DNA of 32,000 nucleotides from the NCBI GenBank assembly GCA_043808785.1, contig JAZDEL010000010.1, forward strand, positions 30,001-62,000, given 5' to 3'. The notes under the pieces are model-generated. The model ran no database searches, was not told the DNA's origin, and saw only the letters and a program-made list of their open reading frames with translations. Positions within the stretch are counted from its first letter, which is position 1. Each line of letters starts with the position of its first letter. Made by a program: the position numbers and the translations under genes. Below are positions 1 to 32,000 of the stretch, piece after piece. Source of the stretch: Candidatus Iainarchaeum sp. (GTDB lineage Archaea; Iainarchaeota; Iainarchaeia; Iainarchaeales; JAZDEL01).

Positions 1-332
1 CTGAAATAGCCCTCAGCCTCGCCCTCCGTGAGGTGCTCTATTACCTCGGTCATCACAATAAAATCAAAGCCCTTCCCGAGCGAATTTATTTTTTTCGGCT
101 CCACAACCCCGTAGCCTTTTGCCCGGGCCTTTTCCGCCTCCTGCTTATCCGGCTCGATGCCGGCCATTTCCGCATTCGGGTTTATCTTCCTCAGTTCGCC
201 GAAGAACAGGCACCTCCCGCACCCTATGTCCGCAACCCTTTTAGCGGAGCGGAAATCCGCGCCTTCGAGTATTTTTTTGTGCGTCTTCCAGCTGTAATCT
301 TTGCATTCCGCCATTTTTACCGCCCGAAACAT
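1..332 (-). CDS. class I SAM-dependent methyltransferase, 5' part only (gene runs off the left edge)
   Basis: Own reverse-strand translation; absent from the ORF track because there is no stop in the window. Sequence: M(FRAVKM)AECKDYSWKTHKKILEGADFRSAKRVADIGCGRCLFFGEL...GFDFIVMTEVIEHL. VADIGCG is Rossmann motif I. Start is ATG at 332 or in-frame ATG at 314. Lies 16-34 nt downstream of the preceding minus-strand gene. Confidence 0.6.
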   Translation of the reverse strand, partial: MFRAVKMAECKDYSWKTHKKILEGADFRSAKRVADIGCGRCLFFGELRKINPNAEMAGIEPDKQEAEKARAKGYGVVEPKKINSLGKGFDFIVMTEVIEHLTEGEAEGYF

Positions 333-348
333 TTTCCTTTTCCTGAAA

Positions 349-1737
349 TCACAGGTAACCGAGGCCCTTAAGCCTTTCCTTCACTTTGCCCTCAACAGGG
401 TTCTCCACGTCAGCCCTTGCGGCTTCCGCAGCGCCCGCGTTTTCATAGCTCTCCACATATGCCGTGCCGCGTTCCGAAGAAAAGCCTTTCCCCAGCGCCT
501 CTTCTGCGGCCTCGCCGTCCATGTCGCGCGCCTGCGGCATGCCCATCAATGCAAGCATTGTCGGCATTATATCCCGCACGGAAATTTTTCCTATCTCCCC
601 CGCCTTCGCAAACCCCGCGCCCGAAAAAACCGAAATCCCCGGCGGCCCGAACATGTGCCCGCCGCTGTATTCCCCCTCCGCCTTGCTGCCCAGCGCCGCC
701 TCTACGCCGTGGTCCGAGACTATTATGAAATTCGCATCGTCCCCCGCTGCGCGCATAACCCTGCCCAGGCATTCGTCCGCAAATTCATAGTAGTTCAAAA
801 TCGCCTCCCCGAATTCCGAAATTTCCTCCCTTGTGACAACGCTGAAAAGTTCGGGGTGCATGTACTTCCAGCAGAAGTGCTGCATGCCGTCTATCCCGTA
901 AAAATTAACCGCAAACACATCGGGCTTCTCCCTCTGCAGGAGTTCCTCCGCAACCGCGCAGTTGAGCTTGTCCCTCACATAGCCGAACTTCAGTATGTCA
1001 TACGGCTTCTTGTTTTCGTTCAGGCTCTTCACCGAGCGGAAAATTTCCATGCCCTTGCCCCCCGTGTTTATGAACCTTTTAATCTCGGCATCGCTTATCC
1101 GCATTGCGCTTTCCATTTTCTCCCGCACGAATGAGAATAGTTCGGCGGGGTATGCCGCCCTTTCCGCAAGTTCCCCCCCTCCCTTTCCCGCGTGTATCTC
1201 GCGCATCATCAGGTCTATGTTGTCCGTGACCATGAACCCGTTTACCTCCTCCGCGGGCCAGCTTATCATCCAGTCAACAACCCCCACCTTATATCCCGCG
1301 TCGCCGAATATGTTCCAGAACGCCTTCGCCCTCCTTGATGTAGAGTTTATTGTCGTGCCCTCCAGTATGCGCAGCGCGACAAGCGCCTTTACGCAAACCT
1401 GCAGCAGGTTCCTTGCGTACTTGTCCATCCTCATGTGGTAGCCGGGCCTCTTAAAATGCCCGAGCCTTTTCCCGAGCAGGGGAATGCGCCAGGTCATGAA
1501 GTCCTCTATTCCGTGCTTCTCCGCAACCTTTCCAGTCGCAATCGTGGTCCATATCACGGGGCTCCATGCAGGGGTTATTGTTTCCAGTTCCGCATGGCAG
1601 CCGTTGTCCATGAGTTTTTTAAGGTTCCTCAATCTTCCCTGCGCAACCATCGGATTTATGACGCCCCAGCTCGCGCCGTCCAGCCCTATAATTACGAGTT
1701 TAGTTTTTTGCCGCATATTCCCCGCACCCTCGCGCAT
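349..1737 (-). CDS. alkaline-phosphatase-superfamily protein, type I phosphodiesterase / nucleotide pyrophosphatase (NPP)-like
   Basis: ORF 349..1818. Motifs: N-terminal KLVIIGLDGASW (metal-binding Asp), TPAWSPVIWTTIATGKVAEKHGI (nucleophile region followed by TG..HG), FIIVSDHGVEA (DH metal ligands). Start set at ATG 1737, which overlaps the TAA of the upstream GT4 gene by 1 nt (TAATG). ATG at 1716 is an alternative. Confidence 0.7.
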   Translation of the reverse strand: MREGAGNMRQKTKLVIIGLDGASWGVINPMVAQGRLRNLKKLMDNGCHAELETITPAWSPVIWTTIATGKVAEKHGIEDFMTWRIPLLGKRLGHFKRPGYHMRMDKYARNLLQVCVKALVALRILEGTTINSTSRRAKAFWNIFGDAGYKVGVVDWMISWPAEEVNGFMVTDNIDLMMREIHAGKGGGELAERAAYPAELFSFVREKMESAMRISDAEIKRFINTGGKGMEIFRSVKSLNENKKPYDILKFGYVRDKLNCAVAEELLQREKPDVFAVNFYGIDGMQHFCWKYMHPELFSVVTREEISEFGEAILNYYEFADECLGRVMRAAGDDANFIIVSDHGVEAALGSKAEGEYSGGHMFGPPGISVFSGAGFAKAGEIGKISVRDIMPTMLALMGMPQARDMDGEAAEEALGKGFSSERGTAYVESYENAGAAEAARADVENPVEGKVKERLKGLGYL

Positions 1738-2885
1738 TAGTTTTTTGCCGCATTTTTTTCCCTCCCCCGCATTATTTTCCCGAACAGCACATTCGCATCC
1801 TGCGCAATCCTTTCCCATGAGAACCTCTCCGCAGCGCGCCTCCTGCCTTTCGCTGCAAATGCCGCGCTTATCCCCTTACTGTTCCTCATTTTCGAAATCG
1901 CGCCCGCCAATTCTGCGGCATCGCCCTCCCTGAAAACAATTCCCGCGTCCCCGATTACGTCGGGTATGGAGCCCGAGTCGGAGCCTATCACAGGAACGCC
2001 GCACGCCATCGCCTCAACGAGTACGCGGCCGAACTGCTCCTTCCAGTGCGGCGTTGTGCGCGAGGGGAGCACAAGTGCATCAAGAGCGCTTATGTAGTGA
2101 GGCATCTCCAAATAATCGGGATTGACAAAAACAACCCTGCCGCGAATGCCTAACTCCGCAGCCCTTTCCTCCAGTTCCTTCCTGTACCCCTCGTCGCCGA
2201 AGCCGTCGATTACGGCAGTAAACTCAAAATCGAGTTCCGCGCACGCATCAAGCAGCGTCTCAACTCCCTTCTCCCTTATAAGCCTGCCCATATACCCCGC
2301 AACAAACCCTTTCAGCCCCAGCTTTTTCCTCAGCGCCGCGGCATCGCGCCTGCGGAAGAGCGCGGTGTCTATCCCGAGGTACAGCTTCTCTACCCTGCCC
2401 TTGAACCCCCTTTTCCCCAGCAGTTCCGCGCTTTCATCGCTTATCGCGAACGCATTCCCGCAGAGCGCGAAAACCGTGCGTTCCACAATCGGCAGGGGAA
2501 ACCGCAGCCTGCGCGGCAGGTTCTCCTTCGTATAAAACACGGGCTCCGCGCCGAAGAGCCTTGCCGCCGCGGCGGCCTGCAGCGCGCTGAAACTCCAGGG
2601 CTCCTCGTCTATAAGCACTATGTCCGGCCTTGCCCTGCGCATCCCGAGCAGGAGCGGCGAGGTGAAGAAAAAATAATTTATTTTCCCGCCGAAAGCGACA
2701 TTCCCGCCAAGGAGGGAAAATTTTTCCCCGCCGCTTTTCTGCAGTTTTGTTTTCGCGCTTGCGAAGTCCGCCCTCCATTCGGACGGGGCGAGCACAGTGA
2801 CTTCCGCACCGGGCAGCGCAAGCTCTCCATACAATGCCTGGTTCACGCGCAGAAACGCGGAGTGGCTGATAACAAGTAATTTCAT
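1737..2885 (-). CDS. glycosyltransferase family 4 (GT-B, GT1/GT4-type)
   Basis: MKLLVISHS... N-terminus and C-terminal WKEQFGRVLVEAMACGVPVIGSDSGSIPDVI (E-x7-E region). Start 2885 is preferred because an ATATAA box (rc of 2908-2913) lies about 26 nt upstream. ATG at 2894 is an alternative. Confidence 0.8.
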   Translation of the reverse strand: MKLLVISHSAFLRVNQALYGELALPGAEVTVLAPSEWRADFASAKTKLQKSGGEKFSLLGGNVAFGGKINYFFFTSPLLLGMRRARPDIVLIDEEPWSFSALQAAAAARLFGAEPVFYTKENLPRRLRFPLPIVERTVFALCGNAFAISDESAELLGKRGFKGRVEKLYLGIDTALFRRRDAAALRKKLGLKGFVAGYMGRLIREKGVETLLDACAELDFEFTAVIDGFGDEGYRKELEERAAELGIRGRVVFVNPDYLEMPHYISALDALVLPSRTTPHWKEQFGRVLVEAMACGVPVIGSDSGSIPDVIGDAGIVFREGDAAELAGAISKMRNSKGISAAFAAKGRRRAAERFSWERIAQDANVLFGKIMRGREKNAAKN

Positions 2886-2997
2886 TTTGCCCATAACAAT
2901 GCGCCAGTTATATGCCGTGCCCTTTAGTTAACCAAACCCCGCGTTGGTTTTTTATTGGTTTCCACAGGCTTCTGCGCGGCATTTCTCCCATTCCTTT

Positions 2998-3006
2998 TTG
3001 GTTCAA
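2998..3006. promoter_or_regulatory. TTG-N3-CAA motif (TTGGTTCAA), centre 72 nt upstream of ATG 3074
   Basis: Exact 9-mer read in the sequence. Same position class as the sites at 24298, 26547 and 28168. Confidence 0.4.
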
Positions 3007-3048
3007 AAATCTAACCCTTCCCGTGCCTGCGCAACCGCAAGGTATTTA

Positions 3049-3057
3049 TTGGTTCAA
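3049..3057. promoter_or_regulatory. TTG-N3-CAA motif (TTGGTTCAA), promoter-proximal copy between the TATA-like box and ATG 3074
   Basis: Exact 9-mer abutting the gtatttatt box. Centre is 21 nt upstream of ATG 3074. Confidence 0.35.
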
Positions 3058-3073
3058 CCCCCAGTTTTATTTC

Positions 3074-4276
3074 ATGCCCCCCGCAAGCAAGGCGCCCCTG
3101 ACTCGGGCAAGCAAGGCGCTCCTGGTAAGTTACGATTTCATGCCGCGCTTAGGCGGAAAGATAACTTACCTGCACGAGACATTCAGGCGCATGCCAGAGG
3201 GCAAAAAGGCGGTGCTCACCGCGAATTACCCCGGTGCACGCGCGTTTGACGCCACCGCGCCCTACAAAATCTACAGGTTCCCGCGCGCGCTTTTCAGCCT
3301 GCCCATGCCGCCCTTCCCGCGCATCTACCTCCTGAAGGTTTTGCTTTCCCTTCCTTACGCAATTTCCGTGTGCATGCGCGAGAAGCCCGATTATCTCATC
3401 GCCGGCCAGCTCCTGCCCGACGGCGTGCTTTGCCATTACCTTAGCAAGGTTCTGCACGTGCCTTATGCGGTGCAAACCTACGATACCATAGATGTGGAGA
3501 TGCCGCTGCACACCGCGGATGCGGCAATATGCAGGCTTGTTATGCGCGGCGCGGACCGCGTCTTTTACATAAGCGATTTCATGAGGGGCAAGGCCATAGA
3601 TGCGGGGGCGATGGAAGAACGTGCAGTGAAGGCGGAGCCGGGCACGGACCCCGAATTCTTCAGGCCGCACCTTGGCACAAGCGCGCTGAGGAAAAAGCAC
3701 GGCCTCGACGGAAAAAAGGTGCTCCTTACCGTGGCAAAGCTCTCGGAGCGCAAGGGGCACGCGCAGGTAATCCGCGCCCTGCCGCGCGTGCTTGAAAAGT
3801 TCCCCGAACTCGTTTACCTTATGGCAGGGAGCGGCAAATGCGAAGCCGAACTGCGCGGCCTTGCAGACAGCCTCGGGGTAAGCGGCAATGTCATTTTCCT
3901 CGGCAGCGTTGGCAATGCCGAACTCCCGCTCTACTACAACCTCTGCGACATTTTCATAATGCCGAGCTTTTACATTGCGGAAAAGTTTAAGTCGGAGGGT
4001 TACGGCATAGTTTTCCTCGAGGCGAACGCCTGCGGCAAGCCCGTGATAGGCGGCAGGAACGCGGGAATGCTTGATGCTGTTGCCGACGGAAAAACCGGCC
4101 TCTTGGTTGAGCCATCTAACGTCGAGGAGATTTCCTCCGCAATAGTAAAGCTCCTCTCAAACCCCTCCCTAGCGCGCAGGATGGGTAACGCGGGAAGGGA
4201 GCGCGTGCTAAATGAGCGCAACTGGGAAAATTCCGCAAAGGCGGTTTCCCTCGCGATTTTCGGGGGTTCGGCATGA
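3074..4276 (+). CDS. glycosyltransferase family 4
   Basis: ORF 2912..4276 trimmed to ATG 3074 (MPPASK...), because the upstream extension covers the promoter region. Motif: SEGYGIVFLEANACGKPVIGGRNAGMLDAVADGKTGLLV. Confidence 0.8.
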   Translation: MPPASKAPLTRASKALLVSYDFMPRLGGKITYLHETFRRMPEGKKAVLTANYPGARAFDATAPYKIYRFPRALFSLPMPPFPRIYLLKVLLSLPYAISVCMREKPDYLIAGQLLPDGVLCHYLSKVLHVPYAVQTYDTIDVEMPLHTADAAICRLVMRGADRVFYISDFMRGKAIDAGAMEERAVKAEPGTDPEFFRPHLGTSALRKKHGLDGKKVLLTVAKLSERKGHAQVIRALPRVLEKFPELVYLMAGSGKCEAELRGLADSLGVSGNVIFLGSVGNAELPLYYNLCDIFIMPSFYIAEKFKSEGYGIVFLEANACGKPVIGGRNAGMLDAVADGKTGLLVEPSNVEEISSAIVKLLSNPSLARRMGNAGRERVLNERNWENSAKAVSLAIFGGSA

Positions 4277-5685
4277 AAATAATCCTGTGCGACCCCGAGG
4301 GTGTCGTGAAAGGGCTGAACAACGGGCTTGCTTACATCGTTGCGGCGCTTGCAAAGCGCGGCTACTCTTCAGAAGTGCTTGACTGGAACAACCGCCCGGA
4401 AAACGCGGAGGAGAAGCTCCGCAGGCTTGCGGGTGCGGACATAATCGGCATCTCCATAAAGTCATTCACCCTGCGCGGCGCGCTTGAGATTGCGCGCATT
4501 GCGCGCGCGAAAAACAGGCGCGCCCTCATTGTTGCCGGCGGGCCGCACGTAACCCTTGATGCGGAAAACTTCCTGCGCGGGAATGCGGAGTTCGACGCCG
4601 CAATATTGCACGAGGCCGAGGACGCGTTCCCAGAGGTTGCGGATGCGGCCAAAGGCAAAGGAAAGCCGAAGCTTGCCGCGGTAAAGGGAATTATTTTCCG
4701 CTCTCGCGGCAAACTTGTGCGCACAAAGCCCCGCGCATTCAGGGAAAGCCTCGACAGCATACCTTTCCCGGATTATGCAGGCTTCGATTCGATGCCGCAG
4801 GCGATGCACGAATACCCGCTTGTCACAAGCCGCGGCTGCCCCTACCAGTGCACCTATTGCTCCGTCGGGAAAATCATAGGGAAAAAATTCCGTTTCCGCT
4901 CCCCGCAGAACGTTGTCGCGGAACTCGAACACGCGAAGGGCAAATATGGCATAACCTCCTTCTCCATACTCGACGACGATTTCACCCTGCTCATGGACAG
5001 GGCAAAGGAATTCTGCAGGCTGCTCATCGGGAAAAACCTCGCGCTCAAATGGTCGTGCCCGAACGGCATACGCGCCGACCGCCTCGATGCCGAGCTCGTG
5101 AGCCTGATGAAAAAATCCGGCTGTTCCTTTGTCGCGGTCGGTGTCGAGAGCGCCGACCCCGAGGTTTTCGCGGCAATAAAAAAGGGCGAAACCCTCGAAA
5201 CCGTAAGGGCGGCGATTTCACTGCTGCAGGGCGCGGGGATAGAGGTCACGGGCTATTTCATAGTCGGGCTGCCGCACTCCACTTTCGAAAGGGATTTGCG
5301 CTCCCTCGAATTTGCGCGCTCCGCAGGCCTCGACCACGCCTCGTGGGGCATTCTTGTGCCTTATCCCGGAACCGAGGTCTGGGACTGGGTGGGGAAAAAC
5401 GGCAAAATACTCAGGGACTGGAAGGAGGGCTTCCACTTCGGCTCCGAGCCCAAATGCGTTTTTGAAACTTCAGATTACTCTGAAGCGGAGAGGGTGCGCG
5501 CATACTTCATGCTGAACATGCGTTTCGGCAATTACCTTATGTTCTTCCCGCAGCGCGAGAACCGCGCTGTAAAGGCGGCGAAGGCGCTCGGCCTTGTGCT
5601 TAAGTATGACGCATCGCGCCTGCCTTTCCACATTGCGCAGATGGCGCGGGTTTTCGGCTCCGCGCTGGTTAAGGCGCGCGGCTAG
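4273..5685 (+). CDS. B12-binding-domain radical SAM protein (class B)
   Basis: N-terminal Rossmann-like region (ADIIGISIKSF...IVAGGPHVT) and SRGCPYQCTYCSV (CxxxCxxC). ATGA overlap with the upstream GT4 gene. Confidence 0.8.
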   Translation: MKIILCDPEGVVKGLNNGLAYIVAALAKRGYSSEVLDWNNRPENAEEKLRRLAGADIIGISIKSFTLRGALEIARIARAKNRRALIVAGGPHVTLDAENFLRGNAEFDAAILHEAEDAFPEVADAAKGKGKPKLAAVKGIIFRSRGKLVRTKPRAFRESLDSIPFPDYAGFDSMPQAMHEYPLVTSRGCPYQCTYCSVGKIIGKKFRFRSPQNVVAELEHAKGKYGITSFSILDDDFTLLMDRAKEFCRLLIGKNLALKWSCPNGIRADRLDAELVSLMKKSGCSFVAVGVESADPEVFAAIKKGETLETVRAAISLLQGAGIEVTGYFIVGLPHSTFERDLRSLEFARSAGLDHASWGILVPYPGTEVWDWVGKNGKILRDWKEGFHFGSEPKCVFETSDYSEAERVRAYFMLNMRFGNYLMFFPQRENRAVKAAKALGLVLKYDASRLPFHIAQMARVFGSALVKARG

Positions 5686-5708
5686 CCGCTTTCCGGATGC
5701 GCTGCAAA

Positions 5709-5715
5709 TTTATAT
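5709..5715 (+). promoter_or_regulatory. TATA-like box (TTTATAT) for module copy 1
   Basis: Starts 30 nt upstream of ATG 5739. Context aaatttatatgttttgcatccac resembles the copy-2 context ctttttatatgctttttgcactacac. Confidence 0.4.
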
Positions 5716-5738
5716 GTTTTGCATCCACTATTTAGCGC

Positions 5739-6443
5739 ATGGGTTTGCATATCGACCGCGGTATTTTGGTTCTTGCCGCCTCTGCCGCAGCCGCGGCCTT
5801 CCTCTACTCCTTCGTTTTCTGGCAGGCTTATCCCCCGATTTACAACGCGAACTCGCCGCAGGTGGGCTCGGATGCCGCCAGGTTTGACGCGGTTGTTTTT
5901 CTGGACTATTCCGCCCTCAGCAATGCGGTGTTTGTGCGGGGCGTGATTGAGCCGGTAATCAAGGACTACAGGGGCAGCGTCCGCTTCGTGTTCAAAGTGC
6001 TTCCAACAGACAGCAGGTGCAACCCGGAAACCAATTCCGAAGCCGTTTCATGTACCATGGCGGAGGCGCTTCTGTGCGCGCATGCACAGGGAAAATATTT
6101 CGAATATGCAGGCACTGTAGTGGATTTGATGCTTGCCTCCGCAAAGGACATGCCTGAATCCGCCGGGCAGCAGGTAGTCTACAATTTCTCGGAGGAAGAA
6201 GCCGGCCTCCTTGCTGCAGCGGTCGGGCTCGACAGGGAAAGGCTTGCGGCCTGCATTAAGGGGCATGACGCCCTGCCCGAAATACGCAACAACGCAATAG
6301 AGGGCCGCCTGTATTATCTGGAACACGTCCCCTGGGTGCTGGTCAACCGCAGCGCAGTCCCGTTCCATGAAGGCGCCACCGTGCAGGAGTCCTACCTTCT
6401 GCTGAAGGGCGCAATAGAAAAGGAGCTGAATAAAAATGGCTGA
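5739..6443 (+). CDS. membrane-anchored DsbA/BdbD-like thioredoxin-fold protein, CxxC absent (copy 1)
   Basis: N-terminal TM segment (ILVLAASAAAAAFLYSFVFW). The region aligning to the DsbA 'V.F.DF.CP.C' motif reads VVFLDYSALSNAVF. Retained features: cis-Pro-type loop EHVPWVLVN, AEALLCAHAQGKYF, LAACIKGH, and C-terminal IEKELNKNG (compare BdbD ...IEKELKGK). Confidence 0.65.
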   Translation: MGLHIDRGILVLAASAAAAAFLYSFVFWQAYPPIYNANSPQVGSDAARFDAVVFLDYSALSNAVFVRGVIEPVIKDYRGSVRFVFKVLPTDSRCNPETNSEAVSCTMAEALLCAHAQGKYFEYAGTVVDLMLASAKDMPESAGQQVVYNFSEEEAGLLAAAVGLDRERLAACIKGHDALPEIRNNAIEGRLYYLEHVPWVLVNRSAVPFHEGATVQESYLLLKGAIEKELNKNG

Positions 6444-7599
6444 GCACGGTAAGCCTGGGGGGCTGCCTGCGACGTTCTTCGGCCTCAGCCGCAGGCAGGC
6501 GCTGGCTCTTGCGGCAATTTTAATACTCGCCCTCGGCCTGCGCATCTACGGCATCGGCGACAGGATTGAGGCACCTGACGAGAATATGACCCTCCGGGCC
6601 ATGGGCGACATCGGCAACCTGTACAGCCAACTTGCGGAAGAGGATTTCCACCCCCCGCTTTATTACCTGCTCATTTCTCCCGCATACCTCATTATGCCCG
6701 GCCTTGTTTCAATCCGCCTTGTGGGGGCGCTCCTCGGCGCCTTAACTGTGCTTGCGGTTTTCTTCCTCGCAAGGGAATTCATGGATGCGCGCAAGTCGCT
6801 CATTGCCGCCTTTCTCTTCGCAATCTACCCTTACTCAATTGTTTATTCCCAGCAGGCGAGATGCTATGTGCTTGTCATACTGCTTTCCACGCTTTCCACG
6901 CTTGTTTGGGTAAGATTCCTGAAGGGGAAGGGCAGCCCTATCCTTCTGGTTCCGCTTTATGCCGCCACTGCCTACACGGACTACACCGCAGTTTTCGGGA
7001 TAGCCGTGCAGGCAGCCATAACCCTGCTGCTTAAGTTCCGCACACCCGAAGCCAAAAAATATTTTGGTGCACTTGCGCTGTCCGCAATCCTCTGCCTGCC
7101 TTTATGTTTCCTCCTGGCGGAGCAGCGGGCCATAGGGGTTGCGGCAGTGAAATGGGGCTCCGGAGTTGACGCCCACATAGTGCTGGATTATCTGCGGCAG
7201 GGCATCGGCACCGAATACGGCCTGTATTTCAACAGCCAGCTCGGCATAACCGGCAGGCCGATACCACAGCTCTTCCTCCCCGCGGTTGCCGCCTGGGTTC
7301 TGGCTTTCATCGGCATCTCAATGCTTTGGAGAAGGAGGGCCGACTTTTACGCGCTTGCGGCGCTGTACCTGCTTGCCTCCCTGCTCGTGTTCTTTGCAGG
7401 GCTTGTGCTGTCGTACCCCCCGCAGCACAGGTTTATCCTCTTCCTGACGCCGCTTCTCATCCTTTTCATTGCCGAGGGCACGGACTTCAGGTCGATTGTG
7501 CGCACAACGCTCTTTTTCATAGTGCTCTTCGGCTGGTGCCTTGCGGTGCTCTTCTACTACTCGCATCTCCTTGACCTGCACTACATCGGGCTGCCGTAG
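6436..7599 (+). CDS. GT-C fold membrane glycosyltransferase, GT39/GT83 (PMT_2/ArnT)-like, no soluble domain (copy 1)
   Basis: About 12 hydrophobic segments. First loop carries APDEN (DE motif). Also FHPPLYYLL, IYPYSIVYSQQARCY, and C-terminal LFYYSHLLDLHYIGLP. Confidence 0.65.
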   Translation: MAEHGKPGGLPATFFGLSRRQALALAAILILALGLRIYGIGDRIEAPDENMTLRAMGDIGNLYSQLAEEDFHPPLYYLLISPAYLIMPGLVSIRLVGALLGALTVLAVFFLAREFMDARKSLIAAFLFAIYPYSIVYSQQARCYVLVILLSTLSTLVWVRFLKGKGSPILLVPLYAATAYTDYTAVFGIAVQAAITLLLKFRTPEAKKYFGALALSAILCLPLCFLLAEQRAIGVAAVKWGSGVDAHIVLDYLRQGIGTEYGLYFNSQLGITGRPIPQLFLPAVAAWVLAFIGISMLWRRRADFYALAALYLLASLLVFFAGLVLSYPPQHRFILFLTPLLILFIAEGTDFRSIVRTTLFFIVLFGWCLAVLFYYSHLLDLHYIGLP

Positions 7600-7700
7600 C
7601 TGCGCGTTCCTGAGGGACTGCCCGGCCGGCTGAAGCGGCAATCCGGCGGGTTTATGGCAATTGTGGCGGATTGTTTTCACGGGGCGCCTAACATGCGCTT

Positions 7701-7707
7701 TTTATAT
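7701..7707 (+). promoter_or_regulatory. TATA-like box (TTTATAT) for module copy 2
   Basis: Starts 31 nt upstream of ATG 7732. Context is conserved with the copy-1 promoter. Confidence 0.4.
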
Positions 7708-7731
7708 GCTTTTTGCACTACACCAGATAGG

Positions 7732-8457
7732 ATGAAGCCGGATGGGATATGGGGGCTGCCTGTCTCTGCGAATGGGGGGCGCAACCTGCTGATTTCAGTC
7801 GCGGTTGCATTTTTTTTGTATTCCTTTGTTTTCTGGCAGGATTACCCGCTCCTCGACAACGGCAATGCGCCGCAGATTGGCCCCGAAGGCGCCGAGGTCA
7901 AGGTGGTTGTTTTTGTGGATTATGCCTTCTTCGGAAATGTAATGTTTGTGCGGGGCGCGCTGGAGCCGCTGATTAAAGAGTATAATGGCCGCGCCAGCTT
8001 CGTGTTCAGGGTTCTTCCAGCGGACCGCAAGTGCAACCCAGAAACCGATTCGGAAACCGCTTCCTGCGCTTTGGCTGAGGCGTTGTTCTGCTCCCGCGAG
8101 CAGGGGCTGTATTTTGCATATGCCAATGCTGTAATGGATTTCATGGCTGCCGGCGCAATGAGCCTGCCCGAAAGCGCCCGCCCGTCGATAGTCCACAATT
8201 TCTCGGGGCAAGAGCTGGATTATCTGGCGGTGCAGGCGGGGCTTGACAAAGAAAAATTTGCGGCATGCATTAAAGAGCACAACGCCGGGCAGGAAATACG
8301 CAACAATGCCATAGCGGGCAGGCTCTATTATTTGGAGCGCACCCCCCACGTGCTGGTTAATCACAGGGTTGTCAATTTCCGCAAGGGGATAAGCATAAAT
8401 GAGTCCTATCTTCTGCTGAGAAGCGCAATAGAAAAGGAGCTGCAGGGCCATGCCTGA
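7732..8457 (+). CDS. membrane-anchored DsbA/BdbD-like thioredoxin-fold protein, CxxC absent (copy 2)
   Basis: ORF 7654..8457 trimmed to ATG 7732 by alignment with copies 1 and 3 and by the TATA position. The CxxC position reads VVFVDYAFFGNVMF. Loop ERTPHVLVN; C-terminus IEKELQGHA. Confidence 0.65.
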   Translation: MKPDGIWGLPVSANGGRNLLISVAVAFFLYSFVFWQDYPLLDNGNAPQIGPEGAEVKVVVFVDYAFFGNVMFVRGALEPLIKEYNGRASFVFRVLPADRKCNPETDSETASCALAEALFCSREQGLYFAYANAVMDFMAAGAMSLPESARPSIVHNFSGQELDYLAVQAGLDKEKFAACIKEHNAGQEIRNNAIAGRLYYLERTPHVLVNHRVVNFRKGISINESYLLLRSAIEKELQGHA

Positions 8458-9616
8458 GCAAAAACCACTCGTGAATTTTTCGGATTTCCTGCGCGGCAAC
8501 AGCCGCATGGCGCTTCTCGCCCTTGCGCTCATTTTCATCCTTGCGCTCGGCCTGCGCATCTACGGCATATCTGAAAAGATTGAAGCGCCGGACGAGAACC
8601 TGACCCTTGCGGAATTGAGCAGGTTTACCCCCGCGCCTGTTGAGGGCGCAGCCTTTGATTTCAACCCCCCGCTCTACTACTTCCTTGTTGCGCCGGCATA
8701 CCTCCTCGCCCCGGGCCTTGCCTCGGTGCGCCTGATGGGCGCGCTCTTCGGCGCCCTTACAGTGCTTGTTATTTTCTTCCTCGCAAGGGAATTCATGGGT
8801 GAAAACAAATCCCTCCTTGCCGCATTCCTCTTCGCCATCTACCCTTACTCCATTGTTTATTCCCAGCAGGCGAGGAACTATGCCCTCGCCGCGCTGCTGT
8901 TTTCGGTTTCCCTCATTTTGTGGGCCAGGCTGATGAAAGGAAAAGGGCAGCCGTGGCATCTCGCCGCTGTTTATGCAGCAATGCTCTATGCCCACTACTT
9001 CCTTATATTCGGCATAATCGGCCAGGCTGCGGTAACATTGCTGCTGAAAATGAGGGGCAAAGCCCCTGATTTCGGGAAGTTTGTTAAGGTAGCCGCGATT
9101 GCGGCAGCATTGTCAATCCCCCTATTTTTCATTCTTGCTTCACAGTATGGGTATAGCGGGATGTCGAAAAGCACCCCGTCCATTGACCCGCGCTTTGTCC
9201 TGAATTACCCGCGCCACGGCATAGGGCTGGATTACGGTTTTAATTTCAATTCCGTATACGGCATTTTCGGTGCGCCAATACCGAGGCTTATTTTGCCGAT
9301 TCTTGCGGCATGGGCGCTGGCGCTGGCAGGCATGCGGATGCTCCTGAAAAAGGGGGGCGGCATGCCCGCGCTTGTAAAATTGTATTTTGCCATCCTTCTT
9401 ATTGTAGTTCTTGCAGGTTTCGCTTCCCCCCCGCTTGCCCGCCCGCAGTACATATTCTTTACAACGCCCCTTTTCATCCTGTTCATCGCCAGGGGCGCGG
9501 ATTACGAACGGCTGCCGCTTGCAATGCTCTTCTGCATTTTGGTTCTCGGCTGGCTGCAGGCGATATTGTTCTATTATTCCCACTTGCCCGACCTGCACTA
9601 TATCGGCCTCCCTTAA
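8450..9616 (+). CDS. GT-C fold membrane glycosyltransferase, PMT_2/ArnT-like (copy 2)
   Basis: APDEN, FNPPLYYFL, IYPYSIVYSQQARNY, LFYYSHLPDLHYIGLP. Confidence 0.65.
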   Translation: MPEQKPLVNFSDFLRGNSRMALLALALIFILALGLRIYGISEKIEAPDENLTLAELSRFTPAPVEGAAFDFNPPLYYFLVAPAYLLAPGLASVRLMGALFGALTVLVIFFLAREFMGENKSLLAAFLFAIYPYSIVYSQQARNYALAALLFSVSLILWARLMKGKGQPWHLAAVYAAMLYAHYFLIFGIIGQAAVTLLLKMRGKAPDFGKFVKVAAIAAALSIPLFFILASQYGYSGMSKSTPSIDPRFVLNYPRHGIGLDYGFNFNSVYGIFGAPIPRLILPILAAWALALAGMRMLLKKGGGMPALVKLYFAILLIVVLAGFASPPLARPQYIFFTTPLFILFIARGADYERLPLAMLFCILVLGWLQAILFYYSHLPDLHYIGLP

Positions 9617-9734
9617 TGGCGATACGCATGGGCTGCACGGAGTTTTCGGCGATAATCCCCGCAGGCAACGGAAATGCCATGCTTTTAACAATAGTTATGG
9701 ACACACATAGTTTTTGGCAGGGGGGCGTGCAGGC

Positions 9735-10424
9735 ATGGAATTGAGCGAAAAACACGTCTTCTTTATTTCCGCGCTCGCGGTTATCGTTCTCTATTCCTTT
9801 GTTTTCTGGCAGGATTATCCGCTTCTTGACAACAGCCGCGACCCGCAGGTGGGCCCGCAGAATGCCGCGGTTGACGTGGTTATATTTGCGGATTATTCCA
9901 CCTCCCGCAGCGCGGCATTTCTTTCGGAAGTAATGTGGCCCCTTATCGAGGAGTACAGGGGCCGCGTGCGCTTCGTCTTCAAGATGTTTCCCATGGACAA
10001 GCGGTGCAACCCCGAAGTGATTTCAATGCTCCCTTCCTGCGATTTTGCCGAGGCATTGTTATGCGCAGATGCGCAGGGGGGATTTGAAGCATACAGCAAG
10101 GCCGCGGCGAAACTTGTTCTTGAGGACATGAACAGCCTGCCCGGGGGCTTGACCCCCGGCGTGCATGTTTTTTCAGAGCGCGAATTGTACTCTTTGGCGG
10201 GGCAGGCGGGGCTGGATAAAGAAGAATTTGCGGTTTGCATTAAGCAGCACGGCTCGGCAGGGCAAATACGCGACAATGCCATGGAGAGCCGCCTGTATTA
10301 TATTTCCGCTACCCCCGCAGTGCTTGTCGGCTATATGCGCATTTCGGGTGCCGACCTGTCTGCGGAAGATTTTAATGTTCTGCTGAAGAACGGCATAGAA
10401 AAGGAGCTGAGCAGGCATGCGTAA
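9735..10424 (+). CDS. membrane-anchored DsbA/BdbD-like thioredoxin-fold protein, CxxC absent (copy 3)
   Basis: ORF 9714..10424 begins at TTG; ATG 9735 (MELSEKHVFFISALAVIVLYSFVFWQDYPLLDN) is preferred. The CxxC position reads VVIFADYSTSRSAAF. Loop SATPAVLVG; C-terminus IEKELSRHA. Confidence 0.6.
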   Translation: MELSEKHVFFISALAVIVLYSFVFWQDYPLLDNSRDPQVGPQNAAVDVVIFADYSTSRSAAFLSEVMWPLIEEYRGRVRFVFKMFPMDKRCNPEVISMLPSCDFAEALLCADAQGGFEAYSKAAAKLVLEDMNSLPGGLTPGVHVFSERELYSLAGQAGLDKEEFAVCIKQHGSAGQIRDNAMESRLYYISATPAVLVGYMRISGADLSAEDFNVLLKNGIEKELSRHA

Positions 10425-11643
10425 AAAAAGTCATTTTAGAGGGGGGTCCGATGCGGAGGAGCCGCACGAGGGGGAGTCAGATGCAGGAAAGCCTGTCGCC
10501 GGCCTGCCGGGTTTTTTGCGCGGCAACAGCCGCAGGGCGCTTCTCGCGCTCGCGCTTATTTTCATCCTCGGCCTCGGGCTGCGCCTTTACGGCATTTCCG
10601 AGAAAATCCAGGCGCCTGACGAGGATGTGACCCTCGCACGGTTGAGCGGTTTTACCGCGGCGCCGGTGGAAAGCCCTGCCCCAGATTTCAACCCCCCCTT
10701 ATACTACCTCCTTGTGGCGCCCGCATACCTGATAGCGCCCGGCCTCGCATCCGTGCGCCTGATGGGCGCACTCTTCGGCGCCCTTACAGTGCTTGTTATT
10801 TTCTTCCTTGCAGGGGAATTCATGGGTGAAAACAAATCCCTCCTTGCCGCATTCCTCTTCGCCATCTACCCTTACTCCATTGTTTATTCCCAGCAGGCGA
10901 GGAACTATGCCCTTGCAGTGCTGCTTTTTGCCATTGCAACCCTCTTTTGGGTAAGGTTCCTGAAGGGGAAAAACAGCGCCAGGGCGCTGCTCCCCATCTA
11001 TGCCGCAATGCTTTACACGCACTACGTGCTGATTTTTGGCGTACTTGCCCACGCCGCAATCACCTTTTTCCTTAAGGGCAGCAGCGGCGCGGAAAGCAGG
11101 AAATACCTCTTTTCGGTTGCGGTTGTTGCGCTCCTAGCGGTTCCGCTGCTCCTGCTTATTGTGATGCAAGGCGGGCAAACCGGGCTGTCAAATTCTGCAG
11201 CGGCATCATTCGACAGCCGCGCCGTGCTTAATTACTTCAGGCAGGGGGTCGGAATCGATTATGGCTTCTACTTCGGCAACGCCTACGGCATCTACGGAAG
11301 GCCGGTGCCCAAGTTCATGGTGCCTGCAGCCGCGTGCTGGGCATTGGTATTTTTGGGCCTGTTTGCCCTCTGGAGAAAAAGGGAGGACTTCTTCATTCTT
11401 GCCGGCACATATTTCCTGGTTGCGTTCGTTGCCCTTGTTGGAGGCATGTTCTCCACCTTTCTTGCGCAGCCCCACTACCTGCTTTTCATAACCCCCGTCT
11501 TCCTGCTGTTCATTGTGCGCGGCACAAATTTCAAATCCATCCCCCGCACGGTTCTTTTCCTGCTGGTTGTGGGCGGCTGGCTGCAGGCAATATTGTTTTA
11601 TTATTCCCACTTGCCCAACCTCCATTATATCGGCCTCCCTTAG
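10417..11643 (+). CDS. GT-C fold membrane glycosyltransferase, PMT_2/ArnT-like (copy 3, acidic N-terminal extension)
   Basis: APDED, FNPPLYYLL, IYPYSIVYSQQARNY, LFYYSHLPNLHYIGLP. Extra N-terminal segment SDAEEPHEGESDAGKP. Confidence 0.65.
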   Translation: MRKKSHFRGGSDAEEPHEGESDAGKPVAGLPGFLRGNSRRALLALALIFILGLGLRLYGISEKIQAPDEDVTLARLSGFTAAPVESPAPDFNPPLYYLLVAPAYLIAPGLASVRLMGALFGALTVLVIFFLAGEFMGENKSLLAAFLFAIYPYSIVYSQQARNYALAVLLFAIATLFWVRFLKGKNSARALLPIYAAMLYTHYVLIFGVLAHAAITFFLKGSSGAESRKYLFSVAVVALLAVPLLLLIVMQGGQTGLSNSAAASFDSRAVLNYFRQGVGIDYGFYFGNAYGIYGRPVPKFMVPAAACWALVFLGLFALWRKREDFFILAGTYFLVAFVALVGGMFSTFLAQPHYLLFITPVFLLFIVRGTNFKSIPRTVLFLLVVGGWLQAILFYYSHLPNLHYIGLP

Positions 11644-11653
11644 CGGTGTTTTT

Positions 11654-12385
11654 ATGAAGCCGGAATATTCCGTCATTATTCCCGCAAGAAACGAGGAAGA
11701 GACGATAGCCCCGGCTATCGGCGCGCTCCGCAAAACGCTGAAGGGCAATTACGAGATAATAGTCGTGAACGATTCCTCCGCAGACAACACCGCGGGAATT
11801 GTTGCGCGCCTTGAAGGGGCAAGGCGTTCCATCCGCCTTGTTCATTCCGAGAAGAGGGGTTTCGCAAATGCGCTCCTGCGCGGCATTGCCGCGTCGCGTT
11901 CGCAGGCCGTGGTGCCTGTAATGGCCGACCTGTGCGACAGGCCAGAAGACGTAAACCTGATGTTTGGAAAGATGGCGGAAGGATACGGCATTGTGTGCGC
12001 TTCCCGCTACATGAAGGGCGGCAGGCGCATAGGCGGTTCGCGCGCAAAGGCATTTTTTTCCTGGTTTGTGGGGCTCCTCTTCAACAGGCTTATAGGGGTG
12101 CCGACTGCGGACTCCACAAACTCGTTCAAGATGTACAGGAAGGATGTTTTGAGGAAGGTTCTGCCGAAACTGCTGAAGGGCGGCAGTTTCAGTTTTTCGC
12201 TCGAGGTGACAATGCTTGCCTACTTCAGCGGATTCCGCATAACCGAACTCCCCACTGTTTGGAGGGAGCGGAGCGAGGGCGTGTCAAAGTTTAACGTGCC
12301 CAACATGGCGCCGGAGTACTTTTCCGTATTTCTGGATGCCTTGAAGAGGAAACTGCAGGTTCTTGCGGGCGGGCGCGAGGCATGA
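11654..12385 (+). CDS. GT2 glycosyltransferase, polyprenyl/dolichyl-phosphate sugar synthase (Dpm1)-like
   Basis: ORF 11513..12385 trimmed to ATG 11654 (MKPEYSVIIPARNEEETI); the extension overlaps the upstream gene. Motifs: IIVVNDSSADNT, VMADLCDRPEDV, ASRYMKGG, DSTNSFKMYRKDVL. Confidence 0.7.
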   Translation: MKPEYSVIIPARNEEETIAPAIGALRKTLKGNYEIIVVNDSSADNTAGIVARLEGARRSIRLVHSEKRGFANALLRGIAASRSQAVVPVMADLCDRPEDVNLMFGKMAEGYGIVCASRYMKGGRRIGGSRAKAFFSWFVGLLFNRLIGVPTADSTNSFKMYRKDVLRKVLPKLLKGGSFSFSLEVTMLAYFSGFRITELPTVWRERSEGVSKFNVPNMAPEYFSVFLDALKRKLQVLAGGREA

Positions 12386-12471
12386 TGCGTAAGATGCATG
12401 CCCTTGCGGGCAGGCGCTTGGCATGATGTGCAGGCTGCAGGTTCTCGCAGGCAGGTGCTTGGCATGATGTG
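12352..12471 (+). repeat. three imperfect tandem 40-41-nt repeats spanning a gene junction
   Basis: Units at 12352-12390, 12391-12430 and 12431-12471. Core is cttgcgggcaggcgcttggcatgatgtg. The ATGA tetranucleotide recurs at 12382, 12423 and 12464 (exactly 41 nt apart). Confidence 0.8.
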
Positions 12472-13579
12472 CGCTTGCCCGAAAGCCGCCGCGCATAAGG
12501 GCGGGCAGGCCCGGGCAAAAGTAACCGTTCTGCGGAAATGCAAAGGCTGCACCTATTCCCCGCCGGCGCGCGCGTCATACTCGTCCGGGCAGCTTTCCAC
12601 GACAGGGCTCTGCCTGCAGGCATTGCACACCGCATTCCCTTACATTCTCACACTCGGCAACGGCGGCAATTTCGGCTGGGAGCGCGAGGGCAGGGTTTTT
12701 GCGCAGTGCCCAGGCCCCGACGGCAGGGTGGATATGCGCATAACGGGGGAAAGCGTAACCGTTTCCGCGCTGGAGGGCGTTTGCCGCGCAAAGCACAAAG
12801 TCGGCGGGCATTTTCACGTTTCCCAAAAAGGCGGCTTCTGCCTGCGCGCCTTCGATTCCGTTTTCCCGTACCTGCTTCTTGCAATGCGCAGCGGCGGAAG
12901 TGCCCGCAGTTACGGGGTTTCCTGCCCGCATCCCGGGGGCGCGGTTTTCGAAATATCCCGCGCAGGCAGGAAAAGGCTCGGGAAAGGCGCAAGGCGCAAA
13001 AAATCCGCGGAACCTGTCTGCGGCACGGCATCCCCTTTCGCGGTAAGCGTTGCCTCAATGTCGAAGAGGTGCGGCAAATACCATCCGAAGCAGGGGGAGG
13101 TTTTTGATGCCTTGCGCCTCGCGCCCAAAGGGCTCTGCCTGCACGCATACCATGTTCTCTACCCTTACGCCCTTGCGCTGCTTTACGGCGCCGATCTTTC
13201 AGCCCTGGGTTCGGGGGGGCGTGGCTCGGTTGTTGTCCGCTGCCCGAACGGCGCGGCAACCTTCGAGGTTTGCCGCAGCGGCAAAAAGGGGAAAAAGGCG
13301 ATTGCACTGCTTAACAGGATTTCCAAAGAAATCCGCCCTGTGGACCTGCCGCTCTACGGCATTTCGATGCGCGTTGTTTCCGTGCACGGGCACTGCCCGC
13401 AGAAGCACCGTGCCGGCGAGAAGTTCGGGCTGAAGGAGTTCAACATCCTTGGCAGGAAAGAGCTCTGCCCGGCGGGGTTTGATGCCGTGTTCCCGCTCAT
13501 GTTTGCGCCGAGGGGGGCAAAACTGCGCGCGCGCTGCCCGGATTCTGGGGCAAACGTGGTTTATGAAGCGGAACAGTGA
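12464..13579 (+). CDS. protein with four tandem TIGR04076-like Cys-containing domains, function unknown
   Basis: Four repeats of about 70-80 aa at roughly nt 12518-12748, 12752-12961, 13037-13276 and 13361-13573. Each has the pattern C...G..F...(G)(L/F)C..A...(F/Y)P(Y/L)......G........CP....(A/V).(F/V). Domain 1 carries GNGGNFGWEREG...QCPGPDGRV, typical of the roughly 90-aa TIGR04076 family as I recall it. Start is ATG 12464 (MMCACPK) or in-frame ATG 12398. Confidence 0.55.
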   Translation: MMCACPKAAAHKGGQARAKVTVLRKCKGCTYSPPARASYSSGQLSTTGLCLQALHTAFPYILTLGNGGNFGWEREGRVFAQCPGPDGRVDMRITGESVTVSALEGVCRAKHKVGGHFHVSQKGGFCLRAFDSVFPYLLLAMRSGGSARSYGVSCPHPGGAVFEISRAGRKRLGKGARRKKSAEPVCGTASPFAVSVASMSKRCGKYHPKQGEVFDALRLAPKGLCLHAYHVLYPYALALLYGADLSALGSGGRGSVVVRCPNGAATFEVCRSGKKGKKAIALLNRISKEIRPVDLPLYGISMRVVSVHGHCPQKHRAGEKFGLKEFNILGRKELCPAGFDAVFPLMFAPRGAKLRARCPDSGANVVYEAEQ

Positions 13580-13630
13580 ATCAATCCCCGCGCATTTGCA
13601 AAGCCTGAAGAACTCTGGAATAACAGAAAC

Positions 13631-13673
13631 AAAACGCGCTGCCGCCGCCCGCGTTTTTGCGCCCGCGGTTTTT
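13631..13673. terminator. hairpin plus T-runs between convergent genes
   Basis: aaaacgcg-(11 nt)-cgcgtttt inverted repeat at 13631-13658, followed by T5 runs at 13654-13658 and 13669-13673. Lies between stops at 13579 (+) and 13695 (-). Confidence 0.4.
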
Positions 13674-13694
13674 ATGCGCCCCTTCGCAGGCAGT

Positions 13695-14741
13695 TCACCC
13701 GCGGTTTCCGAGAAGTACCGCCTTTGCCGCATTAAAAAGCGCGCGCCTCTCGAGGCCGAGGATTGCGCACGCCTCGACGTCCCCGTTCGCGTGGCAGGAG
13801 TAGCACCCCCTCTCCGCAAGGTTATCCCACGCCTTTTCAAACCCTGCATCGCGCATGTTAATCCCGCGCTTCCACATTGCGGGGCAGCCGTAAATGCCGC
13901 CGTCAGAATCTATCCAGCAGCTGAGCGTGCCCACATTGCATTTCATAACTTTCGAAAGGTCGTATTTAGCCTTGTCCTTTTTGTAGATGACGTCGCTGTC
14001 TTTTGCAGGCCAGTTCAGCACGTGGTCGAAGAAAGCGTCGGAGTTCAGCACCTTGTGCCCGCGCCTCTTCATTTCCCCGAGCCTGGCGAAGAATTTGCTT
14101 GTTTCCGCGGGCGTAACCACAAAATCGCCGATCCTTGCCTCGTCCGTCGCCTGGTACTGCGAGTAATTGAACGCCGCGCCGTATTTTTTCGCCAGTTCCG
14201 CTAATTCATCCAGCGAGCCGATGCTGTATTTCGTCAGCACCGCGTGCAGCCTTAAGTTTGCGCCCGCAAGGTGTGCGGCTTCAATCGCCTCCAGCGCCCT
14301 GTCATAAGTTCCCTTTCCCCTGCACTTCTCTGTTGCACGCCTGTTGCCGTCGATGCTTATGCAGACCGAGTGCACCTTCTTCAGCAGCGGCAGGTGCTGC
14401 TTGAGCAGGGTGCCGTTAGTGACAAGCTCCACGATTATGTTCTTCTCCGCAAACTTGTCTACAATCCTGTAAATGTCCTTCCTCATGAGCGGCTCCCCGC
14501 CGACAACGCGCACCCACCTCGTGCCCATTGTAGCGAGCTTGTCTATAAGCGCGAGTATTTCCTCGGTGCTCAGCTCTTCCTTGTCCCTGAGGCTTTCAAG
14601 GTCGGCGTAGCAGTAGCCGCACCGCAGGTTGCAGTGCTTGGTTATCTGGAAGTTCACGTAGAGCGGCTTCCTTGCCCCCGTCAGCCTGCAATACAAAATT
14701 TCAAAAAACAGCGCCGTGCCCGCGGTCAATGGATTTGCCAT
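13695..14741 (-). CDS. radical SAM / SPASM-domain protein
   Basis: ORF 13695..15200 trimmed to ATG 14741 (MANPLTAG); the extension is antisense to the SDR gene and promoter. Motifs: ITKHCNLRCGYCYAD (CxxxCxxC), VVGGEPLM, and a C-terminal Cys-rich region KCNVGTLSCWIDSDGGIYGCP...RGCYSCHANGDVEAC. Confidence 0.75.
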   Translation of the reverse strand: MANPLTAGTALFFEILYCRLTGARKPLYVNFQITKHCNLRCGYCYADLESLRDKEELSTEEILALIDKLATMGTRWVRVVGGEPLMRKDIYRIVDKFAEKNIIVELVTNGTLLKQHLPLLKKVHSVCISIDGNRRATEKCRGKGTYDRALEAIEAAHLAGANLRLHAVLTKYSIGSLDELAELAKKYGAAFNYSQYQATDEARIGDFVVTPAETSKFFARLGEMKRRGHKVLNSDAFFDHVLNWPAKDSDVIYKKDKAKYDLSKVMKCNVGTLSCWIDSDGGIYGCPAMWKRGINMRDAGFEKAWDNLAERGCYSCHANGDVEACAILGLERRALFNAAKAVLLGNRG

Positions 14742-14763
14742 AGGGAATAACACCCCCGCTGTC

Positions 14764-14842
14764 TTTAAAAAAGTATGCGGGCTTGTGCATTTATGCTGGG
14801 GCTTTGGGTTTAAAAAAATATGCGGGGTTGTGTATTTTATGC
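14764..14842. promoter_or_regulatory. divergent promoter with tandemly duplicated (45-nt period) TATA-box/start module
   Basis: tttaaaaaagtatgcgggcttgtgcatttatgc (14764-14796) and tttaaaaaaatatgcggggttgtgtattttatgc (14809-14842). The second copy ends in SDR start ATG 14839. The first A/T box is centred about 27 nt from the rSAM/SPASM ATG at 14741. Confidence 0.45.
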
Positions 14843-15606
14843 GGAAGCTCGAGGGAAAGGTCGCGCTGGTTACGGGCGGCTGCCGCGGCCTGGGCAGGCA
14901 TATTTCGCTGCTTCTTGCAAGGCACGGCGCGGATGTGGCAATCGTCGGGCTGGACAAGGGGCGCCTCGCCGCCACGGGGCGGGAGCTTTCCGTGCTGGGC
15001 TCCGAGGCACTCGCGTGCAGGTGCGATGTGCGCAGCCTGAAAGACATAACCGCGGCAACAAAAAAAATTTCAAAAAGGTTCGGCAGGGTGGACATCCTCG
15101 TGAATAACGCGGGATTGGCAAACAAGCAGACCCTGGACGAAATCTCCCACGGCGAGATAGACAACATCATCGATACAAACCTTTCGGGGCTTATCCACAT
15201 GACAAAGGCAGTGCTTCCGCTAATGCCGAAGCAGAAGGGCAGCGTGATTGTGAACGTTTCCTCCCTCGCTGGCAGGATTGCGGTCCCAAGGCACAGCGTT
15301 TATGGCGCTACGAAATTCGGGGTTGCCGGGTTCACGCAGTCCCTTGCCAAGGACCTGAAAAAAACGGGGGTGCGCGTTTACGCCCTGTGCCCGATGGGCA
15401 TAGATACCGAAATGGCCAGAGTTTTCGAGCCAGGCTATGAGAAGCTCAGGGACAACGGGCTTCTGCTCGGCCCCGAGAGTGTTGCGGAAAAGGCGGTTGC
15501 GTTGTGCATGCCCTCCTGCGGGAAGCGCACAGGCTCGCTCGTGAACGTTATGAATTACAGGGCGCTCTTGCTTCGTCCCGAGAAATTGCTGCGCGCCCTG
15601 CCCTGA
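14839..15606 (+). CDS. short-chain dehydrogenase/reductase (SDR)
   Basis: ORF 14716..15606 trimmed to ATG 14839. Motifs: KVALVTGGCRGLGRHI (TGxxxGxG), NNAG, SSLAG...YGATKFGVAGF (S...YxxxK). Confidence 0.85.
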   Translation: MRKLEGKVALVTGGCRGLGRHISLLLARHGADVAIVGLDKGRLAATGRELSVLGSEALACRCDVRSLKDITAATKKISKRFGRVDILVNNAGLANKQTLDEISHGEIDNIIDTNLSGLIHMTKAVLPLMPKQKGSVIVNVSSLAGRIAVPRHSVYGATKFGVAGFTQSLAKDLKKTGVRVYALCPMGIDTEMARVFEPGYEKLRDNGLLLGPESVAEKAVALCMPSCGKRTGSLVNVMNYRALLLRPEKLLRALP

Positions 15607-15644
15607 AAATCGCGGAAACGAAACAGAATAATTGCGGGAGCGGA

Positions 15645-16130
15645 ATGCGGATGCGCCATGTTGACAGGAAGCGGGCCGAATTCATACTGCGGCAGCTCGG
15701 CAGGCTGGAAACTAAAAGCCCGCGCATACTCGATGTCGGCGCGGGCGACCTGTGGCTGACAAAACTCCTGCGCGCCCGCGGCTATAATGTAACCTCGCTT
15801 GACCTCTCGGGAAGGGCGGACATAATTGCCGACTTCAATACGCACAATTTCAAAACGAGTTTTGACGCAATAATTGCGGTTGAGGTTGTTGAGCACGGCC
15901 TCGGCCTTGAAAAGGTTTTTGCCCTCCTGAAGCCGGGCGGAATATTCATAGCCACGACAATTTACCCTTACTTCGATTTTCCCTGCAAGATACTCGAGGC
16001 AATAGGCCTTGCGAAGCCGCGCAAAACAGCGCACACAAACCTGCTTTACCTGAAAAGCCTGCCGTACAAACTTGTCGATTTTGAGGATTATTTCATGATG
16101 GACCAGTTCGGCGCCTTCGGAAAAGGGTGA
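15645..16130 (+). CDS. class I SAM-dependent methyltransferase (small)
   Basis: ORF 15504..16130 trimmed to ATG 15645, after the SDR stop at 15606. Motifs: ILDVGAGDLWLTKLL (motif I), VTSLDLS, LKPGGIFIATT. Confidence 0.7.
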   Translation: MRMRHVDRKRAEFILRQLGRLETKSPRILDVGAGDLWLTKLLRARGYNVTSLDLSGRADIIADFNTHNFKTSFDAIIAVEVVEHGLGLEKVFALLKPGGIFIATTIYPYFDFPCKILEAIGLAKPRKTAHTNLLYLKSLPYKLVDFEDYFMMDQFGAFGKG

Positions 16131-16891
16131 ATGGCGCGTGCGTTGCAGGCTGCGTGGTGATTGCATTGCAGGACAAGGAAAAGGAACGGGAATTTTTTGA
16201 CCGCATTGCGGTTAATGAAAGGCGGTTTGAATACTTTTCGCGGCATGCGTTCGAAAAAATCTTCGCGGAATTCAGTTCTTTTTGCAGGCCGGGCAAAGAT
16301 TCCTCGATAGCGGATTTCGGCTGCGGCAGCGGGGAATTCACAAAAAAACTGGCTGAAATTTCCCGGAATGTAACCGCCTTCGACATATCCCCCGAGTGCA
16401 TTAAAATTGCAAAGGAAGAGGTTAAGGGGGCAACATTCCGTGTGGCGGATGCCGAAAACACCCCCTTCGGGCCGGATTCTTTCGACATTGTTACCTGCAT
16501 AAGCCTTTTGCACCATTTTTCCGATCTTACCGGTGTTTTAAACGAGGCCCAAAGGGTGCTGAAGCCCGGCGGAAAGCTGTTTGCCGTGGACTCGAACAAG
16601 AGGAACCCGATTCTCTGGCTTTACAGGTGCAGCGAATCCCCGTTCTATTCAAGCAGGGGAATTTCCCCGAATGAGAGGCTGCTGACCGCGCAGGAGCTGA
16701 CGCGGAAGCTGCACGAAGCCGGCTTTGAGGCCAGGGTACTGGCAATAGCCCCGCTGTATTATTCAAAAGCAAGGAGCCTTCCGAAAATCTGCGTCCATGC
16801 AAACAACCTCTTTGAGTTTTTCCTATCACTCTCCCCCATCGCTTACGAAAGGTTCGGCTCTTTTCTTTTTACCTATGCGGAAAAGAAGTGA
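16127..16891 (+). CDS. class I SAM-dependent methyltransferase (Methyltransf_11-like)
   Basis: IADFGCGSGEFTKKLA, VTAFDISPECI, FDIVTCISLLHHF, LKPGGKLFAVD. The annotated start is GTG overlapping the upstream stop; nearby GTG/TTG starts at 16154-16166 are possible. Confidence 0.75.
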   Translation: MNGACVAGCVVIALQDKEKEREFFDRIAVNERRFEYFSRHAFEKIFAEFSSFCRPGKDSSIADFGCGSGEFTKKLAEISRNVTAFDISPECIKIAKEEVKGATFRVADAENTPFGPDSFDIVTCISLLHHFSDLTGVLNEAQRVLKPGGKLFAVDSNKRNPILWLYRCSESPFYSSRGISPNERLLTAQELTRKLHEAGFEARVLAIAPLYYSKARSLPKICVHANNLFEFFLSLSPIAYERFGSFLFTYAEKK

Positions 16892-16897
16892 GCCCCG

Positions 16898-18706
16898 CTA
16901 AATCGGCTGCGCTGGCTTTTCCCCGCGCCCGTCAACAAATGCCCTGAACCACAGCTCCAGCATCATCAGCATCCATATCTGGTTCGATGCGCGGTTCCTG
17001 AAAATGCCGCGTTCGCGCTGCGAGAACAGTTTCCTCACACCCGCATAATCGAACAGCCCGCGCTCCCTTACCGCGCGTTCATCCAGCATGCTTCCCGCAA
17101 TTTCCAGCGCCTCCCCGCCCAGCCACTTCCGCAGGGGCACGAAAAATATCCTCTTCTTTCCCCAAACCATTTCCTTCGGCAGGATTTTTTCCGCAGCCAC
17201 GCGGTTCGCGTATTTTCCCGTTCCGCCGCGCAGTTTCAGGTTCGGCGCAATTCTCCCGCTTAGTTCCGCAATCCGCATATCCAGGAAAGGCGCCCTTGCC
17301 TCCAGTCCGTGCGCCATTGTCAGTTTGTCCACGCGCATCAACTGGTAATTCGGCAGCAACTCTCGCGTGTCGAAAAGGAGGGCGCGGTTGAGGAAACTTT
17401 CTGCGGCTTTGCCGTTGAAATATTCATCGCTGAGCGCCCGCAGTTTTCCCCCGCTGTTCCCTTCCTTAAGCACGTTCCCTATTTCGAATTCCCTGAACGC
17501 GATGTCCTGGTTCCTGTAAATGTAATTCCGCATTTGCGCGGGCAGCATCGCCCACGGGGGAACCGCGCGCCTGTACCTTGTGTATCCCGCAAACAGCTCG
17601 TCGGCCCCCTCCCCCAGGAGCGCAACCGTGACTTTCCTGCGCGCAAGTTCCGCGGCAAAATATGTGGGCATTATCGCGGGGTCCGCAATCGGCTCGTCCA
17701 TGTGCCACAGTATTTTCGGCAGCGCCTTCGCCATTTCCGAAAAATCCACGATAAGTTCGCTGTGCTCGGTGCCGAACCTCTGCGCAACCTCCCCCGCGTA
17801 AACGAATTCGTCCCCCTCCTCGCCGAATCCCACGGTGAAAGTTTTCACCGGCTCGCTGCAAATTTCGGACATCTTTGCGACAATCATGCCCGAGTCGAGC
17901 CCGCCGCTCAGGAACGCGCCTAGCGGAACATCACTCACAAGCCTCCCCTCCACTGCAAGCGAAAACCCGTGCGAAAGCATTTTCTCCGCCTCGCGCTCGT
18001 TTGAAATATCCCCGCTCATTTCCATGTTCCAGTATTGCGTGGTTTTAATTCCCCCCTTCTCAAGCACGAGCATTTCAGCGGGAAGTACCTTCATTATTCC
18101 CGCAAACAGCGTCTCCCTCCCGGGCACCGAGCGCAGCATCATCCAGATGGGGAGGGCTTGGCGGTTCAGTTCCCTGCGCACCTCCTCAAAGCGCAGCAGC
18201 GCCTTTATTTCGGAGGCGAAAATAAATTTTCCCGCGCCTCCGGCACGGCTTCCTGCCTCTTCTCCCCGCCAGTAATACAGCGGCTTCTTCCCGAGCCTGT
18301 CCCGCGCAAGCACAAGCCTTTTCCTGCTTTCATCCCAGAGCGCGAACGCGAACATTCCCTCCAGCCTTTTCACGAAGCCGAGGCCGTATTCCTCGTATGC
18401 ATGGACTATTGTTTCGGTGTCGCTGTTGGTGTAGAATTTGTGCCCGCTTTTTTCGAGTTCCGCCCTCAGCGCGCGGAAGTTGTAAATCTCGCCGTTGAAC
18501 ACAACCTGCACGTTCCCCCCCTCATTATGCACGGGGTGCCTTGCGTTTTCGCTCAAATCTATTATGCTGAGCCTGCGGTGCCCCAGCGATATTCCCGAGT
18601 CCTCGTAATAGCCCGCGTCATCCGGCCCGCGGTGTTCAAGCGCTTTTGCCATTTCGCGCAGCAGCTTCCCGTCATTGAATCCCGAAAACCCGCATATGCC
18701 GCACAT
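16898..18706 (-). CDS. asnB: asparagine synthase (glutamine-hydrolysing) family amidotransferase
   Basis: MCGICGF N-terminal nucleophile Cys2, HRGPDD, SGGLDSG PP-loop. The start abuts the upstream TAA (TAAATG). Confidence 0.85.
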   Translation of the reverse strand: MCGICGFSGFNDGKLLREMAKALEHRGPDDAGYYEDSGISLGHRRLSIIDLSENARHPVHNEGGNVQVVFNGEIYNFRALRAELEKSGHKFYTNSDTETIVHAYEEYGLGFVKRLEGMFAFALWDESRKRLVLARDRLGKKPLYYWRGEEAGSRAGGAGKFIFASEIKALLRFEEVRRELNRQALPIWMMLRSVPGRETLFAGIMKVLPAEMLVLEKGGIKTTQYWNMEMSGDISNEREAEKMLSHGFSLAVEGRLVSDVPLGAFLSGGLDSGMIVAKMSEICSEPVKTFTVGFGEEGDEFVYAGEVAQRFGTEHSELIVDFSEMAKALPKILWHMDEPIADPAIMPTYFAAELARRKVTVALLGEGADELFAGYTRYRRAVPPWAMLPAQMRNYIYRNQDIAFREFEIGNVLKEGNSGGKLRALSDEYFNGKAAESFLNRALLFDTRELLPNYQLMRVDKLTMAHGLEARAPFLDMRIAELSGRIAPNLKLRGGTGKYANRVAAEKILPKEMVWGKKRIFFVPLRKWLGGEALEIAGSMLDERAVRERGLFDYAGVRKLFSQRERGIFRNRASNQIWMLMMLELWFRAFVDGRGEKPAQPI

Positions 18707-19924
18707 TTAAACACCTGCCCCCAAAGCCCTTTCGTAAATTTTTTCTATCCTTTCCGCGATAACTTCCGTCGTGAATTTTTTCATAAATTCCGGCGCGTCC
18801 ATCGCTATTTGCTCGCGCATTTTTTCGTTGTCCAGCAGCAAATTTATTTTTTCGGCCCATTCGCCGATATTTTGCGGCCCGACAAGATATCCTGTTTTTC
18901 CTTCGGATAATATTTCGGCAGATACCCCGCTCATTATAACCGCGGTTCCCGAAGCCCCAGCCTCTATCGCGATTCTCCCGAACGGCTCCTCCCATTGCGA
19001 GGGGAAAAGCACTATGTCCGAGTTCGCGTAAATAGCGGGCAGTTCCACGAAATTCACATTGCCCGCAACCGCAACCCTGCCGCCGAATTTGCTTTCGTGC
19101 ACGAAGTTTTCCAGCGCGGGTCTCATCGCGCCATCCCCGACAACAAGGAACGAAACATCGTCCCGCTCCGCGAGAATTTTTTTAATTATTTCCGTGAGCG
19201 CCAAAATTCCCTTCTCATAAGAGAGCCTGCCCACAAATGTTACGACCTTTGCCCCCTCCTTCAGCCCGAACCTTGCGCGCATTTTGTTTTTTTCATTTTC
19301 GCTCTTCAGGCGCGGGCTGAACATTTCAACATCAACCGGGTTCGGCACAACCTCGATATCCCCAGTGAACCCGTTCGCGAGCATCTTCCTTTTCACCGCT
19401 TCGCTTATCGCGATTTTCACGTTCGCAGAATCAAGCAGCGGAATGTTCTTGCGCGTTTCCGCAAGCTTGTATTGCTCCCAATACAGCCTGTACCGGGGTA
19501 CGCATTTGCGTAGCCTTTCTGGCGTGCACCTTTCGCATGCAGCATAGCCTTCCCCTTCCCTGCGCAGGCACGTGCTCCTTGTGCAGCAGAACCAGTAGTC
19601 GCGGAAGTGCACAACCGCGGGAATTTTGAGTTCGCGCGCTGCAAGAACCGCACCTATGGATGTGAGCCTGTCCTGTGCGTGCACGATTTGGATCCCCTCT
19701 TTTTTGATAACCCCTTTCAGGAAGTCTTTCAGCCAAATATGCTGGAAAAAAGGCAATGGCAGGGGGTATTTTCCGAACTTTGCGGTTTTCACCCCTTCAT
19801 AATCCGCGGTCGATGCGATAATTACGTCGTGCCCGCGCTTTTGCAGGCCCCCCGCAGCCGTTAGTAAGGACCTCTCAGCCCCGCCGAACCCTGTCCCGTA
19901 ATAAATGCTCGCCAGGATTTTCAT
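18707..19924 (-). CDS. glycosyltransferase family 4 with Cys-rich insertion
   Basis: MKILASIYYGTGFGGAERS, FPSQWEEPFGRIAIEAGASGTAVIMSG. Insert: DYWFCCTRSTCLRREGEGYAACERCTPERLRKC. Confidence 0.8.
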   Translation of the reverse strand: MKILASIYYGTGFGGAERSLLTAAGGLQKRGHDVIIASTADYEGVKTAKFGKYPLPLPFFQHIWLKDFLKGVIKKEGIQIVHAQDRLTSIGAVLAARELKIPAVVHFRDYWFCCTRSTCLRREGEGYAACERCTPERLRKCVPRYRLYWEQYKLAETRKNIPLLDSANVKIAISEAVKRKMLANGFTGDIEVVPNPVDVEMFSPRLKSENEKNKMRARFGLKEGAKVVTFVGRLSYEKGILALTEIIKKILAERDDVSFLVVGDGAMRPALENFVHESKFGGRVAVAGNVNFVELPAIYANSDIVLFPSQWEEPFGRIAIEAGASGTAVIMSGVSAEILSEGKTGYLVGPQNIGEWAEKINLLLDNEKMREQIAMDAPEFMKKFTTEVIAERIEKIYERALGAGV

Positions 19925-19985
19925 TTAAAACGCCCCATTTTGCCCTTTTAGTGCCGAATTGCTTAAACTTTCATTTTGAAACATT

Positions 19986-21128
19986 TTATGGCTGTACCAC
20001 TGCCCTGTTTTTTTGCACCACTGAAACATAAACTTCCTCGAACTCGCGCGCCTTTGTTTCCCAGGAGTATTTTTTCGCAAATTCTGCCGCATTGCGGGAT
20101 ATTTTCATTTTTTCTTGCGCGGGCATTTCCATTATCTTCATTATTTCCCTTGCCGCCTTCTCGGGCTCGGAATAATTTGTCAGGAACCCGCTCTTTTTGT
20201 CATCTATAAGTTCAATGAACGCATCTATCCTGTTCGCAATTACAGCCGTCCCCGAAACCATTGATTCTATGGGGCTTATTCCGAACCCTTCATACTCCGA
20301 AGCGGAAACGAAATATTCCGCCCTTGCCATGCGCCTTGCGAGTTCATCATCGCCGACTGCGCCAAGAAACTCCGCATCGTTCCCGAGCCCCTCCTTTTCC
20401 GTGAGTTCCTTAAGTTCGCGCATTATGCCGTCGAAGTCCCCCCCGACTATGGACAGCTTAAACTTCGCCCCCGCCTTCTTCATGAACGCGAAAGTTTCTA
20501 TCAGGTTATCTATCCTCTTGTTGCGCGAGAGCCTGCCTACATAAATGAAAGTGTTTTTCTCGGGCTTTACGTTTTCCAGGAAAAATTTTTCAAAATCCAC
20601 GCCGTTCGCTATGCGCATCAGCCTCCCGCTGCCGCATATTTTCGAAAAGAACCTTTCGTCATTTTCGCTGTCCGCGATTACCGCGTCCGCACGCTTCAGC
20701 AGATGCGGCAGCCAGAGTTTTGAATATATCCATTTCACGGGCGCGAGGCTTTTCGTGTGCATTATCCCTCCGTGTGTGGACACAACAACAGGCTTGCCGT
20801 GCTGCGGCTTATTCCAGAGGATGAAATCGCTGAGGAAGCCTATGCTGTGCACATGCACCACATCCGCATCTTTCACCGCATCAAGAAGCGCCCTCCAGTC
20901 CCTCACTATTTTGTAATATTTCCAGTCTGAAAAAGGCAGGCGCACAACCTCGATGCCCTCCGCATTCCCCCTGCCCGGCAGCCTCTCCCCGCCCTTCGCG
21001 CACCTGTCAAGGCACACGACCCTTACCTTGTGCCCCCTTTTAACAAGCCTTTTTGAAAGCTCGAGCACAACGCTTTCAACGCCCCCTATGCACGGCGAGA
21101 AGTGGTGCACAACCTGCACGATTTTCAT
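19986..21128 (-). CDS. glycosyltransferase family 4
   Basis: MKIVQVVHHFSPCIGGVESVV, SASEYEGFGISPIESMVSGTAVIAN. Confidence 0.8.
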   Translation of the reverse strand: MKIVQVVHHFSPCIGGVESVVLELSKRLVKRGHKVRVVCLDRCAKGGERLPGRGNAEGIEVVRLPFSDWKYYKIVRDWRALLDAVKDADVVHVHSIGFLSDFILWNKPQHGKPVVVSTHGGIMHTKSLAPVKWIYSKLWLPHLLKRADAVIADSENDERFFSKICGSGRLMRIANGVDFEKFFLENVKPEKNTFIYVGRLSRNKRIDNLIETFAFMKKAGAKFKLSIVGGDFDGIMRELKELTEKEGLGNDAEFLGAVGDDELARRMARAEYFVSASEYEGFGISPIESMVSGTAVIANRIDAFIELIDDKKSGFLTNYSEPEKAAREIMKIMEMPAQEKMKISRNAAEFAKKYSWETKAREFEEVYVSVVQKNRAVVQP

Positions 21129-22102
21129 TCCTTGACACGCCCCTTTGCGGCGCCGTTTATAACTCCTGCCGCAAGCCCCGCGGCAAAAACAACGGAGCGG
21201 AGCGCAATCACGAATGGCGCAACAATTCCCGCCGCGAAATCCCTGCGCATTGCAAAGATTGTGAAAGGCAGTGTGCTGAGCGCGCCCAGCACCAGTGCTG
21301 CGGCGGGCACAAAAATAAGCGAAGGCATAAAAACCGTTGCTGCAGCGCCCGCGCAGAAGATACAGAACAGCCCTATCTGCATCTTTAAAATCTGCGGAGT
21401 ATAAGAATCCCTTATCGCCTTGCTCCTGTGCTTGCTGTAGAGCAGGACGCGCCAGTACGCGCGGTAGAACTTGCTTTTGAGGTAAGGGAGCAGCGCGCTC
21501 TGGTGCCTGTGGAAGACTATCGCCTCGGGATTGAATATCAGCCTGTGCCCTTTTTTGGAGAGCTTGAAGCTAAGTTCGGGGTCCTCTCCCGAGGCAATGG
21601 GGAATGATTCGTCGTATCCGCACTCCTCCACGAAAACCTTCCTGCGGTACGCCGCGGAGTACGAGCCGACCCAGTCGAGGCTTCTCATGCGCCTCATCCT
21701 GTTGTACCTGTCCTCTATCTCTATCTGCGAGAACCTTGCGATAAGCTCGCACTGTTTCGTTTTATACGCGCCCTGCACACCTGCGACATCCCTTTCCAAG
21801 AACGGCTTAAGCAGTTCCGCAAGCCAGTTTTCCGAGGCAGTGCAGTCCGAGTCTATGAATGCAACGAATTCACCCCCTGCGTTTTTCACGCCGCGGTTCC
21901 TCGCCGATGCCGGCCCCGAATTCTTCTGGCTTATGTATTTCGCCCCGAACCTTTTCACAACTTTTGCCGTTCCGTCGGTGCTCCCGTCATCGACAACAAT
22001 AACCTCGAAACCGCCGGCAACCTTCTGCCGCAGCACGGATTCAAGGCAGGCGGAGATTGTTTTCTCCGCGTTGTACACGGGGATTATGACGCTGGCCTTC
22101 AT
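21125..22102 (-). CDS. glycosyltransferase family 2 with C-terminal membrane segments
   Basis: SVIIPVYNAEKTI, VIVVDDGSTDGT, FIDSDC, hydrophobic C-terminus. ATGA-type overlaps at both ends. Confidence 0.8.
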   Translation of the reverse strand: MKASVIIPVYNAEKTISACLESVLRQKVAGGFEVIVVDDGSTDGTAKVVKRFGAKYISQKNSGPASARNRGVKNAGGEFVAFIDSDCTASENWLAELLKPFLERDVAGVQGAYKTKQCELIARFSQIEIEDRYNRMRRMRSLDWVGSYSAAYRRKVFVEECGYDESFPIASGEDPELSFKLSKKGHRLIFNPEAIVFHRHQSALLPYLKSKFYRAYWRVLLYSKHRSKAIRDSYTPQILKMQIGLFCIFCAGAAATVFMPSLIFVPAAALVLGALSTLPFTIFAMRRDFAAGIVAPFVIALRSVVFAAGLAAGVINGAAKGRVKE

Positions 22103-23865
22103 TTTATCATGCTCCTGCCGTCCATGTTCGGGTTATTTTTTGCCCCGAAATATTTAAGTGCGGTTGGGGCGAGGCACATTATGTTTGCACCCTCCAGTTC
22201 GAGGGGCTCGCCGCAAAAAATTACCCCCGCATTCCTCTCGGGCGTGCCTGGCCCAATATGGTCGGCGCACCATTTGCTGCGGTTTTCATAAACCGTTCCG
22301 CCCGCGCCCACACCGCCGAGCGCGGTTTCGCGCGAAGCCCTGAACCCTTCGTTATACAGCGGCACAATGTCCGCCATGTCCTTTGCATATGGGCCGAAGA
22401 AAATTTCGCTTCCCCTGAGCGTGCCCTCCAGCGCGCTTACGCCCCTGTGCCTGATTTTTCCCAAAACGGAAGCGGCATCGCGCATCACGCCCTCGCTTTC
22501 CCGCGCATCCACAATTCCTTTCGCCTCCCTGCCCTTGAGGTTTATGTAAACCCCCGCAAACCCCGCTGCATACGCCTTTGTCCTTGCCCAGTTTATGCCC
22601 CCGATTGTTTCCGAAGTTTCCCCCTCCCGCAGTCCAAGGAGGCCTGCATCCATCAGCGCCTTGTTCAGCTGCACGTTCCACCTGTATGTCGAGAAGCCGT
22701 GGTCGGAAATAACGAACGTCATGCAGTTTTCCCCGAAAATTTTCCTGAATTTTCCGAATTCCGAATCCATGCGCACGTACGCTTTTTCAATCTCCCCCGC
22801 AAACTCGGGATTTTCCTCGAAGTAAGGGTGCCCCCCGTCCTCGAACCTCATGAACATATGCTGGGCACGGTCCACCGCGAAAAAATTGCAGGTGAAAAAT
22901 TCCCATGGCTTGTTCCTGAGCAGGTATTCCGCTGCCTTCGCCCTTGTTTCAAGGGTGAAATACATGTCCTCGCGGTAAACCGCCTCATCTATGAGCCCTT
23001 CCTTGAGGCCGTGCACATCGGATTCAAATGAATTATTCTTGTACACTCCGGCAGCATCGGCAATCTCCTTCGCAATTCCAGCGGGTTCGGTTATGTTCAC
23101 ATGCGGGTTATAGGGGGAAATCATAACCGGCGAGGCGTAAAGCACAAACTTTTCCCCGCGCAGGCTGAGCAGCCTGAAGCGCATCACGCCCTCCCTTTTC
23201 CCGAACATTGCGCGCACATATTTGCTCCATTCCCCGCTGCGCAGCCTTATTTTTTCGCCGGCAATTGAAATTTCAACATATTCCGCAGATACGGAGATTT
23301 TCATTTTCACCCTCTCGCTTTCATCCGCAATAAGTTCCGCATCCCCGCCTTTTACAAACACAACCTCCTGCTTCTTCGGGAACTTCGGGTCGTTTGTGAA
23401 TGCCGCAGGCATGCCCTGCGTCCCCCGTAAATCGGGAACGCCCATTCCGCCAAGCACTATTCCGTTGAAAGGCACGGGCGGAAATGTCACGGGAATGAAT
23501 GCCGCAATTCCCCGCACTCCCGCTTCGCCCAGCGCATTCCAGAAAGGCCTCTCCCTTATCACAGGCAGGAATTTCCTCGCTCCAAGCGCATCTGTAATTT
23601 CGTCGTTCAGCCCTAACTTGAGCCCGAGGGTTTTGGGGTCGCGCATTATGAAATCGAAAACCCCGTGCTTGCCCGGGTTCATGCCGGTCATGAACGAGCT
23701 CCACGCAACGGGGCTCTGCGAAACGTGCGTTGTGGCGAGCCTGCCGAAACATCCCTCATCCGCAAGTTGCGCAAGGTTCGGGAGCATGCCTGCCTTGAGC
23801 ATCTTCCCCACGCGCTTAGGGTCCGCGCCGTCTATGCCGAAGATTGCGAGTTTTTTCCCCTGCAT
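22099..23865 (-). CDS. alkaline-phosphatase-superfamily protein, NPP-like (paralog class of 349-1737)
   Basis: KLAIFGIDGADP, SQSPVAWSSFMTGMNPGKHGV, TFVISDHGFST. The track start at 23874 is GTG. ATG 23865 (MQGKKLAIFG) is preferred by analogy with the other paralog. Confidence 0.7.
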   Translation of the reverse strand: MQGKKLAIFGIDGADPKRVGKMLKAGMLPNLAQLADEGCFGRLATTHVSQSPVAWSSFMTGMNPGKHGVFDFIMRDPKTLGLKLGLNDEITDALGARKFLPVIRERPFWNALGEAGVRGIAAFIPVTFPPVPFNGIVLGGMGVPDLRGTQGMPAAFTNDPKFPKKQEVVFVKGGDAELIADESERVKMKISVSAEYVEISIAGEKIRLRSGEWSKYVRAMFGKREGVMRFRLLSLRGEKFVLYASPVMISPYNPHVNITEPAGIAKEIADAAGVYKNNSFESDVHGLKEGLIDEAVYREDMYFTLETRAKAAEYLLRNKPWEFFTCNFFAVDRAQHMFMRFEDGGHPYFEENPEFAGEIEKAYVRMDSEFGKFRKIFGENCMTFVISDHGFSTYRWNVQLNKALMDAGLLGLREGETSETIGGINWARTKAYAAGFAGVYINLKGREAKGIVDARESEGVMRDAASVLGKIRHRGVSALEGTLRGSEIFFGPYAKDMADIVPLYNEGFRASRETALGGVGAGGTVYENRSKWCADHIGPGTPERNAGVIFCGEPLELEGANIMCLAPTALKYFGAKNNPNMDGRSMIK

Positions 23866-24026
23866 GAAGTTCACGCCCTTCCGCGCCCTGCTGCCGCACT
23901 TTTGCGTGCCGGCATGCCTTCACACCCCCGCGCGCGCACGGTGCGCGCATTTGCGTGCCGGCATGCGCCCGTCCGCCCTCGCGCACGGAGGCACGCGCGG
24001 CATCCCGCTTCCCTGCGCAGCCATGC

Positions 24027-24230
24027 TTACTTCCCCTTCCCTTTCTTCACGCTTCCCAGATAAGGGATGCTTATTATTCCGCCCTTGCCGCCCTTTGCGG
24101 AACTCAGCGCCTGCCTGAGGATGTATTTTATCCACTCGCTCGGGGAACTGAAGCCCGTGCCCTTTATCTCCGCGGCGATTTCATCGTACATCCTTTTCGG
24201 TATAGCAATCGTCACCTTGTCCAAATGCAC
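24027..24230 (-). CDS. ribbon-helix-helix (CopG/Arc-type) DNA-binding protein
   Basis: 67 aa. KVTIAIPKRMYDEIAAEIKGTGFSSPSEWIKYILRQAL matches the beta-strand/helix/helix RHH pattern, followed by a Gly/Lys-rich tail. The start codon is GTG (24230); alternative starts are TTG (24224) or GTG (24215). Confidence 0.6.
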   Translation of the reverse strand: MHLDKVTIAIPKRMYDEIAAEIKGTGFSSPSEWIKYILRQALSSAKGGKGGIISIPYLGSVKKGKGK

Positions 24231-24297
24231 ACCCCCGCTATTGCCTCATGCGGATAGTATAATAATATTATTGCCCCCGCGGGTTAAAAAAAGGGTT

Positions 24298-24306
24298 TTG
24301 GTACAA
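24298..24306. promoter_or_regulatory. TTG-N3-CAA motif (TTGGTACAA), centre 72 nt upstream of the RHH gene start
   Basis: Exact 9-mer in the 98-nt intergenic region, upstream of AT-rich box 24255-24272. Confidence 0.4.
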
Positions 24307-24328
24307 TTGCCGCACCCACTTTCGGGGA

Positions 24329-25669
24329 TTATTCTGTTGCCGTTACCGTGCCGCCGGCAACAGTGCCCGTGCCGCGCATAAGCACGAACCTGCCGAGCGT
24401 AGGGAAGTCCGAGAATTTCTCGACGGCAATTTCCTTTTTTGTTTCTATAACCGCCTCCGCAACCTCGTTCGCCTCGATGGATGCCGCGTTCTCGGAAATT
24501 GTTTCAAGCGTTGAACTGTCCATTTTCCGCGCCACGGAAACAATCGCGGCCTTCCCCTCCTGCGTCGAGCACTTCAGCGTAACCTCCCCCGGGATTTGTA
24601 TCCCTTCGCGCGCGAGCCAGAATATGTTCGCGCGGAACCTCTTTGCCCTGTGCGGAACGCTTTCCGCGCTGCCCGCAATTTCCCCGCGCTCGGCAAAAAC
24701 AGGCTCCGTTGTTGTTATGCCCGTGCTCTCCCCGGCCTCCGCCTCCTTTTTCGCGGGGTTCAGATATTCCTCCACGCTTTTAACCCTCGTTTTTGTGCCG
24801 CTCGGCATGAAAACTATTTCCTGCCCGCTGCGTATCCTGCCGCTCTCTACCCTTCCCGCGTAAATTCTCTTCTCGCCAATCTTGTAAACGTCCTGCACCG
24901 CATACCTCAGCCCCTGTTCCGTGGGCTTTTTCATGCACTCGAACTCGTCAAGCGCCTCGAGCACTGTCGGGCCTGTGAACCAGGGCATGTTCTTTGATTT
25001 CGCCGCAATATTGTCCCCACATTTCGCGGAAATCGGTATTATGAATTTTGGCGTAATGCCCAGCCTGCCGAGGAATTCAGAAATTTCCTTCCCAAGGCTT
25101 TCGGGCTTCGCCTTATCGTAATTCACTGAATCCATCTTGTTCAGCGCAACTATGACCTGTTTCATCCCGAGAAGGGAAAGCACATATGCGTGCCTCCTTG
25201 TCTGTTCCTGCACGCCCTCCGCAGCATCAACAATGAGTATCGCCGCCTCGGCAAGCGATGCCCCCGTTATCATATTCCTCAGGAACTCCTTGTGCCCCGG
25301 CGCATCGATTATTACGTAATTCCTCTTTGCGGTTTTGAAATAGGTGTGCGCGGTGTCTATCGTTATGCCCTGCTCCCTTTCCTCCTGAAGATAGTCCATA
25401 ACAAACGCAAACTCGACTTCCTTTCCCGAAGAGCCGCACTCCCTCTCTATCTCCTCCTTCTTCCCCTTCGGCAGCGAATCCGTGTCGAAGAACAGCCTGC
25501 CTATAAGCGTGCTCTTGCCGTGGTCAACATGCCCCGCGAGTACAAGATTGAGGCTCTCGCGCTCTCCTCCCTGCCTGGCAACCCCGCCCCGAACGCTTCC
25601 CGTGCCGGCGGCACGCCCCTTAACCGTGCGCGAACCCGCGCTTTGCTTTTTTTTGCCATTTGCGCCCAT
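24329..25669 (-). CDS. cysN: sulfate adenylyltransferase subunit 1 (GTPase), no fused APS kinase
   Basis: [14 protein letters not shown] (G1), DAPGHKEF (G3), NKMD (G4). Sits directly downstream of cysD. 446 aa, with no extra C-terminal kinase domain. Confidence 0.8.
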
Positions 25670-25680
25670 GCCGTTCGCCC

Positions 25681-26481
25681 CTACATATACCCAAGCGTCC
25701 TGAGCTTCTGCATCATGTACGCTGTCTCCTTGTCCTGCGCCCTTCCCGCCCTTTCCGCGGTGTTTGTGTTTTCCAGTTCATCTATTATCTCATCGATGTT
25801 TTTTGCGTTGGATTCAATCGGCTGGCAGCAGGTTGTGCAGCCTATGCTCCTGTACCTCTTTCCGTTGCGCGAAAAATAAAGTTCCGTTATCGGTATGCCC
25901 TCGCGCCTTATGTATTTCCAGATATCAACCTCACGCCAGTGCAGCAAAGGATGCACGCGCACGTGCTCCTCCTCCTCAAGCTTGTTCTTGTACTGGTCCC
26001 ACATTTCCGCGGGCTGGTTCTTGTAATCCCACTCGAAATCCTCATTGCGCGGGGAAAAATAACGCTCCTTTGCGCGTATTCCGTGCTCGTCCCTCCTTAT
26101 GCCGAGCAGCAGCGCCCTGAGCTTGTGCTCCGCAATAGTTTTCTTGAGCGCGTTTGTCTTGAGTTCCGTGCAGCACTCGAGCCTTCCCTTGGAGGGGCAG
26201 ACCCCGCGCGCTATTGCCGCCTCGTTTTTCCCCACAACAAGGCTCAGTCCCCACTCCTTTGCATACTTGTCCCTGAATTCGTACATCTCGGGGAACTTAT
26301 AGCCCGTGTCTATATGCATCACGGGAAACGGCAGCCTGCCGTAGAACGCCTTCCTGCAGAGCCAGAGAAGTGTCGTTGAATCTTTGCCTATGCTCCAAAG
26401 CAGGGCAATGCCCTTGAACTGGCGGTATGCCTCGCGTATTATGTATATGCTCCTGCTTTCCAGTTCGCTCAGGTGGTCCAT
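25681..26481 (-). CDS. cysD: sulfate adenylyltransferase subunit 2
   Basis: [31 protein letters not shown] (PP-loop), [37 protein letters not shown]. Collinear with E. coli CysD as I recall it. Confidence 0.9.
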
Positions 26482-26546
26482 TTTCCCGCTTCCGTGGTTA
26501 CCTTACAATTATACTACAATTATGCTATGCAGCATTTAAAATAGTT

Positions 26547-26555
26547 TTGGTTCAA
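26547..26555. promoter_or_regulatory. TTG-N3-CAA motif (TTGGTTCAA), centre 70 nt upstream of the cysD start
   Basis: Exact 9-mer. The TATA-like acaattatac (26505-26514) is about 29 nt upstream of ATG 26481. Confidence 0.4.
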
Positions 26556-26617
26556 ACCCGCGTATTTCGGTGCCGCGGCTTCCGCCCTGCGCCATCAATT
26601 TGGCATTCCTGCAGCGG

Positions 26618-28111
26618 CTATTCCTTTCCCCTAAGGTGCTTCACAAATGTTTTGCCAGCCTTGAGTATGCGCTTCGCCTCCCTCGGGTGCATTACCGCCT
26701 GCACAGCCTTTGATGCGACATATTTCGGCCTGAGGTAAAATTCCTTCCTTGCGCGGTTGCAGCCCTTCACAAGTTCCTCCGCGCTCAGTTCGGGCCTGCA
26801 GACCATGCAGTTGTGCCCCCCTTCGGCATTTAACCAGTCCCTGAAGTCCGTGCTTTTGAGGTAGCCGTTCGCGCGCGCCCATTCGTATGTCTCCGTTCCC
26901 GGGTAAACCATAATGGGGAAAAACTGCGCGGTATCGGGGTTCAGTTCCTTTGCGAACTCGATTGTGCGCCCTATTGTCTCTTTTGTTTCCCCCTGGTTGC
27001 CGAGCATGAAGCACCCGTGCACAAGCACGCCCGCGCGCTTCGCGTCCCTGAAGAACTGCCTTATCTTATCTACCCGAGTCCCCTTGCTTATGTTGTTCAG
27101 TATTTCCTGCGCCCCCGATTCTATGCCCACGCACAGCAGCCTGCAGCCCGCCTTCTTCATCGTGCGCAGGGTCTCGTAATCCACGTCCGCGCGGGCGTTG
27201 CAGCTCCACGTGATTTTGATTTTTTTCTCGGCAAGCCGCGCGCAGAATTCCTTCACGCGCCCCCTATCCGCGGTAAAAGTGTCGTCCTCTATGAAAACCT
27301 CGCGTACCTGCGGAAAATTGCCGCGGATGTATTCAAACTCCTCAATTACGTTCTCCACGCTCCTTGCGCGGTATGCCCTGCCGTTAAGGACCTGAGGCCA
27401 AACACAGAACTTGCACCTGTAAGGGCAGCCCCTTCCCGTGATAATTGTGATTTCGGGGTAAAGGTTCGCGCTGTAAAAATAATTCCTTATGTCCAGGTGC
27501 TTCTTGTAGACCTTGCTCACAAACGGGAGTTCGTCCAGGTTTTTTATGAATTCCCTGTCTTTGTTATGCACCGCCTTCCCCGTTTTCGGGTCGCGCCAGC
27601 TGAGCCCGCCGATTTTTTCCAGCGCAAGTTCGGGCTTTTCCGCCCTGCCCATGCCCTTCTGCACGCGCTCTATCTCCCTCGCGAGCTCGAGAACCGTGTA
27701 ATCGTACTCGCGCCTCGCGATTGCGTCTATTGCAGCGCTCATCTTAAGCGTTTCCTCGGGCATTGCGGATGGGTGCGTCCCCACAAGCGCCGCAAAGCAA
27801 TCCGTCGCGCCCCTGAGCGTATCCTTTATTTTGCCCAGCACTTCCGCATCGCTGTGTATGCTCCCCGTGCTTGTGTCCATCACTATAAGTTCGGGCCTGA
27901 ATTCGGAAGCAATGCGCAGCACTTCCCCGATGCCCTTCCCCTCCGCGGGTGCGTCCAGCAGCTTTGCCTCGAAGCCCGCATCCTCAAGCACGCCCGTGGC
28001 ATACGCAAGCCAGAGCGGGTAATAAATCGTGCCGCCCTTTGTCACCGCTGGCGAGCGCGATGACCTCGAATACTTGCCCATGAACGGCGGGTTTAGGAGG
28101 AGTACGCGCAT
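26618..28111 (-). CDS. B12-binding-domain radical SAM protein (class B)
   Basis: MRVLLLNPPF...YYPLWLAYATGVLEDAGFEAKLLDA (cobalamin-domain-type N-terminus), TGRGCPYRCKFCVWPQ (CxxxCxxC). Confidence 0.8.
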   Translation of the reverse strand: MRVLLLNPPFMGKYSRSSRSPAVTKGGTIYYPLWLAYATGVLEDAGFEAKLLDAPAEGKGIGEVLRIASEFRPELIVMDTSTGSIHSDAEVLGKIKDTLRGATDCFAALVGTHPSAMPEETLKMSAAIDAIARREYDYTVLELAREIERVQKGMGRAEKPELALEKIGGLSWRDPKTGKAVHNKDREFIKNLDELPFVSKVYKKHLDIRNYFYSANLYPEITIITGRGCPYRCKFCVWPQVLNGRAYRARSVENVIEEFEYIRGNFPQVREVFIEDDTFTADRGRVKEFCARLAEKKIKITWSCNARADVDYETLRTMKKAGCRLLCVGIESGAQEILNNISKGTRVDKIRQFFRDAKRAGVLVHGCFMLGNQGETKETIGRTIEFAKELNPDTAQFFPIMVYPGTETYEWARANGYLKSTDFRDWLNAEGGHNCMVCRPELSAEELVKGCNRARKEFYLRPKYVASKAVQAVMHPREAKRILKAGKTFVKHLRGKE

Positions 28112-28244
28112 CTTTGCTCACCGTGTTTATTACACTAAATTAAAACGGATAATATTTAATAATGGGCTTGGTACAAATGGCGAATTTTGCCGCTTTCCAG
28201 GCGTGTACCAGAATTAATATAAATGCCGCGGGCATTTCTAATGT
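28112..28244. promoter_or_regulatory. AT-rich divergent promoter region
   Basis: ttaatataaa (28214-28223) is about 27 nt before ATG 28245. cactaaattaaa (28134-28145) is about 29 nt before the minus-strand ATG 28111. TGGTACA (28169-28175) and TGTACCA (28204-28210) form an inverted repeat. Confidence 0.45.
28168..28176. promoter_or_regulatory. TTG-N3-CAA motif (TTGGTACAA), centre 73 nt upstream of ATG 28245
   Basis: Exact 9-mer. Imperfect inverted partner gTGTACCAg at 28203-28211. Confidence 0.4.
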
Positions 28245-28916
28245 ATGGCGTTTTTGTTCGCGCACGAATGGATTGCAAAACTGGCTCTCGAGAAAATTAG
28301 AAAGAAGAATTTAATTTCGGATTACGCGAATATTGACGGCTATTTTTTCGGCGCCATTGCGCCTGACATACGATATGTGAATAATTCGCGCAGGGAAGTT
28401 ACGCACGTGCGGGGTTCGGCGTTTGATGCCTTCAGGGGAAGCGGTTCAGAGCCATTTATTGCGGGGCTTGAAACGCACTTTATTGTTGACGATGCCTGGT
28501 CCAATGAAAGGAATTGGCTGGAAGAAAGCATTTATGATTTTTATAAACTCGACCCGAACAACACTGCCCAAAAATTCGCCCTGTACTTTCTTGTTGACGA
28601 TTATTTCCAGGCGGAAGCTAATTGGCTTTTCCCTATCGAATGCGCAGGCAATATTCTTCGCGCTGACGATGTGGGAATTCTATTGGGTTTGGGCTTCAGC
28701 CACAGCCGTGTTGCGCTGTACAAATCCGGCGCGGCTGTTTATCTCAGGGAGCTGGGCATAGATACACTTTACTCCCTTAACTTTGCCCCGAATAAGCTGG
28801 ACGAGGTTTTGGTGAGGAGAATATTGGAGGAAAAATCTGCTTTGACAGATTTCCTAAAAAAATTCAAAATAGTGTCTGTAGAGAACTGTGTGGCTTCTTT
28901 GGAGGCGAATTTATGA
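28245..28916 (+). CDS. hypothetical protein, possibly zinc-dependent phospholipase C-like family
   Basis: N-terminal pattern FAHEWIA...FFGAIAPDIRY...EVTH resembles the H...G..aPD...H signature of Zn_dep_PLPC-type proteins. GC is about 38-45% on hand-counted lines, against about 58-60% elsewhere. Confidence 0.4.
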   Translation: MAFLFAHEWIAKLALEKIRKKNLISDYANIDGYFFGAIAPDIRYVNNSRREVTHVRGSAFDAFRGSGSEPFIAGLETHFIVDDAWSNERNWLEESIYDFYKLDPNNTAQKFALYFLVDDYFQAEANWLFPIECAGNILRADDVGILLGLGFSHSRVALYKSGAAVYLRELGIDTLYSLNFAPNKLDEVLVRRILEEKSALTDFLKKFKIVSVENCVASLEANL

Positions 28917-29026
28917 CTCTCAGGATGAAAATCATTTTGGCAATAGCGTTCGCATTTGTATCGGCGTATCTTTATGTGATGGTCAGGCTGGCTCTCTTTG
29001 CGTGGAATGTGGCTGTTTATGAGTAG
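28913..29026 (+). CDS. 37-aa hydrophobic mini-protein (single predicted TM)
   Basis: Own translation, below the ORF-track size cutoff: MTLRMKIILAIAFAFVSAYLYVMVRLALFAWNVAVYE. The ATG overlaps the TGA of the upstream gene (ATGA at 28913-28916). Confidence 0.4.
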   Translation: MTLRMKIILAIAFAFVSAYLYVMVRLALFAWNVAVYE

Positions 29027-29037
29027 TTTCGGGGCTA

Positions 29038-30024
29038 TTATTTCCCCTGCTTCGAAAAATAATTCCTGTACCACTCCACGGTTTCCTTAATCCCTTCCCC
29101 GAGCGAATACTCCGCTTCCCACCCGAGCACGCGCTTAGCCTTCGAGCTGTCGAGCCACTGCCTGTCTATCTCATTGCGCGCTGTGCCGAGGATTTTCGGC
29201 TTGGCCTTTGCCCCGGCAGCCCTGTTTATTGTTTCAACAACCTCAAGCACGCTCACTGGCTTTCCCGTGCCGAAATTAAAAGCCTCCCCGGCAACGCCCT
29301 TTGCGTTTGCCCTCTCCCCGAGCGCGAGGTATGCGGAAACCGCGTCCGCCGCGTACATGTAATCCCTTTCCGCCTTTCCGTCCGAGCGTATCTCCAGCGC
29401 CTTTCCCCCGAGCGCGCACCTGATTGCATCGGGCACAATGCGCGAGAAGTTCAAATCCCCCCCGCCGTAAGTGTTTGCGTTGCGCGTCACGGCAACAGGC
29501 ATTCCGTATGTGGCAAAGTAAGAATGCGCTATTATATCCGTGCACGCCTTTGAAGCATCGTAAGGATACGCGCCAAGCAGCGGGCTTTCCTCCGTGTAAG
29601 GGAGTTTCTTCTGCACCCCATATGCCTTGTCGCTGCTTGCAACCACTATGCGTTCTACCTTTCCCGAACGCCTGCACGCCTCAAGCAGGTTGTAAGTGCC
29701 CCTGATGTTGGACTCGAAGGTGCTTATCGGCCCCGAGTTTGCAACCCCGACAAGCGCCTGCGCTGCAAGGTGGAAAACCGAATCTATTTCATACTCCCTC
29801 ACAGGCCTCTCGATTGATGCGTAATCAACAAGGTCGCCGTGCACGAGCGTTACCTTTCCCCTCAGCCCTTGGAGATCGTAGCCCGCATCCTTTTTCACGT
29901 CGCGCGCAAGGCAGTAAGCATCCGCCCCCGAACCGACAAGCCCCTTCGCCACCCACGAGCCTATGAACCCGTCGGCGCCTGTTACAAAAACCTTCCTGCC
30001 TTTCCAGAAATCTATGCTGCGCAT
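29038..30024 (-). CDS. rfbG: CDP-glucose 4,6-dehydratase
   Basis: ORF trimmed to ATG 30024 (MRSIDFWKGRKVFVTGADGFIGSWV), 1 nt after the rfbF stop. Motifs: SSDKAYG, YDASKA (YxxxK). The FWKGK.V.VTG..GF.GSW N-terminus is typical of RfbG. Confidence 0.75.
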   Translation of the reverse strand: MRSIDFWKGRKVFVTGADGFIGSWVAKGLVGSGADAYCLARDVKKDAGYDLQGLRGKVTLVHGDLVDYASIERPVREYEIDSVFHLAAQALVGVANSGPISTFESNIRGTYNLLEACRRSGKVERIVVASSDKAYGVQKKLPYTEESPLLGAYPYDASKACTDIIAHSYFATYGMPVAVTRNANTYGGGDLNFSRIVPDAIRCALGGKALEIRSDGKAERDYMYAADAVSAYLALGERANAKGVAGEAFNFGTGKPVSVLEVVETINRAAGAKAKPKILGTARNEIDRQWLDSSKAKRVLGWEAEYSLGEGIKETVEWYRNYFSKQGK

Positions 30025-30025
30025 A

Positions 30026-30739
30026 TCACCACTTCTTCCAGGGCGCCTTCCTGCTTTTCCAAAGTTCATCTAGTTCGGACCATTCTTTAAAGTTATTCAT
30101 GCAGCCCCAGAAACCCGAATGTCTGTACGCTACCAACTCCTCGTCTTTTGCAAGAGCTGTGAAAACCTCACCTTCAAGTTCCCCCTTGACCCTGTGCAGG
30201 TAATCGAAAATTTTTTTGTTGAATACGAAAAATCCGCCGTTAATCCACTGGTCCTTTATTTTCGGCTTCTCCTCGAATTCTATGACAGCCCCGCTCAGCA
30301 TGTCGCAGCGCAGGGTTCCGAATTGGCTCGGGGGGTTTACGGTTGTGAGAGTTGCCACCTTCTTCTTCTGTTTGTGGAACTCGAGGACTTTTCTTATGTC
30401 AACATCACTCACATCATCTCCGTATGCAACGAAGAAATTCTCTTCGCCATCCATGTATTTCTTAATTTGCCTCAGCCTTTCAGCCTTGTTGCTCTCAAGG
30501 CCCGTATCAATATACTCGATTTTCCAGTTTTCGGGATTGTTATTTTCAAAATGCTCCTTTATTTGTTCCCCATAATAGCCCATGCATAATACAAAATCCG
30601 TGAATCCTTGTGCGGCGTAAATTTTCATTATGTGCCAAAGTATTGGTTTGCCCCCTATTTGCACGAGCGCCTTCGGCATCTCCTTAGTGAACTCATGCAG
30701 GCGCATGCCTTTTCCCCCGACCAAAATTGCAGTTTTCAT
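30026..30739 (-). CDS. rfbF: glucose-1-phosphate cytidylyltransferase
   Basis: ORF 30026..30919 trimmed to ATG 30739. MKTAILVGGKGMRLHEFTKEMPKALVQIGGKPILWHIMKIYAAQGFTDFVLCMGYYGEQIKEHF closely parallels RfbF (GGKPILWHIMKIY). GC is about 40-47% on hand-counted lines. Confidence 0.85.
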   Translation of the reverse strand: MKTAILVGGKGMRLHEFTKEMPKALVQIGGKPILWHIMKIYAAQGFTDFVLCMGYYGEQIKEHFENNNPENWKIEYIDTGLESNKAERLRQIKKYMDGEENFFVAYGDDVSDVDIRKVLEFHKQKKKVATLTTVNPPSQFGTLRCDMLSGAVIEFEEKPKIKDQWINGGFFVFNKKIFDYLHRVKGELEGEVFTALAKDEELVAYRHSGFWGCMNNFKEWSELDELWKSRKAPWKKW

Positions 30740-30747
30740 CGCCACAC

Positions 30748-31650
30748 CTAAATCAAAAATTTCCCGAATTTTATGCTCGCCCCGAGCCTGTACGCCTTCA
30801 CGCAAATCACGTATCCCCATGCCACGGAAATTACCGCAAGCGCGTGCAGGGGCGTGCTGCCGCGCATGAATGTTATGCCGCGCGGCGAGCCGAGCTTCAG
30901 TTCCCCTTTCTCGCCCCACTGATTTGTTGCCGCAGCCCAGTCCGCAAAAGGGTTCACGAGGAAGCCGAACCTCACATCAAGGAACTTCCGCGCGCGCGAG
31001 GGGTTTTTTTTGTAGAGCAGCACGTCGTTCATATGGTAGCCGCACCTCTCCAGCCCGTATTTCACCCAGCCAGCAAAGCCGCGCGGGTTCTCCATTTTGT
31101 GCTCGTGCACGAATTTCGCGTCCTGCACAACCCTGTTTTCATATCCCGCATCAAGCACCCTGAAAACCAAATCCGTGTCCTCGCGGTAATACCTGTATGC
31201 CTCGTCGTATCCGCCCGCCTTCTCAAGCGCCTCGCGCCTGAATGCGGTGCTTGTTCCGCCGAACTCGTGGAAAGAGCTCACGACCCCGATTTTTTTATTC
31301 AGGGCGCCGTTATCGAAAAAACCGCGCATCAGTTTCTTGAGCCAGTCCCTTGCAGGTATGCAGTCGTCGTCCATAATCGCCACAAACCCGTACCTCGCCT
31401 TTTTTATCCCGTTGTTCCTTGCCCTGCAGGGGAAAGAACGTGCCTGGTTCAGCACGCGCACGCGCTTCTCCTTGCCGAACGCGCTGCGCAGCATCTGTTC
31501 GGTGCCGTCCGTGCCGCCGTCATTTACAACTATGATTTCATAAGGCGCGGGATAATCCTGCCTCAGCATCGCGCGCAGCGTCCTTTCCAGCACTTCGCAG
31601 CGGTTGTGCGTCATCACAACTATTGAAACCGCAGGCATTTCCTTGCCCAT
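30748..31650 (-). CDS. glycosyltransferase family 2
   Basis: VSIVVMTHNRCEVLERTLRAMLRQ, IIVVNDGGTDGT, IMDDDC. ATG 31638 is an alternative start. Confidence 0.8.
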   Translation of the reverse strand: MGKEMPAVSIVVMTHNRCEVLERTLRAMLRQDYPAPYEIIVVNDGGTDGTEQMLRSAFGKEKRVRVLNQARSFPCRARNNGIKKARYGFVAIMDDDCIPARDWLKKLMRGFFDNGALNKKIGVVSSFHEFGGTSTAFRREALEKAGGYDEAYRYYREDTDLVFRVLDAGYENRVVQDAKFVHEHKMENPRGFAGWVKYGLERCGYHMNDVLLYKKNPSRARKFLDVRFGFLVNPFADWAAATNQWGEKGELKLGSPRGITFMRGSTPLHALAVISVAWGYVICVKAYRLGASIKFGKFLI

Positions 31651-31651
31651 C

Positions 31652-32000
31652 TTAAGCCTCCGCTTCCCCTGTTTCCTTACCCCTCACAAGCCTTGCCGCC
31701 CTGTGCAGGCTCTCTATGCTTCCCGCGTCCGTCCAGAAGCCGCGCAGCACGTGCGCATTCATTGTTCCGCGCTTTATGTAGGCGTTGTTCACGTCCGTAA
31801 TCTCATACTCCCCGCGCGCGCTCGGCCTGAGCCCGCGGATAATATCGAATGCCGCGGAATTGTACATGTAAAGCCCCACTACCGCAAGTTTTGTCTTCGG
31901 CTTTGCAGGCTTCTCCTCTATTCCAATAACCTTATCGCCCTTCAGTTCCGCAACACCGAACCTGTTGGCGTCAGGCACCTCCTTGAGGAAGATGCGTGCC
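31652..32000 (-). CDS. sugar-1-phosphate nucleotidyltransferase (RmlA-like glucose-1-phosphate thymidylyltransferase), 3' part only
   Basis: C-terminal region NRFGVAELKGDKVIGIEEKPAKPKTKLAVVGLYMY...RPSARGEYEITDVNNAYI...GFWTDAGSIESL. The reading frame stays open to the right window edge. Confidence 0.7.
   Translation of the reverse strand, partial: ARIFLKEVPDANRFGVAELKGDKVIGIEEKPAKPKTKLAVVGLYMYNSAAFDIIRGLRPSARGEYEITDVNNAYIKRGTMNAHVLRGFWTDAGSIESLHRAARLVRGKETGEAEA

Follow-up and report, generated by a model that had tools for sequence, protein, structure and literature searches.

What does an uncultured DPANN archaeon do with three successive copies of a pair of genes, A and B, in which a membrane-anchored DsbA-fold protein without a CxxC motif is joined to a GT-C glycosyltransferase reduced to its transmembrane (TM) core, and which are followed by a GT2 gene? 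The window, i.e., the whole stretch of DNA analyzed, measures 32 kb, and all the features given below lie on its + strand. A sequence-only reading had described three successive A + B pairs and then a GT2, and the ORFs are found exactly there: A1 (5739..6443, 234 aa) and B1 (6436..7599, 387 aa), A2 (7732..8457, 241 aa) and B2 (8450..9616, 388 aa), A3 (9735..10424, 229 aa) and B3 (10417..11643, 408 aa), and the GT2 (11654..12385, 243 aa), which starts 10 nt past the B3 stop. The A and B lengths are those of the NCBI gene calls of the source MAG. The locus looks like a lineage-specific variant of extracytoplasmic glycan modification, with A as a possible new accessory subunit.

The start of each B gene lies 8 nt before the stop of its A gene (ATGGCTGA, ATGCCTGA, and ATGCGTAA), as had been claimed for every copy, and a GGAGCTG is kept 6 nt upstream of the B start in 3/3 copies. 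A TTTATAT box, resembling an archaeal TATA element, precedes the ATG of A1 by 30 nt (5709..5715) and another one lies before that of A2 (7701..7707), while none was found upstream of A3; the sequence-only reading had likewise placed such boxes about 30 nt before copies 1 and 2 and not before copy 3. With three occurrences in the whole 32 kb for 2.4 expected, the number of TTTATAT is by itself not above chance, and the informative part is the repeated position. The spacing at A1 suggests a leaderless or near-leaderless transcript. For A2, the box lies 31 nt upstream of position 7732 and favors this start rather than the one at 7654, which would give a longer ORF; the NCBI call of 241 aa agrees with this choice.

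The paralogues share 45–55% amino acid identity for A and 52–60% for B, and DNA repeat families with a period of 2014/2027 nt run across the A + B array. The N-terminal halves of the B proteins are 70–97% identical and their C-terminal halves 25–55%; the A proteins diverge in their helical insert and at their C-terminus. B2 and B3 also share a gene-conversion-like tract (8720..8900 in B2, with 93–100% nucleotide identity to 10747-10927 in B3) that contains an exact run of 100 nt at 8787-8886; the tract spans the invariant AAFLFAIYPYSIVYSQQAR region. The array arose by two duplications, each of the whole pair. In B, the N-terminal half on the donor side stayed conserved and was even homogenized between B2 and B3, in contrast to the diverged parts, which are the C-terminal half of B and, in A, the C-terminus and the helical insert. 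One donor serving three acceptors, or else three positions or linkages of a single glycan, would fit this pattern.

The three A proteins all exceed the gathering score of Pfam Thioredoxin_4 (24.1 bits for A1, with a cutoff of 23.2, 28.3 bits for A2, and 40 bits for A3). The AF2 model of A3 (pLDDT 89, pTM 0.83) has DsbA, TsdA, and BdbD as its best structural matches in Foldseek (E ~1e-10 to C. diphtheriae DsbA/TsdA and BdbD), and both lines of evidence agree with the earlier description of A as a single-pass anchored thioredoxin-fold protein of the DsbA/BdbD type. The proteins closest to A are fusions of VKOR with DsbA and the DsbA proteins of DPANN, and its N-terminal TM anchor is as in the latter. 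With the DsbA, BdbD, and VKOR-associated DsbA family, A shares the fold, the four structural cysteines (C94, C105, C113, and C172), and the cis-Pro loop (T/V-P198); unlike them, it lacks the CxxC, and in the genome it is paired with a GT-C instead of DsbB or VKOR. The "CxxC-less" label was indeed borne out by the alignments, in which this position reads ALSN in A1, FFGN in A2, TSRS in A3, and TSSS in the orthologue from a near-identical relative (L081). The motif is present in 144 of 149 matches, the family consensus active site being CPxC, and CPFC occurs in 101 of the 116 DPANN DsbA matches. The juxtamembrane LYSFVFWQ.YP is invariant across the three paralogues, and A3 compared to its L081 orthologue gives a dN/dS of 0.33. 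We regard A as an intact pseudo-oxidoreductase under selection. The IEKEL C-terminus of A was considered as a sign of coupling constraint and rejected, the motif being conserved family-wide. No GT-C fusion was found among ten A-like matches scanned with Pfam.

The B proteins exceed the gathering score of Pfam PMT_2 (38.7 bits for B1, with a cutoff of 26.1), so both families expected of the profile searches, Thioredoxin_4 and PMT_2, were recovered above threshold. The AF2 model of B2 (pTM 0.68), confident in its N-terminal half and with a pLDDT below 50 in its C-terminal half, best matches STT3, Pmt4, and ArnT in Foldseek, and also ALG9/12, which supports the proposed GT-C assignment. All the motifs previously read in B are present (APDEN/APDED, (H/N)PPLYY, and YSQQAR.Y); the D48-E49 motif in loop 1 does not vary among 13 sequences, and YSQ(Q/E)AR.Y is common to PMT_2 transferases. 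The cytoplasmic N-terminal tail of B3 is longer than those of B1 and B2. No non-hydrophobic stretch in B exceeds 36 aa, in line with the claim that B has no soluble domain, whereas ten of its ten nearest non-self relatives carry a C-terminal one of 119–287 aa; this lends support to a need for a replacement of the missing domain.

The GT2 (Pfam GT2, 99 bits) matches solved polyprenyl-phosphate glycosyltransferases by sequence (GtrB at 3e-15, PfDPMS at 4e-13, and ArnC at 3e-11), in accordance with the Dpm1-like enzyme reported directly after the pairs, and has sub-threshold NCBIfam matches to PgfS, ArnC, DolP-hexose transferase, AglJ, and PpgS. By hydropathy, it has no TM segment, unlike GtrB, ArnC, and PfDPMS, which have C-terminal TM helices. 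Of 80 distant GT-C loci, 38 have a similar GT2 no more than 8 kb away. The region sits in a large surface-glycan biosynthesis island containing five GT4 genes and genes for GT2, NDP-sugar enzymes, CysN/CysD, B12-rSAM, and methyltransferase proteins; neither a flippase candidate nor AglB was seen within the 32-kb window.

Two known systems resemble this layout. In both the AglD/AglR/AglS branch of Haloferax volcanii N-glycosylation (PMC3871713) and the bacterial GtrB/GtrA/Gtr* three-component systems (PMC11127046), a Dpm1-like GT2 makes a polyprenyl-phosphate sugar and a GT-C adds this sugar to a prebuilt glycan outside the membrane; one donor synthase can serve several GT-Cs (PMC3871713, PMC11127046). 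Our locus similarly combines one such GT2 with three GT-Cs, within a glycan island, but it differs by the lack of a flippase gene in the window, by GT-Cs reduced to the TM core, and, compared to the described three-component systems, by the coupling of each GT-C to a CxxC-less DsbA-fold protein.

The best overall explanation, which we put forward tentatively, is a lineage-specific elaboration of extracytoplasmic lipid-linked-sugar glycosylation with A as a non-catalytic subunit of B. That the underlying mechanism is a Dol-P-sugar/GT-C one, as in AglD/AglS or Gtr, is well supported and probable. The GT2 would load a sugar onto dolichyl phosphate at the cytoplasmic face, an identity of the donor that we infer, the loaded donor would be flipped by a component outside the set found in the window, and the three B paralogues, as PMT_2-type GT-C cores, would transfer the sugar extracellularly onto a glycan or glycoprotein. 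Each B, translationally coupled to its own A, may have it as a subunit, and we regard this physical association as possible, somewhat short of an even chance. It is plausible that A stands in trans for the soluble domain missing from B; it would then replace the C-terminal domain that the nearest B relatives have in cis and would help to hold or select the acceptor. That A specifically binds the acceptor is itself doubtful.

Such a role for A would be functionally analogous to that of Ost3/Ost6/MagT1 in the eukaryotic oligosaccharyltransferase (OST), where the paralogous thioredoxin-fold subunits Ost3p/Ost6p in yeast and MagT1/TUSC3 in mammals define isoforms with different acceptor preferences (PMC8191290, PMC4137057). 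The sequence-only reading was not aware of a described system with this pairing, which goes too far as a negative, since OST pairs STT3 with thioredoxin-fold Ost3p/Ost6p/MagT1. Both cases associate a GT-C catalytic protein with a membrane-anchored thioredoxin-fold protein on the extracytoplasmic or luminal side, a partnership that is only inferred here. However, the thioredoxin fold of Ost3, Ost6, and MagT1 is a plain one with an active CxxC, these subunits have several TM helices, and the oxidoreductase activity of MagT1 is required (PMC4137057). In contrast, A is a DsbA-type protein that has a helical insertion and only one TM segment and lacks the CxxC, and B belongs to the PMT_2 type and not to STT3. 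As A had no sequence or structural match to Ost3, Ost6, or TUSC3, any relationship is one of analogy and not of homology. In the literature, we found no DsbA-type, CxxC-less partner described for a PMT_2 enzyme.

Related genomes keep the adjacency only trivially. Among ~15 billion proteins, the A + B pairing was found only in L081, on a 927-bp contig that keeps the 8-nt overlap, a trivial case given how close this relative is. It did not extend to the distant loci examined: among 80 distant GT-C loci, 0–1 had a DsbA-like ORF nearby, and a GT-C neighbor was absent from all four further DsbA genes with a degenerate CxxC. The pairing is lineage-specific.

This distribution bears on whether A and B work together at all. 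They could be merely co-expressed envelope proteins, B acting alone and A being a redox-inactive holdase/chaperone or an adaptor for secreted proteins, as the same family includes scattered redox-dead and CxxC-degenerate DsbA homologues that have no GT-C neighbor, and as PMT_2 loci are generally devoid of DsbA genes. TM-core-only GT-C enzymes have also been described (PMC11127046), and since there are GT-C enzymes that function in the absence of a soluble domain, B may need no partner. We nevertheless find independent jobs unlikely, because the 8-nt coupling is identical in three copies diverged to ~50% identity and in L081, A and B are always duplicated together, and one would not expect an independent chaperone to come in three divergent versions, each tied to a single GT-C paralogue. 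Slightly less likely still is that B is not primarily a transferase but an Agl23-like factor flipping or supplying Dol-P-hexose with the adjacent GT2. TIGR03663 ("flippase activity-associated protein Agl23"), a short profile of ~435 positions, is the best NCBIfam match for B2 and B3 and the second for B1, after archaeo_STT3, and the window holds no other flippase candidate. Agl22/Agl23 of Haloarcula hispanica likewise combine an archaeal Dpm1-like GT2 with a short GT-C-like membrane protein handling Dol-P-hexose, and Agl23, a putative glc-/gal-P-Dol flippase, moved lipid-linked glycan in liposomes once purified (PMC11182771). However, the match scores only 22–35 bits for a cutoff of 126, so B is not an Agl23 family member, and it is partial (the N-terminal ~150 residues in B2/B3, residues 24-289 in B1). 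No DsbA-like partner is reported for Agl23, B keeps the catalytic-type D-E of loop 1 and the YSQ(Q/E)AR.Y of PMT_2 transferases, and it would be difficult to see why one donor synthase should need three diverged flippases.

A could also be the acceptor substrate of the neighboring B, an enzyme gene standing beside its target gene as in Pseudomonas, where a pilin gene is followed by tfpO/tfpW. Being extracytoplasmic and membrane-tethered, A is within reach of the B active site, and cognate substrate/enzyme pairs would also duplicate as units. This we hold to be improbable: A lacks a linker rich in Ser/Thr, its three copies share no N-x-S/T sequon (NFS in A1 and A2 becomes VFS in A3), and the loss of the CxxC and the invariant juxtamembrane motif would be left unexplained. 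Finally, the disappearance of the catalytic CxxC from all three copies and the fact that the array is known from a single MAG lineage might suggest functionless, decaying DsbA remnants or an assembly or duplication artefact, which is highly improbable, as none of the six ORFs is broken, A keeps its structural cysteines and cis-Pro loop, the dN/dS was obtained with an independently assembled relative, and the A3 model is confident; copies that are 45–60% identical are not assembly repeats.

The preferred module of three A + B pairs and a GT2 may have one more member, although this is uncertain: a gene whose product has four TIGR04076 domains in tandem, recognized by profile matches (12398..13579), begins 12 nt downstream of the GT2, with which it may be co-transcribed.

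The array of three A+B pairs, each joining a single-pass anchored DsbA-fold gene (A) to a PMT_2-type GT-C gene (B), proved real, and the ORF list placed its genes at exactly the coordinates that the sequence-only reading had assigned. All lie on the forward strand: A1 (5739–6443) and B1 (6436–7599), A2 (7732–8457) and B2 (8450–9616), A3 (9735–10424) and B3 (10417–11643), and the glycosyltransferase gene GT2 (11654–12385). The A and B gene lengths are identical to the NCBI gene calls of the source record. In all three pairs, B starts 8 nt before the stop of A (ATGGCTGA, ATGCCTGA, and ATGCGTAA), confirming the overlap described earlier, and every B start is preceded, at a distance of 6 nt, by a conserved GGAGCTG stretch. 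The third pair is followed by GT2 at 10-nt spacing and then by a TIGR04076-repeat gene at 12-nt spacing. The IEKEL C-terminus of A was considered as a constraint imposed by the ribosome-binding site of B and was rejected, the motif being family-wide.

At the protein level, the A copies share 45–55% identity and the B copies 52–60%, and the DNA repeat families of the array have a period of 2014/2027 nt. These copies are old paralogues and no assembly repeats. A TTTATAT box lies 30 nt upstream of the A1 start codon and 31 nt upstream of that of A2, with none upstream of A3, as had been noticed before. The motif occurs three times in 32 kb vs 2.4 expected, which is not above chance, the third occurrence and the start of the gene at 28245 being ~22–28 nt apart; the repeated position fits archaeal TATA boxes giving leaderless or near-leaderless transcripts. 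Neither Rfam families nor tRNAs were found when the window was scanned.

A1, A2, and A3 all exceeded the Pfam gathering score of Thioredoxin_4. The AF2 model of A3 (pLDDT 89, pTM 0.83, 93 sequences in the alignment) has an N-terminal helix at residues 5–24, then a thioredoxin core with a helical insertion, in the order beta-alpha-beta unit, helical insert, and beta-beta-alpha, and its best Foldseek matches in the PDB were C. diphtheriae DsbA/TsdA, Chlamydia DsbA, BdbD, and ScsC. The thioredoxin/DsbA fold proposed for A is thereby confirmed. Searched exhaustively with HMMER, 1.84 billion representatives yielded only one sequence with E ≤1e-30, A itself, and the next matches (E 1e-22 to 1e-10) were VKOR-DsbA fusions and tandem DsbA proteins. 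Ten A-like matches scanned with Pfam, the CxxC-less and long ones included, contained no GT-C fusion.

A CxxC motif is present in 144 of the 149 nearest matches of A, and the consensus active site of the family is CPxC. The aligned position, at the N-terminus of helix 1 in the family, reads ALSN in A1, FFGN in A2, TSRS in A3, and TSSS in the A3 orthologue carried by L081, a short contig of a near-identical relative. The CxxC active site expected of a DsbA is thus absent from all four, so that A is no functional member of the DsbA thiol:disulfide oxidoreductases. Four subfamily cysteines (C94, C105, C113, and C172) are retained, as is a predicted cis-Pro loop, in which P198 is invariant and VP/TP/TP aligns by sequence with the GTP of the relatives. 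With these cysteines and the T/V-Pro loop kept and the active site replaced, A is a DsbA-fold pseudo-oxidoreductase.

For their part, B1, B2, and B3 exceeded the Pfam gathering score of PMT_2, and none reached a curated NCBIfam family cutoff. Below threshold, Agl23/TIGR03663 ranked first for B2 and B3 and archaeo_STT3 for B1, and a mannosyltransferase of the MT1671 type was also among the best matches. With AF2, B2 gave a model (pTM 0.68) of ~11–13 helices that is confident over residues 10–230 and of low confidence in its C-terminal half. STT3, Pmt4, ArnT, ALG9/12, AftA, and Emb were its best PDB matches by Foldseek, and the best 39 were all GT-C enzymes or a GT-C-like GPI-transamidase subunit, in agreement with the GT-C fold that had been assigned to B. 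D48-E49 (APDEN/APDED), in the first extracytoplasmic loop, is invariant in an alignment of 13 sequences comprising B and ten distant relatives.

In B, non-hydrophobic stretches reach 36 aa at most, whereas all ten nearest non-self relatives (488–677 aa) have a non-hydrophobic domain of 119–287 residues at the C-terminus, which starts at residue 365–406 in nine of them. The claim that B has no soluble extracytoplasmic domain is upheld by this comparison, and with the relatives' domain absent, B looks like the TM core of a PMT_2-type enzyme. Not all GT-C enzymes have the kind of soluble domain that lies outside the membrane in PMT (MIR), ArnT, and STT3, so its absence marks B as a variant and not as a non-member.

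GT2 matched its Pfam family with 99 bits, and its best solved relatives by sequence were GtrB (3e-15), the Pyrococcus DPMS PfDPMS (4e-13), and ArnC (3e-11). All NCBIfam matches fell under their equivalog cutoffs, and no TM helix was found in the protein. GT2 belongs to the polyprenyl-phosphate glycosyltransferase class (Dpm1/GtrB), the Dpm1-like donor-synthase class to which it had first been assigned. This adjacent gene supports, by context, the idea that B takes a polyprenyl-phosphate sugar as donor, for transfer to an acceptor.

In the scheme we propose, GT2 would charge dolichyl phosphate, the donor would be flipped, and the B enzymes would transfer the sugar, outside the cell, onto a glycan or glycoprotein. 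Established family knowledge and the context make this the best-supported part. A comparable order of charging, flipping, and extracytoplasmic transfer is known for AglD/AglR/AglS in Haloferax (PMC3871713) and for the bacterial Gtr-type three-component systems (PMC11127046). The window has the polyprenyl-phosphate GT2 of these systems but not their dedicated flippase: none of the GtrA, Wzx, MATE, or AglR type was found in the 28 Pfam-scanned ORFs outside A, B, and GT2 (27 of them at least 150 aa, with both long ORFs of two overlapping pairs included) or in the sole sizeable gap. No AglB was found in the window either. The flippase gene could lie elsewhere; aglD of Hfx. volcanii is likewise an unlinked gene (PMC3871713).

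We infer that A is a non-catalytic subunit taking the place of the soluble domain that B lacks. More tentatively, and with some doubt on our part, a redox-dead DsbA might have been recruited by a truncated GT-C as a subunit devoted to acceptor recognition, giving a two-protein enzyme in which the Ost3/Ost6-STT3 arrangement was independently re-invented in a DPANN archaeon, the tripled pair providing three acceptor specificities for one dolichyl-phosphate-sugar synthase.

Several other explanations were weighed against such a subunit. Gene decay is contradicted by the intact ORFs and by a dN/dS of 0.33 for A3 vs its sole orthologue on L081, and A is under purifying selection. B might instead be an Agl23-like flippase factor for Dol-P-hexose (PMC11182771), as the top sub-threshold family of B2 and B3 could suggest; yet TIGR03663 scores only 22–35 bits on B vs a cutoff of 126.25, which leaves B outside the family, and the match extends over the N-terminal ~150 residues in B2 and B3 and residues 24–289 in B1.

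The remaining two concern the pair itself, in that A could be a substrate of B, or A and B could be independent proteins that are merely co-expressed. The A+B pair was duplicated twice as a unit, and its translational coupling stayed identical despite divergence to ~50% identity. As further internal evidence for a functional unit, the juxtamembrane segment LYSFVFWQ.YP of A is invariant across A1, A2, and A3, which is unusual for a mere anchor. If A and B were independent, the region would be an unusual but ordinary portion of a DPANN surface-glycan island.

The one relative with the pairing was the 927-bp Logan contig L081, which carries the A3 orthologue (88% amino acid identity) and, with the 8-nt overlap retained, the first part of a B3 orthologue (80% identity over 60 aa). 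No other close relatives turned up in 5.8 billion clusters searched by word index, and two metagenome scans with A- and B-derived peptide patterns gave none. Scanning a genome collection without the source genome with the B alignment recovered only distant bacterial PMT_2 genes, with at most 42% identity over the N-terminal half. Among 80 loci around such genes, 38 have a GT2 resembling that of the window within 8 kb, and HMM scans found a DsbA-like ORF in 0–1, so that the association of GT-C with a Dpm1-like GT2 is general and that with DsbA is not.

The DPANN DsbA family also has sporadic CxxC-degenerate members (P0102, P0214, P0239, P0264, and P0268), and none of the four loci considered (P0102, P0214, P0239, and P0268) has a GT-C neighbour. 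The adjacency of A and B was therefore conserved only trivially, in L081, and was absent from the distant GT-C and degenerate-DsbA loci; the pairing is confined to one uncultured lineage. P0102, with its SPFS site and A-like C-terminus, was considered as a remote A orthologue and rejected, its neighbour being DsbB and not a GT-C. This DPANN-type DsbA, found at 6001–6687 in three loci (L082, L083, and L084), has its CPFC site changed to SPFS and lies divergently beside the DsbB gene, an odd arrangement in that the oxidase which usually partners DsbA adjoins a redox-dead one. The site is likewise degenerate in P0239, which has no Cys, and in P0268 (CPFS).

Between the B copies, the N-terminal half is 70–97% identical and the C-terminal half 25–55%, with the C-terminal halves of all three about equally far apart. 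Over a tract of ~180 nt, B2 and B3 are 93–100% identical, with an exact 100-nt run (8787–8886 = 10814–10913), vs 40–60% nucleotide identity over the rest of the two genes. The identical synonymous sites in the tract indicate that the catalytic-motif region recently underwent gene conversion. The closest A pair is A1–A2 and the closest B pair B2–B3; this discordance between the A and B trees was set aside as a signal, since the local conversion tract accounts for it and the B paralogues are roughly equidistant outside it. The divergence pattern of B fits a common donor and catalytic side and diverging acceptor sides, and is suggestive only, as GT-C C-terminal modules generally evolve faster.

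A parallel to the proposed subunit is the eukaryotic OST, in which Ost3p/Ost6p or MagT1/TUSC3 accompany the GT-C STT3 as subunits with a thioredoxin fold; in yeast, the Ost3p and Ost6p isoforms differ in substrate specificity (PMC8191290, PMC4137057). MagT1 oxidoreductase activity is required at some sites (PMC4137057), whereas A has no CxxC. No Ost3, Ost6, or TUSC3 chain appeared among the PDB sequence matches of A (E up to 1) or its best 50 Foldseek matches, and no homology was found beyond the superfamily, so the likeness is a functional analogy only. The earlier statement that no such pairing had been described holds for the literature searches outside OST, which returned no other DsbA-like or thioredoxin-like GT-C partner, but not for OST itself. 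Extracytoplasmic lipid-linked glycosylation is known; the new element is a candidate accessory subunit without precedent.

Should A prove to be a subunit of B, the pair would be the first case in prokaryotes of a GT-C whose specificity subunit is a separate thioredoxin-fold protein, and a clear example of a DsbA pseudo-enzyme with a new role. It would offer a simple modular model for GT-C acceptor choice, with a TM core and a detachable acceptor module, a model, by analogy, for the possible origin of the eukaryotic OST accessory subunits, and parts for glyco-engineering.

By its gene content, the window is a surface-glycan island. It holds five GT4 and two further GT2 genes, an NDP-sugar nucleotidyltransferase, an epimerase/dehydratase, CysN/CysD (sulfate activation), a radical-SAM/SPASM enzyme, AsnB, two B12-radical-SAM proteins, two methyltransferases, and two phosphodiesterase-family proteins. 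The CysN-like (EF-Tu GTPase domains) and CysD-like (PAPS_reduct) sulfate adenylyltransferase genes (24329–26481, reverse strand), the B12-binding radical-SAM genes (4273–5685 and 26618–28111), and the two methyltransferases (15504–16891) together suggest a sulfated, methylated surface glycan.

The TIGR04076-repeat gene 12 nt after GT2 (12398–13579, forward strand) encodes 393 aa with four tandem domains; the profile has 91 positions, so that single-domain members are expected at ~90 aa, and the first ~55 residues of the ORF may be untranslated. It adjoins the radical-SAM/SPASM ORF on the opposite strand (13695–15200), which has a ~170-aa N-terminal extension without a domain match and overlaps an SDR ORF on the forward strand (14716–15606). 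The true starts are probably at ~14735 for the radical-SAM gene and ~14850 for the SDR gene. The ORFs at 30026–30919 and 30748–31650 likewise overlap, by 172 nt. A 67-aa ORF (24027–24230, reverse strand), which lies upstream of the CysN-like gene in the sole sizeable gap between genes, has an N-terminus that by eye only resembles ribbon-helix-helix/CopG proteins (VTIAIPKRMYDEI...SEWIKYILRQAL). On both sides of the island, two large Phosphodiest proteins of the alkaline-phosphatase superfamily are encoded on the reverse strand (349–1818 and 22099–23874), and these may transfer or remove phospho-substituents on the glycan.

Follow-up and report, generated by a model that had tools for sequence, protein, structure and literature searches.

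What does a DsbA-like protein do once both of its catalytic cysteines are gone? Thioredoxin-fold domains without catalytic activity have been described before, although little is known about what most of them do in prokaryotes. The window analyzed here, a 32-kb stretch of DNA from Candidatus Iainarchaeum sp., encodes three DsbA-like paralogs without the CxxC active site, each followed immediately by a gene for a GT-C glycosyltransferase. Whether these paralogs retain redox activity at another site, are decaying duplicates, or have taken up a different task, possibly alongside the glycosyltransferases, is the question posed by this locus.

Three DsbA-like paralogs without CxxC

The three genes and their former active-site segments are arranged as follows.

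5739..6443, + strand: CxxC-less DsbA-like paralog 1, 234 aa (ORF and translation; Pfam Thioredoxin_4)
5904..5927, + strand: segment at the former active site of paralog 1, where DYSALSNA replaces DY.CxxC (translation, profile alignment)
7732..8457, + strand: CxxC-less DsbA-like paralog 2, 241 aa from ATG 7732 (the longest ORF, from 7654, has 267 aa)
7918-7941, + strand: former active-site motif of paralog 2, DYAFFGNV (translation)
9735..10424, + strand: CxxC-less DsbA-like paralog 3, 229 aa from ATG 9735 (the ORF from TTG 9714 has 236 aa)
9891-9914, + strand: former active-site motif of paralog 3, DYSTSRSA (translation)

The real start of paralog 2 is likely ATG 7732 and not 7654, because the former is preceded by a TATA-like box at a distance of about 30 nt and a 241-aa NCBI protein (P0003) has the same length. 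With this start, the two extra cysteines of the 267-aa reading frame fall outside the protein, and each copy has exactly four cysteines, located at positions 94, 105, 113, and 172 in paralog 1. For paralog 3, the start at ATG 9735 was adopted because an NCBI protein (P0001) has the same length of 229 aa; an NCBI protein identical (100%) to this paralog carries the name "thioredoxin domain-containing protein." For both paralogs, the longest ORF is thus probably over-extended, by 7654-7731 in paralog 2 and 9714-9734 in paralog 3. In Pfam searches, the paralogs scored just above the Thioredoxin_4 cutoff of 23.2 bits (PF13462; 24.1, 27.8, and 39.8 bits, with E values of 4.5e-5, 3.3e-6, and 6.7e-10 for paralogs 1, 2, and 3) and did not reach the DSBA threshold (PF01323; 11.9-14.8 bits, cutoff 25.6). 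Paralog 1 consists of an N-terminal transmembrane (TM) anchor followed by a DsbA-type domain.

An initial annotation of this DNA had placed the motifs DYSALSNA, DYAFFGNV, and DYSTSRSA at the position of the active site, and translation confirmed all three where it had located them. In an alignment of the paralog profile with PDB sequences, these motifs fall on DYGCGKCA of F. tularensis DsbA1 (9edl), DYQCSWCS of BcfH (7jve), and DYKCPSCK of BdbD (3eu3). Since they align on the DY.CxxC of solved DsbA/BdbD proteins, both catalytic cysteines are replaced, by A/N, F/N, and T/S, respectively. The same annotation had inferred loss of CxxC and had named a genuine CxxC elsewhere in the protein as evidence to the contrary; a regex scan of the whole proteins found neither a CxxC nor a CxxS/T active-site variant in any of the three copies, and its inference holds. 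All three thus lack the CxxC at the N terminus of helix alpha-1 by which a functional DsbA/BdbD oxidoreductase is recognized. The (T/V)P loop reported as retained is present as well: in the sequence alignment, the proline of EHVPWVLVN, ERTPHVLVN, and SATPAVLVG, which follows a T or V, falls on the (G)TP cis-Pro of the relatives. This position and the four cysteines are invariant across the three copies.

The paralogs are not unique in this loss. Among 226 related aligned domains from the best 150 relatives, CxxC is kept in 186 (82%) and absent in 40, so that its loss must be regarded as recurrent, and CxxC-less domains are often extra copies behind a live one. The VKOR-DsbA fusions P0005, P0045, and P0073 contain one or two additional Thioredoxin_4 domains without CxxC in which a CNP...C pair is kept; these dead copies, with the motifs DYTGETIR, DYQDSNTSL, and DYATKETAAA, recur in tandem with live domains. 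In an unrelated stand-alone DsbA-like protein (P0088, 228 aa; L005 5001-5687, also L006 and L007), SPFS replaces CPFC, which is not a recoding artefact because both serines are encoded by TCT codons. The gene adjoins a DsbB gene, placing a dead DsbA beside a seemingly normal oxidase partner.

The redox-dead thioredoxin fold that had been suspected proved to be of the DsbA type. The AF2 model of paralog 3 (pLDDT 91.6, pTM 0.83) comprises an N-terminal TM helix (residues 12-32) followed by a thioredoxin fold into which a helical domain is inserted. The top Foldseek matches of the model were C. diphtheriae TsdA/DsbA, BdbD, and ScsC (E 3e-11 to 1e-8), with a probability of 1.00 to DsbA/BdbD/ScsC structures, and Wolbachia alpha-DsbA and Mtb DsbA were further matches in a set spanning E values of 3e-11 to 1e-6 and TM scores of 0.55-0.65. 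These solved proteins, BdbD being that of B. subtilis, are membrane-tethered or periplasmic and share the fold, and their active-site position and cis-Pro align with those of the paralogs. All of them are CxxC oxidoreductases and none has the 11-residue CNP...C loop, whereas the paralogs lack CxxC and have the loop.

Loss of an active site might herald decay, with the copies being degenerating duplicates under relaxed constraint that are becoming pseudogenes. Consistent with this, conservation within the structured parts of the proteins is lowest at the former active site (26% invariant), which could reflect relaxed constraint around the old active site rather than tuning of specificity, and dN/dS between the paralogs (0.36-0.43 by Nei-Gojobori, at a dS of 0.9-1.2, near saturation) is above that between their GT-C partners (0.25-0.31 by the same method). 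However, all copies are intact, their dS of about 1 implies that they have long been maintained, the AF2 confidence is high, and neither the four cysteines nor the proline aligned with the cis-Pro varies. A comparison at unsaturated dS (0.178) was possible with an ortholog encoded on a Logan contig of 927 bp (L004; 88% amino acid identity, motif DYSTSSSA) and gave a dN of 0.059 and an omega of 0.33. Neither this value nor those among the paralogs are near 1, pointing to purifying selection, in agreement with the annotation's view that these are not decaying pseudogenes. Degeneration is therefore largely refuted and has a negligible probability in our estimation. With 10/12 residues invariant versus 35% overall, the 12-mer LYSFVFWQ.YP, where the chain leaves its membrane anchor, is the most conserved of the proteins. 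Taken at their sequence and predicted fold, the paralogs are very probably selected, structurally intact, redox-dead DsbA-fold proteins situated outside the membrane.

Conserved cysteine pairs and the nearest relatives

All three copies contain an (R/K)CNPE-x6-SC pair, which the initial annotation had not found in BdbD and had offered as a candidate structural disulfide. Its absence from BdbD stood: neither BdbD nor any other solved structure in the alignments has the CNP...C loop, an 11-residue gap taking its place. The implied novelty did not, since 124 of 148 related domains carry the pair. An HMM search of 1.84 billion representatives retrieved only the paralogs' own cluster at E<1e-30, and with the same profile 146 proteins fell below 1e-10 and 2761 below 1e-3; judged by these searches, the paralogs are an isolated branch among Thioredoxin_4 relatives.

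Cysteine statistics were drawn from an alignment of the best 150 relatives from this search, and the disulfide reading rests on cysteine co-occurrence across these relatives. For CNP...C, 23 of the 148 aligned domains had neither cysteine and a single one was discordant, which supports a structural disulfide as the most likely interpretation of the pair. The helix cysteine (AEALLC) and the F..C cysteine (ACIK), a fourth conserved cysteine that the first reading had missed, pair by co-variation as well (both in 107 domains, neither in 24, discordant in 2). Thus, CNPE...SC and AEALLC/ACIK are most likely two inherited structural disulfides.

Alternatively, the paralogs might still be redox active at a non-canonical site, with CNPE...SC serving as a new reactive disulfide. 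The pair is invariant in all copies, and its loop, according to secondary structure, follows strand beta-3, which borders the active-site region in DsbA folds. Yet the pair co-varies as a unit, mostly in domains that keep a normal CxxC, which is the signature of a structural disulfide, and no VKOR or DsbB partner was found among the ORFs scanned in the window. We consider such a relocated redox site very unlikely.

The nearest sequence relatives of the paralogs are VKOR-associated DsbA-like domains (PF13462, with a "D..CNP-x8-C" loop; E 7e-22 and weaker). DsbA fold, CNP...C pair, helix cysteine plus F..C, and the aligned proline of the cis-Pro loop are common to both groups, and from its distribution the CNP...C pair is ancestral to this large VKOR-associated subfamily that still has CxxC. 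The relatives act together with VKOR or are fused to it, and apart from CxxC-less copies in some multidomain members they mostly possess the active site, whereas the paralogs are stand-alone proteins without it, coupled to a GT-C instead of a quinone reductase. Ten long Thioredoxin_4 relatives that were scanned are VKOR fusions, and no Thioredoxin_4-GT-C fusion was detected among them. The seemingly new cysteine pair is hence ordinary for the subfamily, and the triplicated module of a dead DsbA and a minimal GT-C is the more interesting feature.

Pairing with GT-C genes in a glycosylation island

The genes downstream of the paralogs are listed here together with the gene that follows the third pair.

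6436..7599, + strand: GT-C glycosyltransferase 1, 387 aa, PMT_2/GT39-like (Pfam PMT_2 E 1.5e-9; APDEN loop-1 motif)
8450..9616, + strand: GT-C glycosyltransferase 2, 388 aa (Pfam, alignment, AF2)
10417..11643, + strand: GT-C glycosyltransferase 3, 408 aa (Pfam, alignment)
11651..12385, + strand: GT2 glycosyltransferase, polyprenyl-phosphate-sugar-synthase-like (Pfam Glycos_transf_2 E 5e-28)

The start of each GT-C gene overlaps the stop of the preceding paralog gene by 8 nt, reading ATGGCTGA at the paralog 1/GT-C 1 junction, ATGCCTGA at the second, and ATGCGTAA at the third; the pattern, ATGnnTGA or ATGCGTAA, is found at 3/3 junctions and on the ortholog contig L004. From this arrangement we conclude that each CxxC-less gene is translationally coupled to the GT-C gene downstream. 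The pairs form three tandem units of approximately 2.0 kb on the + strand, between 5.7 and 11.6 kb, with a repeat spacing of 2014 and 2027 nt, and the pair was triplicated as one unit. TATA-like boxes about 30 nt upstream of ATG 5739 (TTTATATG) and ATG 7732 (TTATATGC) argue for three bicistronic units. The initial annotation had overlooked this GT-C context, which renders its suggestion of a fold repurposed for binding more specific, if still conjectural.

The GT-C proteins match PMT_2 (PF13231) with 33-39 bits at a cutoff of 26.1. The AF2 model of GT-C 2 (pLDDT 84.3, pTM 0.88) has an all-helical GT-C core; its Foldseek matches are STT3, Pmt4, PglB, AglB, and ArnT (E 8e-6 to 7e-4), the best being STT3 subunits of OST complexes. 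An Asp-Glu pair in loop 1, the first extracytoplasmic loop (D48, E49), is invariant in 29/29 aligned sequences, and by this measure the GT-C enzymes look catalytically competent. Their last TM helix is followed by just 11-12 aa, versus a soluble domain of 109-268 aa in 26/26 aligned relatives, and the short C-terminal tail SHL..LHYIGLP is conserved (10/12 invariant). Enzymes of the ArnT, PglB, and AglB types likewise carry their soluble extracytoplasmic domain at the C terminus. We considered whether the CxxC-less protein is a detached homolog of the C-terminal domain of these relatives and rejected this (hhalign probability 0.1%). That domain had no meaningful PDB match. As the missing domain is not thioredoxin-like, the CxxC-less protein could at best be its non-homologous replacement. 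GT-C 2 and GT-C 3 share 89-98% nucleotide identity at about 8660-8890 versus 10690-10920 and approximately 50-60% over the C-terminal half. The highly similar stretch looks like a recent gene-conversion tract homogenizing the TM2-TM4 region and blurs the congruence of the paralog and GT-C trees, which comprise three taxa.

Co-transcription by itself would also be compatible with an independent role in which the protein serves secreted proteins as a chaperone or holdase without redox chemistry, comparable to a PDI b'-type domain and forming no complex with the GT-C. The paralogs have kept the DsbA fold and the aligned proline of the cis-Pro loop, and the dead Thioredoxin_4 domains beside live ones in multidomain VKOR-DsbA proteins indicate that non-catalytic roles within folding systems exist. 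Against such a chaperone stand the strict 8-nt overlap at every junction, including that of the ortholog, the triplication of paralog and GT-C as a whole unit, and the anchor exit being the most conserved segment; in addition, the ORFs scanned within the window include neither a live DsbA nor a VKOR or DsbB. We therefore view this explanation as doubtful, while granting it more weight than the other alternatives.

The one-to-one gene pairing and the co-duplication, together with the extracytoplasmic, membrane-anchored position of the domain, might suggest that each GT-C has the CxxC-less protein encoded beside it as its dedicated acceptor, i.e., a surface glycoprotein on a DsbA scaffold, one per enzyme. 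Against this, the three copies share no conserved N-x-S/T sequon, paralog 3 having none at all, and no Ser/Thr/Pro-rich stretch suited to O-glycosylation is evident in the sequences. Translational coupling, moreover, suggests stoichiometric subunits, not an enzyme and its substrate. This scenario appears unlikely to us.

The lipid-linked sugar that the GT-C enzymes would use as donor probably comes from the GT2 encoded after the third pair. Over most of its length, the GT2 protein has NCBIfam matches, all sub-threshold, to ArnC (1.4e-13), Dol-P-hexose transferase (8.4e-12), AglJ (1.3e-11), and PpgS. Directly 3' of this gene lies that of a Cys-rich 393-aa protein (12398-13579, + strand) with four repeats of the uncharacterized TIGR04076 family (E 1e-31) and no Pfam match. 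The surroundings constitute a glycosylation island. Besides several genes of the GT4 and GT2 families, it encodes sugar-nucleotide and B12-radical-SAM enzymes, a homolog of asparagine synthase, two proteins of the type-I phosphodiesterase family, and a pair resembling CysD and CysN. This last pair, a CysN-like GTPase (GTP_EFTU) and a CysD-like PAPS_reduct protein resembling a sulfate adenylyltransferase, and the two proteins of the type-I phosphodiesterase/alkaline-phosphatase superfamily (24329-26481, 349-1818, and 22099-23874, all - strand) hint that the surface glycans may be sulfated or phospho-modified. Among the glycosyltransferase genes lie those of two B12-binding radical SAM enzymes and of one SPASM-type radical SAM enzyme (4273-5685, + strand; 26618-28111, - strand; 13695-15200, - strand), the gene at 4273-5685 lying immediately upstream of the first pair. 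Scans of the window for tRNAs and Rfam families gave no matches.

Homolog and profile searches located the family in one MAG of the Diapherotrites, a DPANN lineage, and on the one 927-bp contig, and profile scans of genome and metagenome contigs revealed no further pairings. Bacterial GT-C relatives had no thioredoxin neighbor; their genes lie beside GH92 and GtrA, the latter as in polyprenyl-phosphate-sugar systems. Literature searches returned no description of a GT-C paired with a DsbA or thioredoxin protein in prokaryotes.

A candidate GT-C subunit and its analogues

Based on gene overlap, co-duplication, GT-C truncation, and the conservation pattern, we assign a probability of about one half to the CxxC-less protein being a non-catalytic, extracytoplasmic partner subunit of the adjacent GT-C. 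According to this proposal, a membrane-anchored DsbA-fold pseudo-oxidoreductase that has lost its thiol-disulfide chemistry would partner the GT-C encoded immediately downstream. Both proteins would be made in a 1:1 ratio and assembled in the membrane, where contact might be established via the unusually conserved anchor exit LYSFVFWQ.YP and possibly via the GT-C tail SHL..LHYIGLP. The downstream GT2 would make a dolichyl-phosphate sugar, which the GT-C would move onto an acceptor outside the cell, be it a protein, a glycan, or a lipid. In DsbA enzymes, the cis-Pro loop flanks the groove in which unfolded substrate peptides are held; the dead DsbA domain may likewise hold or display the acceptor, with no redox chemistry involved. 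The divergence of the three pairs would then correspond to three acceptor or donor specificities. Several results speak against this proposal: the searches located the pairing in one MAG and on one short contig, the bacterial GT-C relatives had no thioredoxin neighbor, none of the ten long Thioredoxin_4 relatives scanned was fused to a GT-C, and the soluble domain missing from the GT-C is not thioredoxin-like.

The nearest functional analogy, without homology at the family level, is provided by yeast Ost3p/Ost6p and human TUSC3/MagT1. Ost3p/Ost6p and MagT1 are membrane-anchored thioredoxin-fold, non-catalytic OST subunits that act beside a GT-C and modulate acceptor-site use (PMC8191290, PMC4137057), and in Ost3/6 the CxxC is active and redox activity matters (PMC4137057). 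Membership of the paralogs in the Ost3/Ost6 family was considered and excluded: they lack CxxC, gave no Pfam match to OST3_OST6 (PF04756) even at E<=1, and differ in topology. Ost3/6 proteins have a plain thioredoxin fold followed by four C-terminal TM helices, whereas the paralogs have a DsbA-type fold with a helical insert behind one N-terminal TM helix. Their partner also differs from the GT-C of OST in being PMT_2/ArnT-like, without the WWDYG-bearing soluble domain.

A second comparison is offered by the three-component systems GtrA/GtrB/GtrC, ArnC/ArnT, and PgfS/PgfM1, in which, as here, a gene resembling a GT2 polyprenyl-phosphate-sugar synthase is found next to a GT-C gene. The GT-C described here lacks a soluble domain, unlike those in the three-component systems. 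These systems are not known to include a thioredoxin-fold component, and the literature searches yielded none.

Considering these analogies, it is tempting to propose a two-subunit GT-C in which a dead DsbA-fold protein, derived from VKOR-type disulfide machinery, was recruited to a minimal GT-C confined to the membrane and binds the acceptor as its extracytoplasmic subunit. Prokaryotes would then have arrived independently at the principle of Ost3/6 and STT3, here expanded to three specificity variants. We put forward this wider proposal tentatively, and with less confidence than the partner-subunit role itself.

CxxC-less domains prove to be recurrent within Thioredoxin_4, and this locus provides an unusually clean genetic hint at what such domains may do: three co-duplicated, coupled pairs in which no GT-C has a soluble domain of its own. 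Should the pairing amount to co-expression only, the finding reduces to a lineage-specific pseudo-DsbA. If it reflects a complex, acceptor recognition by GT-C enzymes of prokaryotes can be delegated to a separate subunit, as in the eukaryotic OST. The locus would then serve as a minimal model in which to study how GT-C specificity is set by accessory domains, and the evolution of a pseudo-enzyme from disulfide-bond machinery would be documented.

Follow-up and report, generated by a model that had tools for sequence, protein, structure and literature searches.

The 32,000-nt window analyzed here (positions 30,001 to 62,000 of contig JAZDEL010000010.1, Candidatus Iainarchaeum sp.) contains a gene whose product, here called P0001, is a four-unit TIGR04076 repeat protein (Table 1). 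The protein is 100% identical to the NCBI entry [quoted passage not shown] which is annotated as 371 aa from the ATG at position 12464. The open reading frame at the locus is 12398..13579 (+), and the alternative in-frame ATG at 12398 would give a protein of 393 aa. The start at 12464 is preceded by an AGGTG Shine-Dalgarno-like motif 7 to 11 nt upstream and, given that the modules of relatives open with a Cys 2 to 5 residues past the initial Met, its N terminus (MMCAC) fits.

The gene upstream encodes a GT2 glycosyltransferase with weak NCBIfam matches to dolichyl-phosphate hexose transferase, AglJ, and PpgS, while a convergent radical SAM gene lies downstream and three radical SAM genes are found in the window, a context that an earlier note on this DNA had described correctly. 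Its statement that the GT2 and TIGR04076 genes are translationally chained was loose, since the GT2 stop codon (12383-12385) is separated from the TIGR04076 start by 78 nt (start 12464) or 12 nt (start 12398), without overlap.

Table 1. Features of the window, in order of position; aa and residue numbers are those of P0001
Feature	Position	Strand	Details
B12-binding radical SAM enzyme, recurrent in cassette	4273..5685	+	Pfam B12-binding and Radical_SAM
GT2 glycosyltransferase, polyprenyl-phosphate sugar synthase-like	11654..12385	+	Glycos_transf_2, E = 5e-28 (Pfam)
Tandem repeat, 41-nt period, 3 copies	12337..12469	+	73-75% identity; covers the GT2 stop and the TIGR04076 start
Four-unit TIGR04076 repeat protein, CDS	12464..13579	+	371 aa; P0001
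Unit A, aa 19-95	12518..12748	+	HMM envelope; C29 (Cys1), C50 (Cys2), C82 (Cys3)
Unit B, aa 97-166	12752..12961	+	HMM envelope; C107, C126, C154
Codon of C186, extra conserved "Cys0" ahead of the first unit of module CD	13019..13021	+	
Unit C, aa 193-271	13040..13276	+	HMM envelope; C203 (then H207), C225, C260
C-D connector, conserved helix, aa 277-290	13292..13333	+	pLDDT ~90; then a P-x-D motif
Unit D, aa 301-370	13364..13573	+	HMM envelope; C311, C335, C358
Candidate partner radical SAM enzyme, convergent	13695..14741	-	Pfam Radical_SAM and Fer4_12; likely start MANPL
SDR (short-chain dehydrogenase), divergent from the radical SAM gene	14839..15606	+	adh_short, E = 8.5e-60; likely start MRKLEGK
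Class I SAM methyltransferase, recurrent in cassette	16127..16891	+	Methyltransf_11, E = 9e-28
HpnJ-like B12-binding radical SAM enzyme, recurrent in cassette	26618..28111	-	TIGR03471 HpnJ, 463 bits (cut-off 577.6)

A profile search confirmed the four units that had been proposed: P0001 matched NCBIfam TIGR04076 in four stretches (109.2 bits, E = 1.1e-31, cut-off 33 bits), the best of which covers positions 26-87 of the 91-position profile. An independent unit HMM placed four envelopes of 70-79 aa each in the protein, and the previously proposed unit coordinates agree with these to within 3 nt. The internal repeats are genuine, as pairwise BLAST among the units supports them (A-C, 1e-9; B-C, 7e-8; B-D, 1.6e-7; A-B, 1.5e-6; C-D, 2e-3; A-D, 0.16). 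All 12 of the cysteines expected from three per unit were found; within the units they are 20-35 residues apart, and Cys3 is followed directly by Pro, as is Cys2 in D units. The hydrophobic core motifs are also conserved. Both of the basic segments that had been read as linkers are present, but they differ in kind. The B-C segment is poorly predicted (pLDDT <50 for residues 175-178), yet carries the conserved C186, whereas the C-D segment is a conserved helix after which P-x-D is nearly invariant (P105 and D107 of the CD-module alignment A5).

TIGR04076 is a catalogued family of several bacterial and archaeal phyla, with neither a Pfam model nor a solved structure. In the papers found it occurs only as an annotation label, nothing was found under IPR023811/CHP04076, and a word-index homologue search with an alignment of 16 units returned no homologues. 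An exhaustive HMMER search yielded 779 cluster representatives, the best 150 of which are all multi-unit proteins, mostly of two (~185 aa) or four (~365 aa) units. The two-unit and four-unit relatives likewise exceed the TIGR04076 cut-off, and JGI labels relatives "uncharacterized repeat protein (TIGR04076 family)." Proteins with a single unit, ~110 aa long, exist too (such as P0146 and those of M. smithii and Bilophila). The view of the family as stand-alone proteins of ~90 aa does not hold for the clade of P0001, and the claim that a four-fold fusion is unusual is contradicted by the two- and four-unit proteins that fill the best 150 matches: within this clade, a polypeptide of four units is nothing out of the ordinary. 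By its profile match and conserved Cys triad P0001 is a member of the family, and nothing sets it apart.

The four units are of four distinct types, with unit A, for example, typed by its best match to unit 1 of P0002 and unit 3 of P0003 and P0004. P0001 and P0002 have them in the order ABCD, whereas P0003 and P0004 show the order CDAB, and the architectures among 152 representatives include CD (41), CDAB (30), ABCD (16), and AB (11). Seven loci carry AB and CD as neighboring separate genes (L003, L009, L010, L015, L019, L025, and L026). The units thus fall into an AB module and a CD module, encoded by neighboring genes in some relatives and joined in one gene, with either module first, in others. 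With its four unit types ABCD and an adjoining radical SAM gene, P0001 falls within the AB+CD subfamily as we define it here, and in it two ancestral modules of two units each would have been joined into one chain.

In a confident AF2 model of P0001 (pLDDT 84.5, pTM 0.88), the four units are predicted to pack into one compact body. Unit A is predicted to fold as strand-strand-helix-strand-strand, and in all four units the model places Cys1 after strand 1, Cys2 at the helix N-cap, and Cys3 directly after strand 3. Sequence searches of the PDB with the whole protein and with the 16-unit profile gave no match. Foldseek searches of the PDB with the full model and the CD-module model found nothing at E ≤ 0.001 (best E, 0.03 and 0.16; TM ≤ 0.17 among the top-ranked matches), and a Pfam search of P0001 found nothing at E ≤ 1 and no metal-binding motif of a known family.

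The cysteines are unevenly conserved among the unit types. The fractions that keep Cys1, Cys2, and Cys3 are.47, 1.0, and.83 in A units and 1.0,.45, and.43 in B units, compared with.92,.94, and.94 in C units and.92, 1.0, and.95 in D units. When 62 A-B pairs were inspected, 21 had all six Cys, and another 21 had lost exactly Cys1 of A together with Cys2 and Cys3 of B (Fisher P = 3.6e-8; P = 1.9e-5 by an alignment-independent window criterion; both values ignore the phylogenetic non-independence of the relatives). This degenerate state occurs in both architectures, ABCD (10) and CDAB (10). A further Cys (Cys0), ~17 residues before Cys1, is found in 111/131 C units and 38/53 A units, versus 5/75 B and 11/133 D units, and it tends to go with the degenerate A-B site (lost in 16/21 versus 6/18). 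Many units have a His 3 or 4 residues past Cys1 (among C units, up to 103/131). We considered this His as a general fourth ligand and rejected it because its conservation is only partial.

Since the co-loss runs across units, these patterns suggest that the Cys sites are formed between units rather than within them, with Cys1 of one unit joining Cys2 and Cys3 of the other unit of the module. The Cys0 that precedes each module's first unit would add to the site of that unit's Cys1. Each module would thereby hold two sites, and P0001 four: in module AB, C29, C126, and C154, perhaps with C3 or C5, and C107, C50, and C82; in module CD, C186, C203, C335, and C358, and C311, C225, and C260.

Metal or Fe-S binding at such sites is plausible, given that three Cys are lost as a set and that one relative (P0022) is fused to DUF362 and a 2x[4Fe-4S] ferredoxin domain. 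DUF362 is itself uncharacterized. In its repeated small Cys-contributing unit within one polypeptide beside a redox enzyme, and in its Cys-Pro motifs, P0001 resembles polyferredoxins and multi-cluster ferredoxin relays such as MvhB/VhuB. It differs from them in fold and in the predicted placement of its sites between units, and it carries neither a CxxCxxCxxxCP motif nor a Fer4 profile match, which places it outside the ferredoxin-type [4Fe-4S] proteins.

The functional link to a radical SAM enzyme that had been suggested is strongly backed by synteny. A search with the CD-module alignment A5 and narrow patterns gave 4 loci in genomes and 21 in metagenomes. Of 28 related loci, 25 have a homologue of the window's convergent radical SAM gene at most 400 bp from the TIGR04076 gene(s) and on the same strand, and the other 3 loci have <170 bp of upstream sequence. 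The 28 loci span five phyla; the sources of the synteny are Altiarchaeota, Nitrospinota, Omnitrophota, and Deltaproteobacteria metagenome-assembled genomes together with metagenomes. In the window, the gene lies 115 nt downstream of the TIGR04076 gene and is convergent to it, while the two are codirectional in most other loci. The syntenic homologues match the window enzyme with up to 279 bits, exceeding its best NCBIfam score of 121 bits; its best NCBIfam models, MftC (121.5 bits), AhbD, and NirJ, are all matched below their cut-offs. We also weighed a maturation of the two alkaline-phosphatase-superfamily genes of the window like that by anSME, the anaerobic sulfatase-maturating enzyme, and rejected it, since the conserved neighbor of the radical SAM gene is TIGR04076 and not those two genes. 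Given this near-constant adjacency to one radical SAM enzyme, P0001 is probably its metal-binding helper in a sugar-modifying pathway. The earlier note had speculated on a redox partner for three radical SAM enzymes; the conserved link seen in the loci is to the adjacent enzyme, together with an SDR, rather than to all three.

The radical SAM enzyme has a CxxxCxxC motif beginning at aa 37 and lacks an N-terminal peptide-recognition domain. Its C-terminal region, a Cys-rich auxiliary-cluster domain, has six Cys, compared with the seven of the SPASM motif, which bind two auxiliary clusters. Pfam SPASM was recorded in the L026 homologue, and none was reported in the window enzyme at E ≤ 0.001. 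Among 18 syntenic homologues, the C-terminal Cys are kept only at aa 268, 286, 313, and 316 (Cx17Cx26Cx2C), and four conserved Cys suggest a single auxiliary cluster, where a full SPASM domain would have two. In its CxxxCxxC motif, four-Cys C-terminal motif, and sugar-biosynthesis context, the enzyme resembles twitch-domain radical SAM sugar/cyclitol enzymes such as BtrN (2-deoxy-scyllo-inosamine dehydrogenase), whose single auxiliary cluster may have a similar Cys pattern. It has no significant match, however, to a BtrN-specific model, and BtrN is not known to have a dedicated TIGR04076-type partner.

Several other genes of the window recur around TIGR04076 genes. SDR genes adjoin them or lie close by in L003, L004, L012, L015, L018, L020, and L028, and methyltransferase homologues lie nearby in L002, L003, L006, L009, L010, L015, L018, L023, L024, and L028. 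Homologues of the B12-binding radical SAM enzyme at 4273..5685 were found in L002, L003, L004, L007, L015, L018, L026, and L028, and those of the HpnJ-like enzyme in L001, L003, L015, L018, L022-L024, and L029, with up to five radical SAM genes in one cassette. The surroundings are those of sugar metabolism (glycosyltransferases, NDP-sugar epimerases/dehydratases, DegT, AsnB, and PMT_2). A mycofactocin-like system was rejected. The radical SAM enzyme does match MftC (TIGR03962) best, the SDR matches TIGR03971, and the GT2 matches MftF, but all three scores are far under the curated cut-offs (121 versus 265, 158 versus 300, and 30 versus 280 bits, respectively), so the resemblance is generic, and equivalents of MftA, MftB, MftD, and MftE were not seen.

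We tentatively favor, with somewhat less than even confidence, the reading that P0001 is an Fe-S accessory subunit or electron relay of the adjacent radical SAM enzyme, made by fusion of AB and CD with sites between the units. The sites would bind metal, most likely Fe-S clusters, and P0001 would be a dedicated subunit of a radical SAM enzyme that itself has one conserved auxiliary-cluster motif. Most likely, it would pass electrons to that enzyme, or accept them from it, as a sugar or glycan precursor is modified, and the neighboring SDR, methyltransferases, and B12-radical SAM enzymes may act in the same modification. The analysis shows the repeats, the modules and their permutation, the synteny, the fusions, the joint loss of Cys, and a confidently predicted fold without a solved relative; that metal is bound, which metal it is, that electrons are relayed, and what the substrate is are all inferred.

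The same sites could instead hold structural Zn in a non-redox adaptor or scaffold. P0001 would then only keep the radical SAM enzyme and the SDR together, and possibly the substrate with them, in the interest of specificity or assembly. One AB-module site is dispensable in about half of the relatives, a site can be lost while the unit itself stays (21/62 AB pairs), and the His past Cys1 would give Cys3His-like sets; a dispensable site and a partly conserved His suit structural Zn no less than electron-transfer clusters. In four cases (P0048, P0062, P0063, and L012), TIGR04076 units and an SDR share one polypeptide. SDRs cannot give single electrons to Fe-S clusters, so these fusions argue for physical assembly and not specifically for an electron chain, and the compact four-unit body that is predicted would also suit a scaffold. 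Most structural Zn sites, however, have a CxxC or CxxH knuckle, whereas the ligand Cys proposed here are distant in sequence, come from different units, and include no conserved knuckle of either kind. The Pro after Cys3, and after Cys2 in D units, is like that of ferredoxin ligands; one relative carries the ferredoxin domain described above; and the metagenome loci come from environmental samples that we take to have been largely anoxic. Overall, we regard a structural role as improbable.

Less probable still is that P0001 is a catalytic Fe-S enzyme, a sugar dehydratase or reductive dehydroxylase in which a three-Cys [4Fe-4S] cluster with an open iron would act much as in IspH, NadA, or aconitase and the SDR would reduce the product. 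The clusters of IspH, NadA, and Dph2 are held by three Cys from different structural units, and half of the predicted sites of P0001 have just three Cys, widely spaced and from different repeated units of a pseudo-symmetric protein. The repeated adjacency or fusion of an SDR and the sugar-pathway context would also fit. Yet P0001 has no similarity in sequence or fold to any such enzyme, and two to four sites are predicted where those proteins have one. Four sites in a protein, several of them dispensable, would be unusual for a catalytic centre, the radical SAM gene is a closer and more constant neighbor than the SDR gene, and catalysis is not indicated for P0001.

We give slightly less weight again to an Fe-S carrier or scaffold whose labile, unit-bridging clusters would be transferred to the cassette's several radical SAM enzymes or used in their repair. 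The Fe-S carriers Nbp35/ApbC and NifH-type dimers hold clusters at subunit interfaces, much as the sites proposed here would bridge units, and the presence of as many as five radical SAM genes in a cassette would fit. The link, however, is to one specific radical SAM clade and not to radical SAM genes generally, and no ATPase or cysteine desulfurase partner was found in the loci examined.

Finally, SPASM/twitch radical SAM enzymes often modify Cys of a peptide or protein encoded next door, and strict adjacency would suit a substrate whose Cys are converted to, e.g., thioether (QhpC/QhpD) or formylglycine (anSME), but this is the least probable of the alternatives: the absence of an N-terminal peptide-recognition domain from the enzyme, whose CxxxCxxC starts at aa 37, counts in favor of such a role, whereas P0001, at 371 aa in four well-folded units, is unlike the short RiPP precursors, which have a leader and a variable core, the loss of three Cys from two units as a set points to a shared site and not to independent cross-links, the Pro at +1 of Cys3 mismatches the sulfatase C-x-P-x-R motif, and the SDR and ferredoxin fusions do not fit.

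The reading of P0001 as an Fe-S accessory subunit could be extended to the family. TIGR04076 would then be an unrecognized between-unit Fe-S fold, with a hairpin Cys of one unit meeting two Cys of the next, and AB+CD proteins would be the obligatory electron relay of a widespread single-auxiliary-cluster radical SAM clade engaged in sugar tailoring in the glycan clusters of DPANN archaea, Omnitrophota, and other anaerobes, a generalization that we consider possible but doubtful. Taken together, the almost invariable pairing with a single radical SAM clade, the fusions, and the proposed between-unit sites provide a concrete hypothesis. If it is true, these proteins would represent a new metal-binding fold and a new type of dedicated partner for sugar-modifying radical SAM enzymes in poorly studied anaerobes.

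P0001, the window's four-unit TIGR04076 repeat protein, is identical to an NCBI entry from a 233.5-kb MAG contig, [quoted passage not shown] which places the window in a DPANN archaeon. Against NCBIfam, P0001 matched TIGR04076 in four stretches (E=1.1e-31; 109.2 bits, relative to a family cut-off of 33 bits), and a unit HMM drew envelopes for units A to D that agree to within 3 nt with the ranges proposed in the earlier note. In direct unit-versus-unit BLAST comparisons, five of the six pairs had E-values between 1e-9 and 2e-3, and every unit carries three Cys (Cys1, Cys2, and Cys3) at equivalent positions, which bears out both the internal repeats and the Cys triad per unit that the note had described. 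The four-unit architecture is real, far beyond chance, and P0001 is a clear member of TIGR04076 that shows every family feature open to testing. A Pfam search with P0001 returned no model for the domain, and a PDB sequence search returned no relative of it.

Positions of features discussed here (nucleotides of the window unless marked aa, which are residues of P0001)
Feature	Position	Strand	Remark
DsbA-like/PMT_2 tandem triplication	5739-11643		
41-nt-period repeat, three tandem copies	12337-12469		across GT2 stop codon and TIGR04076 gene start
TIGR04076 repeat-protein ORF	12398..13579	+	NCBI-annotated form from in-frame ATG 12464, 371 aa
Unit A	aa 19-95		unit HMM envelope
Unit B	aa 97-166		unit HMM envelope
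Unit C	aa 193-271		unit HMM envelope
Unit D	aa 301-370		unit HMM envelope
Partner radical SAM	13695-14741	-	convergent to TIGR04076 gene; Cys-rich C-terminal domain
Radical SAM, mechanical ORF	13695-15200	-	501 aa
SDR, mechanical ORF	14716-15606	+	296 aa
CysN, CysD, and HpnJ-like B12-radical SAM genes	24329-28111	-	
Low-GC stretch	28001-29000		
ORF in low-GC stretch	28245-28916		

The 41-nt period of the repeat at the gene start is not a multiple of 3; its copies are 73 to 75% identical to the reference copy, GGCATGATG closes each of them, and only the third holds an in-frame ATG after an AGGTG Shine-Dalgarno-like motif.

The earlier note had taken the family to consist of stand-alone proteins of about 90 aa, a premise under which a fourfold fusion would be remarkable, but this premise fails for the clade of P0001. 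An exhaustive HMMER search with a 16-unit profile against 1.84 billion cluster representatives recovered 779 proteins at E≤1e-3 and 285 at E≤1e-10. Among 152 proteins (the best 150 of the 779 matches plus the relatives P0003 and P0004), four units are present in 64 (median, 364 aa), two in 58 (median, 185.5 aa), three in 21, and five in 9. Single-unit members exist, such as P0146 (116 aa), and further single-unit genes are mentioned in PMC12487256 and PMC8667426. All relatives checked passed the TIGR04076 cut-off, and the product name already in use at JGI for such proteins is "uncharacterized repeat protein (TIGR04076 family)." The four-unit layout is thus the norm for this clade rather than an unusual fusion, and P0001 belongs to a known, uncharacterised family whose architecture is common and has already entered a database product name. 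No function is assigned to TIGR04076 in the literature searched.

An all-against-all comparison resolved four distinct unit types instead of four equivalent repeats. The counterparts of unit 1 of P0001 are unit 1 in P0002 (the closest relative of P0001) and unit 3 in P0003 and P0004; units 2, 3, and 4 of P0001 match units 4, 1, and 2, respectively, of the latter two proteins. Domain typing of the 152 proteins yielded the architectures CD (41), CDAB (30), ABCD (16), and AB (11), together with degenerate variants, and a two-unit AB gene lies beside a two-unit CD gene in seven loci (L003, L009, L010, L015, L019, L025, and L026). Since AB and CD are elsewhere separate, adjoining genes and have been fused in both orders, P0001 is a single-chain fusion of two modules. 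Within P0001, A is most like C and B is like D, a pattern that fits an older duplication of a two-unit ancestor. In an Omnitrophica MAG (L028:10001-11780), three consecutive small genes (212, 186, and 195 aa) without a Pfam match replace the usual two; the first encodes a CD-type TIGR04076 protein, and the set may be an expanded one.

In the window, the TIGR04076 gene is the last of a plus-strand operon of GT4, a B12-binding radical SAM gene, three DsbA-like/PMT_2 pairs, and GT2. Each of the three pairs, whose paralogues are 46 to 60% identical, combines a DsbA-like thioredoxin-fold protein bearing an N-terminal hydrophobic segment with a PMT_2 GT-C glycosyltransferase. Beyond the partner radical SAM gene lie the SDR gene, two methyltransferases, AsnB, more glycosyltransferases, alkaline-phosphatase-superfamily genes, CysN/CysD, an HpnJ-like B12-radical SAM gene, an NDP-sugar epimerase/dehydratase, and a nucleotidyltransferase. 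The mechanical radical SAM and SDR ORFs overlap head-to-head; judging by the positions of their domains, the real genes are shorter and begin near 14741 and 14839, so that ~100 nt would separate the divergent pair. The HpnJ-like gene, which at 463 bits falls short of the HpnJ cut-off (577.6), has the sulfate adenylyltransferase genes CysN and CysD immediately downstream, a hint that the glycans are sulfated or extensively tailored in other ways. The low-GC stretch (0.456, versus about 0.55 to 0.58 elsewhere) has a positive GC skew, and its ORF gave a weak, below-cut-off match to Zn-dependent phospholipase C. A mycofactocin system was rejected for this cluster, all matches being far below the family cut-offs.

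We compared the context of the TIGR04076 gene in 28 loci, drawn from one-genome-per-species contigs of Altiarchaeota, Nitrospinota, Omnitrophota, and Deltaproteobacteria MAGs (L001 to L004), metagenome contigs (L005 to L025), and look-ups of two relatives (L026 to L028). A homologue of the partner radical SAM enzyme lies on the same strand within 400 bp of the TIGR04076 gene or genes in 25 of the 28, usually directly upstream and within 50 bp. L011, L012, and L021 lack it, each with <170 bp of upstream sequence, and in L028 the nearest is 1,327 bp away. Against the window enzyme, the best of these homologues reaches 279 bits, which exceeds the enzyme's best NCBIfam match (MftC, 121 bits, below the cut-off). 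The co-occurrence that the earlier note proposed checking is therefore found; the link is to the clade of the adjacent enzyme, however, and the suggestion of a partner for all three radical SAM enzymes is not upheld.

Other neighbors recur, namely, two kinds of B12-radical SAM genes, a class I methyltransferase, an NDP-sugar epimerase/dehydratase, and GT2, and in a further locus, L029, which carries P0002, an HpnJ-like B12-radical SAM gene directly follows the repeat gene. The SDR gene is adjacent or close in L003, L004, L012, L015, L018, L020, and L028, and SDR is fused, at either end, to four repeat proteins (P0048, P0062, P0063, and L012:691-1548). In P0022 (654 aa), TIGR04076 units are fused to DUF362 and a 2x[4Fe-4S] ferredoxin domain. 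The cassette of repeat protein and radical SAM enzyme, with or without SDR and B12-radical SAM genes, is shared by Archaea (Diapherotrites and Altiarchaeota) and Bacteria (Omnitrophota, Nitrospinota, and Deltaproteobacteria), a spread that suggests transfer between domains.

Among 18 syntenic radical SAM homologues, the only invariant Cys are those of CxxxCxxC and four in the C-terminal domain (Cx17Cx26Cx2C); in the window copy, this domain contains two further Cys that are not conserved. Since only these four C-terminal Cys are invariant, the conserved core looks "twitch"-like rather than like a full two-cluster SPASM domain, which suggests a single auxiliary cluster. The enzyme has no N-terminal peptide-recognition domain.

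The Cys of the repeat protein are unevenly conserved, with Cys1/Cys2/Cys3 frequencies of.47/1.0/.83 in A, 1.0/.45/.43 in B,.92/.94/.94 in C, and.92/1.0/.95 in D. The three low-frequency positions vary together within proteins: all six Cys are kept in 21 of 62 A-B pairs, and in a further 21 the losses are precisely A:Cys1, B:Cys2, and B:Cys3, with A:Cys2, A:Cys3, and B:Cys1 retained (Fisher P = 3.6e-8, not phylogeny-corrected). An anchor-and-window criterion, by which B:Cys2 and B:Cys3 were both present in 0 of 11 proteins lacking A:Cys1 versus 28 of 39 others (P = 1.9e-5, likewise not phylogeny-corrected), ruled out an alignment artefact. The degenerate state is found in ABCD and CDAB proteins alike, and some of the few deviant C-D pairs are consistent with the same rule. 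On its simplest reading, this co-loss points to putative sites composed of Cys1 of one unit with Cys2 and Cys3 of its partner, giving two swapped sites per module.

An extra "Cys0" ~17 residues before Cys1 marks the first unit of each module (111/131 C and 38/53 A units, compared with 5/75 B and 11/133 D units) and tends to vanish with the A:Cys1/B:Cys2/B:Cys3 site (16/21 versus 6/18). In P0001, Cys0 of module CD is C186, within what the earlier note called a basic linker, and that of module AB is probably C3 or C5 at the N terminus. Many C units have a His 3 to 4 residues after Cys1, but it is not a general feature.

An AlphaFold2 model of P0001 (17-sequence alignment; mean pLDDT, 84.5; pTM, 0.88) indicates one compact body, with each unit predicted as strand-strand-helix-strand-strand, Cys2 always at the helix N-cap, and Cys3 directly after strand 3. 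The C-D connector, modeled as a helix (aa 277 to 290), is a structural element, given its conservation and that of the P-x-D motif that follows, whereas the model is poor in the B-C segment (residues 175 to 178 below pLDDT 50). Foldseek found no PDB match for the full or CD-module model.

Taken together, the observed two-module architecture, strict linkage to one radical SAM clade, oxidoreductase-domain fusions, sets of three to four Cys that vary as one across units, and confidently modeled fold without a solved relative make metal binding plausible. The Cys sets would most likely bind Fe-S clusters, given widely spaced ligands from different structural elements, Cys-Pro motifs, radical SAM partners, and one relative fused to a ferredoxin domain. 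We tentatively favor P0001 as an accessory subunit dedicated to the adjacent radical SAM enzyme. Its most probable role would be an electron relay, either toward the radical SAM cluster of that enzyme or away from the enzyme's putative single auxiliary cluster. The enzyme would act on a sugar or glycan precursor, which SDR, methyltransferases, and B12-radical SAM enzymes would process further. P0001 differs from ferredoxins in motif and profile; it may work like polyferredoxin-type relays, or like proteins in which separate pseudo-symmetric domains supply the Cys that ligate the clusters, without being a member of either group.

The same Cys sets could instead hold Zn in a non-redox scaffold, which we consider unlikely. 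The SDR association would also accommodate a catalytic three-Cys Fe-S enzyme working with SDR, an improbable reading, and it is less probable still that P0001 is an Fe-S carrier for the radical SAM enzymes of the cassette. Least credible is that the radical SAM enzyme acts on P0001 as a protein substrate, a reading that fits poorly with a large folded protein, the co-loss of Cys triads, and the domain fusions. For the TIGR04076 family, this analysis adds a model of AB and CD modules, a near-obligate partnership with radical SAM enzymes that spans Archaea and Bacteria, and the predicted between-unit sites.
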